Virus record (IMG/VR): IMGVR_UViG_3300046355_000046
Coordinates: 1 to 64,000 of that record
Strand: one strand, 5' to 3'
Length of the DNA: 64,000 nucleotides
Origin: a virus
The notes under the pieces: model-generated
The model's input: the letters and a program-made list of their open reading frames with translations, nothing else
The model's database searches: none
What the model was told of the DNA's origin: nothing
Position numbers and translations under genes: made by a program
Shown: positions 1 through 64,000 of the stretch, piece by piece
How positions within the stretch are numbered: position 1 is the stretch's first letter
Layout of the letters: the number at the start of each line of letters is the position of its first letter

Positions 1-1041
1 GCAGCTACAATTAACAGTGACACTACTTACCGTCTACGTTTAGATGTTAAAGGTTCACCTGCGTTGCGTTTTTTAAACCACCAGTTGTACAAGACATTAG
101 ACGCTCACAGTGGTTGTGATGCTGTTACAGGTACTACTAACACAGTAGACCAAAACGTGATCTTACTTAAGTGGAAAGATCAAATTAACGAGGCTCCATT
201 GTTAAAAGACTTTGTAGTAGCTAAAGTATGGAACTTAACTACTGCTTCTGTAGCTGTTAATCCAACAGCTGGTTCTGCAACTATTGTTGTAGCTAACGCT
301 GATGCAGCTGCTTTCCAAGTTGGTGAAAAAGTTGTTTTTGCTTCTTTAGCAGGTGGTTCTCAAGTAGTTTCTGTTGGTGCAGCTGATTCAGCTGGTTCTG
401 GTAACGCAAACGTAGTTCTTTCTAAAGCAGCTGTAGCTTCTACAGATGGTAATGCTAAGATCTACTCTCAAGTAGCGACTGGTGCATATTCTCCAATCAC
501 TGTAGCTAACGATATTGCTGCTATTGATTCTCACTTAGAGATCACTGCTGCTTACGTTGAAACTAAGTTTGGTGCTTGTACTTTCACTCCAACTGATTTT
601 TATGAATTAGAGCCATTATTTATCTACACATCATTTGTAGATGAGTCTGGTGATCCTTGTGCTGTAAACGGATTTGTATCTGCAGAGATCCAAGCTCCTA
701 AGCAAGCATCTGGTTTAGGTGAGACTGTATTACGTGAGTTAATCTTAGATGGTCGTTACTTACAAAACGCATACCCTGATAGCTCTCGTGTAGATAGCTT
801 ACGTATGCGTGAGATCGAAGCTGATCCAGCTTTGGCAACTGTAAACAAGGCAGGTTTGTATGATCAAGTATTGATCTTACACAACGTACCTCGTTTCAAC
901 AACCCTTCTAGCACATTTGATAATGATCAGTATTTGATCGTAGTTCACGTACCTGCTGGTACTTCAACTAGCTCAATTACTAACTTCATTGCATCTAGTG
1001 CAAGTGCGGCTGGTAACGCAGTATCTTTAGAGACTGTATAA
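1..1041 (+). CDS. Capsid-associated structural protein (crAss-like gene-75 type), 5'-truncated by window
   Basis: Frame 1 is open from base 1 (AATINSDTTYRLRLDVKGSPALRFLN...), so the TTG at 64 is not the true start. Strong codon bias suggests high expression, and a terminator follows. Family call is from position and recalled similarity. Confidence 0.6.
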   Translation, partial: AATINSDTTYRLRLDVKGSPALRFLNHQLYKTLDAHSGCDAVTGTTNTVDQNVILLKWKDQINEAPLLKDFVVAKVWNLTTASVAVNPTAGSATIVVANADAAAFQVGEKVVFASLAGGSQVVSVGAADSAGSGNANVVLSKAAVASTDGNAKIYSQVATGAYSPITVANDIAAIDSHLEITAAYVETKFGACTFTPTDFYELEPLFIYTSFVDESGDPCAVNGFVSAEIQAPKQASGLGETVLRELILDGRYLQNAYPDSSRVDSLRMREIEADPALATVNKAGLYDQVLILHNVPRFNNPSSTFDNDQYLIVVHVPAGTSTSSITNFIASSASAAGNAVSLETV

Positions 1042-1065
1042 GGATATTAAGAATATCTAAACATC

Positions 1066-1100
1066 AAGGGAGAGGACAGATGTCCCTCCCTTTTTGTTTT
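1066..1100 (+). terminator. Rho-independent terminator
   Basis: GGGAGAGGACA-GA-TGTCCCTCCC stem-loop followed by TTTTTGTTTT, just after the stop at 1041. Confidence 0.85.
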
Positions 1101-1121
1101 TGGATAATTCCCAAAAATTTG

Positions 1122-1137
1122 GTATATTATTATTGAG
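1122..1137 (+). promoter_or_regulatory. Putative phage late-promoter motif, copy 1 (GTATATTATTATTGAG)
   Basis: Similar motif occurs intergenically at 20421, 27464 and 41239, each upstream of a + strand structural gene. Confidence 0.55.
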
Positions 1138-1159
1138 GACCTTCGTCTTTAAATTTATA

Positions 1160-1176
1160 TAAACTATTAAAGTTTA
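1160..1176. promoter_or_regulatory. Palindromic site TAAACT-N5-AGTTTA, copy 1
   Basis: Same 6-5-6 inverted repeat at 27423 and 41198. Confidence 0.55.
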
Positions 1177-1181
1177 CACTA

Positions 1182-1739
1182 ATGGCAAGCAAACATCAGC
1201 TAAGTTTAGAGCTGCCTGATACTAATAATATTAAGGTTTTACGTATATTTGATACCAGCATTTATGCTGATGGAGTTGGACAAGACTGTGGTGTTCTAAG
1301 TATCACTTCTCCAGGATTTAATCTTCCTGTAAATATTGAGATGTTACCTGGATTTAACACAACACTAACAGCCTGTACTTTAGGATTACAAAAGACAGGA
1401 TGCAGTGAAGCAGCACAACCACTTCCAGATGGTATTTATGTTATTAACTATTCTATGTCACCAAATAGTATTGTTCAGGTGGAGTATAACCATCTTCGTG
1501 TTACACAAACTGTAAATAGATATTACAATCTTTTGTGTGAGTTGGAGATGAGTGCATGTGAACCAGATGCTGATATAAAAGAAAAACTTATAGAATTAAG
1601 ATTAATAAAAAGTTTCATAGATGCTGCTAAAGCTAAGGTGGAATATTGTCATAGTCCTGAAGCTGGTATGGAACTTTTACTATACGCAAAGAAAAGATTA
1701 GATAAAATCACTAATGGTCTTTGTGGAACAAACTGTTAA
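1182..1739 (+). CDS. Conserved virion structural protein, Cys-containing (185 aa)
   Basis: Clean ORF after terminator and promoter in the structural operon. Confidence 0.6.
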   Translation: MASKHQLSLELPDTNNIKVLRIFDTSIYADGVGQDCGVLSITSPGFNLPVNIEMLPGFNTTLTACTLGLQKTGCSEAAQPLPDGIYVINYSMSPNSIVQVEYNHLRVTQTVNRYYNLLCELEMSACEPDADIKEKLIELRLIKSFIDAAKAKVEYCHSPEAGMELLLYAKKRLDKITNGLCGTNC

Positions 1740-1761
1740 ATCTCACTAAAAACCAAACATA

Positions 1762-1938
1762 ATGAGACAGTGTTCAAATTGCAATTCATCCATAACATGT
1801 GGGTGTCAAGATAGGGTAGCTTCAGATGGTAAAAGAGTTTGTGCTAATTGTATCACATCTTATGAAGCTCAAATTAAATTAGAAGCTTTAATAGCTCAAA
1901 CAAGTACTATACAGAATGAGAACTTATCTACAGAATAG
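1762..1938 (+). CDS. Small Cys-rich protein (58 aa), missing from ORF track
   Basis: Manual translation: MRQCSNCNSSITCGCQDRVASDGKRVCANCITSYEAQIKLEALIAQTSTIQNENLSTE*. It fills the gap between ORFs and has an A-rich leader. Confidence 0.75.
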   Translation: MRQCSNCNSSITCGCQDRVASDGKRVCANCITSYEAQIKLEALIAQTSTIQNENLSTE

Positions 1939-2512
1939 AGAAAAATACAATAAGCAGTTTGCTGACGTAATGCATCGTTTATACAAACAGATGCGTTATG
2001 GTGTTGACTCTTGTAAGCCAGAACAAGACAGCCAACTTATCTCTATGAGAAAAGAGTTAGTTGAATGGGAGGCTAATGAAGATGAAGGAGCTTTATCTGA
2101 AACTAAAGTTCAACTTAAAACTTGGCTTGGTGTAAAGTATGATGATGTACTATACTCTAAAGGAGGTACAGGATTCTTTATGTCTGAAGATGGCAAAGGT
2201 CCATCTGTAGGTTTAGACTATATGGGTACACAACAATCTGGTCAAAACATTATAGAGATTAACTCTGGTGGATGTATTACTAGAATTAACTTAAACCCAG
2301 CAATTACTATTAATCAAAATAGTTCTTTTGTATTTACACAACAAACACCTGCTACTATGTGGGATGTTGTTCATGGTATGAATCTAAGTCCTAATGTTAG
2401 AACAGAAGATTTAACTGGCACAGATATACAAGGAGTAATAGACTATATTGATAACAATAGACTTAAGATTTACTTTAATCAACCCGTAGCCGGTAGAGCA
2501 TATTTATCATAA
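1916..2512 (+). CDS. Virion protein with C-terminal 'WxxxHxxN..P.V' beta module
   Basis: The C-terminal ~60 aa are paralogous to the C-termini of the next two ORFs; translationally coupled to the next gene. Confidence 0.6.
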   Translation: MRTYLQNREKYNKQFADVMHRLYKQMRYGVDSCKPEQDSQLISMRKELVEWEANEDEGALSETKVQLKTWLGVKYDDVLYSKGGTGFFMSEDGKGPSVGLDYMGTQQSGQNIIEINSGGCITRINLNPAITINQNSSFVFTQQTPATMWDVVHGMNLSPNVRTEDLTGTDIQGVIDYIDNNRLKIYFNQPVAGRAYLS

Positions 2513-3039
2513 TGGCAGTACAGAAAATATACGTAGACTACGACTTTAATAAGAATAGTATTCTTAATGCTAAGTTACAACCTGTAACTACTGCAGAAAG
2601 AAATGCTTTAGCGTCTGGGTATAATTCTAATGACTCTGGTATTATTGTCTATGACACTACATTAAAAATGGTGTACTCATGGGATGGTAACCAGTGGGAT
2701 CAGGTAAGTTTATCTGATACACAACTTGCTCAAATAGCTGAGGCTTTTAATAAAACAGTGGTTGATATCACTGTAACTGCTGATAATGAAAATAGAACTA
2801 TTATTCTTACATATAGAGATACACTTTCTATACAAGAGACTTATAAGTTTTCTCATATTCATAATCAAACAGTATCATCAAATACTTGGTCTATTACTCA
2901 TAATCTAAATAAATACCCATCTGTTTCTGTAGTAGATTCTAGTAATGAAGAAGTAATTGGTGAAGTACAACATATTAATTCTAATTCATTAACAGTTAAA
3001 TTTTCTGCACCATTTAGTGGGAAAGCATTTTTAAACTAA
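2512..3039 (+). CDS. Tail/fibre-associated structural protein
   Basis: C-terminal module WSITHNLNKYPSVSVVDS...FSAPFSGKAFLN, seen in phage minor tail proteins; TAATG overlap with the previous gene. Confidence 0.6.
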   Translation: MAVQKIYVDYDFNKNSILNAKLQPVTTAERNALASGYNSNDSGIIVYDTTLKMVYSWDGNQWDQVSLSDTQLAQIAEAFNKTVVDITVTADNENRTIILTYRDTLSIQETYKFSHIHNQTVSSNTWSITHNLNKYPSVSVVDSSNEEVIGEVQHINSNSLTVKFSAPFSGKAFLN

Positions 3040-3055
3040 TTATAATACAAATACT

Positions 3056-4267
3056 ATGTCTAAAAAGTTTTTAACCAATCTGGACCTCACCCAAAACCAG
3101 ATTTTAAACGTAGCGGTTCACAACAAAGTTGGTCCACCGTCTAGTCCAGTAGTTGGTCAAATCTATTTTGACACTACACCTTCAGTTTTAAGAATGTTCT
3201 TCTGGGATGGCACCGCATGGGTGGATATGTCAGGAGATATCCAAGATGTTCTTGGTGGTGCTGGTCTTACAGCATCTACATCTGCTAATGGAGATGTAAT
3301 TACATTAGATATTAATGTAGATAGTGCTACCATTGAGATTGATAATGATAGTCTTAGAGTAAAAGATTTAGGTATTACTACTGGTAAGTTAGCTAACTCT
3401 GCAGTTACTACTGTAAAGATTAATGCTAATGCTGTAACTTTTGATAAGTTACAACAAGTTGCTAACCTAACTGTTATTGGTAATGTATCAGGAGCTACTG
3501 CTAATCCTGCAGAAGTTACTATTATTACTGATTTAGCAACTGCTTCTAGTACAACTCTTGCCACATCTCAATCCATTAAGTCATACATTGATACTAATGT
3601 AGGAAACTTAGGTAATTTAGAAGGTGGATGGGATGCTTCTTCAGGATCTTTTCCTGTAGGTTCAGCTCCTGTTGCTGGTACTAAAGCTGGTGATTACTGG
3701 TATGTAACTGTTGCTGGTACTGTAGACACTGAGCCATTTAATATTGGTGACGTAATTGTTGCTAAGATTAATGCTGCTTCTACAAGTTCTAAAGTTGACT
3801 GGATTAGATTAGAAGTTAATAGAGATCAAGCTACTACAACTGTATTAGGCTTAGTATATCTTGCTACAAATGCAGAAACTCAAACTGGTACAGATTCTAA
3901 TAAAGCAGTAACTCCTGCTAGTCTATCTTCTCGTACTGCTACAGAAACTCGTACAGGTATTGCAGAAATTGCAACACAATCAGAAACTGACACAGGTACA
4001 GATGATGCTAGAATTGTTACTCCTTTAAAGTTAAAAACTTTATTAGATAATAGAACTGGTGGTTACGCTGCAAATATTGGTGGAGCAGGTACTTCATATG
4101 CTCTATCACATGGTTTAAACACTATTGATGTAATTGTGATGATTAAAGATAACGCTACGTTAGAAGAAGTCATTACAGACGTAGTAATTACAGATGTTAA
4201 TACAGTAACTGTAAGTTTTGCAGTAGCTCCTACAGCTAATGCATATCGTGTAATCATCAAGAAATAA
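3056..4267 (+). CDS. Tail fibre/collar-like protein (403 aa)
   Basis: Repeats ATxxExxTGTDxxxxVTP typical of fibre shafts; Thr/Ala/Val-rich. Confidence 0.7.
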   Translation: MSKKFLTNLDLTQNQILNVAVHNKVGPPSSPVVGQIYFDTTPSVLRMFFWDGTAWVDMSGDIQDVLGGAGLTASTSANGDVITLDINVDSATIEIDNDSLRVKDLGITTGKLANSAVTTVKINANAVTFDKLQQVANLTVIGNVSGATANPAEVTIITDLATASSTTLATSQSIKSYIDTNVGNLGNLEGGWDASSGSFPVGSAPVAGTKAGDYWYVTVAGTVDTEPFNIGDVIVAKINAASTSSKVDWIRLEVNRDQATTTVLGLVYLATNAETQTGTDSNKAVTPASLSSRTATETRTGIAEIATQSETDTGTDDARIVTPLKLKTLLDNRTGGYAANIGGAGTSYALSHGLNTIDVIVMIKDNATLEEVITDVVITDVNTVTVSFAVAPTANAYRVIIKK

Positions 4268-4277
4268 TAAACTCTGA

Positions 4278-7200
4278 ATGAAATTTCTATCTGACATACT
4301 AGCTAAAGCTGGTCTGACAGTAGATGGTGTAGTTACACTTAACAATACTGCTACTGGTCAGACGCCTGATGCTAATGATAACTCTACCAAGTTGGCTACA
4401 ACCGCTTGGGTTAGAGGGTTTGTTACGCCTTATACTTTACCAATAGCATCTGGTACTACTCTTGGTGGTATCAAGATAGGTAGTGGTCTATCTATAGATG
4501 GGACTGGTATTGTATCTGTAGCTGCATCTGGTGTAGGAGCTATTAGAGCTTTGCAGCAGATTACTGCTACAGCAGGTCAAACAGTATTTACAGTGTCAGG
4601 TGGTTACACTCCTGGGCTTATTGATGTATTCTTAAATGGTGTATTGCTTACACCAACAGCAATTGATTCAACTAATGGTAATAGTTTTACATTAGCTGAT
4701 GGTGCAATAAATGGAGATCTTTTAGATGTCTTTGTTTACAATCCAATTTATAATGGATTTATATCTAGCACAGATCAAGTACCAGAAGGATTAATTAATT
4801 TATATTACACTGATGCTCGTGCTAGACTATCTATTAGTCTAACTACTAATGGTGTAAGTGGAACAGCAAGTTATGATAGTGGTACTGGTGTTTTAAATAT
4901 TCCAAACTATCAAGGTCTTGTTCCTGCAGGAGGCGTTTCAGGTCAATTGTTATCTAAAGTAGACGGTTCAGATTATGCTACTCAATGGATAGACGAAGCT
5001 CCCGCTGCTTCTTATACAAGTCAACTAAAACATGTAGTAAAGGCTAGTCAAGCTATTAGTAAAGGGCAAGCTGTATATGTATCATCTGGTGATGGTACAA
5101 ATATGATTGTTTCTAAAGCTTCTAATGTAACAGAAGGAACTTCTTCTAAGACAATGGGTCTTTTAGAATCTACTGTTTCTACTAATGGTTTTACAAATGT
5201 AATTACAGAGGGTTTACTTACAGGTTTAAATACAAATGGTGCTAGTGCAGGAGACCCTGTATGGCTAGGAACAGATGGTAATCTTATTTATGGATTAGTT
5301 AATAAGCCTTATGCTCCAGCTCATTTAGTTTTTATTGGTATTGTAACTAGAGCAAATGCTAATAATGGTGAGATCTTTGTAAAGGTGCAGAATGGTTTTG
5401 AAATGAGAGAACTACATGACTATGTAGAAAATGGCGTTCAAAACAACTTTGTAATATCTTATGAATCTTCTACAAGTCTTTATAAACCTAAATCTATTGC
5501 TACATTACTTGGATATACGCCAGCTAATGCAGCTAATTATGTTCCTTATACAGGAGCTACTTCTAGTTTAGATGTAGGAACTAATGATATATCAGGTAGA
5601 TATTTAAACGCTAATGGAAGTGCAGGTTTAGGTGGTGTTTTACACTTAAGACAAGATGCAACTTATTTAGCAAGAGGTATCGGTTATTCAACTATAGCTT
5701 CTTCTGGAACTTTATTTCAGTTTTTTGCATACACTGGAGCTACAACTTATAAAGATTTTGCTTTAAGATATGATGGCTTAACAAATAATACTACAAGAAT
5801 ATACACGCTTCCAGATGCTAGTGGAACGCTTGCTCTTACATCTGATATCCCATCTCTATCAGGTTATGTTCCTACAAACAGAACTTTAACCATTAACGGT
5901 ACATCTTATGATTTATCTGCTGATAGATCTTGGTCTATTGTAGCAGGATTATCTTCTTTTAATACAAGGACAGGTGATATTACTTTAACTGATACAGATG
6001 TAACAGGAGCTTTAGGATACACGCCTGTAACTAATGCACGTACTATTACAATTAATGGTACAAGTTATGATCTTACTGCAGATAGAACGTGGTTAATAGC
6101 AGCTGGTCTTACATCATTTAATACACGTACTGGAGACATTACTCTTACATCAGGAGATGTTACAACAGCTCTTGGTTATACTCCTGTAACAAATGCTAGA
6201 ACATTAACTATTAATGGAACAGCATATGATTTAGCAGCAGATCGTTCATGGACAGTAGGTGTAAATCCTTCTGCTAGAACTATTCAAACTTATACAGCAA
6301 CAGCTTCTCAAACTACTTTCACTGTAACAGGTGGATATGTAGTAGGTTTAGTAGATGTATTTATTAACGGCGTTAGATTAACATCTTCTGAATTTACAGC
6401 AACTGATGGTTCTACAGTAGTTTTAGCTAGTGGTACAGGTTTGGGTAATATTGTAGATGTAATTAAATATACATCTGCATTTACAGCTAGTAGTGCATTA
6501 AGACAAGTAAGTTATTTCACAGCTACTGCCGGACAGACTACGTTTACAGTTAACTATACTCCAGGATTAGTTGATATATTCTACAATGGATCTAAGTTAG
6601 CTTCTTCTGAATATACAGCTAGTAATGGGACAAGTATAGTGTTATCTAGTGGAGCTGCTGTTAATGATATTATTGAAGTAGTTGCTTATGCATACTCAGT
6701 AGGTGCATTTACAGGACAAGCTCAGCTTAATGGTACAGGCTTTGTAAAGGTAAGTGGTACTACAGTAAGTTATGATAATAGTACATATTTAACTACATCT
6801 AGTGCAGCTTCTACTTATTTAGCTTTAGGCGGAGGCACGCTTTCCGGAGCTTTAAATGGTACTAGTGCTACATTTAGTAGTAGAGTAACTGGTAACGGAG
6901 GGATAAGTTCTAAAGGAGGTTATGCTACTTTTGAATATAATAGTTCTGCAACTGGTCCAGTGTATCCATCTTATAATACTTATTTTGGAGCAATAGGAAC
7001 TAACTTTTCTAATGGTAACAGTGAGTTAGATATTTGGAATACTGTAGGTGGTGGTTTTGTATTTAGAAGACAGACTGGAGCCTCTGCTCAAACTGCTTTA
7101 CTTACAATAGCATCAAGTGGTGCGGCTACTTTTTCAAATAGCGTATTAGTTAAGAAAGATGGTTCAAATACAGCAAATGATGCTTTGGCATTAGTAAATG

Positions 7201-8219
7201 CTGCAGGAGATAGATATTTTAACTGGCAGTTAGATACAAGTGGTAATCTTTCTGGTTGGAGATATAATTCTGGAGTTGGATTTTTTAAATGGCTTGGGGT
7301 TGATTATACCAATGGTGCTGCTACTTTTAGTGGTAACATAATATCACAAGGTAACTATATTGATTATCAAAACACTTCATATGTAAGATTTTCAAATAGT
7401 GGTGGTGGAACTAGATGGGGTTATATACAACATAATGGTACAGATTTAACATTTAGCAATGATATAAGTGCTGGTAAGTTTACTTTTGATAAACCACTAC
7501 ATATAACTTCTTCTGGAGCTAATGGATTAATATTAAATCCAGATGCAGCAGATACAAATAATAGTGCTAGATTATTCTTGATGAGAACCGGAGGTGAAGG
7601 TTGGGTTATTATGAATAATGCTGCTAAACTTAGTATAAGAAACGGATCTGTACCAGTAAATACATCAGGAACAGAAAGATTCTCTATTTCTTCTGGTGGA
7701 GATGCTGTAGCTACTGCAACAATAACTGCTACAACAGGATATCTTGGTGGTGGAATGTATATAACATCTCAAGGTCAAGCTAATAACACACCATCGGCTG
7801 CATCTGTTAATATAGGTGTTTATGGAGGAGTATATGCTTTTATTGATTTAGCTACTCAAAACATATATGGAAGCTGGATTGATTTTAGTAAGGGGGATGG
7901 TACTGACTATGCAGGTAGAATAAGATATTGGAATCAAGATGAAAGATTTGTTTTTTATACAGCTGGTGGTGGTGAAAAAGTAGTTATTACTAGTACCGGA
8001 AATTTACTTCCAGGTGTAGATGCATCAATGAATTTAGGTTCAACTACAGCTAGATGGGCCAATGTTTATACAACTGACTTACACTTATCTAATAAAGGTA
8101 AACAAAATGATGTTGATGGTACATGGGGAGACTGGACATTGCAAGAAGGTGAACAAGATATATACATGCTTAATAATAGAAGCGGTGAAAAGTTTAAAAT
8201 AAAATTAGAAAAAGTATAA
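4278..8219 (+). CDS. Long tail fibre protein (1313 aa)
   Basis: DNSTKLATTAWV motif; three TATAxQTxFTV...DVFxNG modules; 53-aa tandem repeats; Gly/Ser/Thr-rich; C-terminal DLHLSN..NDVDGTWGDWTLQEG domain. Confidence 0.85.
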   Translation: MKFLSDILAKAGLTVDGVVTLNNTATGQTPDANDNSTKLATTAWVRGFVTPYTLPIASGTTLGGIKIGSGLSIDGTGIVSVAASGVGAIRALQQITATAGQTVFTVSGGYTPGLIDVFLNGVLLTPTAIDSTNGNSFTLADGAINGDLLDVFVYNPIYNGFISSTDQVPEGLINLYYTDARARLSISLTTNGVSGTASYDSGTGVLNIPNYQGLVPAGGVSGQLLSKVDGSDYATQWIDEAPAASYTSQLKHVVKASQAISKGQAVYVSSGDGTNMIVSKASNVTEGTSSKTMGLLESTVSTNGFTNVITEGLLTGLNTNGASAGDPVWLGTDGNLIYGLVNKPYAPAHLVFIGIVTRANANNGEIFVKVQNGFEMRELHDYVENGVQNNFVISYESSTSLYKPKSIATLLGYTPANAANYVPYTGATSSLDVGTNDISGRYLNANGSAGLGGVLHLRQDATYLARGIGYSTIASSGTLFQFFAYTGATTYKDFALRYDGLTNNTTRIYTLPDASGTLALTSDIPSLSGYVPTNRTLTINGTSYDLSADRSWSIVAGLSSFNTRTGDITLTDTDVTGALGYTPVTNARTITINGTSYDLTADRTWLIAAGLTSFNTRTGDITLTSGDVTTALGYTPVTNARTLTINGTAYDLAADRSWTVGVNPSARTIQTYTATASQTTFTVTGGYVVGLVDVFINGVRLTSSEFTATDGSTVVLASGTGLGNIVDVIKYTSAFTASSALRQVSYFTATAGQTTFTVNYTPGLVDIFYNGSKLASSEYTASNGTSIVLSSGAAVNDIIEVVAYAYSVGAFTGQAQLNGTGFVKVSGTTVSYDNSTYLTTSSAASTYLALGGGTLSGALNGTSATFSSRVTGNGGISSKGGYATFEYNSSATGPVYPSYNTYFGAIGTNFSNGNSELDIWNTVGGGFVFRRQTGASAQTALLTIASSGAATFSNSVLVKKDGSNTANDALALVNAAGDRYFNWQLDTSGNLSGWRYNSGVGFFKWLGVDYTNGAATFSGNIISQGNYIDYQNTSYVRFSNSGGGTRWGYIQHNGTDLTFSNDISAGKFTFDKPLHITSSGANGLILNPDAADTNNSARLFLMRTGGEGWVIMNNAAKLSIRNGSVPVNTSGTERFSISSGGDAVATATITATTGYLGGGMYITSQGQANNTPSAASVNIGVYGGVYAFIDLATQNIYGSWIDFSKGDGTDYAGRIRYWNQDERFVFYTAGGGEKVVITSTGNLLPGVDASMNLGSTTARWANVYTTDLHLSNKGKQNDVDGTWGDWTLQEGEQDIYMLNNRSGEKFKIKLEKV
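5871..6260 (+). repeat. Intragenic tandem repeat, 159-nt (53-aa) unit, about 2.5 copies
   Basis: Units RTxTINGTxYDLxADRxW...SFNTRTGDITLT..DVTxALGYTP begin at ~5871, 6024 and 6183. Confidence 0.85.
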
Positions 8220-8220
8220 C

Positions 8221-8937
8221 ATGCCAATAAGAACATCTTCATTACTATCATCGTCAGGTTTACCTTTAGGGTTTATGCATATACCTATACCAATTGTACA
8301 ACATAGTGCAACTAATATAGGTACAATAACTATAAATCCAAGATGGAATGATTCTACTGCTCAGACAAAACTGTTTGATTCTTCTGTAGATTATGCACCA
8401 GGTGCTGCTGCTGGAGGTAATGCATATGTTGACATAAGCTTGCCAATGTTTCCACATCACGATAGTTGGATGAATAAAGTTCATGACTCTAATTATGGAA
8501 GAAGAACAGGTACTGGTACAGCAATTAGTGATGTTGGTAGAGTTTCATTGTGGGCTCAGTTAGGTGTTGGGGATAGTCCCCATCCTGGTGAAGATTATGC
8601 TTATACTCATGTTGCAATGTTAATGAATCAAGCAGGTGCATATCACTCATATATAACTACAGGTTCCCCTACACCAAACTATGCAGAGCCAAGAACACTT
8701 GGAGGTGGAGGAAATAGTTTAGGAAGTTTTGCAAATTTTAAAGTAAGTGGACAATACTATGGTGGTGGTACTTATGGTGGATGGTATTGTTTGGCTAATT
8801 ACTCACCTGGTTTATTTGGATCTTCAGATACACTAAGAGTTATAAATTTAGGTGGGAATACAGATGCACGTAGTAGACTAAGAATTGTAGATATGGTTTA
8901 TATCATACATGGTAAACTAGGTACATCAGGAGTTTAA
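8221..8937 (+). CDS. Fibre-associated (tip/receptor-binding?) protein
   Basis: Starts 1 nt after the fibre stop codon; Gly/Tyr-rich. Confidence 0.45.
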   Translation: MPIRTSSLLSSSGLPLGFMHIPIPIVQHSATNIGTITINPRWNDSTAQTKLFDSSVDYAPGAAAGGNAYVDISLPMFPHHDSWMNKVHDSNYGRRTGTGTAISDVGRVSLWAQLGVGDSPHPGEDYAYTHVAMLMNQAGAYHSYITTGSPTPNYAEPRTLGGGGNSLGSFANFKVSGQYYGGGTYGGWYCLANYSPGLFGSSDTLRVINLGGNTDARSRLRIVDMVYIIHGKLGTSGV

Positions 8938-8948
8938 AACATATATTT

Positions 8949-9311
8949 ATGAAAATTATAGAATACGGAAACTGTATTTGGGATGGACCAAAAGAAAATA
9001 AGGGGATTTTTTGTAAAGAAGATTTAATTAAACTTAAACAAGTATATGACTTTACACAAGATCCTCCAGTATTAGTTTATACAAAAACAGATGAAGAGCT
9101 TTATATTATATGGGAACAGTCTGAAATTAATAACTTTGCACAAGAACATATCTATAAATACTACCCGTCTTGGAAACAGTCTAATGTATTAAGAGAAGGA
9201 AATGAGCAAGAGTTATTAAAGATGAGTAACTTTATAAATGCAGTTAGAGCTTGGTCTAATCAAGAGTCTCCAGATCCTTGGGATGGTAGTCTTGATATTG
9301 TAGTACCGTAA
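8949..9311 (+). CDS. Putative tail fibre assembly protein (120 aa)
   Basis: Small acidic helical protein (YYPSWKQSN...FINAVRAWSN) following the fibre genes. Confidence 0.45.
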   Translation: MKIIEYGNCIWDGPKENKGIFCKEDLIKLKQVYDFTQDPPVLVYTKTDEELYIIWEQSEINNFAQEHIYKYYPSWKQSNVLREGNEQELLKMSNFINAVRAWSNQESPDPWDGSLDIVVP

Positions 9312-9337
9312 ATAAAACATTAAGATTAATATAGCAA

Positions 9338-11491
9338 ATGGGAAAAAATACACAGATAGCTGAATTAATAAATTACATTTCCGTTAACGGAAGTGGTGAC
9401 ATTGTCATGACCGGTAATCTTATTATGCCAGGTGGTGCACAAGCAGCTACTCAATCATATGTAAATACTGCTATATCTAATCTAGTTAATGCAGCACCTA
9501 CTGCTTTAGATACTCTTAAAGAGTTAGCTACAGCTCTTAATAATGATGCTTCATTTGCTACTACAGTTACAAACAGTATAGCTTCTAAGTTAGCTTTATC
9601 TGGTGGTACTCTTACTGGTCAATTAAGTGGCACTAATGCTAGATTCTTTGGATCACAAGCTTATTATGCAGAAGTTAGTGCAGATTCTGCTGGTGGTTTT
9701 ATACAAGCATATAATGCTTCTACATTAAAGTATCAACCATATTTAATATATGGAGGTAGTAATACAACTGGATTTTCTTTAATCACAGTAAATAATTCAG
9801 GGACTTCTTTTAGTGGAAGTGTAGCTATTGGTACATCATCTGCACCAGGTTTTCCACTTGACTTAGTAACGTCTACTGTTGGAACATTTAATACAATTGC
9901 TCAATTTCAAAATACAGATTATACTGCTAACAATAGAGCATTTATTAGAGTTAGGCAATGGGCAAGTGCCGGTGGTTCATACAGTTCATATTTTGGTACA
10001 GGTCAAGATGGTAATCTTTATGTAATAGCTAATAACTCTGCAAGAGGTGGAGATTTAATTATTAATGCTGGTAATGGTTACTTAGGTTTAGGAACTAATA
10101 ACCCAGTTTCTAAATTAGACATTAATGGTGGAAATATACGTCTTGGAGAATATTTAAACAGTGCATCTTCTTTAATTGGTAAACAAAGATCAGCTACTGG
10201 GGTGTTTTATTCTTCTATAGAATTCTATTCAACTACTTCAGAAGATGTTATTATATTTAATACTCACCTATCTGGAGTATCAGCAGGAGAAAGAGTTCGT
10301 ATTACTGGTTCAGGTAACATGGGTGTTGGTGATGTAAGCCCAAGTCAAAAGTTAACTGTTGCTGGATCAATAAAAATGAATCAAGATGCTGCTTTAAGAG
10401 CAGGGTCTTCAGATAACTGGATTATTGGTCAAGATTCTGGTACTAACATTATACATCTTGGCTCTGCTTCAGTTGCTAATGATATAAGATTTGACTCCTC
10501 AAATCAAGCAGGTAATGTTATAATTAAATCAAATGGTAGACTTGGTATAAATACTATAGATCCGGCAACAACATTTGATGTTAATGGAGCTATGGGTTTA
10601 CGTGGAGGTAATTATTTTTACTTTGGTCATACAACTTCAAATATTGGTGGATGGACAACAAGAATGTACGCAAATGGTGCTACACATGTGTTTAATGCAA
10701 ATGGTTTTGCTTTTACTAATGAAGGATATGGTTCAACTACATGGTTAGGAATTAATAGTTCTGGTACTGCTACTTTTTCTGGAGCAGTGAACGTAAATAA
10801 TTCTATAACCACAACTCATTCTTTATTCTCTACAAGAAATATACTTGCTGGAGATCCTACACCTTTGCATTTAAACTACTCATCATCTGATGGTGTAGGA
10901 CCTGCTATAAGACTTGGTTCTGGAGCAAATGGATTTTGGGATATACAACCAAGTAGTAATAATACAAGATTATCTTTTGAGTGGACTGATAGTACCAATA
11001 CTTTAAATTTATATTCAAATGGTAGTGTATCAATAGGTTCAGCAATATCTAACGTCTCAAATAAGTTAGCAGTTAGTGGTGCAATTAGAGCTAATAGATC
11101 AGTATTTGCTTGGTATCAAGGCGGTACAAATAACTGGGATAATTATAATTACTTACACTTAAAAACAAATTTGTATGCTGGTGGTGCAGGTAATACTCAA
11201 TATACTATGTCTTTATTTTATGGAAGATATTATTCATATACTGGAAGTATAAGAGAAGGGCATCAAGGTTGGCATAATTGGAGTGGATCACTTTATAGTA
11301 TAGCAACAACAGGTACATTCTGGGGTTCTCCTTATGTATCATCAGATGGGTATGTTGTTTTAGTTGTTAATATTGCTTCTGGTAACTATTTAGGAATAAC
11401 TATTGACTGGCATCAAGCATATGAATATCCATTTAGAGATAATTATGTAACAAATGTTATTCAGTCAAATAGTGCAAGTGGTGTTTATTAA
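9338..11491 (+). CDS. Tail fibre protein (717 aa)
   Basis: LVNAAPTALDTLKELATALNNDASFATTV shaft motif; several GxxGxGTxxP...LDV repeats. Confidence 0.85.
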   Translation: MGKNTQIAELINYISVNGSGDIVMTGNLIMPGGAQAATQSYVNTAISNLVNAAPTALDTLKELATALNNDASFATTVTNSIASKLALSGGTLTGQLSGTNARFFGSQAYYAEVSADSAGGFIQAYNASTLKYQPYLIYGGSNTTGFSLITVNNSGTSFSGSVAIGTSSAPGFPLDLVTSTVGTFNTIAQFQNTDYTANNRAFIRVRQWASAGGSYSSYFGTGQDGNLYVIANNSARGGDLIINAGNGYLGLGTNNPVSKLDINGGNIRLGEYLNSASSLIGKQRSATGVFYSSIEFYSTTSEDVIIFNTHLSGVSAGERVRITGSGNMGVGDVSPSQKLTVAGSIKMNQDAALRAGSSDNWIIGQDSGTNIIHLGSASVANDIRFDSSNQAGNVIIKSNGRLGINTIDPATTFDVNGAMGLRGGNYFYFGHTTSNIGGWTTRMYANGATHVFNANGFAFTNEGYGSTTWLGINSSGTATFSGAVNVNNSITTTHSLFSTRNILAGDPTPLHLNYSSSDGVGPAIRLGSGANGFWDIQPSSNNTRLSFEWTDSTNTLNLYSNGSVSIGSAISNVSNKLAVSGAIRANRSVFAWYQGGTNNWDNYNYLHLKTNLYAGGAGNTQYTMSLFYGRYYSYTGSIREGHQGWHNWSGSLYSIATTGTFWGSPYVSSDGYVVLVVNIASGNYLGITIDWHQAYEYPFRDNYVTNVIQSNSASGVY

Positions 11492-11502
11492 AAAATAATA
11501 TT

Positions 11503-11622
11503 ATGACAATTAACATTAATGATATTAAGTTTCCATATGTAGCAGAAGGTGATCGTGTATTACACGAAGATGGTAAATGGTACGTATATACAAACGGAAC
11601 TTGGATAGTAGAAAATAATTAA
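11503..11622 (+). CDS. Small 39-aa protein, missing from ORF track
   Basis: MTININDIKFPYVAEGDRVLHEDGKWYVYTNGTWIVENN*; fills the gap and ends 2 nt before the next ATG. Confidence 0.7.
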   Translation: MTININDIKFPYVAEGDRVLHEDGKWYVYTNGTWIVENN

Positions 11623-11624
11623 TT

Positions 11625-13328
11625 ATGGCACAAACTCGTGATACAGGATTTTTAAGAAACCTCATCAGCTATGATGCTAGTGGTAATATAGTATTACCAG
11701 CTAATCTTACTGTGACCGGTAGTTTATTAACTAGTGGAGGAGCAACCTATGCTACACAGTCCTATGTTACAACACAGATGAGTAATTTAGTTAACGCAGC
11801 TCCTGGAGCACTAGATACTCTAAACGAGCTTGCCGCTGCATTGGGTAATGATGCTAACTTCTCTACTACTGTAACTAATAGTATTGCAACTAAACTAGCT
11901 CTTAGTGGAGGCACACTTACGGGAGCTTTAAGCGGTACAAGTGCTACGTTTAGTGCTAACACTTCAGGAGGTTTCGCTGGATTAACTTTAGCAAATGCGG
12001 GAACTGGAGCAGCTCAAATTTATCTGAATAATTCGGCTCAATCTTGGATTGTTAATTTAAGAACGGATAATCATTTTAGTGTTTTTAATGCTACTAGTTC
12101 AACTACTCCTTTTTTAATTAATACCACAGGCGCAGCCACGTTTTCGAGTAGTGTTACGGCAGGAGCATTTACTCCTAGTTATAGCACATCATACTTTGGA
12201 ACAGATGGAACTATTTCAAATTATAGTGCTGCAAATTATATGTATGTAAATGGTACGGGCGGACTTAGATTAAAAGCTGAGGGTGTTGGTTATCAGAAAA
12301 TAGTATTGGAGGGTGGAACATCAAATGATGTTTGGTTTACGACTGCCAATACCGAACGTATGCGGATTACTAGCGCTGGCAACGTAGGCATCGGAACGAC
12401 GGCGCCTGCTTATAATTTATCAGTAGCTAGTTATTTAGGCGTTGGTGCTCAAGGTGGAGGTGATATAGTATTAATAGGTGGAGGTTCTGGAGTAGGAGCT
12501 TTTATTCAATTAAGATATGCAACTGGAACTACAAACGTACATTTAGCTGGTAATGGTAACTCTTACTTAAATGCTTATTATGGTAATACTGGCATTGGTA
12601 CTACAAATCCAGCATCTACATTATCTGTTCAAGGAGAGATAGCTAAATATTGTACAACATCTGGTGTTGATGGAAACTTTCAAAATTTAATAAAGTATGG
12701 GTATAATTCTGATTTACAAAGTGGTAACTCTAATGCAAATAGATGGTTAGGAATAGATGCAACTGTAACAGCTGGAGCAGCAGTTATTAATACATTAAGA
12801 ATCAGGGCTTATGGTGGAGGAAGTGGAAACGCAGTTCCTGTAAATGTTGCTGATTTTAGAGGAGATCAGTCATCTGTATTTTATGGATATATAAAACATA
12901 CTACAAGAGTATTTAGTGGTAACTCATATGTAGGTAATCTTTCTCCTAATCTTAATACTGCGTATAGTAGAAACTATTTACTTGTTTGTGATCTAAATAA
13001 TATAGCTGGATTTTCTCTTAGTGGTCATATGAATGCAGCATCTTATGCGTGTTGGAATATGTCTTCTTTTTGGATTATGAAAAACTACTCATCAACAAAT
13101 GGATCTGCTGGTATTACAGGTATGTATAAAGGTGGAGGTTGTGATATGAATATTGTAGATTTAAACTATGCTGGTGGAAGATATATTGCAATAGGTTATA
13201 CAAGTAATCCTGAAGTAAATGGAATGTGGATTGGTTATAGAGTAAATCATTTACTAAATGCGGATGGTAGTGCAATTGTAGTACCAGATAGTAGTGTATC
13301 TATAAATTCAACATATGCTACATATTAA
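11625..13328 (+). CDS. Tail fibre protein (567 aa)
   Basis: Same APxALDTLNELAAALGND motif; ERMRITSAGNVGIGTTAP repeats. Confidence 0.85.
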   Translation: MAQTRDTGFLRNLISYDASGNIVLPANLTVTGSLLTSGGATYATQSYVTTQMSNLVNAAPGALDTLNELAAALGNDANFSTTVTNSIATKLALSGGTLTGALSGTSATFSANTSGGFAGLTLANAGTGAAQIYLNNSAQSWIVNLRTDNHFSVFNATSSTTPFLINTTGAATFSSSVTAGAFTPSYSTSYFGTDGTISNYSAANYMYVNGTGGLRLKAEGVGYQKIVLEGGTSNDVWFTTANTERMRITSAGNVGIGTTAPAYNLSVASYLGVGAQGGGDIVLIGGGSGVGAFIQLRYATGTTNVHLAGNGNSYLNAYYGNTGIGTTNPASTLSVQGEIAKYCTTSGVDGNFQNLIKYGYNSDLQSGNSNANRWLGIDATVTAGAAVINTLRIRAYGGGSGNAVPVNVADFRGDQSSVFYGYIKHTTRVFSGNSYVGNLSPNLNTAYSRNYLLVCDLNNIAGFSLSGHMNAASYACWNMSSFWIMKNYSSTNGSAGITGMYKGGGCDMNIVDLNYAGGRYIAIGYTSNPEVNGMWIGYRVNHLLNADGSAIVVPDSSVSINSTYATY

Positions 13329-13355
13329 AAAATAGAATAATAATAACTACATATA

Positions 13356-15971
13356 ATGAACAAACAAAGGAAGACCTCCCATATACTTAATGTATTTCAG
13401 TATGATGCTGATGGACACGTTGTGTTACCAGCAAGTCTTACTTTGAGTATAGCTCCGGGAACAGGGGATAATAATTCTAAAGTACCTACTACAGCATGGG
13501 TGCGTACATATGTATCTGGCCTGTCTTATGCTACTTCTGCTTCTGTAACGTCAGCTATAGCAGCTCTGGTAGATGCAGCTCCGAGTACGTTAGATACCCT
13601 TAATGAACTGGCAGCAGCCCTGGGAGATGATCCTAACTTTGCTACTACTATTGCTACCTCTATAGGAGGAAAGCTTGCTTTAACAGGGGGTACACTAACA
13701 GGAGATCTGACTTTATCTGGCATTAACCCGCGTCTTTACTTTACAGATACAGACAACAACCCGGATTACTTTATCAGTAACACGGATGGTACCTTTACTG
13801 TATATGACGTTACTAACTCAGTAGGAAGATTTAAGATCTATACAACAGGTCATGCTGAGTTTAGTAATAACCTAACAGCAGCATCTTTTATAAAGAGTGG
13901 TGGTACGGCAGCTCAGTTCCTTAAAGCGGATGGATCTGTTGATGCATCTACTTATCTGACAGGAATTACATCTAGTCAGGTAACAACCGCTTTGGGGTAT
14001 ACACCTTATAACATCTCTAACCCTGCTGGATACATAACAGGTATAACAAGTGCTAATGTAACTACAGCTCTTGGGTATACTCCTTACAATGCTACTAATC
14101 CTTCCGGATATACTACTAACACAGGTACAGTTACAACTGTATTTGGTGCAGGTTCATATGGTGGATTAACTCTTACTGGTACAGTAACTACAACCGGTAG
14201 TCTTACATTAGGTGGTACCCCTACTGGTAACTGGCCAATTAATGTAACTGGTTCATCAGCATCTGTTGATAGAACAATATCTGGTAGTAATGAAGCAAAC
14301 CTTGTATATGCAGCTATAGCCGATAATGACTTTTTTAGAATAAGAGTTGGTGGTTCTTCTAATGCAGGATGGGTAGAGATAGCTACAGCTGATGATGGTA
14401 CAGAGCCTATTTACGTTCGCCAATACACAGGTGTATTTAGTTCTCTTACAAGAACTCTTACATTATTAGATGGATCAGGTAATACAAGTTTTCCAGGTAC
14501 AGTATCAGCTCCTACATTTAGTGGAGCATTAAGTGGTAATGCCTCAACTGCTAGTTCTATATCAGGATATAATAATCCAACTACAGCAGCTACTGCTAAT
14601 ACAATAGTATATAGAGATAGTGCTGGAGATATATATGGTCGTTATTTATTTGGAAGTTACCAAAATAGTAGTGATGATGTAAGTGCAGGAAATATAACTT
14701 ACATAATGGCTAAGTTTGGTGATAACTATCATCGATCTGCAACAGCTTCTAAAGTACAAGCATTTTTAGGTCTTAATTCTGCTGCTTATCAAAACACAGG
14801 AGCATTTTTATCAAGTAGTGGTAGTGTAACAATTAATGGTGATTTAACTGTAGGAGTAGGTGGATCAAGTAATATATACATGAACGACAGTGATGAGGGA
14901 CAACGTCAGATACATTGTAACTCTAACCGTATTGGTTTCTTAACACAAGCAGGGGCATGGGGGGCATATTGTGATGATGGTGGTAACTGGTTTGCTAATA
15001 ATTTAAGTGGTACTAATACAGGTGATCAAACTAATATATCAGGTAATGCTGGAACAGTTGGTGGTTATTCAGTTTCTACATCAGGTTCTGCAAATACTAT
15101 TCCTACAAGAAATGCAAATGGTTATTTAAGTCCAGAAAACTGGATACAACTTAATGGTCATTATGGATTATATTCTGGTACAAACGGTGCTCATTTTTAT
15201 CCTAATAATAGCAGTTATGGGTCTTGGAAGTCAATAGGAGAGAGAAATGGTTGGAGAGGTATTCATTTTGGTGAAGGTACTGGTATGACTCTAATGATGA
15301 ACGAAACAGAGTTTGGTTTTCATAGAGAAGCTCATGGTTGGTATGCAAGATTTACATCTGGACGTTTTTATGGAGCATGTGACAACATATATAATTTAGA
15401 TTATGCTTTAGGTAATGCACATAACTGGACAGGAACTAATCAGTTTTTAAGAAACAATGGAGGACAATCTGTAAATAATTCTAATACAGCAGCTTTACAA
15501 GCATACTCTACAGGTAATAACTCAGCATTTATGTCATTCCATAAAGGAGGACATTATGCTATTAACATGGGTTTAGATGATGACAACGTATTTAGAATAG
15601 GTGGGTGGTCTGCTTCTGGTAATAGATTCCAAATGGACATGTCTGGTAATCTTACTATGGCTGGAGATGTTACAGCTTACTCAGATGCTCGTGTAAAAGA
15701 AAACATAGTTACTGTAGATGATGCATTAAATAAAGTTTTAGCTTTGCGTGGTGTGTATTATAATAGAATAGATTCTGATGATAAAAAAACAAAGATTGGT
15801 GTAATTGCTCAAGAAACTTTACAAGTAGTTCCAGAAGTTGTTAATCAAGATAATGATGGAATGTTTAATGTTTCTTATGGTAACTTAGCTGGATTATTTA
15901 TTGAGGCATTTAAAGAACAACAGAAACAGATTGAAGAACTTAAATCTATAATCAATGGCCTTACAAGGTAG
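13356..15971 (+). CDS. Tail fibre with C-terminal intramolecular chaperone (peptidase S74-like) (871 aa)
   Basis: APSTLDTLNELAAALGDD motif; C-terminal YSDARVKENI...LRGVYY...IGVIAQE...VPEVV...V.YG plus coiled coil. Confidence 0.9.
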   Translation: MNKQRKTSHILNVFQYDADGHVVLPASLTLSIAPGTGDNNSKVPTTAWVRTYVSGLSYATSASVTSAIAALVDAAPSTLDTLNELAAALGDDPNFATTIATSIGGKLALTGGTLTGDLTLSGINPRLYFTDTDNNPDYFISNTDGTFTVYDVTNSVGRFKIYTTGHAEFSNNLTAASFIKSGGTAAQFLKADGSVDASTYLTGITSSQVTTALGYTPYNISNPAGYITGITSANVTTALGYTPYNATNPSGYTTNTGTVTTVFGAGSYGGLTLTGTVTTTGSLTLGGTPTGNWPINVTGSSASVDRTISGSNEANLVYAAIADNDFFRIRVGGSSNAGWVEIATADDGTEPIYVRQYTGVFSSLTRTLTLLDGSGNTSFPGTVSAPTFSGALSGNASTASSISGYNNPTTAATANTIVYRDSAGDIYGRYLFGSYQNSSDDVSAGNITYIMAKFGDNYHRSATASKVQAFLGLNSAAYQNTGAFLSSSGSVTINGDLTVGVGGSSNIYMNDSDEGQRQIHCNSNRIGFLTQAGAWGAYCDDGGNWFANNLSGTNTGDQTNISGNAGTVGGYSVSTSGSANTIPTRNANGYLSPENWIQLNGHYGLYSGTNGAHFYPNNSSYGSWKSIGERNGWRGIHFGEGTGMTLMMNETEFGFHREAHGWYARFTSGRFYGACDNIYNLDYALGNAHNWTGTNQFLRNNGGQSVNNSNTAALQAYSTGNNSAFMSFHKGGHYAINMGLDDDNVFRIGGWSASGNRFQMDMSGNLTMAGDVTAYSDARVKENIVTVDDALNKVLALRGVYYNRIDSDDKKTKIGVIAQETLQVVPEVVNQDNDGMFNVSYGNLAGLFIEAFKEQQKQIEELKSIINGLTR

Positions 15972-16506
15972 TGGAGCTATAAGCTTAAGTCAAATTAGAA
16001 ATGAGATGGTAGCTGCTGGAAATAGTAGTTACAGTCTTCGTTCTCTAAGTTCAACTGCTGGCAAAGGTACACCTGACTCTATGAGTGAGTTCTATGGTTA
16101 CGCTAGTGCTACTGATGTATATATAGAAGTATATGAACCAGGTGGTGAATTCTGGGAAGGATGTTATGATCCAGGTTATTATGCAGGTGGATGGTATGGT
16201 GACCATTGGGCTTATATGTACAATTACTCAACTGGTTGGGCTGATACTTTAACATTTGGTGGTAGTTATGGATTTACAGTTAAATCAGGTCAACAGATAT
16301 TAGTAACATCTAATTTCCAGCATATTAGCTCTGATACAGGTTGTGGTATGGCATATCAATGTTATGTATCTAGAAGTGGTGTTGGAGATGTAGCAACTTC
16401 GTTTCCGTTTACTGTTGGAAGTAATGGTGAAGCAAGCTATGTATTTACTCCTCCTATAAATAGTCCTTCAATCTATTTAACATCGTGGATAAGAAGAGTC
16501 GCATAA
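15955..16506 (+). CDS. Fibre-tip/adhesin-like protein
   Basis: N-terminal MALQGSGAISLSQIRNE...SMSEFYGY motif often follows S74-type fibres; aromatic-rich C-terminus; 17-nt overlap with the fibre gene. Confidence 0.55.
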   Translation: MALQGSGAISLSQIRNEMVAAGNSSYSLRSLSSTAGKGTPDSMSEFYGYASATDVYIEVYEPGGEFWEGCYDPGYYAGGWYGDHWAYMYNYSTGWADTLTFGGSYGFTVKSGQQILVTSNFQHISSDTGCGMAYQCYVSRSGVGDVATSFPFTVGSNGEASYVFTPPINSPSIYLTSWIRRVA

Positions 16507-16525
16507 AACTTAAAATATAAATAAA

Positions 16526-17014
16526 ATGGCATTAAAAATTACAAGTCAGATTGGTACAAACCGTGGTTTAACGTCTGAGGCATATATTAGAATTGGTAGT
16601 TATGATATACTAAAATCAGGAGAACTTCAGTTATGGCTTCAGATTTATCAAAATGAAACTGATGCTAATCAACCCGTAGGAGAAACTCCTTTGTATAAAG
16701 AATCTGTTAGTCTTGAGATTGGTAGTATTGTTAAAGTTCCTTTATTAAAACAACTTACTAGATCAGTAACTAAAGTTGAGTTAATAGATGAAGTTCAAAC
16801 AATTATTGTTCCTAAACTTGAAAATGGTGTTCAAGTAGGGACTGAAGAAAAAGAGATTACTAAAAAAGTACCTCAAGAGGTTACTGTAGAAGAACCATAT
16901 AGTATTCCTGATATGTCAATTATTGAAGGTCAAGACATTTTTGCTTTTGGATATACTAAGTTAAGAGAACATTTAGTGATGTTATTTGGAGAAGAAAATA
17001 TTGTAGATTGCTAA
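16526..17014 (+). CDS. Fibre accessory protein, paralogue A
   Basis: MALKITSQIGTxxGxTSEAYxRI...FGYTxL...LFGxxNxVxC, paralogous to 20464..20970. Confidence 0.6.
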   Translation: MALKITSQIGTNRGLTSEAYIRIGSYDILKSGELQLWLQIYQNETDANQPVGETPLYKESVSLEIGSIVKVPLLKQLTRSVTKVELIDEVQTIIVPKLENGVQVGTEEKEITKKVPQEVTVEEPYSIPDMSIIEGQDIFAFGYTKLREHLVMLFGEENIVDC

Positions 17015-17033
17015 TAGTAAAATAATATAAATT

Positions 17034-18815
17034 TTGATTAGTACTGACTCATACGGCAACACATATTTCCCAGCAGGAGTATCTGCAGGTAACTATCCTA
17101 TTACTGTTAATACACCTACACATGTATTAGTAGCAGGAGCAGGTGGTATTATATCTAAAGTAGCTACTAGTCAGTTGATTAGTAATACAGATGTAACTTC
17201 TGTGTTTGGTAGACAAGGTGCTATTACAGCTTTACCCGGTGATTATGATACTGATATGGTAAAGGAGCAAACAAACCTTTACTTTAGCAACGCTAGAGCT
17301 AGGGCTGCTTTATCAGTAACTACTGTAGGAAGTACTGGGCCTGCTACATATAATGCACTTACTGGTGTAATTAATATTCCTCAATATCAAAATGAATTTA
17401 ATGGTGTTAGTAGTTTTAATACTCGCACTGGAGCAGTAACGCTTACAGCACTTGATGTAACTACTGCTCTTACTTATACACCTATAGCTGTAGAGACAGA
17501 TCCTATATGGGCAGCACAAAAAGTATTGTATTATACTAAAGTACAAGCTGATGGTCTATTTTCATTAATAGGTCATACTCATTCAATAGCTAATATTACT
17601 GGTTTACAAACTGCATTAGATGGTAAAGAACCAAGTATTGCATCAGGTACGACTAGTCAGTATTGGCGTGGAGACAAAACTTGGCAGAACTTACCTGTTT
17701 ACTCTTTACCTACAGCTAGTACAACTGTATTAGGTGGTATTAAAGTAGGATCTAATTTGTCTATAGATGGTAACGGAGTTCTTTCTGCTGGTAATAGTTA
17801 TACATTACCAATTGCTTCTGCCACAGTATTGGGAGGAATAAAAGTAGGAACTAATCTTAGTATAGATGTTAATGGTGTTTTATCATCTACAGATACAAAT
17901 ACTTGGAATGCTAACTCAGTAAATGTTGCTGGGTATGTGGCAGCTCCTGGTGCTGTGACAAATAAAGTTTGGAAGACAGATGCATCTGGTAATCCGGCAT
18001 GGAGAGATGATGCTGATACTATAGTAACAAGTTTAGCATGGACTAGTATAACGGGTAGACCTACTGCATTATCTGACTTTACAAATAACTTAGGAAACTA
18101 TGGTGGTTGGGTAGTTAGAACTGGTGATACAATGACAGGTACACTTACTGTTAACACATCAGCTAGTACCAACGATGTTGCTTTATTTTATTCTGTAGAA
18201 CCACACGTTGACATTACTGCTGCTGGTGCTAGCAATACTGCTGCTCTTAGATTATTTCCTACAGATGGATATAATGCTCTTATTGGTCAGTTTAGAAGTA
18301 GCGGTAGATTAGTTTTAGTTGCATCTAATACTGAAGCTGTTTTTGTAGATAAGTCTGCAATAACAATTGGTACAGGTTCATCACTTAATTCTGAACTTAT
18401 ATTATATTCTTCTAACTATGGAAATGGTTATGCAACAAAGTTACAAGGAAGAAACAGTGATGGTAAGTTATGGTTTCAATATAGAGAAAACTCAACTACA
18501 TGGACTGATGTATTAAGCATAGGAAGCGTTGGTTTAACTGCAACAGCTTATTATGAATTTTCAGATATTAGATTTAAAAATGTATTAGAAACTAATCCAT
18601 CTGTTTTTATAGAAGGAATAGATGTAATTAAGTTTACAAGAAAAGGTGATAAACAAATTAGATACGGTTATTCAGCACAACAGATTAAAAAGATTTTACC
18701 TGATGCTGTAGAGGGTACTGATAAGCTAGTGGTAAACTATGTAGATGTACACACTCTTAAAATAGCTGCTTTAGAAAAACGTATTGCAGAACTAGAAGCT
18801 AAATTAAAAGTATAG
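17034..18815 (+). CDS. Tail fibre with C-terminal S74-like chaperone (593 aa; TTG start)
   Basis: HTHSIANITGLQTALDGK; LPxASxTVLGGIKVG twice; C-terminal FSDIRFK...YGYSAQQI...VNY plus coiled coil. Confidence 0.85.
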   Translation: MISTDSYGNTYFPAGVSAGNYPITVNTPTHVLVAGAGGIISKVATSQLISNTDVTSVFGRQGAITALPGDYDTDMVKEQTNLYFSNARARAALSVTTVGSTGPATYNALTGVINIPQYQNEFNGVSSFNTRTGAVTLTALDVTTALTYTPIAVETDPIWAAQKVLYYTKVQADGLFSLIGHTHSIANITGLQTALDGKEPSIASGTTSQYWRGDKTWQNLPVYSLPTASTTVLGGIKVGSNLSIDGNGVLSAGNSYTLPIASATVLGGIKVGTNLSIDVNGVLSSTDTNTWNANSVNVAGYVAAPGAVTNKVWKTDASGNPAWRDDADTIVTSLAWTSITGRPTALSDFTNNLGNYGGWVVRTGDTMTGTLTVNTSASTNDVALFYSVEPHVDITAAGASNTAALRLFPTDGYNALIGQFRSSGRLVLVASNTEAVFVDKSAITIGTGSSLNSELILYSSNYGNGYATKLQGRNSDGKLWFQYRENSTTWTDVLSIGSVGLTATAYYEFSDIRFKNVLETNPSVFIEGIDVIKFTRKGDKQIRYGYSAQQIKKILPDAVEGTDKLVVNYVDVHTLKIAALEKRIAELEAKLKV

Positions 18816-18819
18816 TACA

Positions 18820-19725
18820 ATGGGCATATTAGCTACAATGACAGGAATAAAAGCTTTAGGACTACAACGAAAGACTTCAATAATACCTGCAAACAGTAAT
18901 AAGTTAGTTACTAAAGGAGAATTGAATACTTACTTTTATGTAGATAATGAACAAGCAGGAATAAGTTCTTATCCGGATAATAGAATCATTACATATGAAA
19001 ATATAAGAGACGGTATATTTTCTAAACCTAGTATTCCATATTATCAGTATGATGTAACAAGAAGTGGTATTCCTGGTGCAGAAGGAGCTTTTTTTGAGTA
19101 TACAGGAACAGACGGAAGTGTTTATACTATCATGGAAGATTCTTATGGTTATGTAGGAAGGTTTTGTATGTTAGAAAATTCATATAGAAATAATCAATAT
19201 AATGTTTACTCTATATCTGAGGTTGGAGATTGTTACCCAAGTCCAATTGGATCATTTCCTCAACCATATTTATCTGGTGGATATTTATATTTTAGCAATT
19301 TAGGTATTTATCAAGTTGAAGATATCAAAGTACATCAGATAGTTGATGTTAAAAGACTTCAAGATGACACAAGAGATGCTCTTATTATAGGGGAAGCTGG
19401 TGCTGGTGCAGGTACTGGTATTGCCTTAATAGTTACAGCAGATGATGAAGAACAGGTTAATGCTGGTATTTGGGCTGTAGTAATAACTTTTTTAGTAATT
19501 GCAGGAACATGGATTTTTGGATCAGGTAAAAAAGCTACTTCTCAATTAAGATATGCAGGTCAAGGTGTTTATACTAATGGATCTTTTTCAATGGCTGGTA
19601 TTAAACTTCCATCAGGTTCAAATCAGTTTTATATATCTTACAAAGTAAATAGCGGTTATGGTTATTATGTTGCAATATTTGGATATGGAACAAATGAGTT
19701 AAGACCACCTTTAGTGACATATTAA
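18820..19725 (+). CDS. Fibre-associated protein with hydrophobic segment (301 aa)
   Basis: Follows an S74-type fibre; contains AGIWAVVITFLVIAGTWIFG. Confidence 0.45.
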   Translation: MGILATMTGIKALGLQRKTSIIPANSNKLVTKGELNTYFYVDNEQAGISSYPDNRIITYENIRDGIFSKPSIPYYQYDVTRSGIPGAEGAFFEYTGTDGSVYTIMEDSYGYVGRFCMLENSYRNNQYNVYSISEVGDCYPSPIGSFPQPYLSGGYLYFSNLGIYQVEDIKVHQIVDVKRLQDDTRDALIIGEAGAGAGTGIALIVTADDEEQVNAGIWAVVITFLVIAGTWIFGSGKKATSQLRYAGQGVYTNGSFSMAGIKLPSGSNQFYISYKVNSGYGYYVAIFGYGTNELRPPLVTY

Positions 19726-19771
19726 TAATGAATATTATGTCAGTTAGTCATTAACATTTGTGGATAACTTA

Positions 19772-19797
19772 TTTGGCACTACAATTGTATATCTTTG
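19772..19797 (+). promoter_or_regulatory. Bacteroidota sigma-A type promoter (-7 element TATCTTTG)
   Basis: TAnnTTTG at 19790-19797, 38 nt before ATG 19836. The upstream TTTG at 19772 is closer than the canonical spacing. Confidence 0.55.
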
Positions 19798-19835
19798 TAT
19801 ATTCGTAACAGATTAATCTAAAAATTTAAAAAACA

Positions 19836-20348
19836 ATGGAAAAAATTTCTTTAAAATTGTTTGAGTTCTACAATCTAGATGCTGAGCTCAACGGTTTAAC
19901 AAACCAACAAACTGGTGAGAAAGTTGCTTCTGGACTTATTCAGGAGAAATTATCTTTAGTTACTAAGTACTGGTTAACAGAACTTGGTAAGAAAGTAGCT
20001 GCAGAAAAAGCTTCTGTAGAAGAATTAAAGAACGACCTTATCAAGAAGTATGGTAAGGAAGATGAAAAGGGTGGCATCTCTATCCCAATGGTTATTGAAG
20101 AGTTAGACTCTGAAGGACAACCAGTTAAGGATATTGACAAAGATGGTAACTGGTTTACTAAAAAGGTAATCAATCCAGCTTATCAAGATTTTGAAAGAGA
20201 GTTTAATGAACTTCTTCAAACAGAGAAAGAGCTTGAGTATAAGGCATTTACATTAGATGACTTTGAAAAAGTAGAGACTTCTGAAAATTATGGTACTTTC
20301 TTTAAGCTTATTAAGATTGAAGAAACTAAGGTTGTTCCTTTAAACTAA
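19836..20348 (+). CDS. Acidic helical protein (DUF1617-like; possible fibre chaperone)
   Basis: LIKKYGKEDEKG...F..EFNELL..E.E pattern; has its own promoter and terminator. Confidence 0.5.
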   Translation: MEKISLKLFEFYNLDAELNGLTNQQTGEKVASGLIQEKLSLVTKYWLTELGKKVAAEKASVEELKNDLIKKYGKEDEKGGISIPMVIEELDSEGQPVKDIDKDGNWFTKKVINPAYQDFEREFNELLQTEKELEYKAFTLDDFEKVETSENYGTFFKLIKIEETKVVPLN

Positions 20349-20373
20349 TTCCTATCCTTGTGTGTATATAAAA

Positions 20374-20400
20374 GGCCACCCTATCTGGGGTGGTTTTTTT
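20374..20400 (+). terminator. Rho-independent terminator
   Basis: GGCCACCC-TATCTG-GGGTGGTT followed by a T-run. Confidence 0.85.
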
Positions 20401-20420
20401 GTTATTTCCACAAAAATAAT

Positions 20421-20436
20421 GTATATTATATTGTAG
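20421..20436 (+). promoter_or_regulatory. Putative phage late-promoter motif, copy 2 (GTATATTATATTGTAG)
   Basis: Lies directly after a terminator, as copy 1 does; similar upstream CC(A)CAAAAAT context. Confidence 0.55.
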
Positions 20437-20463
20437 ACTACTTAAAATCTAAACATAACAAGT

Positions 20464-20970
20464 ATGGCACTTAAAATTACTTCTCAGATTGGAACCGATA
20501 AGGGGATTACGTCTGAGGCATATGTACGTATAGCTGATTATCAGATCTCTAAATATGGGTCTGCTAACTTCAGAATTGAACTTTTTCAAAGTCAAGAGGA
20601 TGTAACTCCTTCAGGATCATATCCAGGAATGGGTAGTGGTGTAGCTCGTAATCAACAAATTGGTGAGAGTTTGTATGTAGCTATGACTAAAGAAGTTACA
20701 GAAACAATCACTGTAAAACGCATGATTCCTGTAGAAGTAGAGTTTACTGAAGAAGTAACTAGTGCTCCAGATGCTGAAGGTAATTCTGAAACTACTACTG
20801 TTACTAGAACTCGTATAGATATGCAAGAGCAAGATGTACAAGAAACAATCACTAAGACTGTTCCTGATTTATCTTCTGCAGAAGGTATAGATGTATTTGA
20901 GTTTGGTTATACTCATTTGAAAACAAAACTAGAAGGTCTGTTTGGTGCAGACAACGTGGTTAATTGTTAA
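20464..20970 (+). CDS. Fibre accessory protein, paralogue B
   Basis: Paralogue of 16526..17014. Confidence 0.6.
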   Translation: MALKITSQIGTDKGITSEAYVRIADYQISKYGSANFRIELFQSQEDVTPSGSYPGMGSGVARNQQIGESLYVAMTKEVTETITVKRMIPVEVEFTEEVTSAPDAEGNSETTTVTRTRIDMQEQDVQETITKTVPDLSSAEGIDVFEFGYTHLKTKLEGLFGADNVVNC

Positions 20971-20994
20971 TAACTCACTGATATTCAATACATT

Positions 20995-22236
20995 ATGCTA
21001 CCTACGAAATCTAATACTGCTGATAAGGGTTGTTCTCCGGTGTCCTCAAATTGTGTAATTTGGCAAGGACCGGATCTATCTTGCATTAACCTCTGCAACG
21101 GTGATGCTGTTTCTGATGTAGTATATAAACTGGCTACCCAGTTATGTACGATACAGACATCTTTAGACTTATCTACTTTAGACTTATCTTGTCTAGTTTC
21201 ATTTTGTGCATCTACAAATCCTGCACCTACTACTAAGACTCTGTCAGCGGTATTAGATTTTATAATTGATAAGGTGTGTTGTTTAAATACAACAATTGCT
21301 AACTTACCAAATGGAGGTAACACTTATACGGAACCTAACTTAGCATTGCCTACTTGTTTGCAATATAATGATCCAGCAACTGGTCAGACTATTACACAAC
21401 TTGTTCATAATCAATATACACTTAGACTTGGTAATCAATTCTGTACTCTTAAAGCTACAGTAGATGGTCATACAACTACTTTAGCTACTTATAATACAAG
21501 GATTACTGCATTAGAGAATGCACCTAGTATAACTCTACCTACAGTAACACCTAATTGTATTCTTCCTTCAACACCTACCGCTATGAATTTAGTGTTAGAT
21601 GAGTTAGAGGCCCAGTATTGTAACTTAAGAAGTGTTCTTGGAACTAATGCAGGTTTAACTGCAGCTGTTGGTCAACAGTGTCAAGGCTTAGCTTCTCAAA
21701 ATGCTCTTAGTCAACCAGGCTTTGTTAGTGGTTTAAATGGATGGGTTCCTACTTCAGGAGATGCTTTATCTGGTACAGTAGCAGGAGCTATTAAAAACTT
21801 ATGGGTAGTGTTATGTGATATGAGATCTGCCATCTATGATCTTAAAAATACAGCTGGTACAACTGATTGTTCTGCATTCCTTCTTGGATTTAGTGCAGCA
21901 GCTAACGAAGCTCGTACACAAGTTACATTATTCTTCTCTGGTACTACTGTAGTTCCAGCAGGTTTTGCAAACTGTAATGCTCAAGGATCTAAAGTAACAA
22001 TTAAAGATACATCTGGTCATACATATATTGGATATGTAGATTTAGTAGCTGCCCAAACTGATACAGATGGTGTTACATTTACAGTAACAGGAGCATCTTT
22101 AAGTGCTAGTCAGAACTATACTGTTACAGTAGAAGGTTGCGTAAGCAAGAGCGGTAATACATGTTCTAAAGTGGCTACATTTGATGTACCTCTTCCATGT
22201 CCTATCATCACATCTGTAAGTGCAACATTAGAATAA
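20995..22236 (+). CDS. Cys-rich virion surface/fibre protein (413 aa)
   Basis: CSPVSSNCVIWQGPDLSCINLCNGD motif, coiled coil, Ig-like C-terminus. Confidence 0.6.
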   Translation: MLPTKSNTADKGCSPVSSNCVIWQGPDLSCINLCNGDAVSDVVYKLATQLCTIQTSLDLSTLDLSCLVSFCASTNPAPTTKTLSAVLDFIIDKVCCLNTTIANLPNGGNTYTEPNLALPTCLQYNDPATGQTITQLVHNQYTLRLGNQFCTLKATVDGHTTTLATYNTRITALENAPSITLPTVTPNCILPSTPTAMNLVLDELEAQYCNLRSVLGTNAGLTAAVGQQCQGLASQNALSQPGFVSGLNGWVPTSGDALSGTVAGAIKNLWVVLCDMRSAIYDLKNTAGTTDCSAFLLGFSAAANEARTQVTLFFSGTTVVPAGFANCNAQGSKVTIKDTSGHTYIGYVDLVAAQTDTDGVTFTVTGASLSASQNYTVTVEGCVSKSGNTCSKVATFDVPLPCPIITSVSATLE

Positions 22237-22237
22237 T

Positions 22238-22792
22238 ATGAACGCAACGTTATCTTGGTCCATTGGTGCAGGTGCTACAACACAGAATGTTCAGTATAAA
22301 CTGAATAGTTCTAGCACATGGATAACGTTTAGTACAGTTGGTGGTAGTGCAACTACAGAAACTGTAACAGGACTTGATAGTAATTTAATATACAACTTTA
22401 GAATTGTTACTTATTGCTCAGGTGGAACTCCTGCTCCTAGTACGATCCTTAACAAGATATATATTATTTGCCCAACTGTTACAACTACTCCTACTGATAC
22501 AACTATTGCGTATAGTTTTGCTGAAGTGGGTGGTGATGTAGATGCTTATATAGTTAAGTTATTTAACTCAGCTGGTAATACTGAAATAGCATCATCTACC
22601 CCAATAGGAACAACAACTCGTACTGGAACTTTTACAGGATTAACTGCAAGTACTAGTTATAAAATAAGAGTAGTTCCATCAGCTGGAGCTTTAACTAAAA
22701 CAGATTGTTTGTTTGATAGTGTTAGCACAACCGCTCCTCCAGTATGTAGTATTCCTACAAATGTAGTAGCAACATTAGAACCTGAAACTTAA
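22238..22792 (+). CDS. Fibronectin type III repeat protein
   Basis: LSW...YK...W...VTGLDSNLIYNFRI and FTGLTASTSYKIRV are FN3 signatures. Confidence 0.75.
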   Translation: MNATLSWSIGAGATTQNVQYKLNSSSTWITFSTVGGSATTETVTGLDSNLIYNFRIVTYCSGGTPAPSTILNKIYIICPTVTTTPTDTTIAYSFAEVGGDVDAYIVKLFNSAGNTEIASSTPIGTTTRTGTFTGLTASTSYKIRVVPSAGALTKTDCLFDSVSTTAPPVCSIPTNVVATLEPET

Positions 22793-22818
22793 TTAATACA
22801 TTTTAAATACTTAAAGAT

Positions 22819-23475
22819 ATGTCATGCGGTTGTAACGATACGGCTTTACCTTTAGCAAACTGCAACGATGGTTGTGCAGATTGCCCACCATCAAATGCTA
22901 TCAATCTTCCACCTTGTGTAGGAGGAGAGCCTTGTGATGAGATATTGTTTACAGATTGTGTAAAGTTTAGTGGACCAAATCTTCCAGCTTTAGGTATTAA
23001 TAACGGTGACCGTTTACTTACCGTATTAACTAAACTACATAAAGTAGTTAATAGTGTAATTGATACAGCTGTTCCATTAGCTAGTTATACAGCTACTTCT
23101 ACTACAACTACTCCTATGGTAGTAAGTTATTTAGGACTTGGTCCTGTATATACTTCTACAGCAGGAGCTACAAGTAGTAATGCTACAATTACTGTTGGTT
23201 CAACAACTGGTTTAGCTGTAGGTATGACATTAGAAGTAACAGCAGGTGTTGGTGCATTTGCAGCTAACAGCACTGTTCTTTCTGTACCTACAACAACAAC
23301 ATTTGTAGCATCAGCAGTACCAACCACTGCATTATCTGGTGGAGCTACTGTAATAAAAGCTACAGGAACTACTCATCAAATCTTTAATATTTCAGTAGTA
23401 CAAAATGCTCCACAAACATTTAAAGCGTTTGTTGGATCACCTATTAAAGTATCTGGAACAGGAACTATTGTATAA
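22819..23475 (+). CDS. Cys-rich virion surface protein (218 aa)
   Basis: MSCGC...CxDC N-terminus; DCVKFSGPNLPALGINNGD is paralogous to the 20995 N-terminus; ITVGSTTGLAVGMTL beta module. Confidence 0.6.
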   Translation: MSCGCNDTALPLANCNDGCADCPPSNAINLPPCVGGEPCDEILFTDCVKFSGPNLPALGINNGDRLLTVLTKLHKVVNSVIDTAVPLASYTATSTTTTPMVVSYLGLGPVYTSTAGATSSNATITVGSTTGLAVGMTLEVTAGVGAFAANSTVLSVPTTTTFVASAVPTTALSGGATVIKATGTTHQIFNISVVQNAPQTFKAFVGSPIKVSGTGTIV

Positions 23476-23487
23476 ACCAACTAAATT

Positions 23488-23922
23488 ATGCCTGCTGAAT
23501 TACCTTGTTCATCAACTAAAACGTTAGTTATCAATTATACATCTGCAAGTAATATATTACCAGCAGGTGGATATACTATTCAATGGAGAGTTGTAGGAAG
23601 TTCTACTTGGAATACTGTAGCTAATAAAACTACTAATCCTATTAGTATTCCAAATGTACCAACTTGTTATAGTATTGAAGGAAAGATATTAGCTGATTGC
23701 GGAACTGGTGAGTTAAATCAATTAGAAACATTTGGTGTAACTGGAATTAGTACAAGTTGTGCAACATATACGCTTCTAGATGATGGTGACTATACATATA
23801 CACCATGTGATAGTTTTCAACCAGTATCTGTTTTTAATAATTCAGATGTACCACAATCTGTTTGTGCAATTGAAGGAACAATAAGTGGTGGTCAATTTAG
23901 TTATTTAGGTAAATGCTTATAG
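23488..23922 (+). CDS. FN3-like Cys-containing virion protein
   Basis: PAGGYTIQWR...NPISI..V module shared with 23932 and 25246. Confidence 0.55.
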   Translation: MPAELPCSSTKTLVINYTSASNILPAGGYTIQWRVVGSSTWNTVANKTTNPISIPNVPTCYSIEGKILADCGTGELNQLETFGVTGISTSCATYTLLDDGDYTYTPCDSFQPVSVFNNSDVPQSVCAIEGTISGGQFSYLGKCL

Positions 23923-23931
23923 TAATAATTA

Positions 23932-25050
23932 ATGGCTAACGAACTAACTATATCATTTACTGAAGCTTCTCCAGCTCCATCTGGCGGATATCTAGTTAGA
24001 TATTGGGCAACTAATACTCCAGGTACTATTTTAACAACAACTGTTACAAGTAGTCCTGCTGTCATTAGTGGATTAAGTGCAACATCATATACTGGTACAA
24101 TAGAATCACTTTGTAGTTTTGGTAATTCTACTAGAGTTTCTTTTACAGATCAAGTATGTGAGTTAGCATTAGTTTTAAACACAACTAATCCTACAAACCA
24201 AGGTGGTACGAACGGTACTGCTACAGTAACATCGGTTACTGGCGGATCTGGAACATACACATATAGCTGGAATACTAGTCCTGTACAGACAACACAAACA
24301 GCTACAGGCTTAAGTGCAGGAGTAAGTTATACTGTAACAGTTACTGATACTGTAACTACTTGTACAAAAACTGAAAGTATTGAAGTGGGTCAAACATCAT
24401 TTACATTTGATGCAGACTATATGGTGGTAACATATCAGTTTACTGATGGAAGGGATTTAGATACAAGAACAAGAATAGTATCTATAGAAGGCACTACTTA
24501 TTCTGATCAAGATGAAGCTGGAACATATATTGGTTACGGCCAATATACAAGAACTCCGCAAACTGCTAGTTATATAGAAAGTGGTAATGTTTGTAATGTA
24601 GCTATTAAGCCATTAGCTATTTGGGGATCTGATAATCTTAACCAAGGTTATGAGTCTACAATGATTGATTTTACTTTGATTCCAACTGGACAAAATGAGA
24701 TAGTAATTGATTGTAGAGCATTTTGGTGGGGAGAGATTGGTACGCAAGCAGTTAATATAGGATTTACTCTTTACAAAGGTGGATGCATGGTTAAGCAAGG
24801 TGCAGCAGGAAGTCCAGCTTATAGCTTTACTAACCCAACTGCAGTTGGAACATTTGCAGGATCATCTTCTAGTAAAGTGATTACAGCCTATAAAGATGGT
24901 GGAGGTCTAGCTGTAGGTTCTTCAGACTTAGAAATTCCAAGTGTATCTGCTAATTTATCTAGAGGTCAAAGAATAGCAGTAATTAGTTATAATAGAAGTA
25001 CTAATGTTGGAACCATTGATATTAATGATATAACCACACCAGCTGTATAA
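23932..25050 (+). CDS. FN3-like plus SprB-like repeat surface protein (372 aa)
   Basis: [51 protein letters not shown] resembles the SprB repeat. Confidence 0.65.
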
Positions 25051-25253
25051 TGAAACATTTAACTAATATAATTGTCAGTAATTTAGGTGTAGACTACACT
25101 AAAGAAAACTTTATTGTTCAGAATGGTCATGATTTTATTATATATAAGAAGTTTGAAGAAGACTTTTTTATTGTAATGAAAGATAATAATGAACTAAGTG
25201 AAGTGCTAATATCTAATGAAGACGTAACAAACTGGATTAATAATCATGTCTAA
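25050..25253 (+). CDS. Hypothetical protein (67 aa)
   Basis: Overlaps both neighbours (TAATG coupling; 8-nt overlap). Confidence 0.6.
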   Translation: MKHLTNIIVSNLGVDYTKENFIVQNGHDFIIYKKFEEDFFIVMKDNNELSEVLISNEDVTNWINNHV

Positions 25254-25941
25254 TACATTAACCATAACGTTTGCAGAAACATCTCCTGATCCTCAAGGAG
25301 GTTATAGAGTTACATACTGGCCTACAAGTACTCCAGCTAGTGCTATTGTGATTACACCTAATCCAACTAGTTCTCCTGTAGTAATTACAGGACTTAATGG
25401 TACTTCATACAGTGGCACTGTTGAGGCTGCATGTGGTGGAGGAAACTATTCTACACCTGCTAGTTTTACAGGAACTGCCGGCTCTAGTGGAGCTGCTACT
25501 TTATCAGTTGGAACTTCATGTAGTAGTGGTTATGGTAATTATAATCTTACAGGAACAGTTGGAAATATTGTTAGAGTAAAGCTTGCAATCTCTGGTTTAC
25601 TTACACCTACTAATACAGCTTGGTTAAGTGCTACTATGGGATCAACAAGTCCTAACTTTTCTGTTACTGGAACAAGTGGATGTTTTCAACCTGGTTCTAG
25701 TGCAGGTGTAACATTAGATCTTTACAAGAATATTACTATTCCAGTTGGTGGAGTAGTAAATATTAATACGTCAATCTTTACAAATAATTCAACATCTAGT
25801 ATGATCTCAGCATCGCTAACTATTATGACAGTTAATGGAGGTGCAAATACTTCAACAGGTACAACTGCACTTAGTGGTGTATGTGCAGGAAACTCTAGTA
25901 CTGGAGGATCTTGTCCTGGAGCATCATATACAGGTGATTAA
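25246..25941 (+). CDS. FN3-like Ser/Thr/Gly-rich surface protein
   Basis: N-terminus paralogous to 23932 (LTIxFxExSPxPxGGYxVxYW). Confidence 0.6.
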   Translation: MSNTLTITFAETSPDPQGGYRVTYWPTSTPASAIVITPNPTSSPVVITGLNGTSYSGTVEAACGGGNYSTPASFTGTAGSSGAATLSVGTSCSSGYGNYNLTGTVGNIVRVKLAISGLLTPTNTAWLSATMGSTSPNFSVTGTSGCFQPGSSAGVTLDLYKNITIPVGGVVNINTSIFTNNSTSSMISASLTIMTVNGGANTSTGTTALSGVCAGNSSTGGSCPGASYTGD

Positions 25942-25952
25942 GATATAAAAAA

Positions 25953-25981
25953 GTCAGTGGTTTTGTTGGTTTCCACCTGAC
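25953..25981 (+). other. Intergenic hairpin with U-rich 12-nt loop (candidate structured RNA)
   Basis: GTCAGTGG-TTTTGTTGGTTT-CCACCTGAC, immediately upstream of a terminator. Confidence 0.45.
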
Positions 25982-25987
25982 AAACAA

Positions 25988-26022
25988 AGCCCTTGCTATT
26001 TCTATAGTAGGGGCTAATTTTT
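25988..26022 (+). terminator. Rho-independent terminator
   Basis: AGCCCTTGCTAT-TTCT-ATAGTAGGGGCT then AATTTTT. Confidence 0.75.
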
Positions 26023-26108
26023 AAAATGTTGATATTTTGTGTATAAAAAGTGTTATAATTAAATAACATCAACTAACTTTATACACCATATACCCAATCT
26101 AAACAACT

Positions 26109-27425
26109 ATGACGTTAATCAATCAGGTGTATGGTTCTCTCAGATGGAAGAAAACTGATGAGTTCTGTGCTTCAAAATTAGGTATTTCATTACAAAAATA
26201 CCAAGAGATCAAGAAACAAATTTTACAAACAAAAGATCTACTACAGAGTGAACTAGATATTAGTCTTGTAGATTTAGTTGGTAAAAGAATGCTAGAACTG
26301 ATAGATGATGAAAGCATCAAGAATCAGTACATTACAGACCTTGAAAACCATTTGGTGGATACTATTAACCAAACTAAAGAAAAGGTCGTAGAATGGAAGG
26401 AAAACCTTGAAGAAGGGGTGGCAGAAATAAAAGGTATAGCCTTTGCTGAACCTAAGAGTCCAGAAGAGATAATTAGGATATTAAAAATAGATACAGATAA
26501 GTGGAAACTTAGTTCCTACTGGAACAAACAACATAAAGACTATTGGCTAATCTCAGCCATGGTTACTCAGAAAGTCTTGGAACCCAAAGACTTATTACAA
26601 GAAACTTTACAGAATTTTAATCCGTCATATAAACCCGTTGCAGAGGTATTTGTCAATGACAAATTTGATAACCCAACTGTGGGGATCTTGTCTATTCAAG
26701 ATCTCCACTTTGGTAAGGAGGGTAATCTATCTGTAGTAGATGATTTTAAAGAAAGCATTAAGAGTCTTGTATTAAGATCTTATTACTCTCATAAAGTAGA
26801 AAAGATCATATATGTGATAGGAGGGGATCTTCTTAACATGGATACCTTTGGTGGACTAACTACCAAGGGAACACCAGTAGACTCTGACCTTAGAGCTCAA
26901 GATGCCTATGATGAGGCTTTTGATGCTATGTTCTGGTCAATTAACTTTATTAAACAATTTTGTAAAGAATTAGAAGTGGTCTACTTACCTGGTAACCATG
27001 ATCGTTTATCTTCTTACCACTTGGTACACGCCTTGTCTAAATGCTTTACTCAAGAGATTTCTATTACGTTTGATGCTACTTATGCAGAAAGAAAAGTTCT
27101 TACCTGGGGTGATAACTTCTTTGCGTTTGAACATGGTGATGTAACTAAGAAGATGACAGCTTTAGTATATGCTACAGAGTTTCCACATCAGTGGGGTCAG
27201 ACTACATTCCGTACATGTTATACGGGACACTTCCATACAAAGAAGATAACTGAGTTTGTTACAGATAATGAGGTACATGGTTTTACTATTAAGCATCTTC
27301 CTTCTTTATCTAAATCAGATTATTGGCATTACCACAACAAGTTTACAGGATCTAAGCGTCAAGCAGTTATGGAGATCCATGACTTAACTAAAGGTAAAGT
27401 ATCTGAATTTACCCATAATGTTTAA
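26109..27425 (+). CDS. Calcineurin-like metallophosphoesterase with N-terminal helical/HTH-like region
   Basis: All five motifs present: DLHFG, GGDLLN, GNHD, HGD, GHFH. Confidence 0.9.
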   Translation: MTLINQVYGSLRWKKTDEFCASKLGISLQKYQEIKKQILQTKDLLQSELDISLVDLVGKRMLELIDDESIKNQYITDLENHLVDTINQTKEKVVEWKENLEEGVAEIKGIAFAEPKSPEEIIRILKIDTDKWKLSSYWNKQHKDYWLISAMVTQKVLEPKDLLQETLQNFNPSYKPVAEVFVNDKFDNPTVGILSIQDLHFGKEGNLSVVDDFKESIKSLVLRSYYSHKVEKIIYVIGGDLLNMDTFGGLTTKGTPVDSDLRAQDAYDEAFDAMFWSINFIKQFCKELEVVYLPGNHDRLSSYHLVHALSKCFTQEISITFDATYAERKVLTWGDNFFAFEHGDVTKKMTALVYATEFPHQWGQTTFRTCYTGHFHTKKITEFVTDNEVHGFTIKHLPSLSKSDYWHYHNKFTGSKRQAVMEIHDLTKGKVSEFTHNV

Positions 27426-27480
27426 ACTATAAAAGTTTAAATAGGAAACTTCATGGATTTTTCGTAAATTATTAATGTAG
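27423..27480 (+). promoter_or_regulatory. Palindrome TAAACT-N5-AGTTTA plus promoter motif GTAAATTATTAATGTAG (copy 3)
   Basis: Colinear with 41198-41255, with an identical 41-nt offset between the two elements. Confidence 0.6.
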
Positions 27481-27486
27481 ATCATT

Positions 27487-28077
27487 GTGGCAAAAGCATG
27501 TAAAAAACCGGATCTTAACGCTCCAAGATATAGACCAAAGAAACTAAACCTTACTAATATAGACTTTTACAAAAAGTTTATTGCTAGTAATCCAAAGTAC
27601 GCTTCTATGGATATAGCTACTTTTAAAAGTATTATTAATGCGTTTAATGGTGAGATTTGGCAGAAGGTTATAGATGAACGAGATGGTGTAGAGTTACCAG
27701 AGCAACTAGGTTATATTTTTATTGGGACATGTCCACGTAAAAAAAGTAATGTAGACTTTAGTAAAAGCAAGAAATACGGTACAGTTATTCAGCATCAAAA
27801 CTGGGAATCTGACCAATATGCAGCTAAGATATTCTACACAAACTTTGAGACCAAGTATAGATTCAAGCATAATGAGATGTGGAGTTTTACTGGTATTAGA
27901 GATTTTAAAAGGATGGTTGGTCAAACGTATCCTCAAGAGTGGAAGAAATATGTAATGGTAGATAATCTTGTAAGGGTTAGTAGACTTTTTAGAAAGGAAA
28001 AGTATAAAGATTTTAAAAAACAAGAAACTCAGTATATCATTAAAAACAATGAATATGATGAGTTTAATTTAGATTAA
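27487..28077 (+). CDS. HU/IHF-like DNA-binding protein (crAss-type)
   Basis: Basic; IINAFNGEIWQKVIDERDGVELPEQLGYIFI resembles the HU helix plus strand; sits before the tail genes as in crAss-like genomes. Confidence 0.65.
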   Translation: MAKACKKPDLNAPRYRPKKLNLTNIDFYKKFIASNPKYASMDIATFKSIINAFNGEIWQKVIDERDGVELPEQLGYIFIGTCPRKKSNVDFSKSKKYGTVIQHQNWESDQYAAKIFYTNFETKYRFKHNEMWSFTGIRDFKRMVGQTYPQEWKKYVMVDNLVRVSRLFRKEKYKDFKKQETQYIIKNNEYDEFNLD

Positions 28078-28081
28078 GGCT

Positions 28082-28756
28082 ATGGCTAAAACTACTATAG
28101 GAGATGTAATCTCTAGAATGCGTACACAGATAAAGGCTGTTAGACAAGATGCTTTCTTGACTGACAGAGCTATCTATGCATTTATTCTAAAGCATTCTAA
28201 ATGGTTAATGAAGCGTGAAGATGGTAAGAATAAACTTCTTGCTTATTCCGGTGTAGTTCAAACTATGGATTTTGTAGAACTTATAGAAGTAGATAAAGTA
28301 GAGGCGTGTTGCACAGGATTAACTTCTGACTGTACTATTAAACGTACAAAGGACAAGATGCCAATCTTTATGCAAGGATATAATGGTCCACTTATTCGTT
28401 CTACTACATCTATTGATGGTTCAGAAGAACTTCAATCAACCAACCCTAGTACATTCTTATCTTTATCTAAATCTAAAAACTTTAAGTACAATAAGTCTAA
28501 ATACTATTGGTACTTAAATGACTACTTATACTTTCCTAATATTGAATGGGATGCTGTACGTATAGAAGGTATCTTTGAAGAAGACATTTCTGTATTTACA
28601 TGTGCTGCTGATAGCTGTATTCAAAAGACAGATCAACCATTCAATGTACCAGATTATTTATTTGGTGAGATTGAAACTAACGTATTTAAAGATCTAATGG
28701 GAATGATGCAGATTCCATCAGATACTTCTCAAGATAAACAGAATGTACTTCGATGA
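28082..28756 (+). CDS. Tail ring/adaptor protein
   Basis: YYWYLNDYLYF...VRIEGIFEE...PFNVPDYL...IPSD..xD pattern and synteny with crAss-like ring proteins. Confidence 0.65.
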   Translation: MAKTTIGDVISRMRTQIKAVRQDAFLTDRAIYAFILKHSKWLMKREDGKNKLLAYSGVVQTMDFVELIEVDKVEACCTGLTSDCTIKRTKDKMPIFMQGYNGPLIRSTTSIDGSEELQSTNPSTFLSLSKSKNFKYNKSKYYWYLNDYLYFPNIEWDAVRIEGIFEEDISVFTCAADSCIQKTDQPFNVPDYLFGEIETNVFKDLMGMMQIPSDTSQDKQNVLR

Positions 28757-29625
28757 AAACTGAATTATCATATAGAACATTTGACCAACTTCTTGATGAG
28801 GTTGCTACAGACTTTGTTACCTACAGCAATGAAGGTATGATAGAGCCTGCTCAGCTTATCAAGGTGGCACAAAGAGTTAACTATGACTTAGGTCTTAGAA
28901 TCCACGGAACTAAAGAAAAAGTACTAGACATAGAAAAAAAGAAGACTAAGCTTCCTAGTGATTTTTATGTACTAAACTATGCACATCTTTGTGGACGCTA
29001 CACTGTAACTCAATCTGTAATGTCAGGTCGTGAAACAGAAAACGTTATTTTAAAGAATGATCTTTGTAGAAAGTGTGGACAACCTGATCCTCAATGTAGT
29101 TGTGAAAAGACATATACTGTAGAGTGCAAAACTGGAGAGAACATTCATGTACAAGTTGTAGAAAAGCGTAAGTATGAAACACGTACTTATGATACCTTTG
29201 AACGTATGCATATTGCTACTTCTACAGGAAAGATAGATGCTCTTAATGATAATGCAAGTGGCCGCACTGGATATATAAAAAATGGATTTATATACACAAA
29301 TGTAGATGAAGGTCAATTGTTTATTTCTTACCAAGGTGCTCTTGAAGATGACGGTGGAAACTTATTAGTGCTAGATCATCCTGTGATTAATGAGTACTAT
29401 GAGTATGCAATGAAACAACGCATTCTTGAAAACTTATATATTAATGGTGAGGAAGTTACACAAAAGATGCAGCTTATTGAACAACGTTTAAAAGCAGCTC
29501 GTAATAATGCATTAAGTATTGTTAACACTCCAGACTTTGCAGAGATGTATAAGGTATGGCAAATGAACCGTAAAGCTCAGTATAACCGATATTATGATAT
29601 GTTTAAAAGCACTAATGGCTTTTAA
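28753..29625 (+). CDS. Tail tubular (ring) protein, Ttub-like
   Basis: YIKNGFIYTN...ISYQGALEDDGGNLLVLDHP..EYYEYA pattern; ATGA overlap; just upstream of the tail stabiliser. Confidence 0.7.
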   Translation: MKTELSYRTFDQLLDEVATDFVTYSNEGMIEPAQLIKVAQRVNYDLGLRIHGTKEKVLDIEKKKTKLPSDFYVLNYAHLCGRYTVTQSVMSGRETENVILKNDLCRKCGQPDPQCSCEKTYTVECKTGENIHVQVVEKRKYETRTYDTFERMHIATSTGKIDALNDNASGRTGYIKNGFIYTNVDEGQLFISYQGALEDDGGNLLVLDHPVINEYYEYAMKQRILENLYINGEEVTQKMQLIEQRLKAARNNALSIVNTPDFAEMYKVWQMNRKAQYNRYYDMFKSTNGF

Positions 29626-29628
29626 TAT

Positions 29629-29988
29629 ATGAAATTAAGTACTACCATAAAAATACCAACGTATAGTTGTAAGCTCATAGTGGTAGTGGTGGAAAGTGTA
29701 TCTGTAGCAGCAGAGAAACTTTACAAGAAGTACAAGATTAAAGATGATTTTGGAGGAGAGGCTGAAGGAGCTTTAGTAATACCAGATATAGATAATTACT
29801 ATCTTTTACTAGGTGATCAGTTCTTAACTCATAATACAATTGCCCATGAACTTTATCATGCTGTAGTTAGAATAACAGAAGATAGAGATATAACAGATGA
29901 AGAGGCACAAGCTTGGCTGGTTGGTCATCTTACTGGAGAAATATATAAATTTTTGGACAAGAAGAAGTTAGTAATTAAACATGGCTGA
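29629..29988 (+). CDS. Small zincin-like metalloprotease (HExxH)
   Basis: TIAHELYHAV...DEEAQAWL: HExxH plus a downstream Glu ligand. Confidence 0.65.
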   Translation: MKLSTTIKIPTYSCKLIVVVVESVSVAAEKLYKKYKIKDDFGGEAEGALVIPDIDNYYLLLGDQFLTHNTIAHELYHAVVRITEDRDITDEEAQAWLVGHLTGEIYKFLDKKKLVIKHG

Positions 29989-32900
29989 AAATACACAGAA
30001 CCCTACATCTACCACTAACCTTTTTAATAAGGGTATGGTTAAGGATTACAATGAAACCTTCGTTGGTGAGGGATTGTGGACACATGCCCGTAATGCTGTA
30101 AACAACTCACATGATGGTCAGATAGGTGTTATAGGTAATGAACCATCTAACTTACATTGTGTAACTCTTCCTTATACAATGATTGGTTGCATACATCTAA
30201 CAGATGATATGTGGGCCATCTTTACCACTGATGACGTAAACTCTGAGATTGGTATCTTTGATGAGAGCCAATGCTCTTATACAAAAAAGGTTAATTCTCC
30301 TTGTTTAAACTTTAAGCGTTCTAATCTTATTACAGGAACTAGTCGTAGACGTTATGACTGTGAGCGTCCTGTGTATTGGTCTGATGGATTAAATCCAGAC
30401 AGATTCATGGACTTAGAAAATCCTCCTTTTAAATATACAGAATCTATTAGTAACGGATGTGTAACTAAACTCTATACTACAGAACTTAACTGTGAAGAGA
30501 TTCGTTTAACATCTCTTATTACACATCCTTGTATTATTCTAGAGAAAGGTAAAGCTAGTGGTACTCTTCCTAATGGATCATACCAAATAGCTATTGCTTA
30601 TACTATTAATAAAGTTAAGGTATCTGACTACCTTGGTTTATCAGAAGTACAATCATTGTTTAGCCATCAAAATCTTAGTTCTTCTTTAGAAGTAAAGATT
30701 ACTACAATAGATAAAGATTTTGAAGAGTTTGAGTTAGTTATACTAGCTCAGATTAATGGTCAGACTATTGCACGTAGAGTTGGCTACTACTCTACTAATC
30801 AAGGAACTATTTATTTAGATGCTCTAAGTAACGACTTTGAGACTATACCTATTTCTCAGATTGTTGTTAGAACAGAACCTATTGAAAAATCTGATGCTAT
30901 TTACACGGTAAATAATTACATGTTACGTGTAGGTACATACAGTAAGACTAAGTTTAACTATCAACCGCAAGCTAATAGCATTCAAGCTAGATGGGTTGCC
31001 GTTGAGTATCCTGCTAACTATTATGTAAAAGGTGGTAATAACACTGGTTACATGAGAGATGAACAATATGCATTCTTTATTAGATGGGTATATAACACAG
31101 GAGAACGTTCTGAGTCATATCATATTCCTGGTAGAGTGGCTATGTCTACTGATACAGCTTTAGCTAATGGTACAGATGCATATGAAAATCAAGAAGGCAT
31201 TCAGTTAGAGAAGTGGCAAGCAAGTAATACAGCTACTGTAGAGACAACTACTCCTTCTGTATTAGCAGATGGTGGACGTGTTGTAGCTAAAGGTAAAATG
31301 GGTTATTGGGAATCTACAGAATTATATCCTTCTAATAGAGTGGATATATGGGGCAACCTTTGTGGTCAACCAATTAGACATCATAAGTTTCCTGATGTTA
31401 CAATTACTGGTGGTGATGTAGTTAATCACTTTACTAATGATGGTAATAACATTGTTATCCTAGGTGTAGAGTTTCATAATATTACTAAACCAGTTGATGT
31501 TAACGGAAATGTTATTACGTCAATTGTTGGGTACGAGGTATTACGTGGATCAAGAGAAGGACATAAGACTGTTATAAGTAAAGGATTGATTAATAACATG
31601 AGAGAATACTCTGTTCCTAATCAGACTAACATTACTGGTTTATATCAGAACTATCCATTTAACGATTTAAGAGAAGATAGTTATTTAACTTCTCAAGAGC
31701 AATTAGGTGATAATGGTGGTCCTGATGCTAGTTCAAGTAAGTTAAATGGATACAAGAAAGATGTTCTATCATTCCATGGACCTGATGTAACTTTTAGCAC
31801 ACCTTATTTAAGTAGTAGTGAAGTAAAATTATATCAAGAGATTTATGGTGAATCTAATGGTAGATTTGAAACTCCATATAAACATCCTAAGTTTAAACTT
31901 CCAACAAACTTTACAGATTTATTAACTAATGTTTTAGCAGCAGTTGCTACTATAGCAAAACTTGTTGGTGCATTAGCTGGTGCAGATACTAAAGTAGAAT
32001 TTCAAGGAACAGATGATATTCCATTAACACAAAGTTTACTTGCTCCTCATAGAGCAGAAGCTATCTCAGGAGCAATCTTTGGTTTAGCTAATGGATGGAT
32101 TGGTACAACTGGTATTGTTGGAGGTAATGAAGCAGCATCTGTTAAACGTACATTTGCTAATAGTGCAATTACTGTAGCTAATGCTGTTGTGTTAGGTGCT
32201 ATGGCTACTATACAAATAGATGTTACTTCTGAACAATTCATGAAGTTAATCTTAGCTATTATTCCTTATAAACAATATGCTGCACAATATGTAGCTCATG
32301 GTTACTATAATAAGTCTAGAACAACATTAGAAGGAAATAGAAGAAGAAAGATTGTTGAGTCTAGTTATGTAAACTCTGACATTCAGTCGTTTACTGCTAA
32401 CTCACAAAACTACATGGTTAATAACTTTAACCGTGGAAAGTTTGTAATAATTAAGACAAACGCTGATGTAAATAATCCAACTACTGTAGATAACAGTAGA
32501 TTCTTGATTAGTGAAAAAGATGGTTCATTATATTCTACTTACCAAAGTACTGTATCTGGACATTATGGGGCGTTAAAGATATCTCTTCCGTCACAGTATG
32601 GTCAGTTAGATAGTTTAAAACAAATACCTATTTCTTTCTGTATAGAAGATGTAACTACATCTAATACTACTAAGATAACATCTAATGTTTATTTTGGTGG
32701 TGATGTGTACATTAACAGATTTACAGAAAAGAATAGCATGTTGTTTTTTAACACATGGTTATATGGTGAGCCTAATGGTGCAGAGTTAGATTATACTATG
32801 TACTTTAGCATGCCTTATCCTAGATTCTGGATTAATAACACTAATCTATCTGGAGGATTATTTAAACTAGCAAGTCAGTTTAGAGTGTTAGATCATAGAA

Positions 32901-34600
32901 AGTCTAGTACATTCCATATCAGTAGAGGATACTTTTATTTATTTAACTCTGGTGTACGTGACTTCTTTGTAGAATCTGAAGTAAATGTAGCCTATAGAGA
33001 TTGGGAAGATCGTCCAGAAAAACGTCACTATGATAATAACGGACTAACTGATTTAAGTACTTTATTTAGATCAGATGTAATTAAAGAACCTAACTACTAT
33101 AAATATGATTACTCATTAAGTGTATCTAAGTTATTTAACTCACAGATCACTTGGGGTAATGTGCTTGATAGAGACTTTGATCCTAAGAAAGCACAGACTT
33201 GTTACAGCTATTATCCTAATAGAGTTATTTATTCTCTTCCACAACAAGATGAAAGTAAGAAAGATAACTGGAGAGTTTATCTAGCTAACAACTATAAAAC
33301 ATTTGGTAGCCGTGTTACATCAATTAAGTCTGTTAATAAAACAGGTGCTTTATTTATGATGGCTTATCAGAGTCCTATGCAGTTTATGGGTGTAGAGGAA
33401 CTTAAGTTAGATGGCACTGGTGCTAAGATTACTATTGGAGATGGTGCATTGTTTAGCGGTCCACAACAACTTCAAGCATTAGTAAATGCTGATGAATCAT
33501 TTGAGTATGCATCATGTCAAAGTAAGTATGCTACATTAGGATGTACGCATGGTGTATTCTGGGTAAGTCAGAACCAAGGAAAGATATTCCAGTATGCTGG
33601 ACAGCTTAAAGAAATATCTAGAGAAGGAATGAAATGGTGGTTTGCTAAATACCTACCTTCTGAATTACTTACTAAGTATCCTAATTATCCATTGTACGAT
33701 AACCCTGTAAAAGGTGTAGGGGTACAGATGACGTATGACAATACTAATGAGATAATCTATATCACTAAGAAAGACTATAAGCCTTTATTTAATGATATGG
33801 GTCACGATGCTGATGGTAAGTTTTATAGAACTATTAATGGTCTTAAGACATACTATGACTTTAATAATCCATTAGCATTTGAGAATGCATCATGGACTAT
33901 TAGTTATGATCCAAAGAATCAAACATGGTTATCATTTCATGACTGGAATCCAACGTTTGTGATTCCAGGAAAGGCTCATTTCATGAGTGTGGATACCAAC
34001 TCTATATGGAAGCATAATGTACGTTGTGATTCTTATGCAAATTTCTATGGTAAAGACTATCCATTTGAAGTGGAGTTTATCTCAGCTACAGGCCAGCAGG
34101 TTAACTCAGTAAGAAACATTGAATACTTACTAGAAGTATATAAGACGCATAATAACTGTGCAGATAAATTCCATGTACTAGATCAAAACTTTGATCAAGC
34201 TATTATTTCTAACTCTGAGCAAGTGTCTGGTTTACTTGAGTTAAACGTAAAGCCTAAAAACAATCCTGTTGCAGCTTTATCTTATCCTCAGATTCAACCT
34301 AACTCTATAAAGATATTATTCTCTAAAGAAGAAAATAAATATAGATTCAATCAGTTCTGGGATATAACAAAGGATCGTGGTGAGTTTAATACTCTTACTA
34401 ACCAGTCTATGTTTATCACAAAAGCTAATGGTTACCAGTATGAGATTAATCCTCAGTATGTTGATTACGGTAAAGCAGCTTTAGAGCGTAAGAAGTTTAG
34501 ACATCACGTAAATAAAGTATGGTTAAGAAAATCAAAGAGTGGTGATCTAAAAATGTTGTTTAAGATATCTAATCAAAAGTTAACAGTATCACATAGATAA
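29981..34600 (+). CDS. Tail stabilisation / muzzle protein (Tstab-like, 1539 aa)
   Basis: N-terminal FNKGMVKD...ARNAV..IGNEPSN; beta-propeller-like; C-terminal WTISYDP..WLSFHDW; position after Ttub. Confidence 0.8.
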   Translation: MAENTQNPTSTTNLFNKGMVKDYNETFVGEGLWTHARNAVNNSHDGQIGVIGNEPSNLHCVTLPYTMIGCIHLTDDMWAIFTTDDVNSEIGIFDESQCSYTKKVNSPCLNFKRSNLITGTSRRRYDCERPVYWSDGLNPDRFMDLENPPFKYTESISNGCVTKLYTTELNCEEIRLTSLITHPCIILEKGKASGTLPNGSYQIAIAYTINKVKVSDYLGLSEVQSLFSHQNLSSSLEVKITTIDKDFEEFELVILAQINGQTIARRVGYYSTNQGTIYLDALSNDFETIPISQIVVRTEPIEKSDAIYTVNNYMLRVGTYSKTKFNYQPQANSIQARWVAVEYPANYYVKGGNNTGYMRDEQYAFFIRWVYNTGERSESYHIPGRVAMSTDTALANGTDAYENQEGIQLEKWQASNTATVETTTPSVLADGGRVVAKGKMGYWESTELYPSNRVDIWGNLCGQPIRHHKFPDVTITGGDVVNHFTNDGNNIVILGVEFHNITKPVDVNGNVITSIVGYEVLRGSREGHKTVISKGLINNMREYSVPNQTNITGLYQNYPFNDLREDSYLTSQEQLGDNGGPDASSSKLNGYKKDVLSFHGPDVTFSTPYLSSSEVKLYQEIYGESNGRFETPYKHPKFKLPTNFTDLLTNVLAAVATIAKLVGALAGADTKVEFQGTDDIPLTQSLLAPHRAEAISGAIFGLANGWIGTTGIVGGNEAASVKRTFANSAITVANAVVLGAMATIQIDVTSEQFMKLILAIIPYKQYAAQYVAHGYYNKSRTTLEGNRRRKIVESSYVNSDIQSFTANSQNYMVNNFNRGKFVIIKTNADVNNPTTVDNSRFLISEKDGSLYSTYQSTVSGHYGALKISLPSQYGQLDSLKQIPISFCIEDVTTSNTTKITSNVYFGGDVYINRFTEKNSMLFFNTWLYGEPNGAELDYTMYFSMPYPRFWINNTNLSGGLFKLASQFRVLDHRKSSTFHISRGYFYLFNSGVRDFFVESEVNVAYRDWEDRPEKRHYDNNGLTDLSTLFRSDVIKEPNYYKYDYSLSVSKLFNSQITWGNVLDRDFDPKKAQTCYSYYPNRVIYSLPQQDESKKDNWRVYLANNYKTFGSRVTSIKSVNKTGALFMMAYQSPMQFMGVEELKLDGTGAKITIGDGALFSGPQQLQALVNADESFEYASCQSKYATLGCTHGVFWVSQNQGKIFQYAGQLKEISREGMKWWFAKYLPSELLTKYPNYPLYDNPVKGVGVQMTYDNTNEIIYITKKDYKPLFNDMGHDADGKFYRTINGLKTYYDFNNPLAFENASWTISYDPKNQTWLSFHDWNPTFVIPGKAHFMSVDTNSIWKHNVRCDSYANFYGKDYPFEVEFISATGQQVNSVRNIEYLLEVYKTHNNCADKFHVLDQNFDQAIISNSEQVSGLLELNVKPKNNPVAALSYPQIQPNSIKILFSKEENKYRFNQFWDITKDRGEFNTLTNQSMFITKANGYQYEINPQYVDYGKAALERKKFRHHVNKVWLRKSKSGDLKMLFKISNQKLTVSHR

Positions 34601-37089
34601 TGAACAAGCTATTACAATATATGATTGGTGCAGGTAATGTATCAGATAAGTTTCTTCCACAGCTTACTAAAGCTCAGAAAGGATTTACTGCATTACCTAC
34701 TTTCCAAAAAGCTGGACAGGTTCAAACAAAAAAACCTATTGTAGATCCTAGAGTGTTTCCTCAAGAGACACTTGCTAATAGACAAAAGGTTTATAAAACT
34801 GTAAGACCAACAGATTATACTGATCTAAAAAATTATATCAGATACGTATTTAATAATGAGAGAGATGAGTATGATGATGCTCGTAGTGAGGAAGCTTTTA
34901 AGATGTATTTAGGTTTACAACCTAAACCAGAATACTTTAGACCTTCTAAGTATAAACCTACAATAAACGCTGATCCTAATGGTTTTTATTATAGTGCAGA
35001 TCAACAGTTAGAGCAAGATATATTTGATAGCTTTAAAGATAAAGTAAAGCCAGGTCAAATCATGCCTACTGATGAATATTTTGTAAATAGTTATTTTCCT
35101 GGTAACCCAAATGCATTTTGGGAAGGAGATAAACAGATGGTTAAGTTTGGACCTAATGATGAAAATCCATTTGTGGGTAGACCAATGGTTAGTCGTGCAA
35201 GAGCTTTAGGTAAGTTTGTGGTTAGTAGAGGTTCTGATAATCAAGGTGATTATTTATCTTATGCTGATCAGTATGATTTTCCTAAAAAGCTTCAAGATAA
35301 AATGCAAGGACAACCATATAAAATCTATGGTAGAGTTTACTATCCAAAAGATAAAAAAGCTTATGGTGGCTTTTTTAAACAAGGAGGTGGACAAACTGTA
35401 ACTAATCCTTTCTGGGAAGGCTCGTATGATTTTAAACCAATTAACCAAGGTACAGTTGATGAGATAAAATCTGAAATGGCTGGGTATATTCAGTCACCTT
35501 TGTATGCACAAAGACAGGCTATGCATCCAGAAAGATATATAGGTAATAATCTTAGTTACTATGAAGACCCTAAATCATTCCAAAATTCTACAGCTTCTGC
35601 TAAAAGATCATATAGATTAATGGATCTTTATGATCAACCTACTCAGATTAAAAACATTGGAAAGTTTAAGGATTACTATGATCCTAAGAAAAGAAAGACT
35701 GTGTTAAACAGTTCTAATTTAGAAAGTGTTGTAGCTCATGAGCTTGGTCACTCTTTATTCAAAGGTGAAACTTTAAGTACAGTTTTAGATTCAGACTATG
35801 ATAATAGTAAATATTGGGATGACTTAGCAGCTGGTAATAAAACTAAATTTGGTACTTCTTTAAATAAAGCAGAAGTTGATAAGTTTAAAAGTTTTGCTTA
35901 TCCTATAGCTAATGAAGACGAGCACTATGATAATAGAGGGTATGGAGATTTTGCTAATGAGTCTTATGCTGACTTAACAGGTATTAGACATTTGTTATAT
36001 AAGAATGGAATTACTAAGAAGTTTGGTGATAATATTAACAGAACTATTTATGAAAAAGCTTTAAAGAATAAGCAGATTCAGAATGACCCTGTATTTAAAA
36101 GAATGCAGCAGAAGTATAGCCCTGGTAAAATCATTCTTCTAAATAACACTATTGCACAAAATACTGATACTAAATCAGATCCAAACATGGCTGAATATGG
36201 TGGACCTATCTTAGATTCTCGTGGTCAATGGGCTCATCCTGGTAAAGTAACTCGTATACCTGGATCTAATATCACTATGCAAGGTGTTAACTATCCTGTA
36301 TATGGTGTAGGCTCTAATGGTCAACAACAGATGATGCAGCCAGGGCAAGAATATAACTTTGGTGGTGCATCTTATGTAGATGAGTATCCTATAATGCAGA
36401 ATGGTGGTTTACTAAGCAGATCTGTTACTTGTTCTAATTGCGGATGGTCATGGAAAGCTATAGATGGAGGTCATGATCCTATGACATGTCATAAGTGTGG
36501 AGGTGCTGTTAAGATGCAGGGTGGGGGAACGGCTTATGTTGATTCTGTACTAAATGCTAACAAGAATCTTAATTGGGTGCAAAGACTATATCCAAAGAAT
36601 ACACCTTCTATGCAGATACCTGGAGTAAAAGGGCCTAGTACACATTATATGCAAAGCGGTGATGGTCGTGTATATCCAACAGTAGTACAAACGCCTAATG
36701 GTTCTTTAAAGTATTTAGGTAAAGATGCATTTGATTATGCAGACTCTACTAAGACTTATATACAGTTTCCTTCTGATGCTGCAGCAACTTGGTTTGGTGA
36801 AAATTATAAAAAAGGAACTGGCGTGTTACCAAAGAATGCATCAGGCGGTCAACATGGTGGATTAGATAGATGGTTTGCAGAAAAGTGGGTAGATGTTAAA
36901 AGTGGTAAAGCATGTGGTAGACAAGAAGGAGAAAGTCGTAAAGGTTATCCAGCATGTCGTCCTTCTAAAAGAGTAAACTCTCAGACACCTAAGACATCAT
37001 CTGAAATGAGTCCAGCAGAAAAAGCTAAATTTAAAGCTAGTAAAACTAGCAGTGAACGTATATCATATAATCATAAAAGAAATAAATAG
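34600..37089 (+). CDS. Modular cargo polyprotein 1 (zincin HELGH domain, CxxC Zn-ribbon, DUF5872-like C-terminus; xxGG linkers)
   Basis: HELGH at 35737-35751; CSNC...CHKC at ~36430-36498; modules bounded by FQKAG, AYGG/FKQGGG, MAEYGG, MQNGG, MQGGG, ASGG/QHGG. Confidence 0.6.
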   Translation: MNKLLQYMIGAGNVSDKFLPQLTKAQKGFTALPTFQKAGQVQTKKPIVDPRVFPQETLANRQKVYKTVRPTDYTDLKNYIRYVFNNERDEYDDARSEEAFKMYLGLQPKPEYFRPSKYKPTINADPNGFYYSADQQLEQDIFDSFKDKVKPGQIMPTDEYFVNSYFPGNPNAFWEGDKQMVKFGPNDENPFVGRPMVSRARALGKFVVSRGSDNQGDYLSYADQYDFPKKLQDKMQGQPYKIYGRVYYPKDKKAYGGFFKQGGGQTVTNPFWEGSYDFKPINQGTVDEIKSEMAGYIQSPLYAQRQAMHPERYIGNNLSYYEDPKSFQNSTASAKRSYRLMDLYDQPTQIKNIGKFKDYYDPKKRKTVLNSSNLESVVAHELGHSLFKGETLSTVLDSDYDNSKYWDDLAAGNKTKFGTSLNKAEVDKFKSFAYPIANEDEHYDNRGYGDFANESYADLTGIRHLLYKNGITKKFGDNINRTIYEKALKNKQIQNDPVFKRMQQKYSPGKIILLNNTIAQNTDTKSDPNMAEYGGPILDSRGQWAHPGKVTRIPGSNITMQGVNYPVYGVGSNGQQQMMQPGQEYNFGGASYVDEYPIMQNGGLLSRSVTCSNCGWSWKAIDGGHDPMTCHKCGGAVKMQGGGTAYVDSVLNANKNLNWVQRLYPKNTPSMQIPGVKGPSTHYMQSGDGRVYPTVVQTPNGSLKYLGKDAFDYADSTKTYIQFPSDAAATWFGENYKKGTGVLPKNASGGQHGGLDRWFAEKWVDVKSGKACGRQEGESRKGYPACRPSKRVNSQTPKTSSEMSPAEKAKFKASKTSSERISYNHKRNK

Positions 37090-37097
37090 TATTTAAA

Positions 37098-38315
37098 ATG
37101 GCAAACAAACCTAATAATCCTGCCTTATGGTCTAGAGCTAAGTCTATGGCCAAATCTAAATTTGATGTATATCCTAGTGCCTATGCTAATGGATGGGCTG
37201 CTAAGTATTATAAAAGTAAAGGTGGTACTTGGCGTAAAGCTGAATACGGTATGGAAGTAATGGGTGATGGTGGTACACCAGATAACCCTGGCTTTAATGC
37301 TTTACCTCCAGCAGTACAACAAAAAATCATAGATAATATGGCTCAAGGTGGAGAGAAGATGCCACCAGAGATTGCTCGTGCACGTTTTGCCGCAGCTGGT
37401 AATCTTGATCAAATGAGTAACTATGGTTATGCTTATGGAGGATATATTCCAGAAATGATGTATGGTGGATATGATTATATGGAAGAAGGTGGAGAACCTA
37501 ACGGTGGAATGGCATTAGGTCAGATGTCAGCAGTTGCTGATAAAATGAGTAGACTACGCCAATTTGTTTCTCCAGATCAAAACTTAGATCCATGGATTGC
37601 TTCTAAGCTTGCTGTAATTGATGATAGCGTAAATAGTATTTCTGATTATATGATGTATAATCCTGAAGCTCAAGGAGGAGGTGGAGAAAAAATGGGAGAG
37701 CAGTATGAGCAAGAGGATATGGAAGAAATGATGGCTAATGGTGGATACGTTGTTACAAGAAGTAATGATCGTAAAGGTAAAACACATAAAGTAACTGGTC
37801 CTGATGGAACTGTTAAATACTTTGGTGATTCTAAGTTAGGTCAGCATCCTAAAGATCCAGAACGTAAAGCAGCTTTCTATGCTCGTCATAAAAAGAACTT
37901 AGAGAATAACCCTTTCTTTAGAGCGTTTGCTAGAAAGACGTGGAAAGAAGGCGGTTCTACATTTAGTGGTAATGCATTCTATCAAGGTGGTGGATTTATT
38001 CCAGAATATGATATGTCATTTCCAGCAGACTATGCTGTAGAGATGATGGAACAAGGCGGTATCCATTTAGATCCATCTAAGAGAGGTACGTTTAAAGCTC
38101 AGGCTACTCGTATGGGTATGGGAGTACAAGAAGCTGCTTCAGCAATACTTGGTGCACCAGAAGGAAAGTATAGTCCAGCTATGAGGAAAAAAGCTAACTT
38201 TGCTCGTAACTTTGCTAAACAAGCAGGTGGTCCTGTAGAAGGTGAAGTAATGGATGTATCTCCAGAAGAATTAGATATGCTTCGTCAACAAGGTTATCAA
38301 TTTGAAATAATGTAA
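37098..38315 (+). CDS. Modular cargo polyprotein 2 (short basic and acidic modules; about 12 xxGG linkers)
   Basis: Linkers KAEYG, MGDGG, MAQGG, YAYGG, MMYGG, MEEGG, AQGGGG, MANGG, WKEGG, FYQGGG, MEQGG, KQAGG. Confidence 0.6.
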   Translation: MANKPNNPALWSRAKSMAKSKFDVYPSAYANGWAAKYYKSKGGTWRKAEYGMEVMGDGGTPDNPGFNALPPAVQQKIIDNMAQGGEKMPPEIARARFAAAGNLDQMSNYGYAYGGYIPEMMYGGYDYMEEGGEPNGGMALGQMSAVADKMSRLRQFVSPDQNLDPWIASKLAVIDDSVNSISDYMMYNPEAQGGGGEKMGEQYEQEDMEEMMANGGYVVTRSNDRKGKTHKVTGPDGTVKYFGDSKLGQHPKDPERKAAFYARHKKNLENNPFFRAFARKTWKEGGSTFSGNAFYQGGGFIPEYDMSFPADYAVEMMEQGGIHLDPSKRGTFKAQATRMGMGVQEAASAILGAPEGKYSPAMRKKANFARNFAKQAGGPVEGEVMDVSPEELDMLRQQGYQFEIM

Positions 38316-38317
38316 TT

Positions 38318-49600: not shown

Positions 49601-52600
49601 TGATCTATTAGAAGGATTGAACTACTACTTCTTTACAGAGTTATTCAAACGAGGAAATAATATAGATAGCATCTTAGGAAGTTTAGACAAGAAACAGTCT
49701 AATGCTTTATTAAATAATTTATGGAATAAATCTGTAGAGCAAGTATCTAATAACTTGTCTTTGATTAGTCCAAAGATTAACTCTACACTTAATGCTAACA
49801 TAGATGAGTTCTACAGAGAATTCAAAAAGAACTTAGACCGTTATGGTGTAATCTTCTCTGAAATAGAAGAAGATGAGAACAACGTTACAGATACTTTAGG
49901 TATCAGAGACGCTATTACAATTGACCCTAGAAGCATGACGTCTACAAACGTTATGTTATTACTTACTTCTTTACCACAGACTACTGTAACAAGAGGTAAA
50001 ACTGTCCTTGTAAAGAACGATCTTAACCAACCACGTTTAGCTAATACAGATAGAGTACATACAACCCTACTTAACGAACTTAGTAATGTAGTGAGTATTG
50101 TAGATAAAGACGGTGTTCGTAAAAATACTTTAGATCTAATGATGGAAAAATTAGATAAGAAGTACAAAACTGCAGACAATAACTACCGTGAAAACTATGG
50201 CTGGGTACGTAACTTAAAGCTACGTCTTAAATATGAGAACAACTTAGGAATTAAAACACCTGCTTCTACATTAAATAAAGAAGACGTTTTATTAAGAGTT
50301 TCATTTACTAAGAGTTTTAGCAATGCTAGATTCTCTCCAGAGAAACTTATTGTTTCTGATGAGGGATACATCTACAACACTAATCCGCTTATTAATGTAA
50401 ATGAGGATAGAATCCGTAATGAGTGGGCTAATAACTTAAAGGTAGCTGTTCAGAACAAACAGACTAACTTAGTTAAGATTGATAGCTCTGGTCGTATGAT
50501 GATCAATAGAAAGTCTGATGACTATATTGATCTAATGGATGAAGCTAAAGCTAGAAGTACATATGACTTGGCTACAGCTTTAAATGCACTAAGTATATTA
50601 GGTATTGAGTTTACTGCTACCTTAAATGAACTAGCACAGTTTGAGAACAGTATTCGTGAGCAAACTCTTCAGATTCTAGACGTAATGAAGTCAGGAGAAA
50701 TAGATGATATTGCTGATCTATTTGGTAGAAACGTAGTAGGTGGTAGAATTAACACACTTATTGCTATTGAATCTAAGTATAGCAGTGAAGATAATATCTT
50801 AAGTTACAATAATGCAGAAGGTCAGCAACAGTTTAGTGTTGGCCAACCGTCATTGTTAAGTAACATGATTAACATTTTGAATACAGTTAACTCACAAGAG
50901 GAGCTTATTCAGACTGCACCATGGTTAGGATTTATTGATGAGGAAGGTGAAGTAGTATTCAATGCTTACCAAACTAACTCAGAGCTTTTAAGAAAAGGCG
51001 GACGTTTGTTTGATATCAACGGAAAGCGTAAGAATAATACAGAAATTAGCTATCATGTTATTTCTGGTTTAGGTATTACGGAAGTTGATGGTAATAACAC
51101 AGCCAAACTTCAGTTCCCTGAGCGTGTAGCTAACAAGATTCACTTTTTGTTAAATAATGTTGTGTTCTCTAACATCAACTCAGATAAGAGTACAGAATAT
51201 GGTATTGGAATTCCTGGTAAGCTTATGGTAAGCAGAAGGGATATTCAGAAAATGATGACTACAGAAGACAAGAGTATTGTGGACATGTACGTAAATCATT
51301 TATATGATGAGATGTATGCTGCTACTATACAAGCTGATAGTCCAGTAGATATTCAATACTACCGTGATGGTGTATTTAACTTAGGTCACTTCAGAGATAT
51401 CATTGGTAAAGACATGATTGCTAAGTTCAATCAAGATGTCATTACTAACGAGATGGACTTTGAAGAGTTTATTGAAGAGAATAGAGAGTTAATTGAAGAT
51501 AAGATTACTACTTACATCAACAATAAGATTGAAGATACAGTTGCTTTCTTAAAAGACTTAGACTTGTTCATCAAGCCTGATACCTTTAAGAGTGACTTAT
51601 ATATTACAGATGCTATTGATAATGATGGCTTAGATGAAATGTTAGGTATCAAAGATACTCAAACATTAAACTACAGAACTGGAGGATATGATTCTGAGTT
51701 AAAGAGTCGTAGTGGATATACAGAAGATAATATCAGAACCATTGCTGCTATTCTTTCTTTAAACGAAGAATTACTTTTAACAGAGCAGCATAAGTTGATC
51801 TACGGTCACCCTGCCTTATATAAAGACTTACCTAAGCGTGCTAATGGTGCTACTTCTACTAAAGAAGCTTTTGTAGAAGATAGTGATGTTGTTGCTTGGA
51901 TGGATAATAACATGGTACGTAATGATGGCAAACTTCGTTCAGAAGAGACACATCAGACTATCAAGAACATATCATTTAAAGACATGGATGTAGTAAGTGC
52001 ATTCTATAATGATATTGCAGAAAGTACATATGCTGAAATGATTGCTTCTGGTATTACTAAAGAAATAGCAGAGAAAAAGATTGGTGCAAGATTTAATGAG
52101 CAAGGTCAGATCTCTGGATTGATTTTAAACAAGAAGAAAGAGTTTACAGGTATGATTAAAGCATACATGAACTTAAATGAAGCTGATGCCATGGCTATGG
52201 GTTTACCAGACGTAATTAGAGATATTCTATTTATGAGTGGTAAGTTTACTAGTCAACGTGAAGCTCAATGGGATTATGAGATTGCTTATGAGACTTTAGT
52301 TCGTTCTGGAGCTATGCCAAATGCTAAAGGTGAGACTATTAAAAAGTCAGATCCTCGTTATAAGTCTGCTAACAAAGCTCAAATAGAAGCTGCTAAAGAA
52401 ACATTTGATAAAGGAAATCCAGGGTATGTATTTGAGGTATTAAAGCCACAGTACTTTGGATATGCTCAGACAGATAATGTAACTCATCCAGTATTCTTGA
52501 AGCATGCTTTACAACCTAAGTTCTATCGTCACGTAGAAGGTAATCAGTTTGAGAAGCTTTACATAGCTGCTCAGAAAGATAAAGTAGATGTAATTGGTTT

Positions 52601-55600
52601 TGAGTCAGGTGAAAAAGTGGGTAACGTAACTACTACGGATGGAAACTTCTTACCAATCTATAATGAGGCTGGAGAGATTAATGTTGTAACATCAAACAAA
52701 GGATATGAGTTACCAACTGAATTGCCACGTCAGAGTCTATACAGTAGATTCTACGGAATTCAAGTTGAGCAATCTAGTAAGCCTAAAAAGTTCGTTGTAA
52801 AAGGAACTCAAATTACTAAACAAGTAATGAGTAACTTCTATGAGAATGGTGCTCCTGTTAATCCAACTATTGGCGGTCTTATCCAAGAGTATAACGAGAC
52901 TATTCGTGAGATGATGAGACTTGGTAAAGAAGAGCTTCTTAAAGAACTTGGTCTTGAGAAAAAAGGTGACTTCCAGTATGAAGCTAAAGATATCTCTAGA
53001 TTAGTTAAGATCTTAAGAAGAGAAGCTGAGAGCAGAGACTTACCAGATAACATGATTAATGCTATCAACTACATTGTAAATGAAGATGATACACAATCAT
53101 TAGAGTATGAGTTTGATACTTTAATCAACCGTGATAAGATAGATAATATTCTTAACTCAATTGTGGACAGCAGAATTATCTCTCAGAAAATGAGTGGTAA
53201 GTCTTCACCGCAAGTTGCTAGCACTACATATGAAGCTGCTCCAAGAAACTATGTTTATCTTAAAGATGGTATTTACAAGACACTTACTAAGTCAGAACTT
53301 AAAGGATTAACAGAAGAAGAGAAAGCGTCTATTCGTATGCAGTCTTCAGATCTTAAGTTTTACCACTCTAAAGATGGTAAGATTCAAGGTGTAGAGATGT
53401 ATATTACATGGCCCTTCACTGAGGTTACTCCAGAAGAGTTAGGATTAAAATTAGTAAATGGTATTTACTTAATGCCGGAAGGTGGTATCAAAGGTATTGA
53501 TAATGAGTTACTTAAGGCTATTGGTTTCCGTATTCCTACACAAGGTATGAACTCAATTGAGAGTATTATCATTAAAGGATTTACTCCTATTACTAATGGT
53601 GATATGATTGTAGTTCCTTCTGAGATTGTTGGTAAAGCTGGATCTGACTTTGATATAGATAAGCTTAATATCTATTTAGGTAATTACTTTGTAGATATTC
53701 TTGGTAAGGATTACTCTGGTAAAGACTTTAGAGACTTCATGATTAATGACATGATCTCTTCTGGAGCTGATCAAATATATGCAGATAACGTAATGAACGT
53801 TATTACATCTGAGCAGTTCAAGCAGATTAATGAATCTACATATACAGATAGAGGTAAGATTGTTAAAGGAGCTAAGACTAGCTTAAGTGACATTAGTGCA
53901 TCTAAAGAAACACAAGAAGACTTAGCATTTATTAAGGCTAGTCTTTCTAGATATAATGCTTCTGTAAAAGGACAAAAGGTTATCCGTTATATCAAGCCTA
54001 CACTTGGTACTAAAGAAAGCTTACAGAATAAGTTAATCAACATAATGTCTGAACTTATTCTTAGACCAGAGAACTATGCTCAGCTTGTAGCTCCAAATAC
54101 AACAGATACTCTTAAGGATCTTGCAGAAGAGATTAAAGGATGGAAAGTTGATGCTGGTACTAAACAACTAGAAGATGAGAAGTCTCCTACATACTTAAGA
54201 ACATTTATTGGATCTAATAGTATCCGTGAGCGTTACTTAACAGCTAAAAGAATGGTAGGTATTGCAGCGGTACACTCTACGTTCCATGTAATGGCTCAAG
54301 TTAGTGGTCTTAAACTAAATAATAGATATAGTTCTAAGAGCATCTATTACTTAAACGCTAAAGGAGAAGATACTAAAACAGTAAACATCAAGCTTACTCA
54401 CCACGGTAGAGATGAGAATGGTCTATACTCAATTGGGCATAGACTAGACAAAGCAGGTGCATTTATTAGTGAACTTATCTCACAAGCATTATCTGGTTTT
54501 GTGGACGGTGCTAAAGATCCATTTGTATTTGACTTAAACTTTTCATTAAATACAGCTAGTACTTGGTTCTATTTACAACATCATGGTGTACCAGTAGATG
54601 AGATAGCTTACTTCTTTAATCAACCTATCTTAGATAGCTTGTTCAAAGAAACATCTAAGAATAGATCTTCATTCAAAGTGATTAACGGTGAGAACCTTAC
54701 TAGAAAAGAATTATTCTATAAAGTTATCGCACCTTACTATAACAAAGTAGTAGGTGGTGATTTAGAAGCTATGCTTGCTGGAGCAGCACAATCATCTAAG
54801 GCTCAAGAAGATGCGTTACAAAAACTTATCTTAGCTGAGCTTAATGAGATTAGAGATAGCCTTGAAACATTTGATAGTAAAGAATTAATTAAAGCTATCA
54901 AAGATGGTAGTAATGCTGATGCAAGATTACAGATTGCTGTAATAATGGATTATGTAGAGTATGAAGCTCAGGCTAGATTGATGTCTAACTTCATGCAGGC
55001 TATTGGATATGATACTAATAAGACCAAAACTGTACAAGAAAACATGTTACAAATTGGTCGTTGGGAAAGATCTAAACAAGAGAACTTTGTTAATAATCCG
55101 GATTCTATTCTAGAAAGTACTTTCTTAGGAGAGATGAAAGATCAAAAAGAAGATATCTTTAGCATGTTTAGAAACTTCTTTATTACATTATCTCCTGAGA
55201 TCCAAGAAGTGTTCCAGCCATTGTATGATAAGATAGATAATCCAGAGTTCTTTATTATGAAGGATGATGCTATCAACTTAATTAATAGATACCAAAACTT
55301 TGTAATTGCTTACTTACTTCATACTACACCGTATATGAATACTGAAGGAAAGCAAGAAACATTAAATACTTTATATCAAGACTTGTTTACTGGAGAGAAT
55401 TCTTTTGCTGGTACATTATACAAGTATAAGAATTCAGAAGATCCAAATATCTCTGACAACTTGATTATCAAGGAGTTAGTACCGTTGATGACAGATGATG
55501 CTACTAAGACAGATAATATCATGTTGTTCAGAAATAAGATAGATACTTTCCAGATAAATAATGTCATAGAAGCTTATAACAACTTAAGAAGTTATGGTGA

Positions 55601-56381
55601 GAAAACAGCTGATGATAAGCTAGTAAAATTTGCTGATGACCTAGCTAAATTTAGTATATTGCAGTCAGGTTTACAAAGTAGTTTCATTGACTATAAAAAG
55701 GTATTAAGTACTGAGATTTACTCTGAGCTTGTAAAAACAATCTTAGATAGATTTAAATTAGACCCATCTATATCAGTAGATCAAGTATGGAAATCTTTCC
55801 ATCAGAACAACTGGTATAATAGATCAATTGTAACTAAAGCACCAGCTTGGTTAAGAATTAAGAGTGGTCAGTTGGCAATTAGTCCATTAAGTTCTGTTAT
55901 TGTTAATGACTATTTGATCAAGTATGTACGTAATCCTAAGATCAGTAAAGAGGAATTAAAAAAGATGAAGAAAGATAAGACATTGGCTCAAGCTTTCCAA
56001 CCTGTATTATTCCAAAAGACTGAACAAAAAGATAAGAAAGGAAAGATTATATACATGCCTATTGGTAAAGCTGGAAACAGAAACCGTATGCTTGAGATCT
56101 ATAAAGATGATCAAGAGTCTATTTTACCAGGTAATGTAATGCAGATAGAAACACAAGATGCCTTAACTGCAGCTGAAGGATATGTATCTGCTGAAGACTT
56201 GATGAGACAACCAGGGTTTATTAAAGCCATGGGTGAGTTAGCAGGTGAAAAGACTCAGAATAACGGTCTAAAAGCTCTAGCTGAGAATGCCTTAAAAAGC
56301 TTGAATGAAAGTAAGGAAGTAGATGATACTATCTCTAAAAAAGAGGATGAATCTGTTAAATGTAATAAAAAAGGTAAATAA
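43653..56381 (+). CDS. Giant virion-packaged RNA polymerase (crAss-like double-psi-barrel vRNAP) with N-terminal hydrophobic region and zincin-like domain (4242 aa)
   Basis: IGFRIPTQ (RIPTQ at 53529-53543) followed by VPSEIVGKAGSDFDIDKL (DFDID at 53646-53660), the catalytic motif of phi14:2 gp66-type RNAPs; also FESGEKVG and VDGAKDP motifs; HEAFE at 49179. Confidence 0.9.
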   Translation: MAENLFEQDYLSNLPENAIEGVPSTEEMPVYDTPVEAPSSIDQPEQQIATGQEPPRSKYKSYDEALNAINVEANRVFPLANESWIDPRVVPSETAKKYRGTKYGYIYGIDNDNFYGEQEGGFATFGKGIARLGLGILTKTGEGIGYIGGLLDSDNWDADIITKASDNGFSEIFRNIDDKAKNDWLPTYQEAADRNKGFWSKAFTDGDFWMTDAVDGLAFLASAWIPGLALSKLQLGANLARLASGMRVGLGAAEAAIEGAGAAVNYTKSAANAFSKLDKFNAWALATSSESMYEAKAVKDKVMDSLSYDEFGRTRYKEDGTPYTDEEKKRISGAAAQNTFIMNAGLLAATNAIELKWLGQAFGKAPGVAGAVTGAAQFGESMGVRTATSGIERFLNSKKGAFISGIGQGVLAEGYVEENGQLAIQRINEAYGTSGRMADLSNTSEVFKQYFKQTGDALMGKDTEASISIGIGGILGGIGAGVGGVRQFGRDQAATQAAVEMYNAAQENWLKFGNIYKTKLVDSTDAEGNPVKVEKVVYDDNNQPVLDEKRIAAVTSSFRAVNSALEESTKVDDKFKKDALRDTAFAQFVIAHINAGVEGTIDQKLDAVRKSDPEQIAKLGFVLGEDIDTQINRYKGLAASIIKQNKLMNADIMYDGTQDDVARKNKMVNMAAEQAAYKTILNDLLTEVTEVKNDLLSTENSSLSDGIVEQLNEYQYRIKSQEEVIAAMQKKGFVTNLETVAQEVLDGLKKSFDKLQKDNETTIATLEKDDNGFYKYEKEDRNQPGVSDNLNKKIKLKGELQNHIKGIGLEWAKYADTINGKENFLQSLSDEMLSVVDSQLKAEAAKPKPPVAIAPTQSKLSVTYKTEDDVEITTEFVTGDIYNLTDTNSGEVTKLEVMAVNEEDSSVTIKINDGDPAVIDAEELATTLANEGWTKQAVKKTRKKAVKKDVDEDGQEETEELEDNETVTTFSKTNKLPKFEEVGFNKTFGRQYLDEEDTVPNEENGTDRFFKFTAKFNLARRGYALQVITSENDTFGIRDTEFNANDIKVVVVKKQPQADGSVKYAYVNVDNELIPEGEQTKDNIIYRSLAGIDSWTVERVRREYTVDSETTDEEIQEAIDAEKAYQKTLLDNTKDGGNVYLDVVTAMPGIQRIEYTSAVGEDGKRQLSKAEVEGRVITNNPDFTDLRSVSNPDVNIGLRVSTGRGVVMAGVQAGRVVMQEYTMENGKKIYGDKVIRVFNRDLTDIEKDNLIKAFVRLSELYVQKYGYNAASGKKKIKPLSTADQAEMSIIEDYLKHILNWSRPVKGKVSDKYFWVQSGLHRGNLVIPFTKEEILKNRDKLVRGVTHHVNNKALQDNDSFTTIKFVKGKAVLDKSYDTYEEYLLAKREDGTTPPVYSSLPLYDSNTPQRTQVQIIWKDPSLVEPEAEEEVKASKKKPIAKIKGSSELMDDKIDEFLNGERTKIEVNGVTVSYEMEGGGIIIKVQKEKNIKKSKPFASQKEIADNRSEILKSITQATGYIYGANRGLKQLIAQVTQKAAEAKVTKAPTTSVTPQVADRDTETDNDLRFKNIVRSIFEIKEGNMVRPDYLKPENIEMYEDSDVAGYILKININDIDYVAIMPEMQDLRFDSIERLQQFDNSGLKKVSDETKNNILNGYTDIFDLELVDIVTKRFGKENADFVLDYLTKNKDAKQKLTLLEKGATTSVSAQDGPFFSVEEAVANAVPENGKLSAVVSQMNVKTKEVVKLAEATIAIPSGNINAAKALLTKALIAQLDIDSEEPPFRLDIGEMEATEDFGKLTKFMKEVLPMFPVKKVGHLIHGKGLGAFMRGALHIYENATIGTGFHEAFEAVWASFLTQDEKLDLANEFKAREGSFYNKFTKETKPYSEASMYDVREMLAEEFRDYILLDRSTGNKIANFFKNLWKAIQALFNITPKEKAEMNSIINDLFKKIGTGGFKNARFIKDRLASGIAYKAVADLTQKDTADLLEGLNYYFFTELFKRGNNIDSILGSLDKKQSNALLNNLWNKSVEQVSNNLSLISPKINSTLNANIDEFYREFKKNLDRYGVIFSEIEEDENNVTDTLGIRDAITIDPRSMTSTNVMLLLTSLPQTTVTRGKTVLVKNDLNQPRLANTDRVHTTLLNELSNVVSIVDKDGVRKNTLDLMMEKLDKKYKTADNNYRENYGWVRNLKLRLKYENNLGIKTPASTLNKEDVLLRVSFTKSFSNARFSPEKLIVSDEGYIYNTNPLINVNEDRIRNEWANNLKVAVQNKQTNLVKIDSSGRMMINRKSDDYIDLMDEAKARSTYDLATALNALSILGIEFTATLNELAQFENSIREQTLQILDVMKSGEIDDIADLFGRNVVGGRINTLIAIESKYSSEDNILSYNNAEGQQQFSVGQPSLLSNMINILNTVNSQEELIQTAPWLGFIDEEGEVVFNAYQTNSELLRKGGRLFDINGKRKNNTEISYHVISGLGITEVDGNNTAKLQFPERVANKIHFLLNNVVFSNINSDKSTEYGIGIPGKLMVSRRDIQKMMTTEDKSIVDMYVNHLYDEMYAATIQADSPVDIQYYRDGVFNLGHFRDIIGKDMIAKFNQDVITNEMDFEEFIEENRELIEDKITTYINNKIEDTVAFLKDLDLFIKPDTFKSDLYITDAIDNDGLDEMLGIKDTQTLNYRTGGYDSELKSRSGYTEDNIRTIAAILSLNEELLLTEQHKLIYGHPALYKDLPKRANGATSTKEAFVEDSDVVAWMDNNMVRNDGKLRSEETHQTIKNISFKDMDVVSAFYNDIAESTYAEMIASGITKEIAEKKIGARFNEQGQISGLILNKKKEFTGMIKAYMNLNEADAMAMGLPDVIRDILFMSGKFTSQREAQWDYEIAYETLVRSGAMPNAKGETIKKSDPRYKSANKAQIEAAKETFDKGNPGYVFEVLKPQYFGYAQTDNVTHPVFLKHALQPKFYRHVEGNQFEKLYIAAQKDKVDVIGFESGEKVGNVTTTDGNFLPIYNEAGEINVVTSNKGYELPTELPRQSLYSRFYGIQVEQSSKPKKFVVKGTQITKQVMSNFYENGAPVNPTIGGLIQEYNETIREMMRLGKEELLKELGLEKKGDFQYEAKDISRLVKILRREAESRDLPDNMINAINYIVNEDDTQSLEYEFDTLINRDKIDNILNSIVDSRIISQKMSGKSSPQVASTTYEAAPRNYVYLKDGIYKTLTKSELKGLTEEEKASIRMQSSDLKFYHSKDGKIQGVEMYITWPFTEVTPEELGLKLVNGIYLMPEGGIKGIDNELLKAIGFRIPTQGMNSIESIIIKGFTPITNGDMIVVPSEIVGKAGSDFDIDKLNIYLGNYFVDILGKDYSGKDFRDFMINDMISSGADQIYADNVMNVITSEQFKQINESTYTDRGKIVKGAKTSLSDISASKETQEDLAFIKASLSRYNASVKGQKVIRYIKPTLGTKESLQNKLINIMSELILRPENYAQLVAPNTTDTLKDLAEEIKGWKVDAGTKQLEDEKSPTYLRTFIGSNSIRERYLTAKRMVGIAAVHSTFHVMAQVSGLKLNNRYSSKSIYYLNAKGEDTKTVNIKLTHHGRDENGLYSIGHRLDKAGAFISELISQALSGFVDGAKDPFVFDLNFSLNTASTWFYLQHHGVPVDEIAYFFNQPILDSLFKETSKNRSSFKVINGENLTRKELFYKVIAPYYNKVVGGDLEAMLAGAAQSSKAQEDALQKLILAELNEIRDSLETFDSKELIKAIKDGSNADARLQIAVIMDYVEYEAQARLMSNFMQAIGYDTNKTKTVQENMLQIGRWERSKQENFVNNPDSILESTFLGEMKDQKEDIFSMFRNFFITLSPEIQEVFQPLYDKIDNPEFFIMKDDAINLINRYQNFVIAYLLHTTPYMNTEGKQETLNTLYQDLFTGENSFAGTLYKYKNSEDPNISDNLIIKELVPLMTDDATKTDNIMLFRNKIDTFQINNVIEAYNNLRSYGEKTADDKLVKFADDLAKFSILQSGLQSSFIDYKKVLSTEIYSELVKTILDRFKLDPSISVDQVWKSFHQNNWYNRSIVTKAPAWLRIKSGQLAISPLSSVIVNDYLIKYVRNPKISKEELKKMKKDKTLAQAFQPVLFQKTEQKDKKGKIIYMPIGKAGNRNRMLEIYKDDQESILPGNVMQIETQDALTAAEGYVSAEDLMRQPGFIKAMGELAGEKTQNNGLKALAENALKSLNESKEVDDTISKKEDESVKCNKKGK

Positions 56382-56383
56382 CT

Positions 56384-59300
56384 ATGGGTTGTAGTATAAT
56401 TCGTAATCCTGAGACTAAACAAATAGAAAGAGTATTAGCTCCTAATGGAAAAGAGTCTAGACTCTATGAAGATATTCTTTCTATTATAGGATCTAAAGCT
56501 AAAGAGGATGCTCTTAAGCTTTGGGCACAAGTGTATACCACTAAGTTTAAAGACTGGTTTGGTGATTGGGAAAGACTTGAGCGTATTAGACGTGAAGACC
56601 CGGGTATGGATGCCGGTACATTTGAGACTGTTAATGCGTTTGTATCTAAAGATATAGATGAAAACGGTGAACCTAAAATCTTAAATGGTTTATTTACTGA
56701 TAGAAATGGTAATGTAAGAATGTTCTATAATGCTTTAGAAACAAATGAAGCTCAGTTAAATGAAGACTATTTGTTTAATACTCCATTTACTACAGAGATT
56801 CGTGAGCTTGAAGAAGACTCAGAAGCTTTCTTTAGACGTAATCGTGAGCTTGCATCTATTGGTAGCCCTCAACAATATTCAGAGTATCTTAATACTGTGT
56901 TTCCTGGTAGTAGGATAAAGAGTATTGTATATCATGGTACTTTCTTAAAAGACTTAATTAAAGACGGATTCAAAGGATACGTTACTTACTTTAGTACTTC
57001 TAAGAAATACTCAGATCAATTCAGCTTTGGTAAAGATGAGAACATAATTAGAGCTGTTGTAAATATTCAAAATCCTTACACCGCTCCATCTGAGATTGCT
57101 GATGTACCAGAGGAAGTACATGATACAGATGCTTTTACTGCTCCTAGAGTAGTGAAATCTAGAAACTCTGGATATGATTCAGTTGTTGGTAAAGATGCTG
57201 GTCAAGAAAAAGGTGACACTATTGCTGTGTTTGAACCACAACAGATTCTTGTACTAGGTTCTAAAGAAGACATTGAAGGTTTTAGAAGATTTGTATCTCC
57301 ATCTTTAACTGCAAAAGATATTGAAGAAGGTACAAGACCAGAGGATGTTAAGAATAAGATTACCAAATTCTTAGAAAAGATTGGTGTAGCTATTCAGTCT
57401 GTAGATGTAATCAGAGATGCTCAAGGTAATATTGTAAAAGATGCAGCTGCTAAAGCTAGCATGTTAAATAAAATCATTCAGGTAGTAGATGGTTTAGAAT
57501 CACTAGATACACTTCCTGAAGAAGCAGCTCACTTTTTTGTAGAGATGTTAGGCCCAGGTCATCCTTTGTACAAAGAGATGGTATCTAAAATTACAGGATA
57601 TAAGGTATATGCACAAACTGTAGAACAGTATAAAAACAAAGCTGCATACCGTAATGCAGATGGTACTATTAATTTTGATAAGATTAAGAAAGAAGCTATT
57701 GGTCAAGTGATAGCTGAACATATTCTTAAGATGCAGACTGGCAATGAGACTCAAGAACGTATGAACTTTTTGATGAATTGGTGGACTAAGCTTTGGGACT
57801 TTGTTAAAGAGATATTTAATAAGTCTGAAGACAATCCATTTGAGACAGCTGCAGAAAATATCTTAGATGGTAATACTGAGTTCTTAGATACAGATATTCA
57901 GTTAGACGAAGAGTATTATCAGTTAGTAGATCCTACTCAAGGATTAAAGATGGATCAGACTAATATTGAATTAGATAATAGTATTGATCCAAGAACTGGT
58001 CAGAAGAGACACATTTATAAATACAAAGGTGAGAATGCTAAAGGGTCGGTTACTTCTACATATGTAGATAGATGGCTTAAGAAGATATTTAGATCTGACC
58101 AAAGATCAGAAAAACAAAAGCTTATTGATTTAAATAAAGCTGAGTTTGGTGATGTAATCCATAAGCAGATTCAGAATATTGTTAATAGCTGGACTTATGA
58201 TGATGGTAGCAAGCGTGATGTACAAGGTCCTATAAATATCATTCTTCCAAACGCAGTGTACACAAGATTGAATACTTACATTCAATCAGTAATGGCTCAG
58301 TATGAACCAGGTACTCAGTTTATGTCTGAGGTTAAAGTGTTTGATCAGAAAGCTAAGATTGGTGGAAGTATTGACTTAGTTGTTATCCAACCTAATGGTG
58401 TTGTAGACATCTATGACTGGAAATCACAAGAGGTGGGTAAGACACAAACTGACTTAAAGACTTACAAAGAAACTATGTATCGTATACAGCTAGAGAACTA
58501 TCGTAAGATCTTACAGCTGCAGTATGGATTCCAGAAGTTTGGAAAACTTCGTGCTATTCCTATGAGAACTAAGTTCACTATAAAGAATGGTCAGATTGAT
58601 ACTATTAAAGAATTAGAGGTTGGTAATATTGACCCTACTTTAATTCCTGATGATAAAAGCTATTTATTACCTGTTACTCTTCGTACAGAAAGTACCGGGG
58701 ACAGTCAAATGGATAGTCTATTAGAGAAACTAAATGGTATCTATGACAAGATTGATAAAACAAGATACACTAAAGAAGAGCTTTATAAGAAACGTGAAGA
58801 GCTAGCTCAGCTTAGAGTTGCTATCAGAGATTTGCAGCTTAAGAATAAAGTAGATCGTTTAGTAGAGTTAGGTCTTTTGGAGTATAAGAAGTATGCTGAA
58901 ATGCTTGATAATAAAACATTAAGCGGTAAAGAACTTCAGGATGCTATTAAGATCTTACAAGTATTTAGTGAATCAGGTGTATTGCTTTATGACTTAAGAG
59001 AACAATACTTTAACGTAGCACAAAACAGTAAAAAGAAAGGTGCTATAGCTGAGTATGAAGATCTTAATAAAAGATTCTTGACTATGACGTCAAGAGTAAC
59101 AAAGCTTATTGCTGACTTAGATATTTATAGAAAAGAACAAGTAGACAACTTGGCTAAGAAGAATGGTATATTTAATATCCTAGATGCTGAAGCACCTCTT
59201 AGTACATATAGAGGTTTACTTAGTGCGTTAAGTAATATACCACAAAGAAGCTTTAGATTATTCTCTAAGATATTACGTGTAGTTCAGAATAACAGAGATG

Positions 59301-61801
59301 CTAAGTTTGATTCTACAGCAGCTAAAATGGTTCTTCTAAAAAAGAAGTTTTTAACATGGGCTAGTGCTAGAGGGATATCTGCAGATAAAGCCATGGAAAT
59401 GATTCTTCAGATAGATGAGAAAGGTAACTGGAATGGTAACTTCTTAAATAAATATAAGTCAGAGTTCAGAGAACAAAAGAACAAAGCCATATTATCTGGT
59501 AACAGTAAGTGGATTGTAGATAATATGAACTATGATAAAGAGAAGTATGAGGCTGCAGAAAAAAGAACTATAGAAAATTTCAGAAGTGTTGGTTATGCTT
59601 TAGATGAAGAAGCTAATGAGAAGATAGTACAAAAAAAGATTAAAGAGTGGGCTCTTAATCATAAGGTTGTTAATGATAATGGAACTGTTAACATTAAAGC
59701 TTTGCTTAATCCTACTAATGGTTTTTTAATACCGGCTGATCAATGGCTTACAGATAAGTGGTTAAACCTACAAAAGCCTGAGAACCAAGCACTTAAAGAT
59801 GTGTATGATTTCTTCCAATCATTAATTGATGAGGCAGAAGATTTAGGTATGTTAGATAAAAATTCTAAAAACTTTATTCCGTCTGTATTTGCTTCTAAGA
59901 TTGATCAGTTTGCTTTTGGGGATGTAAGAAATCTATTCTCTACTAAAGGGGTATTTGAAAATCTACAAGTAGATGCAGGTAATACATATACACCAGAGAT
60001 TGATCCAACTGATGGTACTATCATTAATCGTATTCCTGTATACTTTACTTCAGATATTGGCGTGAAGAATGAAGAAACAGGAGAAGTAGACTACTCTAAA
60101 AAGTCTAGAGACTTATTTAAAGTGTTTGCTGTATGGTCAGCTCATATGTATAACTATGAAGCTATGCATGAGATTGAAGACTCTTCTCAAATGTTATTAG
60201 ATGTTGAGCGTAATAAGCGTAGCTTGGTTACGGATCAGTTTGGTAATGTTAAAATAGAAAATGGTAAAGCTAAGTCTGCAGATAATAATGACAGAAATGC
60301 TAAAATCTTTGAAGAGTTTGTAAACTTCTATTTATATGACAGAGTTGGTGGTAAGTTTAACGATGCTAAACTTACAATACTAAATAAAGAATACTCATTA
60401 TTAAAGACAGGACAAGCTGCTATGAGATTCTTTAGTCTTAAGACGTTAGCATTAAGTCCATTGTCTGGTACAGCACAGTTTGTTGGTGGTACAGGTAATG
60501 CTTTGTTCATGGCTCAGAAAGGTATTTACTTTACTAATAAGACATGGGCTAAAGCTATGTACACTGCATCAGGAAGTAAGAAAGCTTGGGCCGCATTAAA
60601 GTTCATGAACGTACTTGGTGAAGGTAATACAAATGTTATGATAGAAGAGCTAAGCTTATCTGCAACTAACAGAGTATTGACTACAGAAAATGCATACATC
60701 ATGATGCGTATGGGTGATAAGGCTGTACAGTACCCAGTAGCTATTGCTATGATGATGGAGCATATGGTGCAAGACGGTAAGATTGTTAGTATACAGCAGT
60801 TTGTAAAAGCTAAGTATAACTACAATACAGAGTTTTATAACTTACCTAGTGCTGAGCGTAAAGCTTTGATGAAGAAGATAGACCAAGAAGTTGGTGAGCT
60901 TCAAGAAAAAGAAAGTGTTTACGTTAAAGGTGTAATGGATAAAGATGGTAATTTTACTATACCAGGAATAGAAAAAGATAGTGAAACATTTTCAGACTTT
61001 AGAAATAAGATTAAGGGTGTTAACAAGCGTATTGTTGGTAACCAATCTAGAGATGATATTAACAATATTAGAACTACTCTATTAGGTCAAGCTTTTATGC
61101 AATTTAGATCATGGATGCCAGAGATGGTTGAAGAAAGACTTGAAGGACTTAAGTATGATGATGAATTGCAGAACTGGACATATGGTAAGTTTCACTCATT
61201 CTTTGGTCATGTGTTTAGTAAAAAACTTCCTAAGCTTCTTAAAGCTATTATGACTGGGTTTGGAGATGACGCTGTACTATTAGCTAAAGAAAAGTATGAA
61301 GAACTTAAACGTGAAGCATATGAGAAAGGAGAAGACTTTACTATTACTGAAGGAGAATTTGTAGATATTCATATTGGTAATCTACGCTCTATGGTAGCTG
61401 AACTTATGACACTTACTGCATTTGCTTCTGCTGTTCTATCTGTTGTATCTGGAGATGATGGTAATAGAAGAAACAAAGGAATGAAACAGTATTTATCTAG
61501 AGCTCTTAAAAAGTACTACAATGAATTTGCATTTTACTACAACCCTATTGAACTAACTAGATTAATGAGATCTCCTTTACCTGTTGTAAGCTTAGCTGAA
61601 GATATGGTTAGATTCTTAGGAGCTTTAAATAAAGAAGCTGCAGGTCAGTTAGTTGGAAATAAAGATTGGACAGAATCAGCAAAACCATTGAAGTACTTTA
61701 CTAAGATGGTACCAGTAGCTAAAGAAGCTATGTTACTATTTGCCACCTATGACGATGACTTCAGAAAAGATTGGGGTATAAAAATAGAACCAGGATACTA
61801 A
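56384..61801 (+). CDS. Polyvalent virion protein: ART-like, degenerate zincin, PD-(D/E)xK nuclease and helical C-terminus (1805 aa)
   Basis: FKDWFGDW..DENGEP; VYHGT..YFS..GYDSVV..AVFEPQQI; LPEEAAH; SEVKV..IDLVV..IYDWKS..YRIQLENY. Confidence 0.75.
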   Translation: MGCSIIRNPETKQIERVLAPNGKESRLYEDILSIIGSKAKEDALKLWAQVYTTKFKDWFGDWERLERIRREDPGMDAGTFETVNAFVSKDIDENGEPKILNGLFTDRNGNVRMFYNALETNEAQLNEDYLFNTPFTTEIRELEEDSEAFFRRNRELASIGSPQQYSEYLNTVFPGSRIKSIVYHGTFLKDLIKDGFKGYVTYFSTSKKYSDQFSFGKDENIIRAVVNIQNPYTAPSEIADVPEEVHDTDAFTAPRVVKSRNSGYDSVVGKDAGQEKGDTIAVFEPQQILVLGSKEDIEGFRRFVSPSLTAKDIEEGTRPEDVKNKITKFLEKIGVAIQSVDVIRDAQGNIVKDAAAKASMLNKIIQVVDGLESLDTLPEEAAHFFVEMLGPGHPLYKEMVSKITGYKVYAQTVEQYKNKAAYRNADGTINFDKIKKEAIGQVIAEHILKMQTGNETQERMNFLMNWWTKLWDFVKEIFNKSEDNPFETAAENILDGNTEFLDTDIQLDEEYYQLVDPTQGLKMDQTNIELDNSIDPRTGQKRHIYKYKGENAKGSVTSTYVDRWLKKIFRSDQRSEKQKLIDLNKAEFGDVIHKQIQNIVNSWTYDDGSKRDVQGPINIILPNAVYTRLNTYIQSVMAQYEPGTQFMSEVKVFDQKAKIGGSIDLVVIQPNGVVDIYDWKSQEVGKTQTDLKTYKETMYRIQLENYRKILQLQYGFQKFGKLRAIPMRTKFTIKNGQIDTIKELEVGNIDPTLIPDDKSYLLPVTLRTESTGDSQMDSLLEKLNGIYDKIDKTRYTKEELYKKREELAQLRVAIRDLQLKNKVDRLVELGLLEYKKYAEMLDNKTLSGKELQDAIKILQVFSESGVLLYDLREQYFNVAQNSKKKGAIAEYEDLNKRFLTMTSRVTKLIADLDIYRKEQVDNLAKKNGIFNILDAEAPLSTYRGLLSALSNIPQRSFRLFSKILRVVQNNRDAKFDSTAAKMVLLKKKFLTWASARGISADKAMEMILQIDEKGNWNGNFLNKYKSEFREQKNKAILSGNSKWIVDNMNYDKEKYEAAEKRTIENFRSVGYALDEEANEKIVQKKIKEWALNHKVVNDNGTVNIKALLNPTNGFLIPADQWLTDKWLNLQKPENQALKDVYDFFQSLIDEAEDLGMLDKNSKNFIPSVFASKIDQFAFGDVRNLFSTKGVFENLQVDAGNTYTPEIDPTDGTIINRIPVYFTSDIGVKNEETGEVDYSKKSRDLFKVFAVWSAHMYNYEAMHEIEDSSQMLLDVERNKRSLVTDQFGNVKIENGKAKSADNNDRNAKIFEEFVNFYLYDRVGGKFNDAKLTILNKEYSLLKTGQAAMRFFSLKTLALSPLSGTAQFVGGTGNALFMAQKGIYFTNKTWAKAMYTASGSKKAWAALKFMNVLGEGNTNVMIEELSLSATNRVLTTENAYIMMRMGDKAVQYPVAIAMMMEHMVQDGKIVSIQQFVKAKYNYNTEFYNLPSAERKALMKKIDQEVGELQEKESVYVKGVMDKDGNFTIPGIEKDSETFSDFRNKIKGVNKRIVGNQSRDDINNIRTTLLGQAFMQFRSWMPEMVEERLEGLKYDDELQNWTYGKFHSFFGHVFSKKLPKLLKAIMTGFGDDAVLLAKEKYEELKREAYEKGEDFTITEGEFVDIHIGNLRSMVAELMTLTAFASAVLSVVSGDDGNRRNKGMKQYLSRALKKYYNEFAFYYNPIELTRLMRSPLPVVSLAEDMVRFLGALNKEAAGQLVGNKDWTESAKPLKYFTKMVPVAKEAMLLFATYDDDFRKDWGIKIEPGY

Positions 61802-61802
61802 T

Positions 61803-61830
61803 AAAAAAGGGGGACTAATTATCCCCCTTT
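61803..61830. terminator. Bidirectional terminator between convergent modules
   Basis: AAAAAAGGGGGA-CTAATTA-TCCCCCTTT; A-run and T-run flank the stem; gene orientation flips here. Confidence 0.8.
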
Positions 61831-62018
61831 AATTTTATATTGATAGTCATAAGAGCTATGACTATACCAAAACTTATAGATGCGTATTTGGTCAAGATAA
61901 AAGTTTTATCTGGTCTTATACCATCACACATGTTTAATACTTCACACTCTATACCAAACAGACTTCTGTCTGCATTGAATAAAGAGAATGATACTGTTGG
62001 CATTTTGTTAATCTGCAT
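61815..62018 (-). CDS. Hypothetical protein (67 aa)
   Basis: Starts 1 nt after the stop of 62020..62460 on the same strand. Confidence 0.6.
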   Translation of the reverse strand: MQINKMPTVSFSLFNADRSLFGIECEVLNMCDGIRPDKTFILTKYASISFGIVIALMTINIKLKGDN

Positions 62019-62019
62019 A

Positions 62020-62460
62020 TTATTTGGTTTTTGTTTCTACTGTAAATGGATGTCTACCGATGTAGCAATCTTCTGGTAGGCCCATATGTTTTTTAAATCC
62101 GTTGAGTAAGCTATGAATATTGCTAGCTCCAACAGGGTTATGACTATGTACAGAACATCCTTTTAAAGGTACGTTATTTTCCTGACAATACTCTACTAAC
62201 CACTTAGCACAGTCTAGACCAGTCTTCTCAGTATACTCATCATAGTTTGGATGCTGATAGCCTAGTGCTAACTTTTGTCTAAAGTAGTCATCAATATGTT
62301 CATCAGCTAAGTCATGATCAAATGATATAAGATCAGGCATACCATGAGTACTGATCCATTCTACAAATTGTGCGTAGTTTCTAACTACAAACCAAGATTC
62401 GTACCCCGGAATAGTTTCCGTTGGGGTACGCTGGTCATCTAAATAGAGAGCTTTCTTCAT
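62020..62460 (-). CDS. Stand-alone receiver-like protein (cyclic-phosphate processing REC, cREC-like)
   Basis: LYLDDQR...VVRNY..F...PDLISFDHDL...TGLDCAKWL...VHSHNPVG signature. Confidence 0.75.
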   Translation of the reverse strand: MKKALYLDDQRTPTETIPGYESWFVVRNYAQFVEWISTHGMPDLISFDHDLADEHIDDYFRQKLALGYQHPNYDEYTEKTGLDCAKWLVEYCQENNVPLKGCSVHSHNPVGASNIHSLLNGFKKHMGLPEDCYIGRHPFTVETKTK

Positions 62461-62463
62461 ATT

Positions 62464-62766
62464 TTAGTCTTTAATAAATACACCGTTTACAGTTTTACCT
62501 GTACGGCTTTTAATCTCATTCCAAGCTGCTTCTAAACACTCTGCAGGTTCCATGCCTACTTGTTTAGCTAAAATAATTAAGGTCACAAATGCATCTCCTA
62601 TACCATCTTTAAGCTCTTCTTGCTTGTTCTTAGCTAAGGCTCCAGCAGTTTCACCTACTTCTTCCATAACTTTAAGCATCTGCTTAGGTGCATTTTCTGG
62701 TTTTAAGATGTTCTTATCTTCTGCCCATCCAATTACGTTGTCAATAAGTGTGTTAAAGTTTTCCAT
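62464..62766 (-). CDS. MazG-like nucleotide pyrophosphohydrolase
   Basis: KVMEEVGETAGA...LKDGIGDAFVTL...CLEAAWNEIKSRTG. Confidence 0.85.
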   Translation of the reverse strand: MENFNTLIDNVIGWAEDKNILKPENAPKQMLKVMEEVGETAGALAKNKQEELKDGIGDAFVTLIILAKQVGMEPAECLEAAWNEIKSRTGKTVNGVFIKD

Positions 62767-62770
62767 TGTT

Positions 62771-63193
62771 TTATTTTTGTTTAAGTAAATCTAATTCTGT
62801 TTTGAGTTCTATTAACTCTTGTTGCATAACTCTTTGGTTATCAACTAATTGTGTAATGTTCTGTTGTAGTTCATCTATTCTTTTACCAGATGATTTTATA
62901 ATTTTAGCGTACTCTGATAAATCAAAGGTAGATGTTTTAGTACATCCTACAGTTTCTCCATCACAAGTTGTCATAGTTATTACATTGATTCTAGTAGGTA
63001 GTTGTACACTTTCTAGATATCTATTATAATAAGGTTGGTCCATGTTAGCCATAGACTGTACCCAATCAGTCATTTCGATCTGAGTGAGTACAGTTGTTTG
63101 CATATTATCTACTAACCAAGCTTTTACTTCATCGTGTAGAAAGAACCTAGGTTTTTGACCTACTCTTTCTTGTGTTAATATTTCATCTATCAT
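62771..63193 (-). CDS. Hypothetical protein with C-terminal coiled coil
   Basis: Fits the - strand operon with short spacers. Confidence 0.65.
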   Translation of the reverse strand: MIDEILTQERVGQKPRFFLHDEVKAWLVDNMQTTVLTQIEMTDWVQSMANMDQPYYNRYLESVQLPTRINVITMTTCDGETVGCTKTSTFDLSEYAKIIKSSGKRIDELQQNITQLVDNQRVMQQELIELKTELDLLKQK

Positions 63194-63204
63194 TGTGTTG
63201 GTTT

Positions 63205-63999
63205 TTATCCCTCACAGCTAGCACACTCCAAAATGTTTCTTGTAAATGATTGAGCACTACTAATACTAAACTGATAGTAGAGAGTCTTTACTCCTTGCTC
63301 ATGAGCAAATAGATACAGCTGGTTGATATCTTTAGCTGGAATGGTAGGGTGAATCATTAGATTTAGAGACTGAGACTGATCAATAAACTTCTGTCTTGCA
63401 GCAGCTTGGATAATAATCTCTTTAGGACTAATCTCAATGAATGATTTAAATACAGCTTTTGTAGGGAAATCTAAATGCTGTACTGATCCATCTTTCTTAA
63501 GGATACTGTCCCAAGTCTCTGCATTATTAAGATTGTATTTTTCAAGCTCTTCTTCTAAGAAAGGATTCTTGTATACAGTCTTACTCTTAGCTAAGTCTTT
63601 AATAAAATAGTTAGACTTAATAGGCTCAATACCCATACTAACTTGACCGTGGATAAATGAACTAGACTTAGTAGGTGCAATTGCAACTAAAGTTGTATTA
63701 GCATAACCTGGTCTAATAGATTTAATTCCTTTAGTCTCACATAACATCTTAGATGTAGCATCAGATCTTTCTTTGATAGTCTTAAAGACTTCTACATTTA
63801 ACATCTTAGCTTGCATAGATTCAAACTCTACAAGCTTTGATTGTAAATATGTATGCCATCCTAGAACACCTAGTCCAATTGCTCTGTGATTTTTTGCAAA
63901 CCTGTGAGCTCTAGACATGCCCGGTAGTGTAGCAGCTTTAGTAATAAACTCATCAATCACTGCATTAAGAAACAGAGTATAAGTTTCAATAGCATCTGT
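63205..63999 (-). CDS. nrdA: Ribonucleotide reductase class I alpha subunit, C-terminal part (5'-truncated by window)
   Basis: RAIGLGVLG, NTTLVAIAPTKSSS, GIEP, QKFIDQSQSLN, GVKTLYY, terminal CASCEG; frame is open to the window edge. Confidence 0.93.
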   Translation of the reverse strand, partial: TDAIETYTLFLNAVIDEFITKAATLPGMSRAHRFAKNHRAIGLGVLGWHTYLQSKLVEFESMQAKMLNVEVFKTIKERSDATSKMLCETKGIKSIRPGYANTTLVAIAPTKSSSFIHGQVSMGIEPIKSNYFIKDLAKSKTVYKNPFLEEELEKYNLNNAETWDSILKKDGSVQHLDFPTKAVFKSFIEISPKEIIIQAAARQKFIDQSQSLNLMIHPTIPAKDINQLYLFAHEQGVKTLYYQFSISSAQSFTRNILECASCEG

Positions 64000-64000
64000 T

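Follow-up and report, generated by a model that had tools for sequence, protein, structure and literature searches.

Gly-Gly junctions between modules in the predicted cargo proteins of a crAss-like phage

CrAss-like phages are among the most abundant phages known, and their cargo proteins are one of the least understood parts of them. In a 64,000-nt stretch of viral DNA (positions 1 to 64,000 of IMG/VR record IMGVR_UViG_3300046355_000046, hereafter the window), three consecutive ORFs of 829, 405 and 954 aa read as strings of modules in which a short motif, a hydrophobic residue followed by x-x-Gly-Gly, keeps recurring. The question raised by this locus is whether the junction is a cleavage site, a hinge or a binding motif, or whether it arises from composition by chance.

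Genomic context of the three ORFs

The source contig represents approximately 66% of a crAss-like phage genome. Genes for tail ring protein 2, tail ring protein 1 and the muzzle are followed by the 829-, 405- and 954-aa ORFs, a 792-aa ORF and a 4242-aa ORF, all on the plus strand. Homologues of ring protein 2 (28082..28756; Pfam CrAss_Ring_2, E = 5.2e-24), which marks a crAss-type tail barrel, and of ring protein 1 (28753..29625; CrAss_Ring_1, E = 1.3e-15) were both recognised above curated cut-offs. The 1539-aa protein in the muzzle position (29981..34600) matched PHROG families of virion structural proteins (E = 1.5e-67 and 7.8e-44), and its tblastn matches were virion structural proteins of Cellulophaga phage phi4:1 and Flavobacterium phage Fpv1. 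Similarity to crAss001 gp44 was weak (blastp, E = 0.012), and the putative assignment as muzzle comes mainly from gene order. This protein served as the anchor for fetching 80 related loci. The head module of a relative with a 94% identical muzzle protein carried a Crass_capsid match (E = 4.7e-31), and PHROG families for portal and TerL were also matched there. Ring proteins in the window and the major capsid protein in the relative thus identify, at the level of sequence, a Crassvirales-like phage. The region had no megablast match among 50,697 phage records, and the 954-aa ORF had none by tblastn in the phage collection.

Downstream of the three ORFs, the 792-aa ORF (41259..43637) occupies the position of cargo protein C2, and its N-terminal 110–450 aa are kept in relatives. 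The 4242-aa giant ORF (43653..56381), a putative virion RNA polymerase, aligned to crAss001 gp47, which is annotated as a putative RNA-polymerase subunit (blastp, E = 5.9e-5), and contains the sequence DFDID, which we take to be the crAss-type catalytic motif. No Pfam family was matched by this ORF or by a 1805-aa ORF. Neither the 792-aa nor the 4242-aa ORF displayed junction enrichment.

This arrangement supports assignment of the three ORFs to the cargo region: as in crAss001, where the cargo proteins are C1 (gp45) and C2 (gp46), they are placed between the ring and muzzle genes, which they directly follow, and the giant polymerase genes. In Cellulophaga phi4:1, the products of the genes that follow the muzzle homologue carry virion-protein annotations based on MS/MS proteomics. 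Gene order and partial homology to gp45 suggest that the products of the three ORFs are packaged in the virion; this cargo, like that of crAss001, is presumed to be kept in partly unfolded form and to leave via the tail.

Enrichment and composition of the junction motif

All motif positions quoted in an earlier note on this DNA proved correct on recheck. They comprise FQKAG (34702), KAYGG (35356), MAEYGG (36187), MQNGG (36394), MQGGG (36514) and NASGG (36835) in the 829-aa ORF (34600..37089), and KAQTG, FQMGG, FEYGG, AAYGG, YQLAG and FNIGG in the 954-aa ORF (38318..41182). Ten GG runs were present in the 829-aa ORF and 13 in the 405-aa ORF (37098..38315), which carries the densest junction string.

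Observed and expected numbers of GG dipeptides were 12 and 6.8 in the 829-aa ORF, 16 and 6.2 in the 405-aa ORF and 11 and 7.4 in the 954-aa ORF, with other ORFs near expectation. For the pattern [MFYW]xxGG, the pooled count over the three ORFs was 17 against 3.0 expected, a value reached in none of 20,000 composition-preserving shuffles, and its density was 7.8 per 1000 aa compared to 0.88 in the rest of the proteome (~ 9-fold). The enrichment over the remaining proteome asked for in the earlier note held for the pooled set. Taken ORF by ORF against shuffled sequences, the motif was very strongly enriched in the 405-aa ORF (10 vs 1.07 expected, 0 of 5000 shuffles), significantly so in the 829-aa ORF (4 vs 0.96, p = 0.013) and weakly in the 954-aa ORF, which by itself was not significant (3 vs 0.93, p = 0.07).

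The last figure, together with a loose motif definition in the earlier note that also accepted AG and TG variants, could be taken to mean that Gly-, Met- and Tyr-rich proteins simply produce the pattern by chance. We regard this as very improbable: it is effectively refuted by the shuffles, by the ends of high-scoring segment pairs (HSPs) described below, and by the invariance of the junction at aligned positions in relatives and its location at homology breakpoints.

An orthologue set of 179 cargo ORFs from the 80 related viral contigs allowed the junction to be described more closely. GG runs occurred in these ORFs at 1.16 per 100 aa compared to ~ 0.5 in flanking genes. Over background, position -3 of the junction was enriched in Met (5.5-fold), Tyr (3.2-fold) and Phe (2.4-fold), position -2 in Gln (3.2-fold) and position -1 in Tyr (3.3-fold), giving the consensus [M/Y/F]-[Q/K/A]-x-Gly-Gly, often followed by x-Pro. 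Proline was depleted at -4 to -1 (0.02–0.04 vs 0.061) and enriched at +2 and +3 (0.09–0.12), the pattern expected where a helix stops and a linker begins. It was also mildly depleted at +1, as would be expected at a scissile bond. Codon usage of junction glycines equalled that of other glycines (GGT 59% vs 62%), which indicates that selection acts at the protein level; a DNA-level motif or recombination signal was rejected on the same grounds.

The pattern is thus genuine, and it is common across these phages; for the 405-aa ORF alone, more than 4,000 near-length homologues and ~ 1,900 shorter ones were recovered. Among cultured distant relatives, Cellulophaga phi4:1 gp040 showed a modest enrichment (4 vs 0.68) and Flavobacterium phage Fpv1 gp31 and gp32 showed none, so dense punctuation is specific to the clade of this contig.

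Modules, breakpoints and homology to cargo protein C1

All-vs-all BLAST of the 179 ORFs placed a sharp peak of right HSP ends exactly at the last Gly of the GG run (386 vs a baseline of ~ 40), and left ends peaked at -3 to 0. After HSP ends in the window's own three ORFs had been collapsed to independent breakpoints, 16 of 42 fell within 5 aa of a GG run compared to 8.3 expected (p = 0.004). The earlier expectation that module breakpoints in relatives fall on xxGG was borne out in the 829-aa ORF (6 of 12) and the 405-aa ORF (7 of 11), but not in the 954-aa ORF (only 3 of 19), where several GG runs fall within a single conserved domain instead of separating modules. In the 405-aa family, each of the ~ 10 large indel blocks lies next to a GG that is itself invariant; GG131-132, GG285-286 and GG377-378 are retained in all 38 sequences. 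This coincidence of homology breakpoints and indel blocks with GG supports the gain, loss and swapping of cassettes at the junctions. Cargo ORFs of relatives vary in number, and in length from 253 to 2400 aa. The description of the segments between motifs as self-contained modules does not extend to some that measure 3–9 aa (YIPEMMY, YDYMEE, EPN) and cannot be domains at that size.

In the 829-aa ORF, the best-supported homology breakpoints (residues 257, 537, 603, 643 and 751) were all located on GG runs. Residues 264–533 (35389..36198), flanked by the KAYGG/FKQGGG and MAEYGG junctions, form a gluzincin-like metallopeptidase module with HELGH at 35737–35751; H380, E381 and H384 are invariant across the 13 homologues recovered in a near-length search. 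Its AF2 model (pLDDT 77, pTM 0.80) ranked almost exclusively zincins at the top of a VIA search, with PepO, neprilysin and Zmp1 at Z 7.7–7.8 (rmsd 4.2–4.6 Å over 172–180 aligned residues) and lethal factor at Z 5.6; with Z below 8, this fold match by itself is middling. Foldseek returned weak matches only, mostly zincins and none at E <= 0.001, and no Pfam model matched. Conserved HExxH and predicted fold together identify the module as a zincin and putative peptidase.

The most conserved cargo module (GG-PILDSRGQWAHPG...YVDEYPIMQNGG; residues 534–603, 36199..36408) follows. It recurs in ~ 50 of the 80 loci, where its ends map to 534–537 and 603–613, and in most relatives it forms the N-terminus of the first cargo ORF; an Atlas search with it gave no usable match. 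Next are a CxxC...CxxC module read from the sequence as zinc-ribbon-like (residues 604–643, 36409..36528), which ends in VKMQGGG and appears as a separate homology block (593–643) in many loci, and the C-terminal part of DUF5872 (residues 722–816, 36763..37047; PF19197, E = 5.5e-13, profile positions 20–110). The 31 cargo ORFs of relatives that were examined contained ADPrib_exo_Tox, YkuD, DUF5754 and DUF3597 domains. A sequence search of PDB chains with the 829-aa ORF, the 954-aa ORF and the 405-aa family yielded nothing credible, with chance matches to a nanobody and RPA32.

The 405-aa ORF begins with an N-terminal DUF5872 part (residues 5–50) and ends with a C1-like module (GG-IHLDPSKRGTFKAQ...ARNFAKQAGG) and a conserved C-terminal tail (PVEGEVMDVSPEELDMLRQQGYQFEIM), together spanning residues 320–405 (38055..38312). 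With hhalign, the family aligned to crAss001 gp45 residues 374–474 (probability 79%, E = 1.7e-5), and blastp linked the C1-like module to gp45 via intermediate cargo ORFs (E = 4e-11 to 1e-6). In the 954-aa ORF, the N-terminal 150 aa vary between relatives; a conserved core defined by alignment invariants (residues 170–356, 38825..39385) comes next, and then a long C-terminal part in which GG runs are scarce. The core is bounded by a nearly invariant FEYGG (G169) and AAYGG (G355). Residues 251–364 of this family aligned only weakly to gp45 481–571 (hhalign, E = 0.0011, probability 20%), hmmscan of the ORF found no family, and an Atlas lead from the core pointed to crAss_CARG1 clusters (score 0.89).

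Collectively, the 405- and 954-aa ORFs appear to be a split, expanded version of crAss001 cargo protein C1. Homology to gp45 and the position after the muzzle are both in place, but the resemblance is partial: the Pfam crAss_CARG1 model of C1 (PF25725) had no match at E <= 10 in a six-frame search of the contig. Whereas crAss001 has one C1, three ORFs are found here, and they hold numerous additional cassettes (zincin, Zn ribbon, DUF5872). The motif [MFYW]xxGG is also much denser (observed vs expected, 10 vs 1.07 for the 405-aa ORF and 3 vs 1.4 for gp45).

The stretch at residues 111–137 of the 405-aa ORF, predicted to be disordered, consists of very short inter-GG units rich in Tyr, Met and Glu. 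Such units would fit an interpretation of the junctions and their variants (YGG-[Y/F]-IPE, GG-x-WL(N/D)KY, an N-terminal K-V-R-I-x-x-x-LPKAQ-x-G and a C-terminal ELTxxEIxxIxxxGGxVEF) as short linear interaction motifs, or as aromatic and Met "stickers" in a Gly-spaced disordered chain, acting in packaging, in docking to portal, rings or muzzle, or in cargo condensation within the capsid. The recurrence of conserved terminal motifs at cargo ORF ends in many relatives would fit as well. We consider this improbable: the majority of junctions come after a predicted helix of a larger module and fall at a cassette boundary, neither of which is needed for a pure binding motif.

Cleavage site or hinge

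The earlier note had proposed that the polypeptides are cut at xxGG during head maturation, by analogy with known virion proteases. Adenovirus protease (AVP) cuts (M/I/L)xGG|x and ASFV pS273R cuts GG|x, while the T4 gp21 and phiKZ gp175 head proteases mature internal proteins at short recurring motifs. The likeness lies in a short recurring Gly-Gly or other fixed-pair motif in internal virion proteins, and in small basic modules that could be released inside the capsid. In contrast to those systems, cleavage here is hypothetical, and no cognate protease was found in the ORF sets covered below. To our knowledge, scaffold-assembling podoviruses (P22, T7, N4) generally lack a prohead protease.

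More broadly stated, a protease so far unrecognised in crAss-like phages or, where present, the embedded zincin would cut packaged polyproteins and release many mini-proteins, whether while the head assembles, once it is assembled or following ejection. This possibility draws on a specific junction with an invariant Gly-Gly pair at module boundaries and on the zincin module with its invariant HExxH in the 829-aa ORF; for embedded zincins, a role in processing polyvalent proteins has been predicted (Iyer et al. 2017, PMC5512222). Some junction-flanked segments belong to families that also occur as free-standing small proteins (DUF5872, DUF5754), and on other contigs such small ORFs retain, ahead of the module, a leader-like N-terminal peptide that ends in GG, for instance MKELDGIYPMYPIPKYKKGG-IHIKKSKRGTF.

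The search for a protease gave no support to this proposal. No peptidase family was present among 25 listed of the 30 families matched in the contig (68 ORFs), among the 10 ORFs of the head module in a relative that is 98% complete, or in the 31 cargo ORFs of relatives. Flavobacterium phage Fpv1 gp21, annotated as "peptidase", was considered as a candidate and discarded, as it has no homologue in the contig. The zincin, the sole peptidase-like part, is rare among relatives, with 13 homologues in the near-length search, compared to a family-wide junction found in thousands of proteins. Neither protease nor proteolysis is mentioned in the text of the Crassvirales review, and a literature search found no paper on proteolytic virion polyproteins of crAss-like phages. 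The sites themselves also fit poorly. If cut after GG, the hydrophobic residue would stand at P5, one residue shifted from the P4 of adenain substrates and double-glycine leaders; Pro would occupy P1' in some sites (EYGG-P, QAGG-P); some inter-site segments shrink to 3–9 aa; and no cargo ORF was found to end exactly in GG.

The crAss001 virion bears on the same point from both sides. Two pieces of C1 have been resolved, residues 214–245 in the tail and 425–552 on the portal, the latter described by the authors as one compact portal-bound domain (Bayfield et al. 2023, PMC10172136). The A-[Y/F]-G-G motifs that gp45 also carries, with GG at 209, 263, 427 and 562, bracket these two pieces, and none of the C1 peptides quoted by the crAss001 authors crosses a GG; these come from mass spectrometry of trypsin-digested virion protein and are uninformative on intact sizes. 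On the other hand, GG377-378 of the 405-aa ORF aligns with gp45 GG447-448, inside the 425–552 domain reported as resolved, which speaks against obligatory cutting at this homologous junction. Weighing these points, we rate cleavage as unlikely, though a good deal less so than an interaction motif. If it did occur, a few polyproteins would be packaged and dozens of separate mini-proteins or peptides delivered to the host, the two pieces of C1 would be separate fragments rather than one stretched chain, and this would be, as far as we could find, the first proteolytic maturation system reported in Crassvirales. Whether chains are cut or threaded intact thus bears on how C1 occupies both tail and portal.

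The reading we prefer, held with moderate confidence, is that the three ORFs encode uncleaved, polyvalent, beads-on-a-string cargo. They would form the cargo (ejection-protein) block of a crAss-like podovirus, each protein a mosaic of small, independently folding cassettes (helical mini-domains, Zn ribbon, DUF5872, zincin), to which relatives add ADP-ribosyltransferase, YkuD, DUF5754 and DUF3597. The junction closing each cassette would be a flexible hinge that terminates a helix rather than an obligatory cleavage site. Such a hinge would insulate adjacent modules from one another and be the sole place tolerating in-frame insertion, deletion or gene splitting, which would account for the mapping of cassette gain and loss and of ORF boundaries to it. 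In an AF2 model of the 405-aa ORF, a helix stops 2–6 residues ahead of the GG run in 7 of 13 cases, and linkers are of low confidence; the mean pLDDT of 48 is low, which makes this helix-cap reading weak. The strict invariance of both glycines, with A-[Y/F]-G-G kept as far as crAss001 gp45, exceeds what is usual for a flexible linker and speaks against a plain hinge.

With several unrelated domains, including effector-type ones, predicted within one phage polypeptide, these ORFs resemble the polyvalent proteins of phages and conjugative elements (PMC5512222), which are likewise multi-domain, carry unrelated effector domains and are delivered with the DNA, as is presumably the case here. Further likenesses are extensive mosaicism and the zincin-like metallopeptidase, ADP-ribosyltransferase and cell-wall-directed domains present here or in relatives. 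Points of difference are that the modules here are mostly mini-domains of 20–70 aa, that the zincin is no more than a candidate for their MPTase family, and that the words "linker" and "glycine" are absent from that text, so the junction motif is not described there.

The junction offers a parsing rule for thousands of otherwise unannotatable "hypothetical" proteins, and it also yields a list of proteins that are candidates for injection as effectors (zincin, ADP-ribosyltransferase, YkuD, DUF5872, DUF5754). The GG-ending leaders of the stand-alone small ORFs would also fit a cleaved leader.

Gene order and relation to crAss001

The window covers the opening 64 kb of a viral contig of 86,457 bp (~66% complete according to CheckV), close relatives in IMG/VR being 120–128 kb long. 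Pfam identified crAss tail ring protein 2 at 28106–28744 (E 5.2e-24) and crAss tail ring protein 1 at 28909–29616 (E 1.3e-15), followed by a 1539-aa virion structural protein (29981–34600), which is similar to structural proteins from, among others, Cellulophaga phage phi4:1 and Flavobacterium phage Fpv1, and which lies at the muzzle position of the crAss001 gene order. Next come the cargo ORFs of 829 aa (34600–37089), 405 aa (37098–38315) and 954 aa (38318–41182), with a 792-aa ORF, a 4242-aa giant (43653–56381) and an 1805-aa ORF 3′ of the last. Naming the three ORFs cargo genes of a crAss-like phage, as the earlier note did, is justified by their gene order as compared with the crAss001 structural atlas (PMC10172136); their packaging in the virion is predicted from this order and from the partial gp45 homology. 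The 4242-aa ORF returned zero Pfam matches, is weakly similar to crAss001 gp47, a putative RNA-polymerase subunit (E 5.9e-5), and contains a DFDID motif (GSDFDIDKLNIY); it looks like a putative fused giant virion RNA polymerase, unlike the three separate polymerase genes of crAss001.

The missing part of the genome was read from a 98%-complete relative with a 94% identical muzzle protein, which encodes TerL, the portal, a scaffold-like protein (428 aa, acidic) and a major capsid protein matching Crass_capsid. The latter (L084:2894–4510) carries YQMSSFGG-KNV at residues 57–67, a GG with upstream aromatic residue and Met near the N-terminus.

The 405-aa family aligned to residues 374–474 of gp45, the crAss001 cargo protein C1 (hhalign probability 79%, E 1.7e-5), and the ORF could be connected to gp45 through intermediates (blastp 4e-11 to 1e-6). 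The core of the 954-aa family gave a weak hhalign match to gp45 481–571 (E 0.0011, probability 20%); its Atlas lead was to crAss_CARG1 clusters (0.89), and the Pfam crAss_CARG1 model had zero matches in the contig. The 405-aa and 954-aa pair is therefore graded as a probable split, expanded C1 rather than a demonstrated member. Five A-[Y/F]-G-G-type motifs are present in gp45 (at 209, 263, 332, 427 and 562), and both segments seen by cryo-EM, 214–245 in the tail barrel and 425–552 on the portal (PMC10172136), fall between them.

Junction motif and cassette boundaries

Every motif coordinate in the earlier note was correct. GG dipeptides exceeded the expectation from Gly content in all three ORFs (12 vs 6.8 in the 829-aa, 16 vs 6.2 in the 405-aa and 11 vs 7.4 in the 954-aa ORF) and were near expectation in the genome's other ORFs. 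On pooling the three ORFs, the stricter motif [MFYW]xxGG was enriched over the remaining proteome, with 17 copies vs 3.0 expected (a count reached by 0 of 20,000 composition-preserving shuffles) and a density of 7.8 per 1000 aa vs 0.88 in the proteome's other 25,053 aa. The signal was uneven between ORFs: 10 vs 1.07 in the 405-aa (0/5000 shuffles), 4 vs 0.96 in the 829-aa (p 0.013) and 3 vs 0.93 in the 954-aa ORF (p 0.07). Chance retains very little weight as an explanation of the pattern. Gly codon usage at junctions equalled that elsewhere; the constraint therefore acts on protein, and a DNA motif is ruled out.

Eighty loci from viral contigs, anchored on the 1539-aa protein (38–94% identity), varied enormously between anchor and 792-aa homologue, with between one and four ORFs, 253–2400 aa in length. 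The window ORFs matched them solely as blocks, differing in order and position among loci. Recurrent blocks of the 829-aa ORF (1–257, 534–603, 593–643 and 740/753–829) thus have limits coinciding with GG runs at 256, 534, 602, 641 and 749–754.

Across 179 non-redundant cargo ORFs (163,355 aa), GG runs occurred at 1.16 per 100 aa, vs ~0.5 in upstream genes and muzzle. Relative to background, they were preceded by M (5.5×), Y (3.2×) and F (2.4×) at position −3, Q (3.2×), K (2.1×) and A (2.0×) at −2, and Y (3.3×) at −1; Pro was rarer directly before GG and commoner at +2 and +3. In all-vs-all BLAST of this set, internal right alignment ends peaked exactly on the last Gly of the GG run (386 vs a baseline near 40), and left ends from −3 to the first Gly.

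Since kinship inflates raw counts, endpoints in the window ORFs were merged into independent breakpoints, 16 of 42 lying no more than 5 aa from a GG run vs 8.3 expected (p 0.004). By ORF, these were 6/12 in the 829-aa ORF (including all four best-supported), 7/11 in the 405-aa ORF, but only 3/19 in the 954-aa ORF. Alignment of the 405-aa ORF with 37 homologues revealed cassettes gained, lost and swapped between invariant GG pairs (G131–132, G285–286 and G377–378), all of the ~10 large indel blocks adjoining a GG. Matches to this ORF number over 4,000 among proteins close to it in length and ~1,900 among shorter ones.

Module content

A zincin was assigned to residues 264–533 of the 829-aa ORF from its HExxH (H380, E381 and H384, invariant in 13 homologues), a fair AF2 model (pLDDT 77, pTM 0.80) and structure searches, in which almost all matches were zincin metallopeptidases (PepO, neprilysin and Zmp1 at Z 7.7–7.8, then lethal factor, thermolysin and ArdC). 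The same ORF carries a CxxC...CxxC ribbon (604–643) and the C-terminal part of DUF5872 (722–816), the N-terminal part of which lies at residues 5–50 of the 405-aa ORF. Further Pfam domains in relatives' cargo ORFs were ADPrib_exo_Tox (ADP-ribosyltransferase), YkuD, DUF3597 and DUF5754. The ADPrib_exo_Tox exoenzyme domain (E 3e-8) occurred in one, and YkuD L,D-transpeptidase domains in two, of 30 relatives' cargo ORFs (alignment A2, L003–L071); both are candidate injected effectors.

Polyvalent proteins have the same architecture, and their embedded zincins are predicted to process them (Iyer et al., PMC5512222); the text of that paper does not mention a linker or glycine motif. Polyvalent and cargo proteins as such are already known; no description of the conserved junction, or of its role as cassette boundary, was found in the literature searched.

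The motif I-x-G-x-x-H-x-x-GG-V-x-[LIM]-x-[VL]-[PK]-E-G (INGKRHSQGGVPLNVPEG; residues 233–251 of the 954-aa ORF, window 39014–39070) recurs in Flavobacterium Fpv1 gp31 (blastp E 5e-4) and, by eye, in Cellulophaga phi4:1 gp040, whose annotation as a virion protein comes from MS/MS proteomics. Its G234, H237 and G241 do not vary across 31 relatives.

Possible processing at the junctions, and motifs at ORF ends

The earlier note proposed that the three ORFs are packaged polyproteins cut by a protease at xxGG during head maturation. We found no positive evidence of cleavage. The search for a head protease detected no peptidase family among the 25 of 30 matched families listed in a Pfam scan of 68 contig ORFs, in ten ORFs from the head module of the 98%-complete relative (Pfam and PHROG) or in 31 relatives' cargo ORFs (Pfam), and the relative's gene between portal and capsid protein looks like a scaffold. 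The zincin module is limited to the nearest relatives plus a small number of others, whereas the junction is family-wide. A cut after the second Gly would place the hydrophobic residue at P5, while adenain and double-glycine consensus sites have it at P4; Pro occupies P1′ at several sites (EYGG-P, QAGG-P), and some neighbouring sites are separated by 3–9 aa. Moreover, GG377–378 of the 405-aa ORF aligns by hhalign with GG447–448 of gp45, inside residues 425–552, which the authors saw in clear density and describe as a single compact domain (PMC10172136). Proteases and proteolysis go unmentioned both in that paper and in the Crassvirales review. In favour of processing, both junction glycines are invariant, Pro is mildly rarer at +1, and stand-alone small ORFs retain a leader-like peptide with GG at its end. 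Also, no crAss001 peptide quoted in the paper spans a GG, and intact sizes are not given because virion protein was trypsin-digested before mass spectrometry (PMC10172136). Overall, we consider true proteolytic sites unlikely.

AF2 modelled the 405-aa ORF with low confidence; in this model, helices terminate 2–6 residues ahead of 7 of 13 GG runs and linkers are predicted to be disordered. Taken with the Pro pattern, this is consistent with a junction at which a helix terminates and a flexible hinge begins. We hold with about even confidence that the three ORFs encode beads-on-a-string cargo proteins, wholly or mostly uncleaved, with insulating junctions. That the junction is instead a binding or condensation motif appears quite improbable. 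Such junctions would insulate modules from each other, permit extended storage of the chain and its passage, module by module, through portal and tail, and be tolerated sites of cassette exchange and gene splitting.

The motif M-K-[IV]-R-[IV]-x-x-x-x-LPKAQ-x-G was repeatedly seen at ORF starts (window 38318–38365 and relatives' third cargo ORF). Its internal recurrence in the 954-aa ORF (MIKIRITGKPENLEFEYGG, residues 150–170, window 38765–38830) indicates a putative fusion of an extra N-terminal piece to a conserved core. A conserved ~25-aa tail, x-[ED]-[LV]-[TS]-x-[ED]-[EQ]-[IL]-x-x-[IL]-x-x-x-G-[GY]-x-[IVF]-E-[FIY]-[ILM]-stop, was found at window 38232–38312 and at the C-termini of many cargo ORFs among the 80 loci, closing one in almost every relative. 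The element GG-x(0-4)-WL(N/D)KY(K/N) ends 15 cargo ORFs of relatives, ≤2 residues from the stop, and has ~25 internal copies and an N-terminal form, WLDKY-x-GGG (for example, L037:14731–17529, L021:14587–16473 and L066:15094–19176); it marks sites of ORF splitting in some phages and fusion in others. Small ORFs starting MK(T/L)LPLTKG..ALVDDDDYYWLSQWNW, absent from the window, lie between cargo genes of several relatives (L032:19507–20283, L051:18322–18960, L069:22519–23016 and L078:23830–24321) and look like mobile endonuclease-type genes.

Follow-up and report, generated by a model that had tools for sequence, protein, structure and literature searches.

Facing terminal cysteines of a giant virion RNA polymerase and its neighbour suggest a tail-to-head disulfide tether

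No phages are more abundant in the human gut than crassviruses, and how their huge polymerase and its companions pass in order through a narrow tail is an open question. For crAss001, the order has been described as 'likely controlled by packing and interactions' (PMC10172136). The locus described here lies in a window of 64,000 nucleotides of viral DNA (the whole stretch that was analyzed) and poses the question in a specific form: do lone cysteines at the facing ends of two giant proteins serve to join them?

The giant proteins and their cysteines

We identified the following features in the window.

41259..43637, plus strand: 792-aa protein with zero cysteines, adjoining the polymerase gene on its upstream side
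43653..56381, plus strand: giant virion RNA polymerase, 4242 aa (ORF, translation, homology and cysteine count)
53646..53660, plus strand: DFDID catalytic motif, polymerase residues 3332-3336 (regular expression, single occurrence)
56166..56378, plus strand: predicted C-terminal arm of the polymerase, about 70 residues (4172-4242; AlphaFold2 on alignment A1)
56361..56363, plus strand: TGT codon of Cys4237, the sole cysteine of the polymerase, 5 residues from the C-terminus
56384..61801, plus strand: 1805-aa second giant cargo protein, homologous to phi14:2 g065 and crAss001 gp49
56384..56713, plus strand: conserved N-terminal alpha/beta domain of the 1805-aa protein, about 110 aa (predicted by AlphaFold2 on alignment A2; conserved columns)
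56390..56392, plus strand: codon of Cys3, the sole cysteine of the 1805-aa protein

In the 4242-aa polymerase, an N-terminal part resembling phi14:2 g067 is fused to a g066-like two-barrel RNA polymerase. BLASTP matches the 4242-aa protein to phi14:2 g067, g066 (2e-24) and to crAss001 gp47 and gp50, and residues 2915-3685 match chain A of PDB 6VR4 (phi14:2 gp66; E=3e-18, phmmer against PDB). The DFDxD motif was described for crAss-like virion RNA polymerases (bioRxiv 10.1101/2020.03.07.982082). Together with the similarity to gp66 and the gene order, it identifies the protein as a Crassvirales two-barrel virion RNA polymerase of the gp66 type. The genes run from the muzzle protein through the cargo proteins to the polymerase module, followed by replication genes on the other strand; a 1539-aa ORF matches FpV4 gp29 and phi14:2 g071, and the RNR genes are on the minus strand. 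Packaging in the virion and ejection are known for the phi14:2 and crAss001 homologues only.

The 1805-aa protein has 351 homologues, and its BLASTP matches include crAss001 gp49 and the next gene of cr108_1. The position of its start codon follows from conserved N-terminal sequence and from a TAA in the same frame two codons ahead of it. By position, the 792-aa protein corresponds to cargo protein 2 (crAss001 gp46, phi14:2 g068 and FpV4 gp31, all free of cysteine), although BLASTP gave no match to these positional counterparts. It may be an ejection protein, a name taken solely from gene position. PHROGs and Pfam returned nothing for any of the three proteins. Near-identical phage records were not found, as tblastn gave distant matches only.

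A reading of the sequence by eye, without database searches (here, the sequence-only reading), had placed the only polymerase cysteine at the C-terminus, had placed the only cysteine of the next protein at residue 3, and had seen none in the 792-aa protein. Computed counts agree on all three points: the polymerase has Cys4237 of 4242 residues (…ESVKCNKKGK*), the 1805-aa protein has Cys3 (MGCSII…) and starts 2 nt after the polymerase gene, and the 792-aa protein has none. Thus, there are 2 cysteines in the 6839 aa of the three ORFs (4242+1805+792). At the frequency of the other ORFs of the window (0.87%), 59 would be expected (P = 2e-23); taking the cysteine-poor tail-fibre block (0.26%) as baseline, the expectation is 17.5 (P = 4e-6). 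Depletion alone does not distinguish these proteins, because other virion proteins of the same phage are also free of cysteine (ORFs of 1313, 717, 593, 405 and 403 aa); terminal placement is what sets them apart. Given one cysteine per protein, the chance of both falling at the observed sites is about 2e-6, or 3e-5 if up to 8 residues from either end are allowed, both values being post hoc.

In the AlphaFold2 model of the polymerase C-terminus, the arm has pLDDT <50 (segment residues 330-399) with a predicted long helix at 361-394 and the cysteine at its end. The N-terminal domain of the 1805-aa protein is modeled with pLDDT of about 90 for residues 1-110, and Cys3 is immediately before the first strand (4-7). 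Foldseek searches with this model gave weak matches to ADP-ribosyltransferase folds only.

Conservation of the terminal cysteines

The real test of the pattern is conservation rather than post hoc probabilities, and the pattern passes. Every one of the 72 polymerase homologues (23-100% identity) has a cysteine among its last 9 residues; across the C-terminal 399 aa, no other column is invariant (49 aligned segments, mean identity 10%). Among homologues of the 1805-aa protein, 115 of 120 have a cysteine at residue 3-8, preceded by 2-4 residues, and C3 is invariant in alignment A2. Non-terminal cysteines are rare, with 42 in 312,097 residues of the polymerase homologues and 10 in 231,045 residues of the homologues of the 1805-aa protein. 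In a paired census of IMG/VR loci, both cysteines were present at 56 of 59 distinct junctions. The sequence-only reading had held that the arrangement was unlikely by chance and had proposed checking conservation across crAss-like polymerase loci; both the argument and the check bear out. A semi-conserved internal cysteine about 1800-2060 residues from the C-terminus of diverged polymerase homologues was considered as a relic of a pair and rejected, as the g067/g066 junction, as placed by BLASTP, is several hundred residues before it.

One of the exceptions has an evident source: a protein scored as lacking the N-terminal cysteine (P0165) is an N-truncated call, and the full form in related loci begins MATC. 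Another (P0146) differs throughout its first 135 residues from a 96%-identical relative that begins MATC. Two related loci (L080 and L104) have the N-terminal cysteine and no evident C-terminal partner, beside an inserted gene of 783 or 382 aa.

These two unbalanced loci would fit a role in which each terminal cysteine separately binds a third partner (such as a host membrane component or a protein of the portal or inner capsid), the facing arrangement being incidental. Lone, apparently unpaired terminal cysteines on upstream cargo proteins also favor this (FpV4 gp30, residue 5; crAss002 gp30, 550/557; the LMMB 861-aa protein, 860/861), and because of them, terminal cysteines may have other partners. 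As an account of the pattern, however, separate binding is improbable. It leaves unexplained why cysteines occur at the facing ends only, being absent from the first 10 residues of all 66 full-length polymerase homologues and from the last 10 residues of all 120 homologues of the 1805-aa protein. It also leaves unexplained why both new ends gain a cysteine when a gene splits and why both are lost in fusions (see below).

The two codons are 27 nt apart across the 2-nt junction, which would suit a translation or transcription element at the nucleotide level or an annotation artefact. We consider these explanations, together with chance and lipidation of Cys3, to be extremely improbable. About 190 homologues keep the cysteines, while sequence context and spacing vary among them. 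A nucleotide-level signal was rejected, as the pair survives both opposite strands and intervening genes. The cysteine pair is retained in crAss001 and IAS virus even though the gp47-type gene is encoded on one strand and the gp50-type gene on the other; therefore, the signal acts at the protein level. Frameshift fusion of the two giant ORFs was rejected on account of a TAA at 56375-56377 in the frame of the next gene. A lipobox at Cys3 was also rejected: Met-Gly alone precede it, leaving no room for a signal peptide or lipobox.

Gene splits, gene fusions and the proposed tether

The module is divided differently in different genomes. In phi14:2, where it is encoded by three genes, the paired cysteines are the last residue of g067 (C1797) and C3 of g066, then C2179 (of 2180) of g066 and C3 of g065. 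In crAss001, the pairs are C2339 (of 2341) of gp47 and C5 of gp50, then C2404 (of 2412) of gp50 and C5 of gp49. We identified the same rule of paired tips in IAS virus, FpV4, cr108_1, crAss002, LMMB, cr271_1, cr4_1, cr55_1, cr118_1, cr52_1, cr124_1 and cr114_1; the groups that follow it include Suoliviridae and Intestiviridae. Among the Crassvirales sampled, each split of the module has its cysteine pair.

Fused forms lack the pair. The g067+g066 fusion in the polymerase of the window has no cysteine at the junction, nor do two proteins in which the polymerase is fused to the next protein (P0202 and P0201). Conversely, one locus (L103) encodes an unsplit protein of 2307 aa with a single cysteine (residue 4), and in its 88%-identical relative from another locus (L102), a GIY-YIG gene separates a protein of 700 aa (…IKCS*) from one of 1762 aa (MAC…). 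Thus, in the sequences compared, recent gene splits acquire the cysteine pair and fused forms are without it.

Conserved cysteines at facing ends, paired wherever the genes are split, suggest an end-to-end disulfide tether of the injected proteins. Once the particle has left the cell, an intermolecular disulfide would form between Cys4237, at the tip of the flexible C-terminal arm of the polymerase, and Cys3 of the 1805-aa protein. The product would be an unbranched tail-to-head thread of about 6050 residues, in which the disulfide takes the place of a peptide bond at each point where separate genes encode the module. Selection would remove all other cysteines, leaving no other cross-link to form in the capsid or periplasm and leaving the proteins free to unfold and traverse the narrow tail channel. 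The link could hold the cargo proteins together in a fixed order during ejection and could be reduced in the cytoplasm. We consider it probable that a tail-to-head disulfide turns the cargo proteins into one thread for ejection. The sequence-only reading had proposed a disulfide or metal bridge that chains the giant proteins for ordered packaging or ejection. Comparative evidence strongly favors the tail-to-head pairing, which may serve ordered packaging or ejection. From the arrangement and conservation of the cysteines, their covariation with splits and fusions, and the modeled flexible arm, we infer the bond, as well as when it forms and what it does during ejection.

Terminal cysteines could also join like with like, the polymerases tail to tail and the next proteins head to head. 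This is compatible with the sequences, and several copies per virion are plausible. We regard it as very unlikely: after a split the two halves would be unlinked, and there would be no reason for both ends to gain a cysteine together. In addition, the solved structure of an analogous pair, in cyanophage A4 (see below), shows unlike partners.

Oxidation of a disulfide between the two proteins is not guaranteed, because assembly occurs in a reducing cytoplasm and gut crassviruses are anaerobic, and this counts against the bond. No phage-encoded thiol oxidase or thioredoxin was identified in the subset of ORFs of this genome that was scanned, and we found no report of disulfide-linked species for any crassvirus. 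In favor of the bond, crAss001 virions hold disulfides in other proteins, and crAss001 cargo must partly unfold for exit (PMC10172136). A non-covalent metal clasp, in which terminal thiols (perhaps of several copies) bind Zn or Fe, would work under reducing or anoxic conditions and fits the anaerobic gut phages, which retain the pair. Its predictions for conservation and for covariation with splits and fusions are identical to those of the disulfide. Nevertheless, a clasp is unlikely, as two thiolates make a weak site, and the neighborhood of the single invariant column of the polymerase C-terminus has no conserved His, Asp or second Cys. Moreover, the only solved analogue (A4) has a disulfide and no metal.

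If the disulfide tether holds beyond this phage, the cysteine pairs may be protein-level joints across the order Crassvirales, making split cargo equivalent to fused cargo. About 0.7 MDa would exit as one ordered thread and separate by cytoplasmic reduction, and splits by mobile GIY-YIG endonuclease genes would be harmless, as the resulting ends have cysteine tips. We put this order-wide extension forward tentatively and lean somewhat against it. If true, a cysteine-tip joint at a GIY-YIG split would be the post-translational counterpart of an intron or intein. According to a published suggestion, fused polyproteins 'are likely cleaved'; such cleavage may not be needed if the linked chain is what works. 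One cysteine pair per protein boundary is also a concrete hypothesis that is cheap to examine, with residues named in phi14:2 and crAss001. For annotators, the cysteine tips mark the true starts and ends of giant genes (e.g., the start of crAss002 gp33 was corrected).

Comparison with known systems

Ejected proteins depleted of cysteine have been described before: those of N4-like phages (Schitoviridae) are almost free of it, which was explained by passage through the periplasm (PMC11445570). The sequence-only reading had made the same proposal, a purge of cysteine from proteins that cross the oxidizing periplasm; the depletion it noted is present, and the idea itself is not new. The N4-like polymerase gp50/gp71 with gp51-52/gp72-73 resembles the set in the window as a giant ejected polymerase with cysteine-poor companions, and in both cases cysteine frequency is far below the proteome level. 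The DEV paper gives 0.00075% cysteine for gp71 homologues. However, the N4-like proteins have essentially zero cysteines and no conserved terminal cysteine has been reported for them, whereas in the type found in the window it is invariant. The N4-like polymerase is T7-like rather than two-barrel (PMC13434306).

The closest relatives are phi14:2 g067-g066-g065 and crAss001 gp47-gp50-gp49, which are homologous to the module of the window and follow the same terminal-cysteine rule at each junction. Mass spectrometry identified the cargo-block proteins of both phages in the virion (record notes; PMC10172136). They have three proteins and two cysteine pairs, whereas in the phage of the window the first two proteins are fused and one pair is present. 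The literature on phi14:2 and crAss001 consulted for the cargo block does not mention the cysteines, and we found no paper describing the terminal-cysteine pattern for Crassvirales.

In AB toxins such as diphtheria toxin, a single interchain disulfide joins the parts through membrane passage, and the bond is reduced in the cytosol. The likeness is functional only, as the proteins are unrelated and the toxin chains arise by cleavage of a single precursor, with no end-to-end joint between them.

The solved precedent is the pre-ejectosome of cyanophage A4 (Anabaena phage A-4L), in which a disulfide between gp27 Cys1715 and gp26 Cys5 was resolved by cryo-EM (PNAS 2025, PMC12002296; PDB 9K3A). The authors did not generalize a terminal-cysteine rule (PMC12002296). 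A4 belongs to Saffermanviridae, is without an RNA polymerase and has smaller proteins, and the bond is seen there and proposed here. A4 gp26 and gp27 have no detectable similarity to the window proteins (BLASTP best E 0.38-0.58), and Foldseek found nothing linking gp26 to the N-terminal model of the 1805-aa protein. Because there is no sequence similarity, the precedent is an analogy of working rather than of descent. The neighboring A4 ejection protein gp29 has zero cysteines, and the two of gp28 are close to its C-terminus (1036 and 1039 of 1058). The sole cysteine of gp27 (1717 aa) is on a C-terminal helix, 2 residues before the end of the protein, a placement similar to that predicted for the polymerase cysteine at the end of its low-confidence helical arm, and the sole cysteine of gp26 (1114 aa) is residue 5. 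Thus, like the predicted cargo pair in the window, gp27 and gp26 are internal ejection proteins encoded by consecutive genes, each with its only cysteine at the end that faces the other.

Layout and cysteine content of the cargo genes

The IMG/VR virus record is 86,457 nt long, and its first 64 kb, the window, have a G+C content of 35%. The genes are arranged as follows:

Plus strand, first in order: tail-fibre genes
Plus strand, after the tail-fibre genes: muzzle-protein homologue, 1539 aa
Plus strand, between the muzzle-protein homologue and the 4242-aa ORF: several function-unknown proteins
43653-56381, plus strand: 4242-aa ORF
56384-61801, plus strand: 1805-aa ORF, starting two bases past the 4242-aa ORF

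By sequence, the 4242-aa protein belongs to the crAss-type virion RNA polymerases: it matches the solved phi14:2 gp66 (PDB 6VR4, E=3e-18) and contains one copy of the DFDID motif (residue 3332). Phi14:2 g067 and crAss001 gp47 correspond to its first part, g066 and gp50 to its second. Thus, the window polymerase joins in one chain what phi14:2 and crAss001 make as two proteins. The 1805-aa protein (hereafter, the next protein) is a homologue of g065 and gp49.

The sequence-only reading had claimed a single Cys in each giant protein, at their facing ends, and none in the 792-aa protein directly upstream. Computed counts bear this out: the polymerase has one Cys (residue 4237, five from the end), the next protein has one (residue 3), and the 792-aa protein has none. 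Together, the three cargo proteins have 2 Cys in 6839 residues, where 59 are expected from the window's other ORFs (P=2e-23) and 17.5 from the Cys-poor fibre block (P=4e-6). Further virion proteins of this phage also lack Cys, so it is the placement, rather than depletion by itself, that is distinctive.

Other proteins in the window have different Cys patterns. Amid fibronectin-III and SprB-repeat proteins are a 413-aa protein with 20 Cys (20995-22236) and a 218-aa protein with 8 Cys in residues 1-47 (22819-23475), in sharp contrast to the Cys-free cargo block. An 829-aa protein of the virion block (34600-37089) has two CxxC pairs (611/614 and 630/633) with the look of a zinc ribbon, and no family match. 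Two small paralogues that adjoin the tail-fibre genes (16526-17014 and 20464-20970; 162 and 168 aa) both begin MALKITSQ, and their only Cys is the very last residue (…IVDC and …VVNC), which is kept (…VVDC) in four IMG/VR relatives with 37-41% identity. As the fibre hubs of crAss001 are disulfide-bonded, this residue may anchor the small proteins in the fibre apparatus through a disulfide.

Conservation at protein boundaries

The placement holds across crAss-like polymerase loci. A Cys lies within the last 9 residues of all 72 polymerase homologues, whose identity over the final 600 residues is 23-100%; none of the 66 full-length ones has Cys in the first 10. The surrounding residues are highly varied (KCNKKGK, DDFTC, KQLC, RDC, GCKK and others), and when 49 C-terminal segments (mean identity 10%) are aligned, Cys is the sole invariant column. 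For the next protein, Cys occurs at residue 3-8 in 115/120 homologues and in the last 10 residues of none (0/120). In one of the five exceptions the first Cys is residue 14, probably because the start was called too far upstream. The other four lack Cys: two of these calls start inside the protein, the P0165 call is truncated at its N-terminus, and P0146 is the fourth. Non-terminal Cys are rare (42 in 312,097 residues of polymerase homologues and 10 in 231,045 of next-protein homologues). Both terminal Cys are present at 56 of the 59 distinct junctions in IMG/VR loci that hold both genes; among the three without the pair, one was a mistaken target (a tail-fibre gene).

The sequences indicate that the rule tracks protein boundaries rather than the gene junction. 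In phi14:2, g067 ends in its only Cys, the only two Cys of g066 are residues 3 and 2179 of 2180, and g065 has one (residue 3). In crAss001, gp47 has one (2339 of 2341), gp50 has Cys at residue 5, at 2404 of 2412 and at one internal site, and gp49 has one (residue 5). By BLASTP, gp47 and gp50, which are on opposite strands, each correspond to one half of the single polymerase in the window; therefore, both ends made by the split carry Cys, although the genes do not adjoin. IAS virus, where these two genes are again on opposite strands, also has Cys on both split ends. The Cys pair occurs at the single junction of FpV4, cr108_1, crAss002 (only if gp33 starts at Met33, giving MSC), crAssphage LMMB, cr271_1, cr4_1, cr55_1, cr118_1, cr52_1, cr124_1 and cr114_1. 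These phages belong to Steigviridae, Intestiviridae and Suoliviridae, with one unclassified Flavobacterium phage.

The rule points to what look like annotation problems. The annotated start of crAss002 gp33 (L013 15954-16052) probably lies 32 codons upstream of the true one, the overlapping IAS virus gp055/gp056 (L019 14138-23120, with runs of N) are probably one gene, and the ORF in locus L042 (1578) probably starts at MACINP. In the cr108_1 polymerase gene (MT774385; L009 14936-15227), ~290 nt that look like an intron break up the catalytic motif itself (…AGSD, then YDIDK…).

Splits, fusions and exceptions

The unsplit next protein of locus L103 (2307 aa) has a single Cys at residue 4. In L102, whose version is 88% identical, a GIY-YIG endonuclease gene (Pfam PF01541) divides the protein into 700 aa ending …IKCS and 1762 aa starting MAC. 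The same arrangement, with varied flanking residues, occurs in L031, L044, L067, L083 and L090. Across this region of L102 (3863-12031), and likewise in these five loci, the endonuclease gene is free-standing; upstream pieces end in Cys plus one residue, and downstream pieces have the motif K-Y-I-Y-K-G-x-x-Y in common after their initial MAC. The unsplit protein has no homology to the ends beside the endonuclease gene, so these Cys-tipped ends may come with the mobile unit.

Fusion sites lack Cys, both in P0202 (3798 aa) and P0201 (4622 aa), which fuse polymerase and next protein, and at the g067/g066 site of the window polymerase. The relative P0199 (3934 aa) has an altered domain order, with a domain like the variable region of the window's next protein first and the polymerase core after it; Cys at residue 3 and at the last residue tip it at both ends, like a middle link.

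Two observations count against strict pairing. In some lineages, cargo proteins encoded upstream have an additional, apparently unpaired, terminal Cys, and loci L080 and L104 are unbalanced. In the latter (L080 686-8131, L104 3-8593), an inserted 783/382-aa protein (MYKNI.VEAEHNELILEN…; CxxC at 42/45, no Pfam match) and its upstream neighbour both end without Cys, and the downstream protein still has Cys at residue 3-4.

The variable domain of the window's next protein (residues ~147-307; 56822-57304) is 56-60% identical to domains in giant phage proteins P0196 and P0197. Foldseek matches are weak (E about 0.05), to ADP-ribosyltransferase folds, and in homologues this position is occupied by Pfam ART-PolyVal, PD-(D/E)XK or kinase domains. 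The domain is probably an effector that is injected and acts on the bacterial host.

A proposed tail-to-head link and known systems

The simplest reading is that the two thiols are linked tail-to-head. The conserved Cys pair, the split and fusion pattern and a precedent in cyanophage A4 support this part of the sequence-only proposal; by sequence, its disulfide and its metal bridge would look alike. We consider a disulfide the most likely kind of link, and reasonably probable, although oxidation in anoxic habitats is uncertain; a metal clasp between the same thiols appears improbable. Structure predictions fit a tail-to-head link: the polymerase C-terminus is modelled as a low-confidence arm of ~70 residues, a long helix stopping at Cys, and the next protein has a confidently modelled N-terminal domain of ~110 residues, with Cys3 just ahead of its first strand.

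Only 0-8 residues follow the C-terminal Cys and 2-7 precede the N-terminal one. We infer from these short overhangs that a disulfide joint would pass the narrow tail channel as an almost linear chain. Linked cargo would leave in fixed order, and the link would be reduced in the cytoplasm. In crAss001, cargo must partly unfold to exit, and virions have disulfides in other parts (PMC10172136).

This phage encodes both chains, large and small, of a class I-type ribonucleotide reductase (L109 1206-3798; G000 63205-65797, minus strand), which suggests an oxygen-exposed host. Gut crassviruses have B12-dependent or anaerobic reductases, and their versions of these cargo proteins are richer in internal Cys (e.g., 10 in IAS gp056 and 20 in cr124_1); the Cys purge may thus be stronger in oxic habitats.

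The searched and readable literature on crassvirus cargo and polymerase does not mention cysteines. For N4-like phages, Cys depletion of ejected proteins and the periplasm argument are already published (PMC11445570); those proteins are depleted like the window cargo, but lack the terminal Cys. Cyanophage A4 offers the solved example: gp26 takes up the C-terminal helix of gp27, and a disulfide between Cys1715 and Cys5 holds the helix in place (PMC12002296; PDB 9K3A). We checked that these are the only Cys of gp27 (1717 aa) and gp26 (1114 aa). Because no sequence similarity was found between the A4 and window proteins, the precedent is one of analogy, not homology: a solved disulfide joins sole terminal Cys placed much as they are in the window pair.
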